Assembly (NCBI GenBank): GCA_965153455.1
Contig: OZ234493.1
Span: 4,278,001-4,342,000, forward strand
Length of the DNA: 64,000 bases
From: Sphagnum compactum
Taxonomy: Eukaryota
Direction: 5' to 3'
Part shown: positions 1 to 64,000 of the stretch, in pieces
Layout of the letters: each line of letters starts with the position of its first letter
How positions within the stretch are numbered: position 1 is the first letter of the stretch
Translations under genes and position numbers: made by a program
The notes under the pieces: generated by a model
What the model was told of the DNA's origin: nothing
What the model saw: the letters and a program-made list of their open reading frames with translations, nothing else
The model's database searches: none

Positions 1-85
1 GTGTCTCATAACCTTCATGAGTGCCACTCATGAAGTATCAGACCATTGCCTTCATGACACATGACAGTGACTAGAAGCCCCAGTG
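1..85 (-). repeat. Intronic structured element, copy X1 (XPO1 intron; truncated by window edge)
   Basis: Reverse complement cactgggg..ctagtcactgtcatgtgtcatgaagg..gtctga..cttcatgagtggcactcatgaaggttatga aligns with 35352-35445. Confidence 0.7.
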
Positions 86-304
86 CATGTCCATATCATA
101 TAATATTCTGGTTAAAACTTAGGCAAACAATTATACCCAAGTCTGCATCCTGGGTTTCAACTGCATTTGTGGAAGCAAAGGGAAGAATGGGTTGAGATAT
201 TGTTAGCACTTCAAAGGCATAGCAAGTACAAACCATAAACAATTACAGCTCTAACGCTACAGGAGAAGGACACACCATGCATTGAGATGATGAATGAAAC
301 TTAC

Positions 305-3300
305 TTGACTGGACAGGGAGAAAAGAGCACGGAAACAATGGCTTGCAATTGCTCGTAGCAAGAAAAAGAATTTCAGTCGATGCTCTGGATAGTCTTCGAA
401 GTTTTTTGTTATCATCTACAAAAAAGTCAAAAGTCAGCAAAATCAGAAGTACCTTCACAACCTACAATGCCCATGTCTAAATGGAATTTAATCGCAGTTC
501 AACAACCTCATCAAATTATGTTTCAGTCTCTCTACTGATGAATTTTACGATCAACACACCTCAAGGGTACATGCAAACACTGCCTCAAAAATTTGTGGTA
601 CATCCTCCAACATAGCTCCCTTCAACCTGCATGACAGTTAGGATAGATCAATCAACAATCCTCCAAGCACCAGGTGGAACATCACATCCCACCATATTTC
701 AAAGTTGAAAGTAGAATGCTCATGAAAAAATGTGGACATGAGGACAAGGTAAACAGACATACTTGTTGATAATGGTTGCAAACAACGACAATACTTCAGA
801 CTCCCGAGCATCAGAAACATTGCGAGCATAGTCACCCAAGATGGGATCCATCATAGCCGGAACAAACTGCTTGGCTATTAGTTCTGTGTCCTCTGCTTTG
901 TCCACAAATGTCTCTATTAACTTCAATGTTTCTCGTTTCACTGACCTGACATTTTCCCAGTGCCAACCACACTCAATACTGTATTGGATTATTTTGGACA
1001 AGATTAAACTGCATACAGATTGTGCATGTACTAGTTTACTTCTTAGAAGAGTGCATTGCCTACTCGCAACAAAAATCACATTAAAACTCCAGATGAGTAA
1101 AGAACCCATGAAAAGTGCAAGACCAGTGAAACCAAGCTTCTCCCAAGTATCACCTCAAAAGCTTAACATAGGAGGTCCGAGATGCATAAGGGCCTCCTTC
1201 AGCAATGCTAGTAGATATGAGCTCGCTGTACATTCTGCACAAAGCCAAACAGGCCAAACACATGACATCCAGACTATGAAGTTGAACAAAGCAAAAGAGG
1301 GAATGAGCAGAAGAAGATTACCTATATACGTTTAGCATGTCCAAGTAGATTAAGGATATTTGTGAGAGGAAGGCCTGCCCAAGGGCACTTGCCACACTTG
1401 TGTTTGTCTGTCAGGAGACAATGGTACCAAAATTAGCTTGAGAGATGAAATACTCTAAAAACTTCACCAATCCATTCCTTTTCTAGCACTAGACCATCAA
1501 AACAAAACCACCAAACTAACATAGCTCATAAAGATATATTAACTATGGAGATGGGACCAGTTGCTCACAGTGCAAATGCCATCCATACCTGTAGTATGTT
1601 TAAAACTGCTCTCACAACTTCTTGGGCCTTTAAAAATTCAACACTCTGGCGAGCCTGACCAATTATTTCTGCCCATCTCTGCAATCGAGCAATCATTGAC
1701 TGTTACAAAACCACCCCAAAAACCAACATAATAGAGATTTGCAAAGGATTTAGGACTGAAGAACTCCAACCTGATTTGGCAATTCCATCAGCTTTTGCAA
1801 GTACTCATCGCGCCTTTGTGGGTCACTTTCTGCTTGAATCATGAACCCCACCTGATGTAGTAACACAAACCCAAGTTATTACCAGTTCCAAGAGGCAAAA
1901 GAGGAATAACTAATGCTGTGAACAGTGAAAGAAAAAAAAAATTTAAGACAGAAGTAATACAGCTTCATAGAATGTGTGGATCTGATGGGCCTCCAGATCC
2001 AGGATGGTTGTTGGCAATCCTTTCAGTAATTCACACACAAATGGCTCTGTTTCTCCAACCTGTTTTGATGATCAATGTCCACAAACTTCAGACTCACAAT
2101 CTCATACATCATACTACCTAGTATTTTGCTGTGTAGAGACATCACTACAAGAAGATGGATAAATATCATCTGGCCATCACGGAATCTTCAGCTGGTATAT
2201 AAAAATAAACCTAACAACCATGCAGAAATGTGTAGGATAGCATATGTTACCTGGAGAATGACAAACTTTCGCCTGCATTTCTGTACAATCTTCAAGAAAG
2301 TATCACATGCCATATCCTGCAAACACCATATGCAAGCTCCACATCACAGACTGCAACTACAAGATGATTATGATGCCAACTGCATAGAGAAGACACAGTT
2401 CCTCTTCATGATCTATGTGCCAAGGCCAACCACCTAACTGAAATCAGAATACTCCAGCTTTAATCCTAGACATTCCTTGAATGAACATACTAACTGCAGC
2501 TGCAGATGGAAAGAAACAAAAAAACACCTGCACACCAGGATGGGTCTCGTGCATAAACTCAAAGAGCTTATTGACAACTGTCTTTAAGAACTTCCAGTGT
2601 GCCCTCAAAAAACGTGGATACTGCCCAACCACATACCTGCAACCACCAACACATTTCAACACCTAATAATTGAGATGTCACTTGCCCATTACACTATGTG
2701 CAGCAGCATTAGTTGTCTTATTTGCTTACCATTTACAATGGCTATACAGTCTGCTAAAGATGTACCAGACATTAGCTAACAGTAGAAATTATAGATCATG
2801 CACAAGCAAACACCTTTGACAACTTCCTTGGTGGAAGGTGAAACTTGTGATATACCCCAACAGTGCCCCAACTGGATGAACCACCCCCTAACATGGTTCA
2901 CTCAATGCCTTGCAACAGTGTCTCATAGGAAGTACATTCAGACAAATGCCATAAACCGGTAGAGTACAAAAGGATAGGTATACATGATGTTGCTGGCAAT
3001 GACAGCCTTGTTATCCTTGCCCTTCGTTATTTCGCACAGATTGAGCAGGTCACGAATGACCGTTACCAAGAACCTATTCTCCTGATCAAGACAAAACCCA
3101 TCCAATCACAACAATTGAATCATTAATCTCAAATAACCAATCCCGAAGGTAAGAAATTCAGAAAGCAGCAGTCTAAAATTTGATCCAGTGAAACCTCCTG
3201 CACATGCAGGAGGTTGAATGTGAAGGTGGCTAGGCCAAGAAGACATAATGTCACAAAAGTAGTATGTATGTAAAGATATTAAGCAGAATTGTACCTGCTC

Positions 3301-6300
3301 CTCAACCATTGATCCTGAAATGGACCCAATTGCCCAGCAAAGAGTGTTCAGATTGTTCCAAGCCCACTCCTCCCCATTCAACTGTTTGTTCAGCTTCTTC
3401 AACATCTGATATAAGCAGGGATCAAACCAAGCAAATCATCTGAATCAAAGTTCAATGTAAAGATTTTCTTGTCTGCTCTTCTTTGGCCCAATGTAAAACA
3501 ACACCTTCATTCAACTTCCTTCACAAAAATCACCTAAATAAAGACAATGCCTCAAAAGCTGTGATCAATCTGAGGGAAAAAGATAGTCCCTAACTAATCA
3601 GACCCAGTAGGCTCCCAAAACAAAATACCTGCTGCTCAGTGTCCTCATGATCAAGATGGGACAAATAAATCAGTGTCTCTCTCATTATCTGCATAGCTCC
3701 ACCAGCAGTTGTTTGTGTGAAGGATAATCACAGAGAAAAACATATCTACGAGAATGCAGAGAATTTTCCACAACGCTTGAAGATAACATGAGAATGAGAG
3801 TGGTCATAACCTTGTGCGAGTCACTCACAAAGTGTCAGACTATACCCTTCATCATGAATAGCAGTGACAAGCTCCCATGACTGCCCACTGACTTAGTTAG
3901 CTCCTGGCAATGGGTGTTGTACAACAACATACCCACCACTTCTGGCAATATTCAAAGAGGGAACATCTACATGTTGACATATTCAGCATAGACAACATCT
4001 GAGGCACATGCAGTCACCTTGTATTGAATAAGGACATCATTATCCTTCATAGTTTCACGCACAATGTTGCCATTCTCATCTTCTACAATCAAAACCTCCT
4101 CAGGTTTTGCCATGCGGCTGATCATCAGTAACCGTAATTTTGACAGAGGCCCTGAATATAGCAGCTTGCGATGGGAAAGCTCTGACCCCAAACCATCTCC
4201 CATTCCTCCTATTCCTATCTGCACCTCCAGGCTTACCTCCTGTAAGTGACTCAGGCCGAAAAATCCACCTTGAGAAGAGACAGACAAGTGAAAAAACAAA
4301 ATTACCTAGCTCACAATGTAGGGGAATCTCAAGTGAGAGTTCAGCAAAGAAAGTAAACCAACATCAATGTCGGAACAAAAGATGTAAGTACAAGAAGCAC
4401 AAAGCCAAGGGTCTGTGGACTTTTGCAAACAACTCTACAAACTACACCAGCCAATTTGAACCAACACAACATAATAATGATGTTGTGGTCACTAACCGCA
4501 ATGGCCAGAAAGTAGGACAGAAAACTTTGAAACAGCTATTTACCTGAAGTCCCAATGGAGCCAAAGCAGGGGCTGCCTCCATGTTGCACTCTGACTGGAA
4601 GAGATCACAAACCAGAGAATTCCAGTAGTCCAAGCAAACCTGGAGAAACCATAACCTGATTTAGAACAACAATAGGATAAGCAAGCCAGCAATATTCCTA
4701 TGATGAAACATCCTATGATACTGACTTCCAGAATGAGGAAAGGAGAAAATTATATCTTTGATCATCCTCAACATAAGATTAGCTCCCACTAGTACCAGTA
4801 AGATCATCATTCTTGAACACTACAGAATCCTCAACATATGAGATATCAGCCACAACATAACTTAAGTTCCATTAGTACCAGAAAGATCACCATCTCATAC
4901 CTTGAATACCTCAGTGTCCTCAACATATGAGATCCCTATCAGATACTCAAGCCCCATCAGTAGGATTGCCTGGTTCTCTTGAGTTGTCTCCAATACACTT
5001 ATGTGCGACTGCCATGGAAACAGATAGTTACCAACAGGGAGGTGGGAAGGAAGGCAAGAGGTCAAACCAATCTTCAAGATATAGCTTTTCCACCACTTAC
5101 ATGCACACACCTTGAACAAATAGACATTGAAGGAACGATAATCATGCATTGGTGGAAATTGGAGGTGAGTCTACATACCTTATAGAATGATGTGAAGAAC
5201 ATCGCAAGATTTTGAATGAAGAACTGCAAGGGAGCAACAAATGAGAACTTGAAATGCATATGCAAAACCATCTTATTTTAGAGAGTGCCAGAGCTTGCAC
5301 TTGTACCAAATTCAATGTGTGCATCTGACATAAAGGAAAAAAGATGTCATACCTGGTCCTCATCTGAACCACTTGCATAGGCCTTTGATACATCTGTACC
5401 AGGTGGCAGAATAGTCTGCACAACCATTTCAAAACAACACTCTTCACTGACATGCCACATATGCTCAAACATCCGCAAGCGGAAAAATTTATGTTTAGCA
5501 AGTTTGCAGAGACTTGTGAGTTTCTATTGTGATTCAAGAGACCTCTTTTCCTCTCCATTAGGAACTTCAACTCAAAAAGCCTGATAGAAAGGCCTAGATG
5601 AACTAAATTGATAACCCTACGCTGTTATGTCGGGACTCCTATCCATCTCACACTAAACCCCTCAAGCACACCTAGATGTAAAACCAATAGAGTACCTGCA
5701 GCTGCACCATGAAGATGGTGTGAAGCTTCACAAACTGGGCATCATAAAAATCCCCAAAACTGAGCACTGCCACCTGTACCAGTCAAAACTCAGATTTGCA
5801 CCACCCAAAGAAAGGCAGCCATAAGGTATTCCATGCACACAAACTATGAAGGGGTAAGTAAAAACAAAGGATGAACCCAATGAAAGAGTAAAATAAGTAC
5901 TTCTAAAAGCACTCCAAAATTACCTCCGTAAGGCACTGAAGAGACAAATTTCTGTAGCTTGCCACAGGGAAAAGCTTCAATAAGGTCTCTAGCTGCACAA
6001 CAGATGGACAGATGGATGTCAGATAAAGCTCCATCAAAGCTCCAACACATGGTCCAGATTTTCTATTACCGTGCACATACTAAAAGTTAGTTTGAATGGA
6101 AAGAAAACCACTCCTATATGAGTCAATGACATCAAATATTCCTGGAAAAGTGGTCATGCCTTTGGAGCCTGCATAGAAAGAGACTTGGTGGAAGAACAAA
6201 TAGTTACCAGTGGTGATTCAAAAATGTAGCCAAGAGGGATCCAAGATAAAAAAGCATGTAAAGTGGACAGGGTGGCTCGAATCAGTTCAGGGCGCTGGGA

Positions 6301-9243
6301 AATGGAAAGAACATACTGGCAAAGCTCATGTACAAGCTGGAATTCACTGCAGCAGCCCACCCATAACCATTTGTCTTTTATTATCCACTCATTAATATAC
6401 ATACCCAGCCCCTCTGTGAGTTGACTACTTGTTGGCATTTGACTGTCTCCATAACGACCCATGACCCATCTCTAGGAGAGACTTAATTGAGAACTTCTGA
6501 CAACATATTACCATCAGTGAACAATCTCCAAGGAATAAAGATTACACTCATCAGAGTTTTTACATAAAAGCAGAAGAACTAAACAATTTGAACACTAGCT
6601 GGAGCTGGCACAACTGAGAACCTAACCCTACACTGTAGGCATCCCCTGGTTTTAGAGCCGATCTCTGTGGCACCCATTATCTTTGGAGGTCACCCATCCC
6701 AAGATCATGTTCAACCTAGGATCTTGACCTTGGAGTTCATATGGAATCCTATGTTTCGCTAGGCTGCACCCACAAGCGGGCATATTTCACTGATACTGGA
6801 GAGAAGGGTTGGCATCTGCACCTGTTTAAAGAATTCTTCAACTCTTTGATCTTATTTTGAGTCATCTCACCCCGCGAGAAGTCAAATACTTCCTCACTAA
6901 GAAGCTGCCATCACACAACTGTCTAGTAAACTAATGTGTCCTCATTATCAATTCCAAAAGCAATCCACTAGAAATCTTGCAACTTCAAAGAAATGTATAC
7001 TGCATACTGCAAAAGTGATTCTACCTACAGGTAATCAAAGACAATGGAAAAATGTTGAAGACATACCTTGAGAATGACCATGCAATTTTCACATAAAGTC
7101 TCACTACTTTTGGCAGCTGAAACAAGATCAGGTATAAACCTGGGCCATCGAGCAGGCCATTCATGCTTGAGAACCTATACACAGTCCTTGTTTGACATTA
7201 GCAAAGTACACAAAGAATATGATATCCATATAAACCCCTCCTGAGTGTATGCGAACAAATGGTGTCTTCTTCTTGAAAGCTATTAACCTACATGCACAAG
7301 CAATGCTCCAGGATACATCCCAATATGAATTTCCTGTAGGAAACTAGCTCTAAATGGTATCCAATCCACATTCCCTGCGTCTTTGTAGAGAAGGAATTTG
7401 ACCACAAAAATCTGACAGACCCACAATACATTCCTTTCTGGGCCAAAAAAACTAATGATTCCTATTCTGCCTATCAATAGTTTGCACATTACTAGAGGGA
7501 GGAGCCACTTGCCTGCACCAGAATAATGTTCAACTTGTTCACATAAAGCCGCTCAGTCCGAAATGACACTTCATTGCTTGAAAGCTGTAAATCATCAGTT
7601 CAGAATAAGAGCTGATTAGAAAGACTTGATAGGGACGGTCAAAGCAATCAACAAAGACACCTGACTACATGCAGATAGAAGGATGGACAACAGAAACGCT
7701 CTAGACTAATAATGCACAATAGATAAGATGCACTTTTGTTCAAGGCATTATACAGATGTTGCAAAAGCTGACCTGCACAATAAGATCTGAGATGTAGTTT
7801 TTTATGCCATCGCGTTGCTCAACAGGCAATGCATTCCATCGGTACTTTATCACTCCTTCCAGTACCTGTATAGATAACATCAAGAGCCAGACTGCTAAGG
7901 AAAATGCCAGGGCTGGACCAAAAACAGTTTGACAGTGTAACAGTTTGGAACAGTCTACGGTTTGAAGTGAATGCATCTCCAGCTTCGGTGGCAAATTCCA
8001 CACCTAATAGTCAATCCTTACCCTCAGAGCATAGAACTTTGAATTCAGATTCTGAGAATTTTGAAGAACAGCAACCACCCGTGTCCATGTATCAGGATGC
8101 TCTTGGAGCTGCCTCAAAACTCTTTCTGCTGCAGCCCTCTGCAAGTCAAAATAATCCACACCGATACATTAGGTCTGTTTCCATGTGGATGTTCTTGTGC
8201 TTCAGAATCTCTATACAACAACAATTGCAGTCTCATGGGGGCATGAGGCCACAGCAACGTTGAAGAATCAGCACAAGGGCTTTCACAGGTTCCCTTAGCA
8301 AATAAGGGCATTGCTAAACCCTTGCCTAACTTATGCCCCTCAGTGGATTAAGAATGAGTACAAAGAACGCTGAAGGTGAGCAACCCAAAAAAATCCCCGA
8401 GCTTGCCCAAAAATGAGGGTGGAAACGTGAGTTCATCAGCCTCAGCTTCTACAAGTCAGTTGCAGAGGTCGAACGAAATATCACAACCTTCGAGATGATG
8501 TAAAGATCAAGAATGAGCAGTTGGACAAGCTGTCCGGCTTGACAACAATAGAGGTTAACAGCTGCGAACCAAGGCCACTTTGAGGACCTTTAGGGTGATA
8601 AGAAACCTCAAGAAGAATGACATGGTGAGACGAGCTTCAATCGCCATTGACTCGAGCAAGGTTGCCAAAGCCAACCAAGTAATTGAAGGCCAAAGATTCA
8701 ATAGACCCAATAAAGAATGAAATAAATTTCGAAGAAGGGGCGACGAGACGTCTATCGCAAGGCCAAACAAATCTGGTAAGGCCAAAGGTGGGAAGTCCCT
8801 GAAGACAAGCCGAGAAAAGGGAAATAGTGCGACAGATCGAGAAGAGTCTTAATAGTGAGCTCTCCTGATGGGGCTCTCCCCATGCTCGGTGGCTCGAACG
8901 ACAAAACTCTGCCACCGAGTTCCAAAAATCTCTACCAGTTCCTACGTCTTGAGAATTGCACAATGTAGCAACGTCGGACCGAGGAGCATCCAGCAATCTT
9001 TGCAAGCTCGAAAAAAAGAAGAAAAAGGGACGGAGAAACCTGTTAAAAATGGGTGGCCTAATCTTCCTAAATGCAATCATGTCTCCAAGAACGCTACTCA
9101 AGCCACAAATTCTTCTAGAACCCTTCTAGGTTGGCATATTGAAGAACCTCATGTTTGGAGCCAGTGCCGTAAAATGCCGCTACTGTGGCATCGAGAAGGC
9201 CGACGTCGAACGGCTGAGTGAAATCCAGCAGCTTCTCCGCCAT
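305..9243 (-). CDS. XPO1: Exportin-1/CRM1 nuclear export receptor; 27 exons (~870 aa) in the window, 3' end beyond position 1
   Basis: Exons 9243-9148, 8138-8022, 7865-7773, 7584-7513, 7174-7067, 6904-6822, 6346-6208, 5992-5924, 5773-5696, 5415-5353, 5223-5179, 5008-4901, 4639-4544, 4218-4018, 3688-3629, 3405-3295, 3081-2984, 2636-2528, 2316-2251, 2059-1961, 1851-1771, 1678-1589, 1407-1322, 1234-1154, 945-763, 626-560, 415-305 join in frame. Motifs [89 protein letters not shown] second in-frame ATG lies at 9258. Confidence 0.97.
3791..3915 (-). repeat. Intronic structured element, copy X2 (XPO1 intron 14)
   Basis: Reverse complement aligns colinearly (one gap, roughly 70% identity by eye) with 35327-35452. 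Confidence 0.8.
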
Positions 9244-9711
9244 TGCTGTCTCTCTCATAACACTTCTTTTTCGGCTGTCTTCACCCCCGCCACAAAAATA
9301 TCTCAAAAAACTGAACCCGCACCCCCCCCAAAAAAAAAAAAAACGCCTTAGAAGGATTTGAACACAAGCAAGCCCTCCTTTCCCCCCACCCTTCGACACT
9401 TAATTTTGCTACCAAACAATCAAACCCATGTTCAGAAAACAATCAAAACGACAACTCCTCTCCTCTCCTCCCCTCCCTCCACTACTCGTTTTCTTTTCTT
9501 CCAAGCTATTATTATTCCTGACAATGCTCGAACTCCCAAACTTACAAGAATGATTTCTTCTACTAGTTGAACTCAAAACTTCGGGCACCCAAAACTCGTG
9601 CTTACTAGCAAACGACGACAACGACGACGACGACGAAAAACAGAGCAGCACAAAAGCTGTTATGCGTAAATCCTTCTACATACCACGGATGCTGCTTCGC
9701 GTGGTCTTCTC

Positions 9712-9739
9712 TAGAGAGAGAGAGAGAGAGAGAGAGAGG
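9712..9739. repeat. (GA)n microsatellite in XPO1 5' leader/promoter
   Basis: agagagag run of about 14 units. Confidence 0.9.
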
Positions 9740-10339
9740 AGCGACGAAGGCGGAGGAAAAACGACTTGTACAGACCAGCAGCAAAATGCACAGGGACCGG
9801 ACGATTTCCAATACTGAAATGGTATGTAAGCGGATCTGGAACGTGGGAATTAAGATCCAACGGTTGAAAAGGTCGCGGACTTACTACGCAACTTTTCGCG
9901 GTCAGGTCGTACAGGGTCACCGAACGAACGAACGAACGAACCCATAAAATCACAAAATGTTGCCAACAAGGTTTTACTTGTATATAATGGCAGTCGGGGA
10001 GGAGGCGAGGCCCCTTTCCTTGGCCTTTCGTCGGAACGAACAACTGGCTCTCTGCCCAGCTGGGAAGAAGAAGGACGGACCCAGTGTTGTTGTTGTTGTT
10101 GTGCTGCTGCGGGTATCTATCGGTTTTGAAGACAACCTCCGGTGGTCCCAGGTCTCATATCTATTTTTTATTTGATTATTTATTTATTTATCTATTTTTA
10201 AAATTATTTATCCTTCCAGGTAAGTTTCTGACTATTTAAAATGAATATTCCACAACCTCCAGATCCAATTCAATTTACTTTCCTCTGCTCAAGATGGTTC
10301 TCAACTAAAAAGAAATTAATTAATTAATAAATAAAGGAA

Positions 10340-10770
10340 AAACACTCACCATGAACACAAGAACAACAAGAGTAGAAAAAAAAAGAAAGGATCACAGTGC
10401 AAACTCCCAACATGACACAAGAACAACAAGAGATAGAAAAAAAAAGAAAGGATCAAAGTGCAAACACCCAACATGACACAAGAACAACAAGAGTAGAAAA
10501 AAAAAAGAAAGGATCAAAGTCCAAACACCCGACATGACACAAGAACAACAAGAGTAGAAAAACAAAGAAAGGATCCAAGTCCAAACACCCGACATGACAC
10601 ATGAAGAAGAAGAGTAGAAAAAAAGAGAAAGGATCCAAGTTCAAACACTCAACATGACACGAGGACAACAAGAGTAGGAAAAAAAAAAAAAGCTTCAAAG
10701 TCCAAACACCTAACATGGCACAAGAACAACAAGAGTAGAAAAAAAAGAAAAAGGATCAAAGTCCAAACAA
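10340..10770. repeat. Minisatellite, ~61-bp unit x7
   Basis: catgacacaagaacaacaagagtagaaaaaaaaagaaaggatcaaagtccaaacacc recurs near 10350, 10411, 10472, 10533, 10593, 10653, 10714. Confidence 0.95.
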
Positions 10771-11819
10771 AAGATCACACCCCCAAGGGTTTAGGGATTT
10801 TGAAGTGGATGTGGATTCAAATGTGGTTCAAGTTTTAGTGTTACACAATTCCCTAGAAAAAATTTGCTAATTTGATTCAATTTATTGACATGGATTCTTT
10901 TATCCAACTTTCCTATGCATCGCATACAACATCATCCTATAATTTACATAAAGATAGTAACAAATTAAAAGTTCCCTCTCCCCTCTTTAGATGGGTGTTT
11001 GTTCATAAATTAAGTTTGGTAGGGTTTGATCAATTGAATTACATGTTTTGAAACAAATGACATTTATGTAAATTGTCACATTTTGTAGTAGTTTACAAAC
11101 CATGCACAAGTATGTTTCTAACTTGAATTTAAAAATGAGGAAGAAATTCTAAGTTATAAGCTCAAAGTCTAACATGTCATGATAATCCCTAAGCTCAAGG
11201 TTTAACATTCTATGATCATCATTCTTATCATCTTTAGAAATCACCTTTTTAATTCAAGGTTGTAATTGAATGTGTTTTCATTTTTGCAAAATATTCTTTA
11301 GAGAGAGGATTTCCAAGTGCAATGGACTATGGACACACAAGAAATTCAACCAACAAACTTGCATAAATAACCAAAACCCAAAACAAATATCAAGTTTTAC
11401 AATTTCCACACAATATTTTAGTAAACTTCAACAATCTCATTGAAACATCCAATGCCCAAGAAAATACTAAATTTTTAACTATCAACTTCAAAGGTTCTAA
11501 ACATCAACACCCATCAATTGCTCCACATGACAAAATAAAAACATAAACTTTATACATGCCCATGATGAAATTAAAAGAACACAAACTAACCCCAAATAAC
11601 AAAATCAAATTTTCAAACTCACATGCACATTGGTAGCAATGGTTGAATTTTTTAACTCAATTTTACCAAGATTTGTAAAACATGGAAACAAATTTTCAAC
11701 AAACTTAAACTTGTTACACATGACATAATCAAAAAATGCAATTTGACCATGATTAAACAACTTTTAAAAACACAAACTTACCAAGAGTGACATAATTTTA
11801 AAATTTTTAACTTATTATA

Positions 11820-11973
11820 CACTACTACAAAATGTGGATGCAGTTCACTAGTCCCCGTTCACTAGATCAGTGAATTCATTGTTTCTTTACTGGTCACCGT
11901 TCACTACAACCAGTGAATTCACTCAAAATCCAGCGAAATCACTTGGCGTACAAGGACACCTTTTGTTGTAGTG
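11820..11973. mobile_element. 154-bp non-autonomous CACTA (En/Spm) element
   Basis: TIRs cactactacaaaatgtg / caccttttgttgtagtg (15/17 match); 3-bp TSD ATA at 11817-11819 and 11974-11976; internal ttcact/agtgaa repeats in both orientations. Confidence 0.88.
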
Positions 11974-14900
11974 ATAACAAATGTTGCACAAGACAAAATC
12001 ATTAAACTCAAACAACACACAACTTTATTTCAACTAATGCACATGACAAACCATACACACAGTTTTTATCAAATAATTTATTGTCAAAGACACGAAAGAA
12101 CACAAAAACAAAGGTTAAAGAAAAGGTTTAAATTTACCGTTCAAATAAGGAACAAAACAACATTATGTGATTCAAAAATAAAAACACAAGAATTACAAAC
12201 AAAAACATGACATGTGCAAAACAAATGTGAAAATAAAATTTTATTATGTTAACATATGCAAACATAAACATGAAAAGAACATGACTTGAGGCTATGGTGT
12301 TAGATCGTGTTTAATACTGGTGTTGAATATACTAAAGGAAATGAGGGGTCTTACTTTTATTTATACCCCTTTGGGGACTTAACTCAAAAAAACTTTCAAA
12401 GAGGTTTTTATGTGTCCATTGAGTAAAAAAGTTTCTTGAAAAATTTCCTAATTAAGAGTCGACTATAAGTTTATTGAAATTTAATTAAGATTTAATTAGG
12501 AATCAATTGAGAATTAATTACGGTTAACTAAAACTTAATTAAAAGTTAACTAATAATTAACTCGAAATTTAACTAGGACTTAACTCGAAATTGATTATGA
12601 GTTAATCAAGAGTTAACTCAAACTTAATTAAAAATTAATTAAAAATGAACAATAAATTAATAATAAGTTAACTAAAAATGAATTGAAACTAAACAAATAA
12701 ATGAATACAAGTTCAATACGAGTCATAGGTGAACATTCAAAAAAATGAACCCCATGGCATTAGCATCTATAACACCTATACATAACAATTTAATCAAAAG
12801 TGATTAAAACTAACAACCAACTTTCAAATGACAACACATAGCACAAACACAACATACCTAACATCAACAAAAAAAAACACAATAAAATAAATTCATATTT
12901 CCCAACCATGTTTAAAGACCATAAGATTATCCATAATCATGTTCATTTTATTGTTATAATATTGCAAAAAATAAAGAAAAAAAATTCCAATGCAAATACC
13001 TTAAAATTGATGTTGCACAACCAAAAACTCGTATATTTGATTTCATTTAGCCTTTACTTTAATTCCAAACACAAACCCACCATCAAAACATTTGTACATG
13101 AATAAACTAAATACATGCACATGAAATTTTTTAAATAATCAAAATGTAACGAATATAAATACATGCACAAATGAGAAAGAATATTACTTTAAAAGGCCTT
13201 GCTCCTCAATGAGCTTATTAAAATGAAAACATAGTTAGGTGGATACCATAGTTTAGATTATGAAATTTTTATTATTTTTTTGAACTATAGATGGGCCCAA
13301 ACATGAAAAAATGAACCAATTATGTTCATTGCACCAAAATTTTAAAAAGTAAGCAAAAAGTAATTTCGGCCAAGGGTGAAGGAAGAGAGACATGGTGTAT
13401 TTTAAATTTCAAAATAAAGTACAATTAAGTTTATAAGGGAGGTGAAGTCTCTCCCTAATGCTTAGAGGTTAAGTTGTTTATTCAAATAACCATTTTTTTT
13501 TATCATCTTCCTTCCTTCTTACATTCAATAACACATACATTTGAACAAAGATGGTGATAATGAAGGTTCATAAAACATCTTGTTGCCCACATGTTCATGG
13601 TGAATTGTAAACTTTTTGTTGCATATTTTTTTCAAGTTTGGACATGGTTGTTAACATGTGTTTAGTTTTAATACATTGTTGGAGGGACATTTGAATAGTG
13701 TTCTTTAGGTGCCAAAAAGATACAAATGACAAAATCTTCAATACCATACCAAGTGTATTTGAGCCTATGTGCTAAAGTAGTGTTCAAAAGTTGAAGGTTT
13801 TTCAAGTTAAAAGCTTCAAGGAATGTTAAAAAATTTGTATTTTATATCAAGCTTTCAAGTTTTTTGTGTGTTCATGTTCATGTAATGAATCTAGAGAATG
13901 ATTGATGTAATTGGAAAGGTGCAATGAAGGCACTTTGGTATTGTGTTTGTAGTTTGTTTCTTTTGCATTTTTTACACAATACCAATATGCATAATGCTTA
14001 TGAAATGTGAAGTCAAGAACCATTAACTCCATTTGATGGAAATATTTGAGAATTTCAATTTGTTTCAAAATGATATAGGCAAAAATTTGAATGGGCAAGT
14101 CAAAGTTTTGGTCATGCAAATTGGACCTTAAATGATTTTACGAACGATTTGAACTTCACTATTATAGGTATAAATCATTGTAAAGATATTATTTATCATC
14201 TTTCAAGAAGACTTGGTGTTTATGTTTGGTTCAAGAGACTCAATAGAATGAATGGAAGGTCAAAATGAATGATCACCCTTATGTACATGAATTTGCATCC
14301 TTGTAAAACCTCTATACGGGAGGTCTATGCACTCCCACTACCCAACAATGACTATTTGGCATTTTCTTGAAAGGTTGGCTAACATATTGGAATAAAAAGG
14401 TTGTCAATTAAACATGTTACACATTTGACACGACAAAGGAACAAATGAAAAGGGTCAAAAGGTCAATGCAACCATTAGTGTTAGCTTCAAAAGGGAACAT
14501 TGTTTTGATTTCTTATAAACACAATAGTTGAATTTCTCAAGATAATTTGAACTATGTTGAAAACAACATTTATTTTGTGATGGACAAACTTAAACATCTA
14601 AAAGTTTACCTTCCATAATAACTTTCAGTTGTGAAAGGTTTGTTAAAATTTGCTAAGGCCAAGGGAAAAAACATTTGTTCCATCCAAAGCAAAAATGCAA
14701 AAGGAAAAATGAAAGCTTAAAGGCCAAAGACTATTATTGATATCCAACTTGTTAGACTGAAAGAAGGAATGTGACAAGGATTTAAAGAAATTGATATTTT
14801 AGAACATATAATTATTTGATTTTTAGGACTTGAAGTGAATGTTTGTGGGGCTTCAAATCCACCCATTGGCCTTTAGTCTCAAGCAACATAAAAGCTTAAA

Positions 14901-16251
14901 AAGATAGAGCAAGATTAGGAGCTCCAACATTACATGATGAACTATTGTGCATGTCATGTTCAAGAAGGTGAAAAGGACTACAAGGTGGAATTTCAATAAT
15001 TGGCAAACATTTCTTTATAATTTGAAATTTTGGGCCATCAAATAAATCGTTGCAAGATATGGATCTAAGATCTTTTAGACCAAATCCACAAATTTAATGT
15101 CTAATGTGTTAAGAGTTAGCAATGCACCCCTCCCCATAAAAGGCCCTATCAACATACCAACATGGAGATCAAACATGATTGTGGTGATGGCTTGTCCTAT
15201 ATGTGATTTTCTTTATGAGGATAATGACATTGTAGTGACATCTATCGAATGAACTTATCATTTTTTTTTCCTTACAATATTTATATAATCAAAGTTTGAT
15301 GCATGTGCAAGGTTTACTTGTGGGAAGGTATTGTCCAACCTTTAGATCACCAATTTTGGGTTCAAGTATATTAAGGTTCCAATAAGGAAGATTAAGGTTG
15401 AGAAAGGATGTTCTTGAAGGCATGTTCATAATGCAACAAAAACAAATTAGGGTTCAACTTTAGTCGTATGTTGTAAAAAAATTGACCTTTTGTTTTGCCT
15501 TGTGAATTTGTAATCTTATCTTTCAACTCCATAGTACAATTGGTACACCCCTTTGAATAATATGTCCAAGTAGATACAACACTACCTTTTAATGAATCAT
15601 TTCAGGTAGTTTTCCCCTTGCTACACTACAATTTGGAAATGACCATTAAATTGTTTAATAATTGGAAGTACAAAACAACCCTACAACATCCAAGCCAAGG
15701 TGTAAATTAATAGAGTATTGTAGCCCAATTGTTCATGTGGTATAAATGTACCCACTAATAGAATGTGTTTTTGTAATTTCCAAAATAATGGCCAAATGCA
15801 AACATTTTGCAAGAAGGTCACTAAGTTTTTAAATGACCAATTATGCAAGTGTTGTGGGAAAAGGTGATCAATTAGATTTCACCACAAGTAAAGTATGCCA
15901 AAAATCATGAAGTAAACCTTACATCAGAGTTTTGAAAATCAAGTAGGTAGTTATCTATCAAGTATGTGTTAAGTAAATTTTGACAATAATTAAGGATTCA
16001 AGTACGAGTGAGATTCATGTTTCAACAAAAATAGAAATGATTAGTACGCATGTATTTACCAACTATTTATTGAATTAGAATTTTAACAAATAAAATGTTT
16101 GACTATTAATGAAATAATTATTAAAGTGAACTTATGAAGTAAGTTTAATAGGCAAGTATTTGTGTGATGAGTGTTTTAATGTAACAACAAATTAACCAAG
16201 TATGTTATGTATGCAACTACTAGTGAAGTAGATGTCAAAGTAGATTGTTTA

Positions 16252-16801
16252 TCTATCTATGAAGGGAAGGTACTTTGTTTTGTAGTTATGAAATCCACCA
16301 AACCGGGATGCTTCAGATCATGTTCTTGGTGTCTTTGGAAAGCTCTTGACAAGGAAGGGTGCATGGGCTTGGCTCCATGACATTTCGACTTGGGGTGCAA
16401 AAGTTTTTGAATATCGAATGATTTTTTCACTGAAAACTAATTAAATCATAGCTGAAAAATTCAAAAGAATTGGAATGTTTGGTGTTATTGGAAAGATCTT
16501 GTTGAATAGGATTTTATGGAATTTATTTGGTAAGATTTGGATTTAGAATGTGGGAGACATTGACTTTTAAGTGATTTTTGTTGGTGAAAATTCAAATAAA
16601 TTCCAAAAAACTAAGTTTTAGAAGGAAAAATCAGTTGAGAATGTGGTAACACTTGAAAGCTTCCTATTCAATTCAAGCATGATTTCCTTTCATCTTTGGA
16701 TTTTCAAAAACAATACATACATTACAAAACAATGTTCACATGTTGAGTTTCCCTATTTTGTAATTGGTTCACACTTGGGCCAATCGCACATGCCACACTA
16801 G
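16252..16801 (+). mobile_element. Non-autonomous Helitron-like element (550 bp)
   Basis: A|TC 5' end at 16251/16252 and CTAG|T 3' end at 16798-16802; GC-richer subterminal segment gggccaatcgcacatgcca; no TSD. Confidence 0.65.
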
Positions 16802-17995
16802 TTATAACTAAATAGTGACGCACTTTTGTAATGCATGTTCCAATAAAAACATAAACTAACCAAATATGTTAGTACTAACAAGTCGATGTTCAGTTGAAAG
16901 CATGTGAACACAAAATATGTGGCTCAAATATGGACCTAATGTTTTAGTGGACCTTAAAATAAACAAATATGCAAGTGAATGTCAACTCCATCTTCAATTA
17001 TGCTTAGATACAATGAACAAATTACACCATTAAAAAATAAATTGGACTCTTCTAGTAAACTTCCATGATTACAAAATAGTTGGAACCTTGTTCACACTAA
17101 ACTCATGGGTTCCAACCACAAAACAAATCTTGTGGAAAATTAATATTTTGAAATATATATTTAATAGTTATCATGTGTACTAGATTGGCACCCAACACTA
17201 TCAAAACTAATGAAGTCACACACATGAAAACATACACACAAATCACTTCATTAAATGGGGTAAAGGTCTTCTAACACCAATTGGCCAAATCTATGATTAA
17301 ATAAGACATAATTTGTACCAAAATAATTTATGAAAGGTATTTTCATTCAAAACATGATTAGATTTAAAAATTGCATGCAATGTGAACCCCATCATTAACT
17401 AGTTACTTAAATTGAATCCTTTATGTTAAAAGACAAACTCGTCCTTGGGTGGTACCACTAAGAATCACCTCAATGAATGGTTAAATAATTAAAAATGACC
17501 AAATAATGTTTTTTAAAAAAATTTGTTTTCACGACTATAAATTGTTTTTTCGCATGTTTTTCCATTATAAGCAAAAACATGCATGGCTTTAATTTTTCAT
17601 TGGAATCAAAAATGTGGAGATTGCTACAAAATTGTACTTTTAATTTTCAATGCCCTTTAAAAAGGCATGTTCATGAACTTTGGACATCTGTAATTAGATT
17701 ATACCTATTTAATTAATTTCTTAATACATAACACACCATAAAAAAAACACCTTAAAAACTCCCAAGAAATATCCCAAAACATGTTTCTAACTTATGTTTC
17801 TAGCCAAAAACATTCAAGGAAAGGAAACATTATTACATCCTAATTTTTTTTTCAATGCAATGATTCGAAACATCAAAATAAAAAATATAACTCAAATTGT
17901 TAAAGTTTCAAATTTCATACAACTATTAAATGTATTTAGCCAAATATTCTAATGAAAATCCTTATTGAAATATTTCCTTTTTTAAAAAGTTTGAT

Positions 17996-18560
17996 CACTA
18001 TGAAAAAGTTGGGGTTTGTAATGAGATTTTTGAATTATAATAGCCACTTGCAAGTCGAGGTATTTTTATAACATGAGTGTTATTATATAAGTTGTAGTAG
18101 TTGCATTGGACACATTAAGATCCTATGTGTAAATATATACTACAAAAAAATTTGCAAAGTTATGTGCAATCATTTTGTAACTAGCTATCCACAATAAATC
18201 TTCATGAAAAATGTTTGTAGATGAATAAAATGTTTGCATGGCTTTTCATTCATCCATTGACAAATGAAATTTGTTCATGTTTTTACCAACTAATATACAA
18301 CTACTTTGCAATTATTTTGCAACTTTCTATCCATGTCAATTTCTTGCACAAGTGCTCATGAACAAATGTGATGTTTACATGCTTTTTCATTCGTTCATCA
18401 ACAAATGAAATTTATTGATGTCCATTGTAATGAACTTGCAACTAATGCATTATTGAATTATTATCTTGTGACTAATGGATTTTGCCAATGGTACTATGTT
18501 ATAATTTAAATTCAAATAGTGTAATTCTAAATTACAACTTATCAATTTGTTGATGGAATT
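17996..18560 (+). mobile_element. Degenerate AT-rich dispersed element with CACTA-like end; related segments at ~39520-39712 (-) and ~27170-27430
   Basis: cactatgaaaaa...cacttgcaag...catgagtgtta...aagttgta...gttgca aligns with the reverse complement of 39560-39712; 27419-27430 reads cactagaagaaa on the minus strand. Confidence 0.5.
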
Positions 18561-19925
18561 ATTTTGCAACTAATGTTCATTTATGGATGGTATTAGGGCA
18601 AACCCATCCTTGGGTGGTATTACTCTCCACGAGATCTCTTTACCAACCGCGAGATTGGGACCAGCGTGCAGACAAGATACTTGCGCTTCAAGGGTATGTT
18701 GTACGAGAGCGAAAGCTACTTGTGTGACATCAGCTGCGTTCAGCTATAGAAAGCTTTGGCCCGATTTCGATGTGGTAACACGTAGCTTGAGGTAGTGCTA
18801 GGTGTGTGGGAGGGCGTGCCATTTTTTTTCATTTTTTCAGCAATAAAGGCCAAATAATTTATGTATTTAAAGAAAAAACCAATACCAAATGAAAGATAAA
18901 AAGATTTTATAATTGGGCATTGCATTATTTTTTCAGATTGTTTTGTTTAATAATGTTTTATGAACCACAAACATGAGGCCCTATGGCCGACGAAAAATTG
19001 CACATTGTATATGTTGTGTACATTGATCTTATTTAGTTCTCTTCATCTAACCATTGGATCAAGATTAATTTTGATTTAAAGTGAAATTTGAATTCCAAAA
19101 TGTCGTGCACATTCTAAGGTTTTTTTGCTTATGTATAGGATTGTCAAATGATGCCATTAGAATTTTAATTTATTATGTACTATGATATTAATTATACATC
19201 ACCTTTTTTGGTGAAAATTGGTTCATTCGTAGTGTGCTTTCACCCATTTATCCATTTATTAATGTTGCAACTAAATGACCACTACATATTTTTGGATTTC
19301 AAAAAGTCCATTATTATTAATGGACAAATTATTTATTAAAGATAATTTGGCAAAAATGTTCATAATCAAGTTGTTAGTTTCGATTCAAGTCCCAATTAAC
19401 ATATCCAAAGACATATTAATCATCATACACATTTGGGCAAAAGGTACCTAAAAAAAACATCATTTCATCACAAAAGTGGGCCGCCATACCTTGCATTTAC
19501 CCCACAAGCAAGTTTCATCCATTCTTTCCACATGTTTATTTCTTTCTTTGGATAAAATAAATAGGATATGTTAGGATAACATATAGATAAAACCCAATAT
19601 GAGTCCTACAATAACTTGCTTACTACCTACATTTAAGAATTGGAACCAGTCAAATGGGTCATAAAAGTAGTGGAACTGGTTCTTGTGACAATTTTTCACT
19701 CCCCAAGAACCATTGGACCAATTCTTGAGGTGATCTTGAACTCCCAAGAACCATTGGTTCAAGTTTTAAGAATCAAAACCAAAATTAGATGTTGAATTAG
19801 AATTGGGCAACATTGGTTATGACCCAAAAAAATTCAAGATTCAAATTGCAAAAATGATTATTGACCGTTATTTTGATATTTTGAAAGGCTAAAGACCATC
19901 AATTGAGGACTATGATATGACACTA

Positions 19926-20060
19926 GAAAGATCTTTTCAAGGGTAATAACTTTGCCTTTGAAAGCTTGTGAATTGGGGTCTATATGTGAGAGGCATATCA
20001 CATTGGGAAAATCTTTTCAAGGGTTATAACTTTGCCCTTGAAAGCTTGTGAATTGGGGTT
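19926..20060. repeat. Direct duplication, ~80-bp period
   Basis: gaaa.atcttttcaagggt.ataactttgcc.ttgaaagcttgtgaattggggt occurs twice. Confidence 0.85.
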
Positions 20061-21891
20061 TATATCGACCCTTAGAATGTGATGTTTCTTAAGGTTGTTC
20101 TTTCTTACTTGTTGATAACAATTTTAATGTCATATTTCCAATCAAACCCAACATTCCCCCATTTTCACATGAAGTAGTTACGAGGCAAAAAATGGTAGTT
20201 TCTAGCACCTTGAGGATTACCATTGTGATGGAATGATTCCTCCAATGTGGCATGAACCTTATAATTAATGATGAGTTTAACTTGTACCATCCTTTGCACC
20301 TTATTGTCCTCCTTGGGACGTACAACTACATCCTTGTTATGTACAACTACAATTAGCCATTGTTATATGAAAACATCATTGGTTTCCTTATCAAATTGTG
20401 CCAATTGCATGTACATGGTGCATGGAATGTCATTTTTTTTCCTTTTGGAAAATGTATGTCTTCTTCATCCAATCTCTTCAAATGCCCACATACTCCATTT
20501 CTAAAAGTTGAAAATTTTATTCCAATGAATCAAAAGTTGATGGATCACCAATGGTAGCAATATTGGCACCCAATGTTGGTTGGGAAATTTGTGATAGAAA
20601 ATAGATGTAGGATTCAATCGTGGATCCATGTGATTCACAACACTCAAACCCTTGGTGGATGAATTTATTGAAACTTGAAAACTAATGTTAGATTGATATG
20701 GATTTGGCATAGTCACCCACAACATTATTGCCCCTTCTTTGAAAGTTTCATGAATTCCATGCATTATGTTCAATATTAATCCATAACCTATAATTGTTTT
20801 TGAATAACAATTCATTTCATCTTTTAACTTTCATAGGTTTACAATTCATTTCCTTCAAATGTTGAGATAGGAACTCAAATGCCCACCAAGATTAAAAGTT
20901 AGGTTCTTTTACCTTGTGGTCCACATCTACATCTTCAAGTGTAACTTCCATTCTTGGAGTGAAATAGTGTTCACCCATCTAAAGAATTATATTTTCATAG
21001 ACCTAGGACCCCCCCATATTGTCTTCCATTTCCTTAAAAGAAACTCACAACAAATGTGAAAATTTTAAGAAAAATCTCCAATGAGCTTGCATTCCAAGTC
21101 ATCTTATTTATAACTTTGAATATGTCTTTTCAGGTATGGTGACATGTAGTACCACCTTTGAGTTTGCATGCATTATGCCCCTTAAGTCCTAACCCTATTC
21201 CTAATTTGCGTAGCCAATTTTGTTGGATTTATAGTGATTGTAATCCAAAATTAAAACTAGATAAAACATCAGACTGATCAAATAACTAGAGTGTGAAGTA
21301 AGCACACATATTCGCTGCAAGGTAGGTGAATGCTTGTGACAACGTTGTGATAATTTACTGACAACAGATAAATTGTGTCATACTACAGTGACAATTGTTG
21401 ACCTACTGATGGAATCAAGCCACTGCAATCTCATGTCCTCCCTTTGGAAAAGGATGACAACTTACACAAGCATACAAACACAACACCAGTAAAGAGCATG
21501 AGTGAAAAAAAGCAGTTTAAATCTGGACAACTTTATCAACATCTAAGCATTGCACACGAAGAGTTTCATGTGAAATCTACATAAGTTCTATGCCAAAAAC
21601 AGTTCATCCAGGCAGCTAAGAAGGAACCAACATCAAATACTAACTGTTGTTTGTCATGCATAGAAAAGCTTTGTAACCTCTTCCAGACAATGTTCTGCTA
21701 TTTGTAATGTCCAAACCCTCTGCTGCTCCATGATTGATACAAAATGCTCCCATCGCACAGCCCTTTCATGTCTGCATAACCAGTACTAATATGTCAATGC
21801 CAGCTCTAACTTTTGACCTGTCCTGAATGGGAGGTTGAGATAAAAGAGATCGAAAAATAAATGGAAAAACTGTATGGAGAAAGGCAAAACA

Positions 21892-24800
21892 TCATACTGA
21901 TGTCCTATAGGGAACGCCCCGATTTTTTGAGGATGATGATGTGTCAAAAGCTGTAACAGAGGAGGCCACTGTTGCAGGGGAGCCAGCCAGGCTTGCAGCC
22001 TGGCGTTGATAGAAGCTTGCTGCTGCAGCTGCTGCATTCTGCATTTCTGCCCAGCTGCCTGTTGTGGCCTGTGTGCCCATCAGTCCTGTTATTCCAAATG
22101 CACCAGCTGCTGCCTGCAAACACACAAACCCCTCAACTTCATGTATAAGCAAACCCACAGAAACTCAAATGAAAGTATATGTTTCAGAGCAACTGACAAT
22201 GAAGTGGGTGTGCTAGAAGGAAAACTATTGAAATTGATACTACCCAGAGCTTGCCTCATCGAGAGCCTCCATTGCCTCTGCTTGGGGTTATAAGGTTGCA
22301 GCACTGAGTTCTTTGATGATCATTCATCCCAGTATGTCCAGTGTAATGGAAATTAACATATAAGCTCACATGAGATTCTGGTATATCCACCTCACTTTAG
22401 CTGCAACAGTGCTAGAAGACAGGAAAAGCACCTGCTGCTGTAAGAGTAGGAGTTGGACAGCAGGATCCAATGCTTGTGCAATGCCAAAGCTTGATAACCC
22501 TCCAGTTGCCAGCAACATTTCACTGTACCACCCAAGAAAATATTCTTACTCAAGTCAAGGATAAGGAAACAGATGCAGCAAAAGAATTCCTTGGCTCCTA
22601 ATTGTACTACTCTGTCAATCAGAACTTGGTTTTAGTCCAGGGCTGCAATTTGAAGAGAAGCATGCTACTTTGTGCTGATTCACATTAAAACCAGGTTTGA
22701 AGTCTTAGTCCATATTTTAAAAACTCATGCAGCTTACACAATTACATAAATGTGTACCTTTTGGTTGCCCTGAACAATTCTATGTAGCGAGACCCAATGT
22801 TTTGGCGGTGACGCTCCATTCCACGCTGAGCTTCATCAGAAGATGTGAACTCCACAAATGCCTCACCAGTTGGACGATCTGTAGCTCCCATAACAATATG
22901 AATGCCATTGGGCATGATGTTAAGTCCATCAAAGAAATCCATTATCTCTCTCTGTGTAGCATTATATGGGAGACCCCGCATCTTGATGCAAACATGCTCT
23001 GATGTATCAGTTAAGCCTGGCAGCCCTGTGATGCCTCCCAACCCTGCTGCCTGCATAGCTGCTAAATTCATCCCTGTCAACCCCTGCACTCCAAATGCTC
23101 CCATCATCCCTGGAATCTGGAAGCACAAACATTCCACCACCACATTTGCATCAGCCATTTGCAGAAGAAAACTCACCCTCCCTTTTCACCCAAGGCCTTA
23201 TTTACCACATCTATTACAGTTCGATCTTGGACTCCCAGACATATATTCAAAACCATGGAGCACCTGGCTGACAGCACCAAACTGTGTGAAGCCCCCAACG
23301 CCAGAAAACATGCCATACATCCTTTGCTGAACTGCTGTCATCATTTCTCCTTTTGTGCTCCGAAAAAGTTCCACATAACGCTGCCAATCCCAAGCAACTA
23401 AACATCACAAACCTAGGCACAGTCTGTGTTCTGTACCTTGATAGCCAACACATAAATACAGAAAACAAAATGCAGGATCAGCATCTGTGCAACTGTTTCT
23501 GGGCAAAACAACAGACCGATCCCATGGGTTCTCTGTGCAACTGCATAGCCCGTGCAGCAGTTTCTTCATTCGTGAACTCCACAAATGCCTACACCACAAA
23601 CACCACAGTCAAACTGCTAATAAGAAGGGCTGCCAACACAACATTTCTTGAGGACTCAATATAGAAGCTTAGCAAATGGTGAGCCAAATGTGTTCTCCAA
23701 ACTGACCTCGCCCGTAGGACGGCCATCTGCATGGCTGCAAAGAAAGATGCCATCAGCAACAACCTGCATCCCTTTGAAGAAGGCTGTGATGTCTGCAGAG
23801 GTACAGCTGCTCACATCAAACACACAAGGCTGGGTCAAATCAGCAAATGAGGGAGCCGAACAGGTTCAGACATAGATCCTTCAAAACAATTGCTGACCTG
23901 TAAGGCATCCCCCGCATGCGCACCACACCAGTGTAACGCATGTCCGGATTTCCAGACATTCCAGGGATTCCTGTGTTGAGGATCCCAGTCACAGCAGCAG
24001 TCACACTACTCCCAGTCCCAGTCCCCGTCCCCGTCACCACCCCCGTCACAGACCCACTGGAAGTCCCACTACCTCGACCAACCATCCGCAATGCTCCCTA
24101 CAATTAGATGTGCCATACTCAGAGACATGCATAAAATCTGCACTAAAGCCATCACAAGAGAACTCAAGAAACATGTCAGGAAACCTTAGCTTTCAAGCCT
24201 TCAGAGGGGCACATGGATAGGCAGTGTGAATGAGCATTGCTCATATTCATAAAAGAAACATTCAACTATTCAAGGGAGAATACACAAAAACACAATACCA
24301 CACCATAACTTGTGTCCTGCAGTGAAAACATGGTCTCACCTTGCAGGCTCCAAACACATACCTGCATGTCTGCTGGATGTCCTTTGAAGACCTCAATATA
24401 GCGGCTTCCAATGTGTTGCCTGCATGTTAAAAAAGAGAGCAAATTTTCGTCACAAAGATTCAACATAACTTTTTAAGAAGAGCTTGTAAAAGCACTGACA
24501 AACTTTTCAAAACCATCAAAATTGAGTGAAATGATATGGCTTTCCCACCTATTCCTGTCCAAGGCTTTGTTTGCTAATTCTGCAGTTGCAAACTGAACAT
24601 ATGCCTGCCCAGTTGACCTCCCTGTACAAAATTCCCACAGGTGTCTGAAAACCACTTCCATACTTGGCCAACAACATTTACTGTGCATATATTCAGACAA
24701 ATCACGAGCATTGCCTTCCAAGCTGCTCTTGAGCCGACAATAATTTTCAGGTGGATAATGCAACTTCAAGGATACAACAAACTACTAAACCAACTGACCC

Positions 24801-25275
24801 CATTTCCAATCCTTCGAAAAAATCACCTGACAAAAAAAATTCAGGTATATGATGTACCTTGAAAGTTGACACAAACTACTACCCCATCTGGTCCTTTTTC
24901 CAACCCTTTAAAAAAATCAGCAATATCTGCCTCTGAGGCACTGAAGGGAAGTCCCCGTAGCCTGACGACATTGCTTCGTTTCCTGAATGCACCCAAACAA
25001 ACCCAAAAAAAAGCATCACTGAAGAGCAGGGGATTGCGGGGCTCAAAAAACACGAGGAAGCGCTAGATTCTATCTCCCAAGGCGAGAAGATGTTCAGAAG
25101 CTTTTAAGAAAACGTCTTGAGTATTCCATTAGCACCACCCTAGACAAAACAAAGAGAGAAGAAGAGAGGCCCTTATTCCACAGAAGCCCCGCCCCTGAAC
25201 ATCCTGAACCAGCCCCAACACTCACAATTCATCATCGAGAGCACTTCCTCCCACAAGCCCTCCTATGCCCGCCAT
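21892..25275 (-). CDS. hnRNP F/H / GRSF1 / ESRP-like RNA-binding protein with three quasi-RRMs (~488 aa)
   Basis: Exons 25275-25226, 24982-24858, 24621-24549, 24419-24362, 24097-23898, 23806-23707, 23588-23517, 23380-23264, 23116-22758, 22522-22432, 22113-21892 join in frame. Three qRRM signatures: VVRLRGLPF..GQAYVQF..IGSRYIEVF; VVRMRGMPY..GRPTGEAFVEF..MGSRYVELF; IKMRGLPY..RPTGEAFVEF..IGSRYIELF. Confidence 0.92.
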
Positions 25276-26424
25276 GCCTGGGACTAAAACCTCTGACCTG
25301 CTGCAACGCCACAAGTAAATAAATCACCACAAGCAAGCCACCCACAAGACAAACGCCATTCCTCTCAATCCTTCCAATCAACCCTTTACCAAGCCTCGCC
25401 AAAATCCTTTCAATCACGACACATCTTTTGTGGGTCAGCTTTCATCTCCACGACACATATCTATCCCTTCCCGTGTCACTTACATCGGGCGCCCTCGTAG
25501 TAGTGTTCATGCTTCCAAAACACCGCAAACCAGACATTGCAAACGGAGTGCCAGTTTCACACAATTCTGGCATCTTCTGTTTCCAAGGTACTACCCCAAC
25601 CTACCTTCCAAACCCTGAAGAAAGCAACAAGCCCAAAACACAATGCACTTCCCCCAACACCCCCCAACACAGAAAATTGGTGAACTGAATGGACAGCTTA
25701 AGTCCGTTCCTTCATCACCAAACCTACAGATTTTACAGAACTTAGTGTCTGTCGCCCCTTGAGCGGCTACAAAATTAGGGTGTGGAGATCATCAAGCTCC
25801 ATAAGAAACCACAATTGAACCCTAATCGTCGCCTCTACCGCAAGAAAACCACAACACAAGACAGACAGAGAGAGTCTCAAGGCTCTTGATATACAGACCC
25901 AACAAACAAACGTACCCAAGAAAATATGCGGATCGGAGGTTGAGAGATCACCAACTCTTGTGTCGTTTGTTGGAGCGCGCCTGTTGTTGGTTGCGTTCTT
26001 GGGGGTCGGTGTGACGCAGAAGATGAAGACGAACGAACAAGCGTCGACAGTGAGAACCGAGAACCGGGCGCCCGCGGGAGTCGCGTCCCCTTCGCCAACG
26101 ATTCGCTTTATGGGTCCGTTACCCGTGGGGCAGTAGGCATCACCGGGGGTTGGGCTGTTATGTCGGGTTGGACAGTTATAACGGCCCGCTTAAACATCGG
26201 GTGGTCTGTCTGTAAATCATCGTCACCCCATGTCAAACTTTCCGCTAACCTGCCACCCGCCGGTTTTGAAACCCTGGTGGGTAACACTGAGCAAACTTAC
26301 CCGCCAGTTCCCATACAAACTTGCGAACCTTTTTATGTAGACAGCTCTGCAATGCCACCAAAGAACCTCCAACAAACCTCAACTGCTTTGCAAACTTGAT
26401 CACCCTTTTGCGTTATAAGAGCGA

Positions 26425-26620
26425 ATCCTCCCTTTTAAACTCGCATTTCTCTTCTTGTTGGATCTTCTAGCTTTGTACCTTGAGGTGCATGTTATTATTA
26501 GCATCAAAAACGAGCAAATCCTCCCTTTTAAACTTGCATTTCTCTTCTTGTTGGATCTTCTTTTTGGGTCTCGCTCCAAAAGCTTTGTACCTTGAGGTGC
26601 ATGTTATTAGCATAAAAAAC
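26425..26620. repeat. Direct duplication (~90 bp, second copy with an insertion)
   Basis: aatcctcccttttaaact.gcatttctcttcttgttggatcttct...agctttgtaccttgaggtgcatgttatta occurs twice. Confidence 0.85.
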
Positions 26621-28559
26621 GAAGTTCATCAAGGTAGCAAACATTAATTTTCCTCATCCATCTCTCAATTTGTGTTTGAGAACACTTTGCTAGCGCTCTC
26701 TCTTCATTCTATTTTCTTTGAAAGCTTTTCTTCAATCTCTTGGTTGTTGTTCTATTTTGAGAACTTTGGTAAAGTGAGCTTTGAGAACCTTGTTGTTGGT
26801 TGGCTTCCTTCATACCTTCCAAGAATGCCTTCCACAAGTGTAGTTGTTCCCTAGAAGAGAGAGCCTCTTTGTTCCCTCCATCACCTTCAACCTCTAAGTT
26901 GATCTATGTACAATATATTCTTCTTTCTTTCTCTCTCTCTTACAATATTGCCTAAGCAAAGCCATAAAGGATTTCATTGGCAAATTTGGAGCATCTTAGA
27001 TTGTTGAAGAAAAAGCCTTCTTGGGGAAAAGTGCCGATTTGAACATTATACATAACTTGTCGTATACACATGTACATCATAGCATCCACCCATATATTAA
27101 TGAATATAATATATTTAATACACCATTATAAACCCATACATTCTAAAATATGCATAATACACCTTAAATACACATAGGGTTGCAATTCATTTGACCATAG
27201 TTGCAATTATTAGGACGTAGATGGGTAATATTAGTTGAAAACCATGTTAAAAGTTGGCCATATCAAATAAAATGAAAAAAACATTAATTGTACATATTAA
27301 TTGAGTGCAATTGCAAGCATATTCAAATCCAAAAAATAGTTGTAGAATTAACCAATGGTAGTTGTAAACAACAAATAATTGCAAATAGTTGCAAATTGAT
27401 TGGTTATAAAAACTTGATTTTCTTCTAGTGGTAAGAAGTTGAATTTATTAGTGGGATTCTTATGGATTATGTTAAATGATTCTTTTTTTACCTAATGGCT
27501 AGCTAGTCAATTTCACCCAGGAATTTTTATTTACACATAGTTCAAATTGTTGTGTTTTTTTTTTTAAGGTCTAGGCTATTAAGGCCAACACAAGAAATTT
27601 AAAAAAGCAAGGTGTTGATGGTTGTCACATGCCATGCATTAAACACCATGTGGAGGAATGCATTAGAGTCTAAGGTGGAAACATTACTATGAATAAAATC
27701 CTACTTCATTAGGGTTTTTAATTAATTAGGGGTGATTTTTGCACATTTAAATCACCTTGTTACCTAATGATCAATGAAAACTTATTACATACATACTAGA
27801 TTCAAAAATGTTTTTGGTCATGTTTTTGGATTTATAAATACAAATTTAAGTTGTATTTATAATTATTTTATTTGTCATTTTAATTATTAAATTTTTTTGT
27901 TATATTCACATTAAATTTTGTTTATTTTTAATTTTTATATGTATAAAAATACACATTAATATAATCATCATACATATTTCACATCTTCAACATATGGTTG
28001 TTGGGATCTATGTTTGCCAAACCTTGATTTCCAAATAGACAATTGTTGTTTTTGCTAAACTAATTATATGAATAATAGACTAGACACATAACAACGGTAT
28101 TGAATCAAATCCATATAGTAAACAAAAGATGCATAAAGATAAATGAAACATTGGAAGAAACAATGGATGTTGTTGAAAAATATACATGTTCCTTGAGGAG
28201 GGCTAATATTGTACTTTTTTATTAGATTCAACAACAAATTGTCAAATAATTAATTAAAATTTAAATATTAACTTAAGCAGTTGGTTTTTTAATTTTAAAA
28301 TTTTCAACAAAAATGGTTATAAAAAATAATAAACACAATCTCTTCAAGGTCATGGTATAGTCTAATGTGTTTAGATTGTTTTAGTTTTAAATCCTTGTAT
28401 TTTAAGGGATTTTGAGGTGTGTGATTCAAACATGACAATTCAAATCTTGTTGATTTGTAGTTTTGTTCAAATTTTGGCACAAGTAATAAATAAGTTTTCA
28501 AAAATTTGATATAATGAAAAATAATTTAATTTATGTCGAACTTGTTCAAGTATTATGGT

Positions 28560-29970
28560 AGATCATGGAAAATATTAATTTTGAATTCATTTCTTAATCA
28601 CTTGAATGGGAAGACCATATCCAAGAAGATGGGACCAAAAGGGATGTTAACATATGAAAATGATACAATAGTGATTGGTTGGACCTTGGTTATGCAAAAA
28701 TGCGGACCAAGTGAAAGCACACTACAATGACATTTTTTAAAGCTATTTTAAATTTAATATTATAGTATATAACACCTAAAATGTGGTGTATTTAATTTTG
28801 GGTTTAAATTTGGTGTTTCGACTTTATGATTATGATTTTCACAAAGCTAATGGTATTCAATGTTATTTGAAAGATTTAATCAGTTAAATTGAACCATGGG
28901 TATATTTATGATCTACATACTATAATAAAGTTTGTTTTCAAATTTCAGATTATACTAAATATGTGCTTTCATTAATCCTCCAAATAAATGTTTGAAATGG
29001 ATTTTATGCATTGGCCTAACTTATAATGTTTATCACCTTCTATTTCAAAGCAATTATTTGTTAAGTTTTAATTTATGACATACATATGGTCAATGTCCTA
29101 AAAAACCCAATTTGTGAGATGAAAATTATTAAACTTTTCACATGGTTTAAAGTATGTGAATCACATGCACAAAATAGATGTTACAAATTTCATAAAAACT
29201 ACAAATAGTTTCAATTTTTTTGGGAATATATTTTGATTTTTCAATATGTAATTATCAATATTATTTTTTTGCAAATTTGTTCCAATCCACCATGATATGT
29301 ATAAAAATATTATTTTATTCTTTATTTTATTGTTTGGGTTATGTTTTACCATAATATGCAAAAACATCATAAACTTTTTTTTAGTGTTGACATAGTTTAA
29401 ATTCAAAACAATCACCCAATAAACATTACAATGTGATTATATAAAGGAGATCTTCATGGTGTGTTTTCACCTCACTATTTATAAGCCTACATAAGTTGAA
29501 AATGAAGATTGTTGAACTAACACAAACAAGGGTTACATTATTTAAGTAGGGTATATTAGCTTGGATGTTTTGTTTTCTATTAAGGAGTTAATATATTTTT
29601 TCAATAAGTCTAAATTATAGGTGGAGTTTTTTTCACCAATTAACACTTGTTAATTTTAAATGGGCATGATAGTCATGTTAACCTAGAAGCAATAGAACAA
29701 GCACAAGAGTTTGGGTTAAACATGATCACCTTACCCTCTTACACATCACATGTTTTATAACTATTAAATATATCTTGTTTCAAACCATTTAAGATAACAT
29801 TTAAAAATGTTACGGATGTAACTATGTTTCGAAACAATTACATGGAACTTGACAAAATCACCTTGGCTTGATGAGTTGATTAGGCCTTAGGTCAATCTTT
29901 CACAAATAAAGAACATCAATTCTAGATTTAGTGTTACAAGTATATGGCATTTAAAGCCCAAAGCCATGGA
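28560..29970 (+). pseudogene. Degenerate pogo/Tigger-type (HTH CENP-B + DDE_1) transposase
   Basis: NHLNGKTISKKMGPKGMLTYENDTIVIGWTLVMQKCG, then after the insertion LFISLHKLKMKIVELTQTR, then HLLILNGHDSHVNLEAIEQAQEFGLNMITLPSYTSHVL*LLNISCFKPFK from 29644; many stops and frameshifts. Confidence 0.82.
28707..29474. mobile_element. AT-rich TIR insertion nested in the pogo-like transposase
   Basis: Imperfect TIRs gtgaaagcacactac (28711) / atggtgtgttttcac (29456-29470); the transposase frame resumes directly after it; the same terminal motif lies at 19229-19243. Confidence 0.65.
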
Positions 29971-31065
29971 CAACAAGATTCAACTTTTAAAAATAATTTG
30001 CACAATAAATACCAACAAAAAAAATGAGGAAGATTACACATTAGATCATCAAGTTAATCATAGTCAATAATGGAAAAAAAATTGTTACAAACCTTCTTCA
30101 TATATTTGAAACAATTCATCCTCCAATATGTACAAATCTTCCTATTAACATGTCAAAAACTAACTAATGTTATTATGTAAAAAGATTTCATAGGCTTATG
30201 ATGATAGAAAAACAATTAGAATTTGATGTTGTAAACCTAGTTGAGTTTAGTCATTCATTTATTTCTAAAACACATAAGGTGAAAAAAGCCTTTAATTGAT
30301 TACTTTCAATCACACGTTCTAATCTCTATTAAATACCTATATATTTGAAAGGAAAAAATCCATGGACAAGGTAGTTGTGAAGGTTTTTTAAAAAAAAAAG
30401 ATGAAAGGAAGAAAATTTTAAACAAAACAAAAAAAGTAATGGGTTTGGGGATTACGGTGGATTCTGTAGCTCAAGAACAACTAAGAAATGCATTAAAAAA
30501 TAATTCATTGCAATATGGTGTCCAATGGTTGTAAATGAAACATGTGATCAATTTCACCAAAACTTTTAAACATGCTTGTGAATAGCTTCACATATATAAA
30601 TGGGTGTGAATCTTGGATGCGCAGTAACAACACAATAAGAGGTTAATCAACAAGCATGGGTTAATCAATAAGTAAGAGGGCATTAAGTAACAATGCTGCA
30701 ACCTTTTATTGAGTAATTAAAAGCGAGAGAAGTGTGTCACCATTGGGTCCAACAACAAAACGTAATTCAAAACACTAGGACAAAACAAGAAAAAAAACAC
30801 TTGAAACCACTAAGACACAACCAAAAGGAAGTTTTCAAAACCATCGAAACAAAACCAAGATAAACTTTTGAGACCATTGAGACAGAACCTAGAGAAGGCA
30901 CTTGGGACCATTGCATGAAAAACACAAGTGCAACATAATGCAAGTGCAAGAACACAAGAATGCAATGTAACACAAGATCACAAGCAAGAGAACATTTACA
31001 ACTTTTGAGCCTCACAAAAAGGAGGAAAGAAACTTGAGAGCCAATTGGTGACGAAGGAATGTCAA

Positions 31066-31380
31066 GCTTGGAAACTAGTTCTAAGACTTTGAAGCATTTG
31101 GGTTTGAGACTTTGAGATCGCCCACAAACTTCAAGCTAGGAGAGCAATGAGTTTGGTGAACCCATTACTATCAATTTCCAACCTTCAATTGTTTTAGATG
31201 TAAGTTGCATGTTAAAAATGAAAGCTTGAAAACTAGTTTTAAGACTTTGAAACATTTGGGTTTAAGACTTTGAGATCACCTGCAAACTTCAAGCTAGGAG
31301 AGCAATGAGTTTGGTGAACCCATTACTATCAATTTCCAACCCTCAATCGTCTTAGATCTAAGTTGCATGTTAAAAATGAA
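31066..31380. repeat. Tandem duplication, ~157-bp unit x2
   Basis: aagcttg.aaactagtt.taagactttgaa...gttgcatgttaaaaatgaa repeated at high identity. Confidence 0.92.
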
Positions 31381-32647
31381 TGATTATATTTGGGACGATG
31401 GAAGGTAGGTAGCATACATTAAGTAAAACATGCATGTTTAGTTTTAGGTGGTTTTGTAAACTATTATCGATTGTCATGTGTTTGACTTCAATTAATTTTA
31501 TTTATTTTTCCACCCAAAACTTTAAAAAGGCATATCTTCCTCAAATTTCACCCGTTTTGAGCAAATTAAAGGGCTTTGGGTGCACCCTATAGTTGTCCAC
31601 ATTTTGTCTTCAAACCTCAAAGATAGAGGAGGCGGTTTGGGCGAAAAGGGAGGTGATTGTTGTACACTAAGTGTTCGGACATTAGCCTGCGTAGCCTTAT
31701 GCATTTGTACCCTAAAACATCAAGTCCCTCGTCAAATCAATTGATTAGCCTAATTTCAAGAAAAAAGTAAAAACCTAAATGCTTTAATTTCACTCAAATT
31801 CCAAATCATTTTGCCTCATAAACTTTTCCATTAGCCTACTACCCTCATACCATGGCAAGTTCAACAACATTACAATATCAAATATCACATTAAATTGGTT
31901 TTATTTTGAAGATTCATTCTAATGTCAAGATTAAAAATTAAGATAAAAATCCAAAATCATGTAAAAACATTTTCTAGTTATTTCTTTCACAAAAAAATTG
32001 TGTTTCGCAAAAATGACACACATTTCTGAATTTAAATGATATAATGAATGTCCAAGCTGCCAAGGTACTACAATATTTAGAAAGGGAAAGTGGAGGGGGT
32101 GTGTCACACTGTGGCAAAAAAGAAGAATTATGAAAACTCAAATATATCACCATGCAAAAATATAATCTTCAAAGTAGCAAACACTCACATATATACTAAT
32201 CAAAAGAAAACTAAACAAGAAATTTTTTAAACTTTAAAATAAAAATAAAAATAAAAATCAATCCTCTAAAAGAAACCAAAATCTTTCAAATTATTATATA
32301 ACTCTTGTAACTAATCTCAAGTTTCAACACAAGCCAAAAATATCATGTTTCAAAAAAATCCTCATATTAAAAAAAAAGGACGTATTATTTATTTATTTAT
32401 ATTATTATTATTACCTAGGGGCCTATAAAAATCCCCTTAAGCTACTATACTCTATGATGAATCTAAACGGGGGCGTTTAGGGTTTGGATCTAGATGACAC
32501 CCCCTTCCCCTCCCTCCCTCCCTCCCCCGTCCACGCCCGATTTCTTCTCTCGCCATCTCTGTCCTCGTCCCCTTTTAGTTAGAAATATCCCTTGCCGTGA
32601 ACCACGATTAGGAGGAGCATCTTGCGATTGAAGAAAGCCTCGGAGCG

Positions 32648-35600
32648 ATGGTTGTCACCAAAGTGACTTCTACAGGTATATTCAAGAAGAGACAGCGGCT
32701 GAATTCTCCGTCCAAACTCGATGATGACTTTTTACTCGATCTTACTACCGAGGAGGAAGAGAGAGAAGGAAAAGACGTGCTGAGCTTGTTTTCTCCTTCC
32801 AGGTCGAACGGTCTCTTCAAATCATACTGTAAGTAAGTAAGTAAGTAAGTGAGTGAGTGAGTGAGTCTGTGCTTCGCATTGGTTTCATAAGCTGTAAGAA
32901 TTGACTCAGCAAGCAGGAGTTCTGATACCGCGATCCGCTAGTTTACTGAATTTCTGTACAGCAGCACAATATATTGGCGCTAATCTTTTTTTTTTCTTTG
33001 AAATTTCGTCCCTCTCACCAACGTAAGCTACTGTATGGCAGTCAGATCGAAAGACAAAGATTCTTTTCCATCTTCAAGCTCATCTTCTGATCATCAAGCG
33101 GAGGTATCTGGAATTGACAGACTTCTGGACGAAAATGAGGTAAGAAAAACGTTGAGCCTTAGCCTCAGATGCTACGAACAAAAATCATTTAGTTTACTAT
33201 GTTAATTCTAGCCTGGAGATACTTATATGCTAGCTAGATATGTCTTTGTTCTACACCCTTCTGTTGTACCAAATTCTCAGAATGTGTCTTGGTTCATCAT
33301 AGCAGAGAGACTTGGGAGATCATCAAAGTGAAGAGACACAAATTGGCGTCTCTGGTGCTCAGGGCTGGCTTGGAAAGCATCGCAGTCAATCAGTATCTTT
33401 GAGGTTCACTCCTGAGTGGATTGAGGTGCAAGCAGATGACTTGGATGAGTATCTTTGTGTTCAATGGCGTCTTGAGGAGATTCATCTACTTGAATTCTAC
33501 TACAAATGTGAGGATGCTGTAAGTTGGTGGTTGCAGAAAATCTCTTCCCTGTAGTGTTGATGTCAGATATTTTGAACAACCCAACCTGAGCCTGAATCTT
33601 TGAATTCTTTCACTTCAAATTCTGGTCACTGATTCTTTTCATTGGTTTCTGAAAAACTGAACCTGATTCTTGATGCCACATTTAAGTAAAGAGTTGTGGG
33701 TAGTACATCTGCCATCCTCACATATTGTGTGAGTTAGGGTCTATGGATAGTTTTAACTTTGTGAATTAAGGTTTCAACTGTCTTATGGAATTTGTCTAAA
33801 ATGGTGATAGAATCATGCTCTCCTCTAGTTGTCTAGAGGTCATCCCTTAATGCTTAAGAGCTACTTCTTTGATGTTGACAAACATTGAGGAACTTGTCAG
33901 TGTGCTATCAATAACAGTTAACGCTCCTCATTGTCACTTTTGGATGCCAGTATCTGAAGGATGAGGAAAGTGCAATCATTGCCTTCAAATTTCATAAATC
34001 CAAAGACTTTCTTCATGGACAGTGCTCTGAAAACGTCTGCTTTGATGTGAATGGTAAGCTTTGGGGGTTTTCCTGCTGGGGGTGGATGATGGGTCTCACC
34101 TTCCAACATAGAACTGAACAATGATCTGTGGCATCCATGAAAGGGCTGAATGTTCTTTTCCTTACACAGATTCATACGTGCTGGAGATTTCCAGGTGGGA
34201 GTGGGTCTCACAAGAGCAGCACATTCTGGCGTTGTCAGCAAGATATGGGGACATTTTGCAGCAGCTAACTAGGTTTGTGACCAACATTGGATCTGGTAAT
34301 CATCCCAGAGAGACATGTGGCAGTTGCTTGCATGTAACCTCTTATTCTCATTCATTATGTTGCCATTGGGTATGCAATATCCAATGTTCAGGTTGTGATT
34401 GGAAGAATCTTGTAATGTGGTGACTAACTTTCAGCATCATGCCATATGGTCCTGCAGTGAAAAGAGAGTTATGGGATACAAGGAGAAGCTTTTACAATCT
34501 ATCCCACAAGAAGTGACAGACAGTGTGAGGTCATTAACAAGGCACTGAGCTCCAATAACTTCTGCTATAAGCTTTTTGTCCTTTATATAACAATAGAATG
34601 CTGCTGTGTTTGCAGCAGATAAAGGGGTTTAATACCATTTGAAAAGTTTTTGAAATTTGAGTACTTATGTGTATTTGAACTTGTGTTTTGTTTTCCAGAG
34701 ACAAGTGGTGGTCATCAGTTGTTCTCTTAGTAACTAATGAGCCTGAGGAGAGATGTGGTTGATTAAAAGTGATATTTCCTATTTGTTTTCTGTATACTAC
34801 AGCAGGTTTACTCAATCAATTCAAGCTTTTGAGGTGCTTACGTTTCCTCAGAATGATCCAGATGCTGTCACAATCACACAGAAGGACATCCAGAGGCTCA
34901 AACCAAAGGAGTTCCTGAATGACACAATCATTGACTTCTATATCAAGTGAGAAAACCAAAGTTAGTTTGTCTTTGCTTGCAATGTGTGTAACAACCCACA
35001 TTGATGGGTGGCAGGCCTTGAGGGCGTTCATTTGGCTGATGCCTGCCACTGTGGACCATTGAAAACATTAGAGTAGCATGCACATTTAACAACTGTATTC
35101 TTGTTAATACCTACTGTGTCAGGTCTCTTCAAGCTGGCCATCAGAAGCTTGTTACAGCTTGAATGAGGATACTATTGACCTTTTTGATTAGTTGTGTCTT
35201 GAGTGCTATCCAATGTCACGAACAAGTCTCTCTGTGGCTTCTGGATATGCAACAGAAACTCAGGACACAGATTATGGTATAAATTGTTTGCCCTAATTTA
35301 GAGCAAGTTATGATATACTACTCTATGCCCACTGTTGGGTCCTGATGAAGTCATTGGGGAGGAATGGCAGCTAGTCACTGCCATTTGTGATGAAGGTCAT
35401 TTGTCTACCATATTGTGAGTGGTTCTCTCAAGGTGATGATTGCACTCATTCTTGTTGGTTTTGTTTTGGTTTGTCCAGAACTGACACAGTAGTTATCTTC
35501 AAAGTGTCTTCATGGAATTTTTTCTGCAATCTCATGGACATTTTTTGTGTTTATTAGATTAAAGGCAGTTCTTTCATGATGTGTGGAATAACTCTTGGTG

Positions 35601-38235
35601 TTGTTGAAGTGAATCTATACTTTTTAGTTCCAGTGTTTACACCCAGTATCAATGCTGCTGTTAGTCGAAATTGTGACTTTCTCATGGAGACATGCACATC
35701 AATGACTAGCAGAGATTGTTTTTTAGCTCCAGCTTATTTGACATGCATTGCCCTGTTGTATAGGTTGTAATCAAAAGTCTAAAGCAATGGTCTTTGTACT
35801 GCAGGTTCTTGCAAAGTAAACTTACTGCAAAGAATAAAGAGAGGTTCTATTTCTTTAACAGTTTCTTCTTCAGTAAGCTTGCTGATGATGACATGATGCA
35901 TGGCAAGGCTGCATTTGCACGGGTAAAAAAGTGGACGCGGAGAGTCAAGCTTTTTGACAAAGACTATGTGTTTATCCCAGTCAATCAGAGGTGCAACTTC
36001 CATCTTTTGTTCAGTTGTTTTGATGGTTGATCTGACCAACTCTGTATATGCAGGTGCTTGAGACATTTGACAGTGCTGAACGTTTTTTCAGTTCTCTGTT
36101 GGAGCATGTACATTTGCATTTATTTGTATCCTGTTTTTTTGCAGTTTACATTGGAGCCTCATTATCATATGTCATCCAGGCAATATTGGAGGCTTATCAA
36201 GTGAGGATCAGTAATAATGCTGTAATTGGCAGCAATATGCCTCCTGATACTTTGCCCAAATTCTCCTGCTGATCTGTGTGTGATGGTAACCTTGAAAACA
36301 AGTAATGTTCTGTCACTTAGCTTCAACCTTTTGACTCATTGAGCTAATCAATGCAGAGACAAGTGGTTTCTGCATGGGGATGCCTTGCATATTGCATCTC
36401 GACTCTATGAAAGGCAGCCACTTGGATGCAGGAGAAATCATCAGAAAGTGAGTACAGTTATGAGTTTCATTCAGTCAGCATTTCTGGTGTTCAATGACAT
36501 TGGATTGTCTCCTGGTGATGAGGTCATGCACAAAAATTGCTTAACATGGAAAATTTCCTGTCATTTGTTGATAGATCTGGAAGTGAGATTTGGGAGAGTG
36601 TCCCATTTTTGTTATGAAACCGTGCTTCTGTAGTTGCCAAATCTCCTGTGTCACATCTACAATTATAATGCAAATGCAGTTATCTGTTGGAGGAGTGGTT
36701 TGAGAGAAGTCATCAAACAAACTTGAGTATGGAACAAACAGAGGAGCTTTTTTCTCAACTGCAGTGTATCTATGCACAGGTAAACTCTTTTTGTACCACA
36801 GGTTAGACTTTCTGTCTGCTAGTCTTGACTGTGGATGCAAGTTGAGCCTGTGAAATGTCATGCATCTTCATTTGCTTGTTGTGGCAAAGTTTGCAACTTG
36901 TACAATCATGTATGCTTTTGCTGCCCACATATCAGGTTCCCCAGCAAGACAATCTCTGGGATTGTGGTCTTTTCCTCTTGCATTATGTGGACTTGTTTCT
37001 GAAGGCAGCCCCTGTGGAGTTCAGCTTGTCACGAAGTCATGGTTTCCCATATTTTGTGAGTTGGTGACCTGACCCCTTTTGCTAAAATTCTTTGTCTCGT
37101 AGATATATGATATCTTGTGGCTGAAAGAAGGATCTCAGCCTAATACCTCTTGTATTTTCATCAGCTTACAGAGAGTTGGTTCAAACCATCAGAAGCATCA
37201 GGAAAGCGAGCAGATATTAAAAGGCTTATTCTTGAACTCAGTGGAGATAGCCCATCAGTTGAGAAGGCAGGAAGTGAAACAAGTAACTATTCTCAAAGTT
37301 CTCCCTTGACCATGGGAATGGAGATTGTTGCTCTATCCAACTGTCAGCCCTGTCCTTCTGATCCTCTTTCACAAAAGAGTCCAGCAGAAGTGAGTTCTGA
37401 TATCAAAGAGGGAATTGAAGTTTGTGGTGCAACTTTGACCCCAGAGGTCTGCCATTTTCCTGAAGAATGTGAGTATTTGGACAACTTTGAGGTTATTCAA
37501 AATCATTCCAGTGTCACAGAAGACCTGTCTAGTGAGATTGCTACTCATCAACCAACCTTAGGTAGCAATGTCATACTGCTCATGGAAGAAGATGACTGCA
37601 CACAACAAGGTGTGAGCTGGGATGTTCTTGATTTCCCTGTATTATCCCCAGTTCGTCCACTTCAGGTCCCTGGGTTGTTTAATGATCCTGTGAGCATGGA
37701 GGAAGATGCAAGTGACCTTTCTGCCTACCTATCAGTGATGCCTACAAGCATCTTCAGTGCTTGCAAGGCAAGTGACGAGAGCATGCACTGTTGTTCAGTG
37801 GAAAAAAAAAAGACCGATCAAAGGCAGCAAAAGACTTTGATTGGTCTTACCAGATTGGGGGAAGACCTCTTCCACAACGTATCAAGTGAAACTACCTTGT
37901 CAGACATGAGCTCCAATTTTGAACTTGAGAACAGGCCAGCCAACAGCAGAGGAAGGAAATGTATTGTGGAAAACCCTCTTGAGATGTTTGGAGGGCAAAG
38001 AGTAGAAGAATTGAGGGTTTCAGCTAGCATTCAAGATATTGAAGAGCTGTCATCAGATGATTCTCTTGATGAGTGGGAGAGAAGCAGAGCAAGGAGATCA
38101 CCAAAGTTTGCTCCCCAGATTGGCAAAAGAATGACAAGGAGTAAAACTCAAAAACCCAGTCCCGATGTGAAGGAGGAAGCCAGGCAAGCTGCCCTGTCAT
38201 TGTGCAAAGAGAAGGCAAAGAAGCGGCTTAAGTAA
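32648..38235 (+). CDS. ULP2: ULP2-type (SPF1/SPF2-like) SUMO protease, peptidase C48
   Basis: Exons 32648-32828/32832, 33042/33046-33139, 33306-33518, 33918-34053, 34170-34272, 34458-34529, 34806-34946, 35805-35990, 36145-36200, 36357-36447, 36680-36779, 36936-37055, 37165-38235. Motifs DPDAVTIT..EFLNDTIIDFYIK, FNSFFFSKL, IPVNQSLHWSLIIICHPG, ILHLDS, PQQDNLWDCGLFLLHYV give an intact His-Asp-Cys triad. Confidence 0.92.
32829..32866 (+). repeat. (GTAA)5(GTGA)4 compound microsatellite at the exon 1/intron 1 boundary
   Basis: gtaagtaagtaagtaagtaagtgagtgagtgagtgagt read directly. Confidence 0.95.
35327..35452 (+). repeat. Intronic structured element, copy U (SUMO protease intron 7)
   Basis: cccactgttgggtcctgatgaagtcattgggga-aatggcag/ctgccatt hairpin-tgatgaagg..ttgtgag/ctctcaa hairpin. 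Confidence 0.8.
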
Positions 38236-41200
38236 TTTGAACCCCATTACTCCTGGATATACACACATTGGCATATTCAGCAACACTTGCATGCTTTTTG
38301 GCCAACTCTTTAAGCTTCAAGGTTTTGCAGGTTCTTCTGAGGTGATACACCTGTTGGGTTGCACAATATCATTCAAGCAGACCAAGAGAATGAGGTCTAA
38401 GTTACCAGGTCATGGTAAGATGGTGTTAAGGTATCCAACCCTAAAGACTAGGGTGTGAAGAGCTCAATCTGAAAGAGAAAGCCAGGTGAGTTGATGTGAT
38501 CTTGGCCATCAAAGCAAATGAGAGTAAAAGATATATGCATTATTTGGTGGCCGTAACTGTGCCATTTAGATGTGCAACTTCTTAGAGTTGACATGAGTTT
38601 GTGGAAAAGAAGACTTCTAAATTGGTCTTTTGACAAATTTTGAATTGATGAGATATTGGAACTTTGCTTAAGGTAAAAGGATACATGGATTTGTCGATCC
38701 TTACTCCAGCTTTATGGATGTGTTGATCTTGTTCAACAACTTGAGTCACCAAGATCTCTGAAGAGTATTGGTACTATGTTCCCCTCAAATTATTTCAGTT
38801 TGGTCCTGAAGGAGGTCAGCAAGCCAGGGAATCCTGTGAATTCATTTGTCATGTTTTCAGGTTGCTTGAACCCATTTCTGCATTGGCACCTGGTGTAATA
38901 AATGGCTGGAAATGGGATGTGGACATGTTGCCTGTGGATATTGTCCAAGGCTACTGTGCTGCTCTCTACTGTGACAAATGTAGTCTGGGATGCTCTTGAG
39001 CAAATTATGATGTGAGTGTAAGATCTTAGCCAGAACTTCTGGTGTTTTTTACCGGAACTACAGTAATTGTTTACTGGAATCAGACTACAAGAACTAGAGG
39101 TTTTGCAATATGATATCATGGCCAGACACATGATTGGTGAGTGTGGTGTGGCTAGTGTTGTTAATGGACACTGTTCTCACCTTTCATGCAGCTATTTTAA
39201 AATCTCTACTTACCCCAATTGTGCTGCCATGATTATCTTGGCCTGAGGCCAAGTCAAGAAATGATGTTCCACCATATTCACAATATTAATTCTTGTTTGC
39301 TTTCAAATTACTTTCCATGTCTATTCCTTGTGTTATACCACAGACGTTCTGAAAATGTTGGTCCTATACATGTGGTGACTCATCGATATGTTTGTATCAC
39401 GCCAGTGTTTCTACTATATTCTTTGAGAAAATAAGTTTTATGTCCAAAAAGTTTCGTAATGCCACATGTCATATTTTAATAAATGGATGACAATTAATGA
39501 TGTCAGCATGACATCATGGTGCAATTATAATAAATTGCATAGTAGTTGAAAATGAGTTTTTTTGATAAAATTGCAATTGAGTTACAACTTTGCAACTCAT
39601 ACAACTTGTCCATTAACACTCATGACATATAAATATAGTGATTTGTAAGTGTCCTTTGCAACTCGAAAATTTAGTCGCAAAGCTAGTTGTAAAACATCTT
39701 TTTTTCTCATAATGATAAGGCACTCCATACATAGCAAATGGATCCAACCACTCTATTTGGAGCCGCACATGCCCCTTTAGATCATTATTTTATTTTTAGA
39801 ATCTTCTTAAAAAAATTTTAATACGTCTTTTGGAAAGAAAAAAATTAATTATTTTGAATATTATTATGTTAAGGTGTATATTAAAAAATATCCAAAAATA
39901 TGTCATTAAAAAATATTTTCAAATTGTGTTTTTAGTGTCAAAACTACTTTGAATTCCTTTTATGTAGCTTTTAAGCAGTGGTTACAAGAGGTTAAAAATC
40001 TTTATATGTATTTTTCACTCATTAGGTTGATTCCAATTTTTTATGACATGTGTAGGGTAAGGCCCTATGATAGGGCATTACCAGAGTGAGGGCCTGCACA
40101 AGGTGATAGTTCAGTGCATACCTCAGACCCCATCCTGGTAACGGTGTCAGGCCTTACCCATTGTAAAGAAAGAGGCCAATGGACAAGATAAAAAAAGGCA
40201 GATGTAGAATCAGTAACCGAGATGAACCCACCTTGCAAATAGTGAGAACTTTACAGAGCATAAGAACCCTCTTTGAAATGAAATTGACCCTCCCCATTGT
40301 GGAGGTAAATCATACCAGATAGATGTGCCTCTGTTTCATACTGACAGAGTAATGGGCCTGCTTGAGGCTTTAGCCGAGTTCAGACCCATTCTGGGTGGAT
40401 AAGTGTATAACAGTGAGCATTGTGATGTGATACAGATTCTGCTGAACATACAGAATTCTCTAGCACAGCCAGTGGCTATTCAACCAAAGTCACCATTAAA
40501 GCATCTGGCATAGGGAAGAGGATCAACAAATACTTGGAGAATACGAGGATTAGAGGATTGCAAGGATAAGCTTGTATTGTAAGATTGCACAATAGACTTT
40601 AAGCAGGTGAATATTGTAAGTATTAAAAATCTCCCTCCAAAATTGGAGGAGCCACTTAAGAATCAATCTCTCTCCCAAATTAGAGGAGCCGGTTAGCCAA
40701 ATCATGCAGCTGCACAAAGGGGAACACGATGACAAAAGGAGACTAACAATCTGTTTATGCGTCAGGGCAAAGGATGAGAAGGTGGCACTGTTGGGGAAGG
40801 ATGTGTAAAGACTGGGAACTTGAGGCAAATTTGGTGTAGTGTCCAAGGCTGTGTGTAGTCCTTATCTTTGAGTGAACTGGCTCAGGTAGAACTGCGCATC
40901 ACCAAACACATACCTATCACCAAACACTTTCCAATTTTCCTCATTCCTTAACCAAATTGAGCAATTTTTGTGACATTGGACATGCAAACTGGAGGGCTAC
41001 AAATGTTCTGGCTGCAAGAAGGGAAATTTTGCTCACCCCTGCTTCCCCACCTCTGTCTGCAACTGTCAACCTCAATTTTCCTTTTTACTTCAGTGCTCTG
41101 CCTTTACACTGTGTAGAGCCCTCAGAGCGAAAATATGACCCCCCCCAAACCGCCCCAGGGTGCAGGTCCCTTATTTCCACACCACCTTGCTCCTTGGGCT

Positions 41201-41987
41201 TTTACCCTATACACTAACCATCCATCCTTCATCGTGCACTCATGGGTGCTGGTTCACTCTGACCTATTTCAAAGGTAAACATTTGCATAATGGCACAACC
41301 CAAATGAGTTTGATTTTGGTATAGCATTTAGGAAGGACATATTAATGGATAATGACAGGGAAGTTGCGAATCTCTTTAAGCAAAGAGCAAAGGGCTACTA
41401 TCTTCTTGATTCTCTTCCCCAAGATCAGTTGTGAACATATGCACTGTGTGAAAGTGGAGGCAGATCAAGTCCAGTTCCAACTCTCATCATCTCATCCACA
41501 ATCTGCATATGATAAAGGAAGAAATTTGCTGAATTGGGATTAGTTAATCATTGTTTATCATGCACAACCTGAAGTATTGAGCTGATCCACAAATCCAGTG
41601 ATCATAATTGTTCAGTGGTCTAAGGTGATAGAGATAAAAGTTTTAGTTTAGTATAGCTATAGCTCTCCTTTAATGAAGGCTGCACTCATACTTGTGACAG
41701 TCTCTTGGGGTCCCACAACAATTCCCTTCCAAGTAGCAGAGAAACCTAAAGACTTAAGTAGTTTAATAATAGCATCTGCTAAAGTTCATGATGCAAGCAC
41801 AAAATGGTCATGACAGCCTAGAATATCTGCCATAATACATCACTTCTCCAGAACACTAGATGAGTCTGTAAGCCAAGACCAAATATTGAAGAATGGTCTT
41901 TGGCTGTGAACAAAGCACACACCCCAGCTGGGACTTTGGAGTACTTACAGACATCAGTTTTTCAAGGAACTGCTGGAACATGGTCAA

Positions 41988-44900
41988 TCAATGCAGTGAA
42001 TTCCATGGAGATCGAGGCCTCACAGGTGTCTTTGAAGGGCTCACCCTAAACAGCCAAAGCAAGATTTGAAGTCTTGAATGAAAGAAAGACTAATGCAACT
42101 TGAAGTGTCGAACATCTCAAACTTAACATGGAGCAGAAATAGAAAGGTGCCAAGAAACTGAGATCTTCATTGCAGACCAGGATTTACTCACCTAATTGGA
42201 AGTGAACCCAAGACAGCTCCACTGCAGTTCAGTGCAGCAACTGCACTTTCAGCCTGCAAAGGAGATATTCAAATCAGTATTTTGCAGAGACAAAAGCTCC
42301 TTTTGCACCACATCTGATTTTAATTTCCACATTTACAGTCACATGAATGCAAATGCACTGTAATTGTTTGAGAGCATCTTCAAGCATCAATAGTCAAGGA
42401 CAGATTCTCCAAAAAGAGATGTGGCCTAGAGTCCAAGAATTTTAGTGACATAGCACTTCCTTTTTCACAGCACTCTGAGGGAGTATTCCATGTGGAGGAG
42501 ATTCCTTTGTTCAACTAGCAATATTAGGTTGAAATATACCCTGAGTTCTATTAGCATTGGAGCCTCAACAATGATGTGGGCCTCCCATTTCAATTCCCAG
42601 AATTACTTCATTTGAATCCTGACCTCTCCACAAGTGCATCTACCCCAAGATTACATACTACCAAAATATGCAAATCATCAACGCATCAGCAGTACCAGCA
42701 CCATCTCCAGAAGTGAACACCTCAAAAGGTGTCCAAAGTTGTTGAAGAGATGCAATCACACCTCCATTGACTGTTCAGACAACTTGTGCATATTACACCA
42801 TCAAAGTAGATACAAAAGATGAAGCCTGCAAGCCTACAGGGCCCATTATGCTGCGATCTTCCTGGATAAATCACCCTAAATCATCTTGGAAATTAAGCAA
42901 CCTATAGATGAGAGAGTTCACTCACCATGACAAACTCTACAAATGCTATTCGTGTCGAATGATGGTGGTCCCCCAGTAATCTTAGCTGTGCAACCTGCAC
43001 ATTCCATCTCCAAGCAGTTTCCAGAAAACTGTCAGGATCTACTAACTTAAGCAATTAAGGCCTCATTCATGGTCACCACTATAAAACCCAAAAGGGAGAG
43101 AGAGAGCCCTCATGTGAAACATGTGGCAATGGGTATCTATCACACATGGTCAATTAAAAGTGAAACAATGTGCATACTTACCTCACCACACAAAGATTCA
43201 AAGAAGAGCTTTATATCAGCCTGCAACACCTGCACTCAAGGTAACACTTATTCAGAGAAAAGTTTAAAGTGACAGATACTTCCCTCCAGAGAAGGTGGCA
43301 GGACTCAGTCTAAACCCTGAAAGAGGCCTCATTGCACAGAGAACAAGATTAAAGCATTAATAACATAAACCAAACTTGATTCATATTCCAATTCACCTTC
43401 TTGTCAATATTAGTGCAATATATTGTGCGAGCACACATCTCCCGATCATCTTCAGTCTGCCACAATTGGCTTGTAAGCATGAGTAATGGAAGAGCGAGCA
43501 AGTCAGTGAGCCTGCACCACACAGAATCTAAACTGGCTAATCCGAATAATGGCTGGGTTTGTTGTGCCAATTCAACACTACCTCTCACAAGAGATGCAAA
43601 ACAGAGATTCTGCCAATACCTATGTGGGATTACTCCTAACATGTGCTGTTTGATCCAGAGTTGTGCTAGTGGAAAGTCCAATGAAGCAAAGTTCCTCATC
43701 AAATAACACAGGCTACCAGCATGAATCCTATCTCATGAGTGTGAAACATTTTTATGAGTATATTCTAACCAGAACCAATCACCAGATCAGAAGAAAAAGT
43801 GTAACTTTAGTGTAATCTTACCTGAGGTAGGAAGGTTGGATTGACTGGCACAATAGCTGTCTTGGAAGGAAGAACCCGAACAGGATAATATCCCAGCATT
43901 GTGCCACTAAGGCTCAGTGCTGCGTGGGCACCCTCTGGTTATCATGGAGAAATAGACGGCCACACAAGGAGTATGAGAGAAAGACCAGGACGAAGAAGTT
44001 TAATCAAACTTCATGAACATAATGGCTTGATCACAAAACTAGTTGCTCTGGAACCTGCCAGCAAAACAGACAGTACCTTCATCTGTGAATTCAACAAAAG
44101 CAAATCGAAGTACGGAGTTTGGGTCTCCACACACCCGACAATCCACCACCTGAAGCCAAAGAAAAATTCTATGAGTCTTGCATGAAGTGCAATGTCTCCA
44201 GATCATGTTCATAGAGCTTCTTGAGTCATCTGAGAATTACCTGACCACATGTAATGAACAGAGCAGCAAGCTGTTCTTCTGTAACCTTTCATAAACCACA
44301 CAGCAAGCCAACATAGTCAGTCCACATTGTCTCCATCATTCTACTCTAAGAAAATCTGCAAAGGATACACTCAGGAAAGGGACAGATACACTGGCTGACA
44401 GACTCTTCACAATTTTCTGCATGACATCGAGGAGAAGACATATCAAATATCCTCTGCACATTAACTTTTGGATGAAGGAGCTTGTCATTCAAGCTCCAAC
44501 AAGCGTTCTTGAATAATTACAGATGGCGTAGGTCTGCAAATTGAGTCGATAGGTATTCACACAATCCTCACCTTGTGATCTGTGTTGCCACCATTGAAAC
44601 AGTGAGCACAGTCTCCGATCTATTAGCATTGCAGAAGTTTAGAAATTGGGATATTGGAGGACATCTATTCGATGGTCTCAAAAGACATCGATTGAGGGAC
44701 CTGGAAAGTCGCGGACAGACCTTTTCGAGAGAGACGGCGGCAAGGCAGTCTTACCTGCTGATCTATGTCCGACACATACACCGTTCGTCGGATACTATCT
44801 TCCCGCTGCGCCCGATTTGTTCGACTATTGACGCGTTTCTTATTAACCGCACTTGTGGCATTCTTCAATCACGTCAACCAAATCCACGTCAACACTCTCG

Positions 44901-45353
44901 GGTTGTGCAAAGATCAAAGAACAGACATAGAACAAAAGTCGTGAAAGCACGACGAGAAAAACAGCAAAGGAAGCAGGCATCGGCTACCTTGCGATAATTT
45001 TGCTTGGGAATTGATGATGCGAGACCAGGAGAAACAGCATCAGCATGGGACGGTGGAATGAACTCCTTGGCCAGGGGATTAAGTTTCGTAAGGAGCTCTT
45101 CCAGTTCCCGTATACTGTCATTACTGTCGGCATCCAGTGCACCTACTTCATCATCCGCCCTGCTCTCGCGCACGCCATTCTCGCCATTCGCTTGGGGCAT
45201 TTGCGCTTGCCTTGCCTGCTGCTGATCCCGAGGAGGGTTAGCATACAGCTCATCTACTCCACTCTGCTGCACGTCTAACGAGAGAAGCGAAGAATAGTTT
45301 CGTGCCGTCGTCGGAAGCAAGTTCACCACCAGTCCCATTTCAGCCACAGCCAT
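41988..45353 (-). CDS. CTC-interacting domain (CID8-13 class) poly(A)-binding-protein interactor: PAM2 + two RRMs (~333 aa)
   Basis: Exons 45353-44988, 44862-44755, 44285-44241, 44149-44077, 43934-43822, 43456-43397, 43229-43182, 42994-42926, 42253-42192, 42045-41988. PAM2 KLNPLAKEFIP; RRTVYVSDIDQQVTEEQLA..CGDPNSVLRFAFVEF; RTIYCTNIDKK..HSTRIAFVEF..IRVSPSKTPVRPR. Confidence 0.93.
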
Positions 45354-47399
45354 GCCTGCTGATGTCCCTCTCTCCTACTCCCTGCACCCTTTCACCGAAC
45401 ACATGTTTCCATTTTCGCTTTCATCGCCTGCCCTAACGATACCTTCATTGTCCTGTGCTTCTGCTTTTGAATCTTGTTCCTCAGATGCTTGACTGTGTAG
45501 TGCTGCCGATCAAGATCTGATCCGCGATCCCCGCGCGCACAGCACAACTGTGGCTTCGCTATGCCGTGCCTCCTCCTCGCTCTCCCTCTCCCGTGCTGTC
45601 TGGAAGACCACGCGCGGGGGAACACTGGCACGAGAGACGACGACGACAAGCCTGTGGTAAGTCACTAGTTACTTACTTCTCACTCTGATTGTTGAGTAGG
45701 TAATCATTCCACTAGTCACTAGTAAATCACTAGTAACAAGCAGCTGCCCTTAAATTTCGCATTTAAGGCCTGATTTTTTTTAATAAAAAAATTTGGGTAA
45801 TGCCCACGGTCAAGTGCCTAAAATCCGGGCAGAGGTTTTTATGACCTGAAATTTTTGGACACGGACAAAAAAGGGTTTTTGTGACCCTACTAATTCACCA
45901 AATTTTGAAAAAATTAAAGCATTGAAATCACCAGATTTTCATTTTTTTACGACAGTTACAGAGGTAGCCAAAATATAAAAGGATCCTTAAATTATTTTTT
46001 ATTTTCTCATCTGGTCTATAGCCAAATATGGAAAAACTTCCATTTCATTGTTGAATTTTCATTATTTTAAAATTGTTGTTCCTATTTTTTTTCCCTCCAT
46101 CAATGTTTTTTTTGTATTTCTTCGATTCAATTTGTTGAAAGTTTTTTCCTTCGGCTTTGGAAAAAAATGTGCTTTTCTTGAATAATCGTGAACAAAAAAG
46201 TCATAAAGCCAATGTTCTTTTACTAGAGCTCATTTTCATGGGTTGGAACAAGTTGTTTTCCTTTTGGAAAAAAAATCGTCAAAGGGTGAAATAGTCTCTA
46301 AAAATGAAATATTTTATCAGAATTTATTTCTTTTTTTAAATTTTGTCTAGAACAAAAAAATTGTATTTTTGGGGGAGGGTGTCACAAAATTATGTTTGTT
46401 GGTTGCAATTTTAAGATTTCCTTGAAATAATGTCACCAATTCAATCAAAATTTGCCTAAAGATGTTCTCGACTAGTGTTTTTTTTTAAGGGTGAATTTTT
46501 TCCCAATTTCAACCTTTAAAATGTGATTTTGACCTAAACAAAATATTTTCCATGGAAAACATAGCCCAAATTCGCTGGATTTTTTTTTTAAAAAAGGGTT
46601 TCCAAATCACCAATTTTTAATGACAAGTTCCAATATGTAGCCAATAATATATAAAGATTTTTTTCTTATTTTCATATTTAGTTTGTAACCAAATCTAGCT
46701 AAATTGTCTTATGGATGATTGCAAGTTCAACTACATCACAAAATTTGAAACCCTACCCATGATCACCTTGGCTCCATCGAAAAATTGAAGAAAAATAATG
46801 GTTGGGATAGACCTATGTGCATTTGTAAACTCCTAAATTTGTTTTTTGAGTTACGAGGCACGATACATAATAAATGTATAATACCTAATGTCCCCTTGAA
46901 ATGCAAAGGCATATTCCTTGGTGTCCTTTGACATCATATCTAGCACTTTCAACATCCTTTGGTGCCCCCTTTTTGCTTAAAAACAAAAAATTCCTACTTA
47001 ACTTGGCACCCATTATGTAGGAATACAATTATACGAGCCCTATGCCTTGATGAACAATCCAACAAATCATCCAAAATGGGTACCAAAATGGATGAATTTT
47101 TAATCCTTATTGAAAAATTAAAATTATACTAGGATTGGATGAATGGAGGATGAATAATTTGTATGGATTTTTAGATGAAGTTTTTATAATGAACAATCCG
47201 GATAAGTAGTTTGGATGAAGGTTTATGATATCATTTTGCCATGGTGAGTTATATGTGGACTTGATACCTGGGGCAAGTCAAAAACCATAGGATCCCAACA
47301 AATGGGGGAGGTGTAAAACATGGGCAAATCTACAAGTGAGGTAAATTGCAAAGTCAATTACAAAGGCAAGTCCAAAGTTATAAACAGTGGAAACTCTAT

Positions 47400-50250
47400 T
47401 ACATGTAGTCATACTATACTACAACTATTTATGTATGATGGATAATTTCATCACATACAACTCATACAACATTATTCAACAATTTACAATTTTTCATTTT
47501 GTGCCCCAACTTGAGGAACACAATGTTGACACAAACTAACGATGACCCATCTCAAAAATGTTCCTTATATCTTTGCCATGAACTATGTTAAACGTTTTGA
47601 ACAATCTTACTTAGGTCACCCACCATAATCTATTTGCAAAGACTTCATACAACCCCAATTACCTTTTATTCATATCCCCTTTCTATTCATGCAATTCAAT
47701 AAAATGGCTTTTGAGAGTTGCAAATAGGTGTTTTAATAAGATTAGAAAATGTTGCTAAGTTATTGTTATTGGAATTAGAAACCTTGAACACCCAGTTGAT
47801 GGCAATACGAATTCATTGATGTCATTATTTTAGTTATCCTCACTTTCATTTGTGTGCAGCACTTGCTAATTGATCAAGTATTTGTCCCTTTTTCCAACTT
47901 CCAATGCGTGCACTAAACATTGTTAGTAATGAACCAACTTTGTTAGGCAAGGTCTATTTTGAAATTTCCCCAACCAATGTTGCATTCATCATATTGCTCC
48001 AAGAAAAGTGCAAGCATTCCTTCTCAACGATGTTGTTCAAGCTATGGGTTTGTGATCTCATCATTCAATTGTCATTTGAATGAGGCCACTAGCTACCGTA
48101 ACAAGTCTTTCATTTTCAACAACTTTTTGCAAACTTCAATAACATGTTTCCATTTGTCTGGATTGATTTTACTAATTCCTCTATATTGATAGATTTTTGT
48201 TTTGGTTCCACCATAGCAAACATGGGTCTACTGCATCTAACCTCTTTGTGTTACCATACATGTATTATATGTATGTCTTCTCTAATTTATAGTAGCATCA
48301 CAATTCCAACACAACCAAATTCAAGGTTGAGTTTCCCATATCTTCTAGGTTTATTAAAAGATATATTCACAAATAATGTTGTAAATGAGGAACTCCTTAA
48401 ATTTTGTCATTAATGTTCCACTTACATAAAACACATATTTCAAATCTTTGCCTCTAGCACAAGTGGTAAGTTGCTCCACCTACTCGTAAACATGTCTACA
48501 AATAGAATAATGAATAATAGGCCTGCATTAGAAAAAAAGGTGCCATGCATTCCATCTCTAATAAAATGTGTAAAATGTCATTTAAGGGAAATCTTTGAAT
48601 CCTATTTGATTTGCTTGAATGGGAATATAAATGGTAAAAGTCCTAATGAAGTCAATTGTTTTTTAGTGTCAAGTTTCAATAAGCTTTCCTATCATCTAAT
48701 GATCACCACATCCCATTTCAATTGGTCTTCAATAGACCTTTTGTGGTGGAATTCTAGAGGGCCTTCCTTGTTCCTCCTTTAAATTTGTTATAGCAGTACT
48801 ACTTCCCTAAATGTTCCCAAACACATTTCTCTAACCATGTAACCCATTTGAGTCATCTACAATGCAATAACCATTTAAAATTCAACTTCTAAGACTTGCT
48901 AAACAAACCATTTCCTAGCAGGCACATTTGGAAATTTCAATCCGTTTTCAATGCAATATTTGGTTGTTTAAGTCATCTTCAGCAATATGTGGTTGGGTAA
49001 AGCTAACACCGCCCTTGGCACACCCTTTGAAATCACAATAGAAGAAAGTAACTTCTTCTTGCTTCATCATCTATAAGTCTAATTTTATGCACCCGCATTC
49101 CAATTATTTCCACTTGTTTTTGCAAACTTGGTTCAATTGACCTTGACCCCCTTCCTTTCCAAAAACAAACCCCTAATAAAACTTAGGGCAATGCAATTAC
49201 ATTAATAATTTTCATCTTTAGATATATAAGAAGGTATAACTCCAAAGTTTTGGAAATCAAACTTGGGTCATAATAACTCTCATATTTGAAGCCATTGTTA
49301 TGTGTCCTTCCCCCTCACAACACCTCACATTCCTAAAGTGATGCATGTGAGTCATCAAGCTCCTTCCAAATGTCAAAACCTTTTTTACAAAGCCCCATTT
49401 TTAAAAAAACTATTTTGCATCTCCTTGCCCCTTTTCCTTCCTCATTGCTTCTAAAGCAAAGCATTCCTTGACAACACTTCAAGCTACAAATACTTCTATC
49501 AACTAATGGTGTTCAATCCTCAAGCAAATGTTGCAAGAAAAATAAAAGTTTCCCTCACAACACTATAGTTTCTACAAACAATTATGCCAAGGGCCAACAA
49601 CACTTTCGTTAGAGTAATCCATTATGTAATGTTGTAATATCAATCACAATTTCTCACAACAACTTTGATGTCCAAACAACTATGCAAACAAAAGTTCTAA
49701 ATAGCTCCCCAAATAAATTTACATTAAACAAAAAACACACATCTTTGGCCTCACAACACTTTCATGAACTCCAACTAGTTTTGCAATCAAGTCTACTTAA
49801 AGCTCCTAAACAATTAGCAACATCTGAAAAAAAAACAAATGAACTCCATTAAACAAGGATATTGGGCTTGTGAATTGGTTTAAGGTTTGATTACTTTGCA
49901 CAACTAGGATAACAATGCAACATCCTAAAACTAACTCCTAGTTATTTACACTAGTTACATGGCTATTGCAGAATGTTGTTCTTGAACAACAATAGGGTAT
50001 CTATAACCCACTTGTCAATTCTAACTTCAACATATTGATGCAAATGAAAAATAGTGGGTGTAAACTGCCTTATTAATGTGGAAAGAAAGATCAGGATAAT
50101 TTAGTAGCCCTCTAAAAACCATTAAAATCTTAGTGCAAATATTTGAACTAACATGATTAGCTTGTGAGAAAGGTTCATAGATAGGAGCATTATTTGAGTA
50201 CTTCTTGTAGAGCTTGAAAATAGACCCTTGCATTATCAAGCTCCCTACTT
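47400..50250 (-). pseudogene. Probable decayed transposon coding relic, family not identified
   Basis: Stop-interrupted protein-like fragments on the minus strand, e.g. NNGFKYESYYDPSLISKTLELYLLIY and IALSFIRGLFLERKGVKVN*TKFA near 49120-49300; boundaries approximate. Confidence 0.3.
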
Positions 50251-50292
50251 AATCCACCCCTAATTACTAAGTTGCTTGAACCTGTGAACCCC

Positions 50293-50985
50293 AAAAAATT
50301 CCAATTGAACAATAGTTCTTTTGTCAAATCGACTTGGTGTAATATGAGGAACTTGAGATGTAAAAAATTCCAATTGAACAATAGTTCTTTTGTCAAATCG
50401 ACTTGGTGTAATATGAGGAACTTGAGATGTAAAAAATTCCAATTGAACAATAGTTCTTTTGTCAAATCGACTTGTTGTAATATGAGGAACTTGAGATGTA
50501 AAAAATTCCAATTGAACAATAGTTCTTTGCCAAATTGACTTGGTGTAATATGAAGAACTTGAGATGTAAAAAACTCCAATTGAACAATAGTTCATTGTCA
50601 AATCGACTTGGTGTAATATGAAGAACTTCAAATATAAAAATTTCCAATTGAACAATAGTTCTTTTGTCAAATTGACTTGGTGTAATATGAAGAACTTGAG
50701 ATGTAAAAAATTTCAATTGAACAATAGTTCTTTTGTCAAATCGACTTGGTGTAATATGAAGAACTTGAAATGTAAAAATTTCCAATTAAACAATAGTTCT
50801 TTTGTCAAATCGACTTGGTGTAATATGAATAACTTGAGATGTAAAAATTTCCAATTGAACAATAGTTCTTTGCCAAATCGACTTGGTGTAATATGAAGAA
50901 CTTGAGATGTAAAAAACTCCAATTGAACAATAGTTTTTTTGTCAAATCGACTTGGTGTGTAATATGAAGAACTTGAGATGTAAAA
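50293..50985. repeat. Minisatellite, 69-bp unit x10
   Basis: aaaaaattccaattgaacaatagttcttttgtcaaatcgacttggtgtaatatgaggaacttgagatgt repeated; explains the repetitive ORFs in the track. Confidence 0.97.
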
Positions 50986-52252
50986 TGACGTGCTCCCAAG
51001 TTCCTCGTAGACCCACTTGAGGGTCCAAGTATGCGGCAATGCGGAAGGAGTTGGAACTTGGAGCCGCTCCCTAGCTCACAACACTTGGAGGGGTAGAGGG
51101 GCGTGTTGGAGCTCCGGGATGGGACTAGGAAGAATTGACAAGCTTATTCACTCACACGGCCTTGCACGAAACCCTCATGAAGTGGTTAGTGCATAGTTGA
51201 AGCACCTTTGGTGCTAGGAAGAGCCACGGGCAACCTTAGACTCACTTGATTCACCTCGGCCCGGACTTGGGGAAGCCACCACCTTCCCCCTTTATCACAT
51301 TCGGGAACACCCTTGGGTGTTAGGACAAGCCACGGGCACTTGGACTCACTCACCACGGCCCGGACTTGGGAGTAAGTCAGCAACTTACTCCCTTGGGGAA
51401 GCCATCACCTTCCCCTTGGGGAAGCCACCACCTTCCCCCTTGGGACTCATGTTGAATCCTTTTGGTGTTGGGACAAGCCACGGGTGAACTCGGACTCACT
51501 TTGAACACACACACACTCCGGGCTCGGGAGTAAGCCACCACCTCACTCCCTTTGGTGGGGAAGCCAGCACCTTCCCCCTTGGGGAAGCCAACCACTTCCC
51601 CCTTATAGTATACTCTGTGACTCTCCACGGAGGCTACATCCAAATGGCTATTTTTCCCGGGACTCCCGAGTGGGAGTCTCGAAATCGCGCCAAATGGGAC
51701 TCTCGCGACTTTGGAGCCCCATAACTTTGCAAGCAGACCTCGGATCGCGATGCGGTCTGAAGCAAAGTTGTAGATCTCATCGAGACCTTTCCAACGGTAT
51801 GTTGCACGTCCTCTGCAGCCCAGTATTTCGGGTCGATTCCTGACTTTTAGTGGTCAGGAGTCAAAACTGGACGACTCCCGGGAATTCGACTCCCGGGCCT
51901 TCTTTTGGCCATAACTTGTGTTTCAAATGTCCAAATGAGCAATGCGAGCCCATTTTGGACATCTACACTTCAAGAGCTTTCCATTGATATAAAGAGCAAA
52001 ACAAGCCATGGAGTTTTGACCCCTCAAAACGCTTTGTGAAGTTTTGAGAGTCCCTCCGGGACTCTAACTCTCACCAACTCCCAACGTGGGAGTTCACTTG
52101 GGAGTGTGAGGGTTCACTCCCTCACACTCTCTGGACTCTTTGCACTCCTTGCACTCCCGGGAGCATGTGATGTGCCTCCCGGGTCTACTACTAGGCCCAC
52201 AACCTCACAACCCCCTCGCCTTGGTCGCAAGCCAAAGGCTAGGGTTGCGACA
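50986..52252. mobile_element. Solo LTR (1267 bp)
   Basis: TGACG...CGACA termini; 5-bp TSD TAAAA at 50981-50985 and 52253-52257; sharp GC rise; internal ggggaagccaccaccttcccc sub-repeats; no gag/pol. Confidence 0.88.
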
Positions 52253-53027
52253 TAAAAGGTGAAATGTTTAAAATTCTTTCTTTCGACAATTCATGAAAAT
52301 GTGTAGGTCTTGTCTAATTTTGGTCGTGACATTGTATTTCCTTTTTTTTTTATAATGTTCTTATATTAGCTTTTGCACTTTTAGCTTTAGCAATGAAAAC
52401 TTTCAATGTAATTTTTTCACTCATGTTTTTATCAGAAAAAATACTAGAAGCATGTACAAAAAATGAAACAATAATGCCAAAAGCAAACATCCTCGAGGTT
52501 TCTAGGAAAAAAAACAATGGCCCAATTGTAAAGGTGCAAAGTGTAACGTACCTTACCCTAAGGGTAGTTTCGTCATTAAATAATATTCAAAATAATGAAA
52601 TGAAATTTTGTGAAAATATGAAATTTGATATGTTCAAAATCATCATAATTATCATAGGCTACAATCTGAATAATTTCACTACTCATATGACAATATTATA
52701 ATAGAGACGATGAAAAAAAATATAAAGAGTCCCTACCCTTTGGCCCCCATGTGTATAGGTGAAAGGAGGACAACATTTGCCAAAGCATATGGGATAAAAC
52801 TGAGGTGCTATGGGGAACACCCTTGGGGAACACACTGGGAACCAAGGGAACATAAGGGGAACCCATTGGGAACATGAAGGGGACAATGAAAAAATGAAAA
52901 AAAATCCTCCTCCCCCCCCCCCCCCCCCTCCCCACTACACTACCCAAAACTTCAAAGAAAAATAAATCAAGACACTTTGAGTGCATGCTGAGCCTTCCCA
53001 TTGACTGCATAAAATTCCAATGCATAT

Positions 53028-53262
53028 AAACTGGGGGTACTTATTCATTTATTTATTATTAAATTAATTAGTTGGGCTGGGCTAATACCCCCCATTAGAA
53101 ACTGGGGGTACTTAGTTATTTAGTTATTATTAAATTAATTAGTTGGGCTGGGCTAATACCCCCATTAGAAACTTGGGGGTACTTAGTTATTTAGTTATTA
53201 TTAAATTAATTAGTTGGGCTGGGCTAATACCCCCAATTATAAACTGGGGTTACTTATTTTAT
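53028..53262. repeat. ~71-bp tandem repeat x3.3 just upstream of the WD40 gene
   Basis: aaactgggggtactta..tattattaaattaattagttgggctgggctaatacccc starts at 53028, 53099, 53169 and 53241 (partial). Confidence 0.92.
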
Positions 53263-53918
53263 TTACTTATAATCTTCCGAGAATTAACAATTAAGCCAAA
53301 ATTTTCCTACCATACCAGAGCGTACCATACCCCACCCCGACCGAATTTGGCCTGTTTTGAGCGCGTTTCTGTGGCGTGCACAAGTGGAGCTTCCTCGGCT
53401 GCTTGGTTTTTGCAGCTTTCTGTAGCCGCGGTTGTTCCCTTGCCCCTAGTTTTCTACAACCTCGGGAGTGTTTCGAGATTGTCCATGAACGTAGAGCAAA
53501 CTGTCTTTGTTTGTTGTATAGTCTGTTGTGAAGAGGAAGAAGAGTTATGGAGATTGGCGGGGCCAGGGTTTGTTTCGTATAGGGAGATTGAGAACGAGGA
53601 TTGATGGATGGAGCAGGACGGGGCTAGTCAGTGAGGGAGGCGAATAGAAAACCAGAGAGAGAGAGAGAGAGAGAGAGCCTGCGTGTAGAAGAGCAGATAT
53701 AGGGATCTGAAAGTGAAGAAACGGGACGTGGGTGGGCTTATTATGTAGAAATGAGGAGGGCATGCGCAGAAGGAGCAGCGTAAGTGGCAGGGTTTTACCT
53801 CGTGGTCCGGGAAGAAGACAGATCGGGAGAGGGGTGGAAGAAAGGGGTGGTATGCTGGAAAGCTTGGAGGTTCTGGCGCGGTCCTCCTGCAGCTGCTCGA
53901 GTGGAAAAGGAGGTGAGG

Positions 53919-56900
53919 ATGGCTGCGTCCAATTCACAAATCCCTGGTGTTCGCTCTCATTTTAAGACCCCTGAGGGTCGTTATAATTTGTCTCATGAGA
54001 AGACTCATCCGACCGGCCTCCTGCACTACAACTTCGGCAAGGTCACAACTCAGGTATGCAACTTCTGTTATCCCACTCCACATGTGAAGTTTGACTCCCG
54101 TGGACGTACGATGCCTGTGAGGAGTATAGTCCAGTCCCAAGGACTGCTTTCGTTTTTCTGCACATTAGGGCACGTGTTTTGGTTGGAAGAAGGAAATTCT
54201 GTCAATTCTGTCAATGTTCTCCTAGAGCCTCGTTTTTGATGGCATACTTGTTGGAATCTGGCATCCAAAATTCATGTGGACCCTCTATGTTGTTCTCATT
54301 TTAATTGGTTTTGCATTCTCAGCTCATGGAGTGTTGGTATTCTTGTTTGATTGTAGCACCTTAGGGGGAAGGAGAAAAGGTGGACATTAGATAACACTGA
54401 TGTATTTCTACTGATCACCTCATAGAAGCCAAGATGATGAGCTAGATTTGCGCGGTTGTGGTACATGTTGTGTTTCACAGTTGTCTTTGTGGTTTTTCAA
54501 TGCAGTGAATTGGTTCTGTTGTTTCTTTGCATTAGGGTTATTTGCATTTCAATTGAGGGAATGTATTTTATTTTATTTTATCCAAATCATTGCACGGCAG
54601 GTTGATCAGCACACACTATAAGGAGCATGCTGATGTTGAAGCAGTTCTATGTGCTCAATAATTTTAGAAGAACATGTAGGCAATGAAAGAATGCAAGTTG
54701 GAAGGGTGACAGTTGCTACGTTGCAAATGGTTGAGAGCAGGTGACTTTGGCACATTTGAAGGATAAGCCAGCACAAACGCCAGCAAATAGTACCAGCTCC
54801 AGTGCCAGTGGAGGGGTTAGGTTCACGACAAGACTGTTGGGGGCAGGGAATGGCAGCAGAGGACTTGGCTTTGGAGGGGGCAATGGATTCACTGGTAGGC
54901 TTAGTGGGACGAGCAAATCAACAGCAATACCCATCACAGGCATGAGCTCAAGCAATGGTCCTATGACCTCTAGTTTTGATGGAGAGGGCACTTATCTTAT
55001 TTTTAATGTGGGCGATGCACTTTTTATCAGTGATTTTAACTCACAAGACAAGGCAAGCATTTGTGAACTCTTACTCAGTCAGGTGATCAGCATTAGGATT
55101 GTAAGAAGGTTGGTACAAAGTTATCAGACAGATTAGGTCTATGTCATACTGGAATGCTGGAATACAATTTGGGATGACCCACACACTCTGTCATGGCTGT
55201 AATTTGTACTCTTTGCATAAAATACCTGTGCTTACCAGATATTATGCCCTCTTGGAGGTTCCAGGTCTTGACTACTGGGAGCTGCTTATTGAACTTTGAT
55301 GAACTCTGTTAGTTATTTATCAGTGTATTGTCGAGCATTATTGACCAGCCATGTTTTTATCCTGCTTCTCTATTTTACTGAGCAGGAGCCAATTAAGATC
55401 ATTCACTTCAACTCTGCCAATCCAGTCTGCCATGCGTTTGATCCAGAAGCAAAAGATGGCCATGATCTTCTGGTTGGTTTGAATTCGGGAGATGGTGATT
55501 ACTTATATCCTTCCAAATTCTTTTCAATATCTAGATCAAAGCTTACTATTTTACTGGTTAGCTACATTCTGTTGACCGAACTGTTGAATGTGCAAACTAG
55601 CACACCATTTTGGCCCCTTGCCTTTGCTTGTCTGAATGATTTGAGCATTTGATTCTATTCATTGGCTTGTGTGCATCTGGAACCTTCTTTTTACAAGATT
55701 TCGCATGGTGATTGTGGAACAGTGTACTCAGCATCTCTGAGACAACAGTTGCAGGATGTGGGAAAGAAGTTGGTGGGAGCTCTACACTACAACAAGGATG
55801 GGTCTATCAATGGCAGGTACATTCTTTCTCAGCATCTTTTTGTAAAGTTTCATAGTCAAAAACTGATATGCTACCTAGTTTTTGGTGTGGTATGTTGTAT
55901 GGAGCCAACAGCTGGTTTGACTTCATTTATTGCAAGAATCCCGATGAACTAGGCAAAGATTAAGTAATGTTGTTAGGCCCACATTTTGGTCTGTTTCTAG
56001 GAATCAGTAACATGATTGCCTTTGCCAGGCTTTGCCAGGCTCTGCAGCTCCATTGTTGAGTGATGCATGCACAACTTGGATGGAAGAACTTCCTGCCAGA
56101 ATGTTTCTTTGATCTATATTCCTTTTAGAAGCATTTTCTAGTGTCAAGGTTTTTTCCATCCTACCAGGTTGTCTGGTTTCCTGTTGACTTTTCTGCTGAG
56201 AACATAATCCAAATCAGTTAGGTCTGTTTGAACAAGAGTGTTAGCATGTTTACAAATTCTGATAAACCTGACTTCATACCAAGACAAGAGACTAATGAGG
56301 AACCTTGTTGGTGGTGCAGCCGTTGCAATGCAGTTGCATGGGTGCCAAATGCAGAAGGCCTCTTTGTGGCAGGGCATGCAGATGGCAATGTCTATGTTTA
56401 TGATAAAGTGAGTGGCATGAAGACTAGTGTGCTCTCTGGTGAATCCTTTGTTGTCCATGGTTTTGCATTCTTGTTTTTAGATGTTCATTACATCATTCTA
56501 CCGGGGTTTTTTGCCAAGTAGAACAGTTGTGTTATCAGGGTGTCACAAAGTAAGGCAAGATCAGAAGACAGGACCCTTGACTGTGAACATGTGCGAGTTT
56601 GTGGCAGAGCAAAGATGGGAGTGGAGATGTACCATTCCCACCTGTAAAAGATACCACCCAGTTCTCCATTTCTCATGCCAGGTCTAGCAAGGTAATTTCA
56701 CACTAAGCAGCAGCTCTTTCCAATTCTGTTTGCATTGTGAAACTGAAGTTGGGCCAAGTGAATATTGTGCTCCTTGGTCTCAGTGGTTGATGCAAATACT
56801 TATGCTTAGTATGACCATGTCTGATGATATGCATGCCTATCAAGATGTCATGAGTTAGAATGGACCATCATCCTCTTGTTTAATTGTGGTAGGTCAAGTG

Positions 56901-59900
56901 TAGAAACTGCCACTGGTCTTCACAGCACATGGATTGCATCTTCCATTTAAGCAGCTTTCTGGTCCTTGAGTGCAAATGGTATTTTGGTCTTTTCCAAAGA
57001 GGTTTTGTGTGTTCTTTGCACGAATGGTTGATGCAGAGCAACCCAATTGCGAGATGGCACATCTGCCAGGGCTCAATCAATGGTCTTTCATTTTCACCAG
57101 ATGGCAAATATTTGGCAACAGTTGGCCGGGATGGTATGTCTGTTCCATTGTCATTTCTTTTTCATACTTTTAGGAGCTCTCCCTGAGTGTTGGATGCCCA
57201 TTTCATTTAGCAATCTCATACTTCTTTCCTGGAATGTCCTTCAACAGAAAACTGGCACACTTGCCCAATTGGTTATAGATCCTGACAGTGTGGAGGGAGT
57301 CAACACTAAAGTTTTGGGGGGAATTATATTCAGAAAGAAAAGCTGTTGGCTACTTACAAAATTGTTGCATTACTGGTCTGGATGATGAGTGTGATTGCAC
57401 AATCTTTATGATTAATGCTAATTTAGAGTGCAAAGTTGGTTCACATGGAATTAGTCACATAAATAGATGGCCTTCACATTCCATCTAACAGAAAGTGATA
57501 CACAATTTTGTGGGTGACAGGCTATTTGAGGGTGTTTGAGTTTGCGAAGGATTTACTGGTGTGTGGTAGCAAGAGTTATTTTGGTTCTCTGCTCTGCTGT
57601 GCATGGAGGTATCCCAACATTCAACCCACCAGATTAATGTCACAGTGAGTTGTAGGTTTATCTAGAAAATCATTGGGTTTTTAGACCTGCTGTTGATGAA
57701 GTCAGTGGGGATGTTATGGTAGGTGGTTAAAACCATACTTAAAACTGTTACTGTTGAAGGTCCCTGAATATGCAGTTACTGTCTGTCATTCAAGGCTCCC
57801 CAGTTTTTTTTGTGGTCTTGTTTTCTCTTTTCTTTACGGTTATGTATGCTCTTTTTCATGTTTGCTGTTTGATTGCTGTTATGTTGTCAGTTTTGAAATA
57901 TTCATAATCTTGTTATCAGGTATCCTCTCAATTCTGTTCAGGTACCTTAAGTTGTAACTAGTGAGAAATTCTCAGTACTATGAAGTATTTTCAGACCTGC
58001 ATGTGGATTATTGTTAGCCATCTCATCTCACATGATGTGATGCAGTGAATAATTTTTTTAAAGTTTGCAATATGCTCCTGGAAGATGGTTTGTTTTGTCC
58101 TCGCGTTGTGGAGGCTTGCAGTTCTAAAGTTGTCTTCATTTCTCAGATGGTTAGTCTTATTCTCCTTCTGAAGAATTAGGCTATCCTCTAAAGATTCTCT
58201 TAAACAGGATTAGAGGCTCTCTCAATAAAAAATTCTTTTTGAAATTTCATTGTTTTGAGTTGTCTGAATGATCAATTATAGAGTTTTGTAAGTGGGGAGC
58301 TTTTTGAAGTCCACTTGGTTCTCATTTCTCTTTTTCTGTTTATTCTGTTTTTCTCTTCCTATTGTGTGTACTTGTTTGTTTTTCACCCCCTGTTGGGAGC
58401 CAATGAAGTCACTGGGGAAGTTGTGATAGATAAGTTGCTATCATACACCTTGCTGTTGATGGTCTGTGAACAAGTGTGAGACTGTTACTGTTGTTCATAC
58501 TGCATGCGTTTGAATTTTTTGTATATTTGTACTAGTTTTGTCCCTTTTGTGTTGTTCTTTCTTCCCAATTCTATAAGTCCTTATCTGGAAATCTTTCTTT
58601 GACTTAAAAAGAGAAGTTTTAACCTTGTTCTGGCTTTCTTAAATGTAGAGAATGGAGATCTCTTGATGCTCATGAGAGTTGTATCTTTTGTTTTTCTCTC
58701 TATTTTTCTCTGTATTTTCCCCTTCTATGGTGTTTGGTGCTAGCCAGTATCATGGCTGAGTCATTTCTTCCGGACTCGTGACAGAGACTCAGTACACTTG
58801 CCTATACCCCCTGTAGGGAGCTGATGAAACCATTGGGTAACTTGTGATAGATAAGTTGCTATCATGCATGTGACTGTTGATGGTCCCTAAGCAAGTGAGA
58901 GATAGTCACTTTGTTCATACTGCTAGTCTTATTGTTCTTTTTTCAAGTTCTACCCTTGTGTGTATTTCTTCTTCCCAGTTGTTCAGTCTTATCTGGAAGC
59001 CTTTCTTTGACTTCAAGGAAAGTTTTGAACCTTTTTCTGGCCTTCTTAATCATGAGTGTGGAGATTTCTCAATTCTTGTGAGAGTTATATATCTTATGAG
59101 TATGTTTAATATTGTGGAGGGTAGCTATAGGACTAACTAGAGGGGTATGGGACAGTCCCGATGGGAAATACGTATTGACTGGAGGCGAAGATGATTTGGT
59201 TCAAGTTTGGAGCATGGAGGACCAAGCTGTAGTTGCATGGGGGGAGGGCCACAACTCTTGGGTTGGTCTTGTCCTTCTTCCTTTATTTTGGTAGAATTGT
59301 TCCCACCAGACTCCATTTGTTCAGGAGTTCCCAGTCATTTTCCCTTCTAAGGCCAGCTAAGACTTGTTTTTTGTGCACAAACCTGGAGCATCGATACACT
59401 CATTATGTGGGAAGCTTGTTGTAAGGGTGAGGAAAAACATTCTGTAGTCTAGTATGGAGTTTTCAAAGGGAGCATGAGTCTTATCAATGAGTGCCAGCAG
59501 GTGAGGTGAGCTGTTAGGTGCCCAGCTTGTCATATTATCTCCTAAGCATTAGATCAACCTACTAACGTTCATGAAAGTTTAGCTTTATGACCTTCTCTTT
59601 GACTTATTTTAATGTAAGGTTGATTGGGTTCATCTGGATGCATGACAGGTTAGTGGGGTGGCCTTTGATCCTTATTGGGAAGCACCATCCCCTGATACTG
59701 GGGCTGGTGAGACTACCACTTACCGTTTTGGTTCTGTAGGTCAGGTATGCTTCTTTTGAGACACTTGCTTGATGTCTAGAGATTGGCATGTTGTGAAGTG
59801 TGCATTGCAAAAGGCTAAACATTATGGAAATTTGAAATAGTATAGTTGTCTACTTTCATCAGAATTGATGTGCTTTTGTTACACAGGACACCCAACTGTT

Positions 59901-60297
59901 GTTGTGGGATTTAGCTATGGATGAGGTTGTGGTGCCATTGCGGCGCATGGCACCTTCAGGGGTATCACCATCATCCAATGCATCCACTAATCACTCAACA
60001 CATTGGGATGGGGCCATGCACACATTGGGTGCCTTGCATCCTGCACCCATTCGCAAGGAGGTGCCCAAGCTAGCACCTGTGATGGCCCATCGTGTGCATG
60101 CTGAGCCTCTTTCTGGACTCCTCTTTACAAAAGAAGCAATTGTGACAGCATGCCATGAGGGTCATGTGAAAATCTGGGATAGGCCAGGCAAGGGCTATGC
60201 CCTGGTGGACCATCGAGCAGAGCTTTCAGCAGTAGGTGGCCCTAAAGATAAGCTATTACCATTGGGGAAGGGAGCTATCTTGCATTTGAGGCAATGA
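53919..60297 (+). CDS. WDR20: WDR20/DMWD/CreC-family WD40 protein (~539 aa)
   Basis: Exons 53919-54053, 54741-55052, 55386-55494, 55723-55816, 56320-56407, 56608-56691, 57037-57133, 57521-57608, 59156-59261, 59649-59744, 59887-60297. Motifs [75 protein letters not shown]. Confidence 0.92.
57686..57765 (+). repeat. Intronic structured element, copy W1 (WD40 intron 8)
   Basis: tgatgaagtcagtgggga..tatggt/accata hairpin..tgttgaaggtc. Confidence 0.6.
58386..59100 (+). repeat. ~420-bp tandem duplication in WD40 intron 8; each copy begins with the intronic element (W2 at 58386, W3 at 58807)
   Basis: ccccctgttgggagccaatgaagtcactgggga matches copy U at 27/33; downstream ttatctggaa..ctttctttgactt..ggagat is shared by both copies. 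Confidence 0.85.
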
Positions 60298-62938
60298 TTA
60301 TGGACACTTTGGCCCATTCTTTGTGTTCTCTTTTCCCTCCTTACTCCAGTGTGCATATGTCTCCTTGTTGAGGTCTGCAATTGGGGCTCAGTTTGTCATT
60401 TAAAAAGTCAGGCCACATCTCTTAGATCAGTTGGATGTGATTCATGTTTAAGTTGTCCTGGAAAGAAATCCTGTGATTGGATTTACATACTACTTGGTTG
60501 TTATGAGCAGTTTACATCTACATAAGACACTTCAATGTGTTCAGAAAGGTCAATATGTAGTTGACAAATTTGAGAGAACCTAAGCCACTGAGGTATGTCT
60601 TGTAGGTTATCAATTAGTGTTTTTTTTTTCCAGAATCCGGGTACATTTCAGTGAGAATGAGAAATTATGGGGAAGTGCAGTAGTTGAGGCAACTCAGGAA
60701 CAACCTGGATTCACACACTGCAGATGGAAAACAAACTTTCTATGCCCTGAAGTTCAATCTATGATCAGTGCTGTTCAGTCACTGGATTAGATCTTTGGCT
60801 TTTGTTTTGTGTGGGGTTAGTGTTGGGTGTGATAAGAAATCTGTTTCTTGAAAATGCATGATGGCCATCCTTTTGAGCTTTGAAGTCCCTCAAAACAAGT
60901 TGAGATGTCTTGCACCTGAGATCAGGCATTTTACAGTCTTCCTGGGATTAGTGGTAGATTTCAATACCCTATGTTGCATAGAGGATTTCATAAGGGTGAC
61001 ATGCATAGATGGGCTATTTCTGCATCTAGAAGACTGATCTGATATACTGAGACACACAACAGTCTGTCTACTGCCTGAACATCATTGGAAGGAAATTCTT
61101 TGTTGGAGTAAGAGTTCTTAAGAGGTTGGCCCCCATTAGTTCATAATTTGTTGAACAGGCATCATGGAACAGAAACCACCGGGTTTCCCATGTGGACATT
61201 TAACTGCTCAGCATCCTTACAAACTAGTCATTACAAGGAAATCCCTTGGGTTGTATACAACCGTATGACCATACCATTTGGCAAACTCTTTCCCATGGGA
61301 AAATAAGGGTATTGAACTCAATTTAGCAGTGAACCCTAAACCCAACAGTCAATTCAAGGGGTTGGGCCTTGATAGCTTCAAGTGTAGCCTCTAGGATTTT
61401 ACTTAAGCAATATTATTTTCTCTTAGAAATCTTGGTTGACAAATTGATGACACCCTCTCTTTTCGCAAAAAGTTGAAAGCTACTGACCTTTTATCACCCC
61501 CAATGTATGTGTGCATCTTCTACCGTTCAAGCAACTTATAAGTAAACAAGTGGATTGACTTTGGGATTCTATCTTAGAGTGTTTGCAGCATCACACTCTG
61601 TATGAAATGAATTGTGGTCAGATGTTTGATGTTCATGAAACCCAAATGCTCTCATATTTTGGTCTTGGTGTGAACACATGGCTTATAACCCGACTTGTCA
61701 TCTCAATGTTTCATTGTCTTGTGCAATTTTTTCAATAGCACTTCAAACTAGGCCAGAGCTCCTCCATCCTTGGGCCTTCTTTGATGCATGAGTAAACAAC
61801 AAATTCCCACCTTATGTGATGTGCTCATGGCAATGAGCATATAGGGACACATAGTGCAATGTGAGATGCCATTGCAACTACATCAATTGATCATGAAGTC
61901 AACTTCTACCTAGTATGAGAGTAGTTGCACACTCTTCACTCAACCCCATTCAACTTCTCCTTGATGGGTCGTTGTCATCCTCTTTGAAGTTGGGGTTATT
62001 ACCTTAAACAAAGTTATTATAGTCAATCCAACACACATATACATAATGCCTTGGTCATGTTCTACATAAGGCTGGATATGGAAAGGAAAGAAGTTACCAC
62101 AACCAACACCTTCTAACAATAGAAATGTTTGGTTATTCACACAAACAAGCAAATGATTTGATAGCCAACAAAACAGGTATGCAAGGGTCAAAGGTTTTTC
62201 CACTTTCAATCTTGCTTACATTCCTTCCAAAAGGAGTTGTAATTACTCTTCAGAAATATGCAAGCATCTCTGATCTTAAGTCAGGTAAAATGAGCAGGGT
62301 TGGTCACCTCTCAACTCCGCCACACCATCATGGATGCAGCCCCCCACTCCCACAGCTAATTGTTATTAGCTGTTGGTAGTGGACTTGGATCTCATTATCA
62401 CACCCTAACCTTACATCATTCATCAAATGGGAGTTAGCTCCTCTCTTTTTTGTATTTCCAATGCTTCTCTCTTTATGACATTTTACAAAATTCAGCTGGC
62501 TTACATCAAACATCACACAGTTGACCGCTCCCAATGTCAACAACTGGTATCAGACTGCAGTTTCTCTAGCACTTCTCATCTCCTCTTCAAGACTATTTGC
62601 ATACAAATACAACAAAGAATGAGGTAAGTTGGCTGTGAAATGGTCCATGCACACCAGGGTGCCATGCAAAGAGATACCTCAAGAGTATACAGATGTTAAT
62701 AGCTGCTTCAATACCAAGAGAGACCAACAATATACATGTTCCCTACTCCCTTTCAAATACATTAGCTTTCTAGCTCTCCCTGCATCTGTCTATATGCGGC
62801 TGTGCTATATCCTATTCAATCAGAGCACTGCAGATTCCTACAATCAGTGAATATGCCTGCAATCAGATTCAGGGGTCCCACAAACCATTTCTGCCCTCTT
62901 ACAAGTCAAATTGCCAAGGGAACATCTGCAGGCTCTTA

Positions 62939-63961
62939 CTAAACGTCTTTGAAAGTAACAGACATTGCACTACCATTCTCCGATGATGGGTTGTGTAGGT
63001 GATGCTTGTGCAAGGACAATTTAAGAGAACCTACTTTATCTGGTATTAGTTTGAAGTCGACATCCTCTGTGTTGGACCAGCTTTCCTCTCCAGCAGCAAG
63101 AATCTCTGTGACTTTCTTTGGACCTGAAGATTGAACTAACTTCTCAGCCATCCTGCTACTTGAGGCTTGCTGTTTTCCATTACCCTTTCCTCTCTCCCCC
63201 CTGCCTGTACTTGACTTCACCACTTGGGTAGAGCTTGTCTGCATAGGCATGTCTGCAAAATCCGCTGGCAAAAGATCACTTTCATCAATGAGTCCTAAGG
63301 TACTTATGTGGTCTCCATTAGTCCCAAAATCTTGAGTTTCCTCTAGTGGCTGATCCAAATCTGTGGTAGAAGTCAAAGGGTACCCATCCCCAGGACCATT
63401 AGCCATGGTGGAAATCAAAGGAGTACTGCTCTCACTGGGACCAGTGCCTTTCTTGGACTGCCGACTTGTCTTGGGCAACCGGGGATCACGAGGAGGTCGA
63501 GGCTCTTTCATTGTCTTCAGCTCCCTAGACGGCTTAGCCAACTTCAGTGATTTGGCCTCCTTGGGAACTTTGGGCACTCTAGCTGGCCTGGGCACTTTGG
63601 GAGGCTTTGGTGGCTTCATCTCTAGACTGCGTCGCCTCTGTGGATCATTCATGCCAAAAAAGAAAAACAAAAATAAGAGGTGAAAAGATTCATCATTGGT
63701 CTCTCCCAGATATGTCTTTCAAACACATGGAGTTGGGATATGTTTGATGCAGACCTTATTCCCACTGACCATAGCCTCATCCGGGGCATTTCCAGTCACC
63801 CCTTTCTCTGCAGTCACTGAAGTATCTCCCCCATTGTTTGTGACCTCCACAGGAGCAGCCAGGATCTCATCATCAAGAGAAGCACCACCTTCTGCATCAA
63901 GACGGACTCCCTTTAAGCCCCCTGCGACGGCCCACCCCTTCCTTCGCCTTCCCTTCTTATC
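62939..63961 (-). CDS. Last two exons of an unidentified gene continuing past the right edge; basic, Pro/Lys-rich, low-complexity C-terminus
   Basis: Exons 63961-63755 (DKKGRRRKGWAVAGGLKGVRLD..SGNK) and 63637-62939 (RRRSLEMKPPKPPKVPRP..VTFKDV*) join in frame through GT-AG. Confidence 0.75.
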
Positions 63962-64000
63962 CTGCAGTCACATGCCAGGAGGCAAAACCCTTATGCATCA

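Follow-up and report, generated by a model that had tools for sequence, protein, structure and literature searches.

Sense-oriented repeats in the introns of three Sphagnum compactum genes are very probably fragments of a PLE retroelement family

Introduction

What are the six related segments that lie in the introns of three unrelated genes of the moss Sphagnum compactum, and why do all of them run in the same direction as their hosts? An earlier note on this stretch of 64,000 nt (hereafter the window) had described them as a structured, intron-only element of 80-130 nt and had proposed a mobile or dispersed RNA family, either derived from a snoRNA or related to splicing. Several known kinds of sequence leave traces by which such a proposal can be judged. 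Box C/D snoRNAs are discrete, stable RNAs of 70-130 nt with the C and D boxes at their ends and a terminal stem. The ends of introner elements coincide with the splice sites of introns, and tRNA-derived SINEs carry a tRNA-like head with polymerase III boxes. For long retroelements in genes, an antisense bias is the more usual pattern.

Results

The six segments are indeed homologous and lie where the earlier note had placed them, as is seen both by blastn and with a six-copy profile (Table 1). Copy U matches X2 at 72% over 125 nt (E 2.6e-17), X1 at 73% over 75 nt and W3 at 76% over 45 nt; W2 and W3 share 81.5% over 119 nt, and W1 and W2 67% over 101 nt (all blastn). Run against the 64 kb window, the profile returned just these six copies (E 1e-33 to 7e-15), the next match having an E value of 0.33.

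Table 1. Features of the window discussed in the text.
Feature	Position	Strand	Description
Copy X1	3..261	-	XPO1 intron; blastn and alignment with U; 3' part beyond window start
Copy X2	3725..3972	-	XPO1 intron; blastn
Ulp1-type protease intron	34947..35804	+	GTGAGA...CAG; copy U makes up about half
Copy U	35131..35560	+	5'-truncated 3'-UTR fragment, subfamily A; includes the reported 35327-35452 core
Central hairpin of U	35363..35385	+	AATGGCAG / loop / CTGCCATT; read from sequence
WD40 intron	57609..59155	+	GT...AG; W1-W3 make up about 75%
Copy W1	57694..57868	+	Subfamily C type, old fragment
Copy W2	58105..58678	+	5'-truncated at about -400; retroelement ORF end and entire 3' UTR
Copy W3	58684..59090	+	5'-truncated at about -165; blastn

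All six copies are placed between exons of XPO1, the Ulp1-type protease gene and the WD40 gene. Pfam searches on the ORFs placed CRM1/exportin domains at 723-8003 (minus), Peptidase_C48 in the ORF at 35764-36027 (plus) and WD40 at 56893-57183 (plus); X2 is flanked by ORFs with CRM1_repeat_2 (3970-4305) and CRM1_repeat_3 (3109-3435). Since the strands of the host genes are supported by Pfam in this way, the sense orientation of all six copies can likewise be upheld. When position 34946 is joined to 35805, ...DFYIK and FLQSKLTAKNKERFYFFNSFFFSKL follow each other in frame. The splicing of the protease intron is deduced from this continuity of the reading frame, because this junction is not among the RNA-read joints listed, a list crowded by repeats. 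In the WD40 gene, joining 57608 to 59156 also keeps the reading frame.

The homologous units are longer than the 80-130 nt first reported. U covers about 430 nt (35131 to about 35560), and the other copies also exceed the reported length. In blastn comparisons with 23 copies of its subfamily, family positions of about -217 to +240 map onto 35131-35595; homology between U and X1 begins at 35202 in U, and upstream of 35141 family RNA reads diverge from the window sequence as loose ends. Against long copies of the family, blastn places W1 at family positions -2 to +167, and against nine such copies W2 at -400 to +239. W3 starts at 58684, right after the 3' end of W2 at 58678, so that the two units (75% identity over 306 nt) form a head-to-tail partial tandem, as observed among the window copies. 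W2 and W3 are therefore a head-to-tail pair and not insertions into separate introns, and W1-W3 share a single intron.

Further copies were collected from metagenome contigs by means of a motif drawn from three window copies. The motif scan found the same element in at least 120 contigs, which yielded 121 copies in about 107 loci and which also encode plant genes (GRAS, PPR, SCAB-PH). The proposal of a mobile or dispersed family thus extends to more than 100 further copies. As the loci were chosen with a motif that requires both ATGAAGTCANTGGGGA and TGANGGTC, and so forces them to be conserved, the conservation of these two blocks is uninformative. Three subfamilies can be distinguished: A (U, X1, X2), B (which includes the copies joined to an ORF) and C (the W1 type). 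Both the window's own species and two relatives show elevated sequencing depth over U, with a raw DNA read depth of about 17 against about 0.5-1 and a contig word depth of 3384 and 1707 against about 45. Contigs of the relatives break at the U repeat; one contig of species B spans 35368-36337.

The ends of the copies bear the marks of reverse transcription. In pairwise alignments of family copies the left ends are scattered, and the right ends pile up sharply at +230..239, a bin that holds 1592 ends against 537 in the next largest. Aligned copies differ in their 5' truncation points and share the single end ...ATGAAAGATAT. Flanking repeats of at least 9 nt were found at 10 of 39 copies, eight of them 15-22 nt long, against 1 of 39 in the control, the end calls being crude. 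The targets are T-rich, with duplications of 15-22 bp. The statement that no target-site duplication (TSD) is visible holds for the old copies of the window, where none was spotted by eye, but not for the family, since metagenome copies do carry TSDs.

In five loci the homology reaches 1.35-1.78 kb upstream of the core, and this upstream stretch of the long copies is an ORF with SFDFSTLYTKI, GIPMGTNCAVYLANFYLF and RFVDDLFV. Its homologues comprise 271 proteins at E<=1e-3 (best 8.9e-62); a hand count among the 120 listed gave RVT_1 in 56 and GIY-YIG in 17. Four of the seven homologues scanned have GIY-YIG at the N-terminus, one has RVT_1 at residues 706-934, and the query aligns to residues 604-900 of a homologue of 1105 residues, i.e. 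to the C-terminal reverse transcriptase (RT) part of a GIY-YIG protein. Neighbours in the atlas, with RVT_1 or HTH_animal domains, belong to Chlorophyta, Mollusca and Cnidaria. The family is placed via these homologues, as the pieces of its own ORF have no match in Pfam; a PDB sequence search of solved structures gave none either. Pfam found no GIY-YIG in the collected copies, all of which are 5'-truncated; the fullest begins at a point that corresponds to about residue 178 in the best homologue, and its upstream part has no Pfam match. The nuclease is therefore deduced from the relatives, and a family that lacks it is conceivable.

Taken together, the shared 3' end, the TSDs and the upstream RT ORF identify the window copies as 5'-truncated 3'-UTR fragments. 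We conclude that the six segments are very probably decayed copies of this kind from a Penelope-like element (PLE) family that is abundant in the moss and its relatives. They match an internal fragment of a transposable element, the outcome that the earlier note had named as refuting its reading.

A variant of this conclusion concerns the copies of subfamilies A and C. Only subfamily B copies were found joined to the ORF; A and C could be followed only to about -120 to -220, and they are therefore possibly short non-autonomous derivatives. It is conceivable, if on the unlikely side, that U, X1, X2 and perhaps W1 belong to a SINE-like retroposon which shares only its 3' end with the PLE and is mobilised by it, like Chlamydomonas MRC1. 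No copy of A or C was found connected to the ORF, the homology that these copies share with one another and with U stops at about -120 to -220, and the non-autonomous Chlamys elements described in PMC8557442 resemble the autonomous ones at the 3' end. However, the sample consists of pattern-matching copies on contigs that are often short, old subfamilies may have shed recognisable upstream parts, and the RNA loose ends upstream of 35141 reveal a further sequence in other copies that is moderately consistent. A tRNA-derived SINE was considered and rejected: ARAGORN found no tRNA, and hence no tRNA-like head, in the window, and the upstream part of the long copies is the RT ORF.

The central hairpin with compensatory changes, which the earlier note had described, is genuine. 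Of 811 cells counted in the family 88.5% are paired, and double changes occur in 73 cells against 16.4 in shuffles; the hairpin counted was picked by hand, after RNAalifold, run on the gappy alignment of 105 sequences, had returned 0 pairs and no consensus structure. It covaries among the three subfamilies, which amounts to about three subfamily-level events and not to many independent ones, and its distance to the 3' end of the element is about 170-200 nt. Taken singly, the six copies have sense-strand folding z-scores of -0.76, -0.01, -3.13, +0.31, -0.01 and -0.29, and on both strands folding is no better than that of shuffled sequences except in X1.

That the segments derive from an intronic box C/D snoRNA or another host non-coding RNA processed from spliced introns is very improbable. 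Like plant intronic box C/D snoRNAs, they are intronic and sense-oriented and have UGAUGA- and CUGA-like motifs, which in the alignment stand about 65-70 nt apart in all three subfamilies; the covarying hairpin also speaks for this reading. Yet the UGAUGA block was imposed by the search motif, a C' box occurs in subfamily A only, the boxes vary, and neither a terminal stem joining them nor complementary flanks can be read from the sequence; guide conservation is missing as well. Rfam matches none of the copies (whole window at gathering threshold, U and the W intron at E<=10). Scans at both settings that covered the window, U, the W intron, nine loci and a young copy returned 5S rRNA elsewhere and chance-level matches, the best snoRNA matches reaching 14.9-20.7 bits against gathering scores of 40-50 (Afu_198: 14.9 against 40). 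In addition, folding is no better than in shuffles in five of the six copies, TSDs and 5' truncation are present, and the segment is continuous with the RT ORF, as part of a retroelement of at least 2 kb. A snoRNA-derived or splicing-related RNA is thus unsupported.

An introner-like origin, in which the repeat would have brought splice sites along on insertion and thereby created the introns, is hardly credible. As in algal and fungal introners, similar sense sequence is found in introns, and only introns, of unrelated genes; its composition is T-rich and intron-like, and there are internal splice-like motifs, namely GTAAGT near -270 and, at about -90, a polypyrimidine-CAG...G|GT block shared by U (35240-35280), X1 and subfamily B. 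But the moss elements lie inside older introns and are not the source of the splice sites used: the ends of element 35131-35560 differ from those of intron 34947-35804, and elements 57694-59090 do not match the ends of intron 57609-59155. TSDs and ragged 5' ends are typical of reverse transcription. The idea of a hammerhead-bearing pseudo-LTR or retrozyme with CUGAUGA as its catalytic core is extremely improbable: CUGAUGA is present and canonical PLE pseudo-LTRs carry hammerheads according to PMC4209133, but no hammerhead model matched in the window or in nine whole loci, nor did U, the W intron or the young copy give a match at E<=10, inspection revealed neither a GAAA box nor a helix II directly after CUGAUGA, and the Naiad/Chlamys PLEs are themselves reported in PMC8557442 as being without canonical hammerheads.

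The sense bias, which six copies could only suggest, holds family-wide. Element and Pfam-supported neighbouring ORF lie on the same strand in 22 of 23 loci (p 5.7e-6). In the direction of the element, flanks have more T than A: at +300..1500 this is true of 84 of 98 loci, and at -1500..-300 of 61 of 65, a skew that has faded by 4-8 kb; as a proxy for gene strand it agrees with all five Pfam-supported genes of the window. In the poly(A) RNA run, depth over U is 64 and 54 in sense against 0.9 and 0.45 in antisense. Another repeat of the window (32002-32668) likewise yields strand-biased RNA, and strand bias of RNA alone therefore cannot separate read-through from the host gene from transcription of the element itself. 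A literature search confined largely to openly accessible journals returned no paper on a PLE family in mosses or on a sense bias of PLEs.

Discussion

By comparison with known PLEs, the element would be transcribed, and the RT would copy the RNA from its 3' end into a staggered nick at the target. Synthesis would often halt early, leaving a common 3' end and ragged 5' ends, and the same process would give rise to TSDs of 15-22 bp and now and then to a head-to-tail pair like W2/W3. As for the covarying hairpin, we place it in the element's own RNA, presumably retained by selection on active lineages; most likely it serves as the site that the RT recognises or as its start point. A preference for T-rich targets on one strand may explain part of the sense bias; most of it, we suppose, stems from the loss of antisense copies or from integration being tied to transcription. 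The window copies probably have no host function and would merely have lengthened three introns. A bolder scenario, which we regard as decidedly doubtful, sees a lineage specialised for transcribed genes: through a coupling of integration with transcription or with the non-template strand, new copies would arrive almost exclusively in sense, and their T-rich, intron-like sequence would be spliced out harmlessly, the hairpin would act as a handle for the RT, and the family would be a major undescribed driver of intron growth in mosses.

On the preferred reading as PLE fragments, what looked like a candidate for a new intronic RNA family is transposon debris, and when other intron repeats of this kind turn up in sense in the genome, the PLE family is the first thing to compare them with. 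In two of the host introns studied, half to three quarters of the length belongs to the family. To our knowledge there are hardly any reports of PLEs with an N-terminal nuclease in mosses; the present family, a probable member of that group, has reached a high copy number. Whether the bias is made by integration or by selection would inform the target choice of a poorly understood class of retroelements.

The closest known systems are the Naiad/Chlamys PLEs (Craig et al. 2021, PMC8557442), which are described as having an N-terminal GIY-YIG and a C-terminal RT, frequent 5' truncation, partial tandems forming pseudo-LTRs, and non-autonomous derivatives with a common 3' end; a CxC linker motif, an IFD in the RT and a 'tail' of 30-40 bp are further traits of the clade. 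The moss family resembles them in an RT whose homologues combine RVT_1 with an N-terminal GIY-YIG, in 5' truncation, in the head-to-tail partial tandem (W2/W3), in its dispersal and high copy number and in the lack of a hammerhead match. It differs in its host, a moss, and in its targets, which are T-rich, no microsatellite target having been seen; the available text of PMC8557442 mentions for Naiad/Chlamys no sense bias near genes like the strong one seen here. MRC1 and the non-autonomous Chlamys derivatives, which are described in PMC8557442 as short elements that have their 3' end in common with an autonomous PLE and occur in head-to-tail arrays, are a candidate model for subfamilies A and C, although, unlike MRC1, the window copies show no sign of current activity and their non-autonomous status is putative. 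PAc of the anole, a Penelope/Poseidon PLE, is reported to have a C-terminal nuclease, a hammerhead and a 'tail' of 30-40 bp, and the position of the moss hairpin, about 170-200 nt from the 3' end, is a point of difference. In vitro, target-primed reverse transcription of PAc begins within a stem-loop that the template RNA forms, as described in PMC11167929, and by analogy this start may serve as a model for the role of the moss hairpin.

Results

The six intronic segments are decayed 3' fragments of a Penelope-like retrotransposon (PLE). Their homology, as claimed in the earlier note, is confirmed by blastn pairs and by a profile search of the window. The copy in the Ulp1-type protease (Ulp) gene, U, matches the XPO1 copies X2 (72% over 125 nt, E 2.6e-17) and X1 (73% over 75 nt) as well as W3 of the WD40 gene (76% over 45 nt), and W2 is 81.5% identical to W3 over 119 nt and 67% identical to W1 over 101 nt. 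A six-copy profile recovers exactly these six in the 64-kb window (E 1e-33 to 7e-15; next match E 0.33). The strands of the host genes are fixed by Pfam domains in open frames, therefore all six copies are sense; all lie between exons, in agreement with the placement proposed before. The unit lengths then given were too short (~125 further upstream bases are common to U and X1), W1 to W3 are housed in one single intron, and W2 and W3 belong to a local pair arranged head to tail, with 75% identity over 306 nt. The element accounts for ~75% of the WD40 intron and for roughly half of the one in the Ulp gene.

Features of the window; family positions are counted from the search motif.
Feature	Position	Strand	Details
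XPO1, CRM1/exportin domains	723-8003	-	Pfam, open frames
Ulp gene, Peptidase_C48	35764-36027	+	Pfam, open frames
WD40 gene, WD40 domain	56893-57183	+	Pfam, open frames
Ulp intron	34947-35804	+	joined flanks read ...DFYIK/FLQSKLTAKNKERFYFF (slash, junction)
WD40 intron	57609-59155	+	flank joining gives a protein reading
X1	3-261	-	family -195 to +100; cut by window start
X2	3725-3972	-	family -80 to +200
U	35131-~35560	+	family about -217 to +240
W1	57694-57868	+	family -2 to +167
W2	58105-58678	+	family -400 to +239 (ORF end and whole 3' UTR)
W3	58684-59090	+	family -165 to +240; directly behind W2
Weak match, upstream part of family	9605-9657	-	77% over 53 nt, E 2e-5
Weak match, upstream part of family	10334-10475	-	61% over 148 nt, E 4e-4
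Tiny-exon-like block in U	35240-35280	+	family about -110 to -85
Tiny-exon-like block in X1	140-170	-	family about -110 to -85
5S rRNA gene	22293-22408	-	Rfam 46.4 bits, E 1.7e-6
RRM-domain gene	22745-23185	-	
Repeat upstream of Ulp gene	32118-32468		very high copy
Further repeat	39339-40005		
Further repeat	40673-41339		
Further repeat	46676-47342		

Metagenome contigs were scanned with a motif common to U, W1 and W2, for which the chance expectation in the window is 0 matches. At least 120 contigs match, giving at least 121 copies; once near-identical loci are merged, these occupy about 107 loci, a count in which at least one duplicate pair (L029/L032) is left unmerged. Plant genes on these contigs include GRAS, PPR, SCAB-PH and ALE2_N. 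The copies fall into three subfamilies: A includes U, X1 and X2, B includes W2 and W3, with many copies 85-95% alike, and C includes W1. Sequencing reads and contigs of relatives were mapped to 30001-50000 of the window. The two bins that cover U have raw DNA read depths of about 17 and 11 versus about 0.5-1 nearby, which shows that the family is high-copy in S. compactum itself, and in two related species contig word depth reaches 3384 and 1707 versus about 45. The relatives' contigs break at the element borders, as expected for a repeat; in one relative a contig spans 35368-36337, and that species must therefore carry the 3' half of U or more. In poly(A) RNA, the sense strand of U has depths of 64 and 54 and the antisense strand 0.9 and 0.45, with 4-9 in neighbouring exon bins; most of these reads fit only partly and thus derive from other copies.

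Pairwise alignments among the loci have a sharp common end ~235 nt downstream of the motif (1592 alignment ends in bin +230..239, next largest bin 537) and scattered left ends; the aligned copies differ in their 5' truncation points and share one end, ...ATGAAAGATAT. Target-site duplications (TSDs) are exemplified by 15 nt in locus L117 and 19 nt in L089; by crude automatic end calls, a flanking repeat of at least 9 nt is found in 10 of 39 copies (8 of these 15-22 nt), compared with 1/39 in a displaced control. In five loci the shared homology extends up to 1.35-1.78 kb upstream, over a stretch that contains an ORF with the motifs SFDFSTLYTKI, GIPMGTNCAVYLANFYLF and RFVDDLFV, ending ~213 nt before the search motif. 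This ORF has no direct Pfam match and no PDB sequence match. In a large protein collection it finds 271 proteins at E<=1e-3; the top match (E 8.9e-62) is 40% identical along the full query. Among the 120 listed, 56 carry the reverse transcriptase (RT) domain RVT_1, 17 GIY-YIG and several PF26215. GIY-YIG is N-terminal (residues 27-229) in four of seven scanned homologues, RVT_1 lies at 706-934 in one, and the query aligns to residues 604-900 of a 1105-residue GIY-YIG protein. The Atlas neighbours (RVT_1, HTH_animal; from Chlorophyta, Mollusca and Cnidaria) point in the same direction.

The central hairpin has the arms ATGGCAG/CTGCCAT in subfamily A, GTG(A/G)TAG/CTATCAT in B and TATGGTA/TACCATA in C; between subfamilies, both partners have changed in the outer and two inner pairs, and within B G:U cells outnumber A·C cells by 82 to 7. 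Over 105 sequences, 88.5% of 811 hairpin cells pair (shuffle mean 82.2) and 73 cells are double changes versus 16.4 in shuffles, neither value being reached in 500 shuffles. A reservation is that such counts are raised by relatedness and that the changes amount to a small number of events between subfamilies. When the partner is shifted by 1-3 columns, pairing is 16-70%.

Orientation was scored, after masking of family sequence, against ORFs of at least 135 residues lying no more than 4 kb from a copy; the Pfam scan covered the first 150 of 199 such ORFs, from 55 loci. The element lies on the same strand as the gene in 22 of the 23 distinct loci with a Pfam-supported gene (binomial p 5.7e-6), the exception, L003, being 1.5 kb past the end of an Exo70 gene, and by our own tally the bias is seen in all three subfamilies. 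As an independent line of evidence, an excess of T over A, which marks the sense strand of 5/5 Pfam-supported window genes, runs in the element direction in the family-masked flanks of 84/98 loci at +300..1500, 61/65 at -1500..-300 and 53/76 at 1.5-4 kb, and is lost at 4-8 kb downstream (21/47).

Several side observations were made. In several metagenome loci the element is present two or more times, or as a partial tandem, in the same direction, which fits pseudo-LTR formation: L026 has two copies 2.1 kb apart, and in L035 and L052 a second partial motif lies immediately upstream. The two weak matches in the table, both on the XPO1 strand, could be additional old remnants of the family or chance similarity of T-rich sequence. 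U, X1 and subfamily B have in common a tiny-exon-like block (polypyrimidine run, CAG, 21-24 nt, then G/GT), which might serve the element as an intron donor in its own 5' UTR, as in Penelope and Chlamys-3_cRei (PMC8557442), or be a decoy exon. The repeat at 32118-32468 (contig word depth about 72,000 and 63,000 versus about 45 nearby; raw DNA read depth about 250 versus about 1) is probably a short mobile element that lies immediately upstream of the Ulp gene, and its RNA is strand-biased, 59 versus 2.3, opposite to that gene. The three further repeats have 30- to 90-fold elevated depth in DNA runs from S. compactum and its relatives. The single 5S rRNA gene, with no visible tandem array, adjoins the RRM-domain gene on the same strand.

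Discussion

The earlier note's suggestion of a snoRNA-derived or splicing-related RNA is not supported by our data. UGAUGA and CUGA motifs are present; by reading of the sequence and alignment, the second UGAUGA is confined to one subfamily and a terminal stem joining the motifs is absent. The Rfam check called for at that time was run on the window, U and the W intron: the sole match in the whole window is the 5S rRNA gene, and at E<=10 the best snoRNA-type matches in U and the W intron reach 14.9-20.7 bits versus gathering scores of 40-50. ARAGORN finds no tRNA in the window, and on both strands the predicted folds of five of the six copies are no more stable than those of shuffled sequences. 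Together with the retrotransposon origin, these results make a snoRNA or splicing RNA very unlikely.

The note's proposal of a mobile family is borne out by the shared 3' end, the TSDs and the RT ORF. The stated lack of poly(A) holds at the common 3' end of the aligned copies, and the stated lack of TSDs fails at the family level, given the 15-22 nt repeats. The compensatory changes reported for the central hairpin hold family-wide, and we take them to mean that the RNA of active element lineages, rather than the host introns, is under constraint. Reverse transcription of an anole PLE begins in a stem-loop of the template RNA (PMC11167929); by analogy, the moss hairpin could have a similar role.

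The sense bias, also anticipated from the six copies and now extended beyond the window, is the single unexpected result. The first 20 nt past the 3' end, the duplicated target, have a skew of 0.29 versus 0.08-0.13 further out (48 copies), and this extra T-richness shows that T-rich targets are preferred in a strand-specific way. A rough calculation indicates that such a preference alone would give only a modest orientation bias; probably, antisense copies must also be lost, or there must be some coupling to transcription. Specialists may wish to look at how large the family is in a moss and at how nearly always it lies in sense beside genes.

Naiad/Chlamys PLEs are described (PMC8557442) as combining N-terminal GIY-YIG with C-terminal RT, as frequently 5'-truncated, with partial tandems leading to pseudo-LTRs, as inserting in multicopy head-to-tail arrays, as lacking a canonical hammerhead, and as having non-autonomous derivatives with a common 3' end. 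The family's own nuclease domain was not found in the copies examined because all of these are 5'-truncated. As in Naiad/Chlamys PLEs, the RT relatives of the moss family pair GIY-YIG with RT, and the hammerhead models have no match in the Rfam scans, which covered the window, nine whole loci and, at E<=10, U, the W intron and a young copy.
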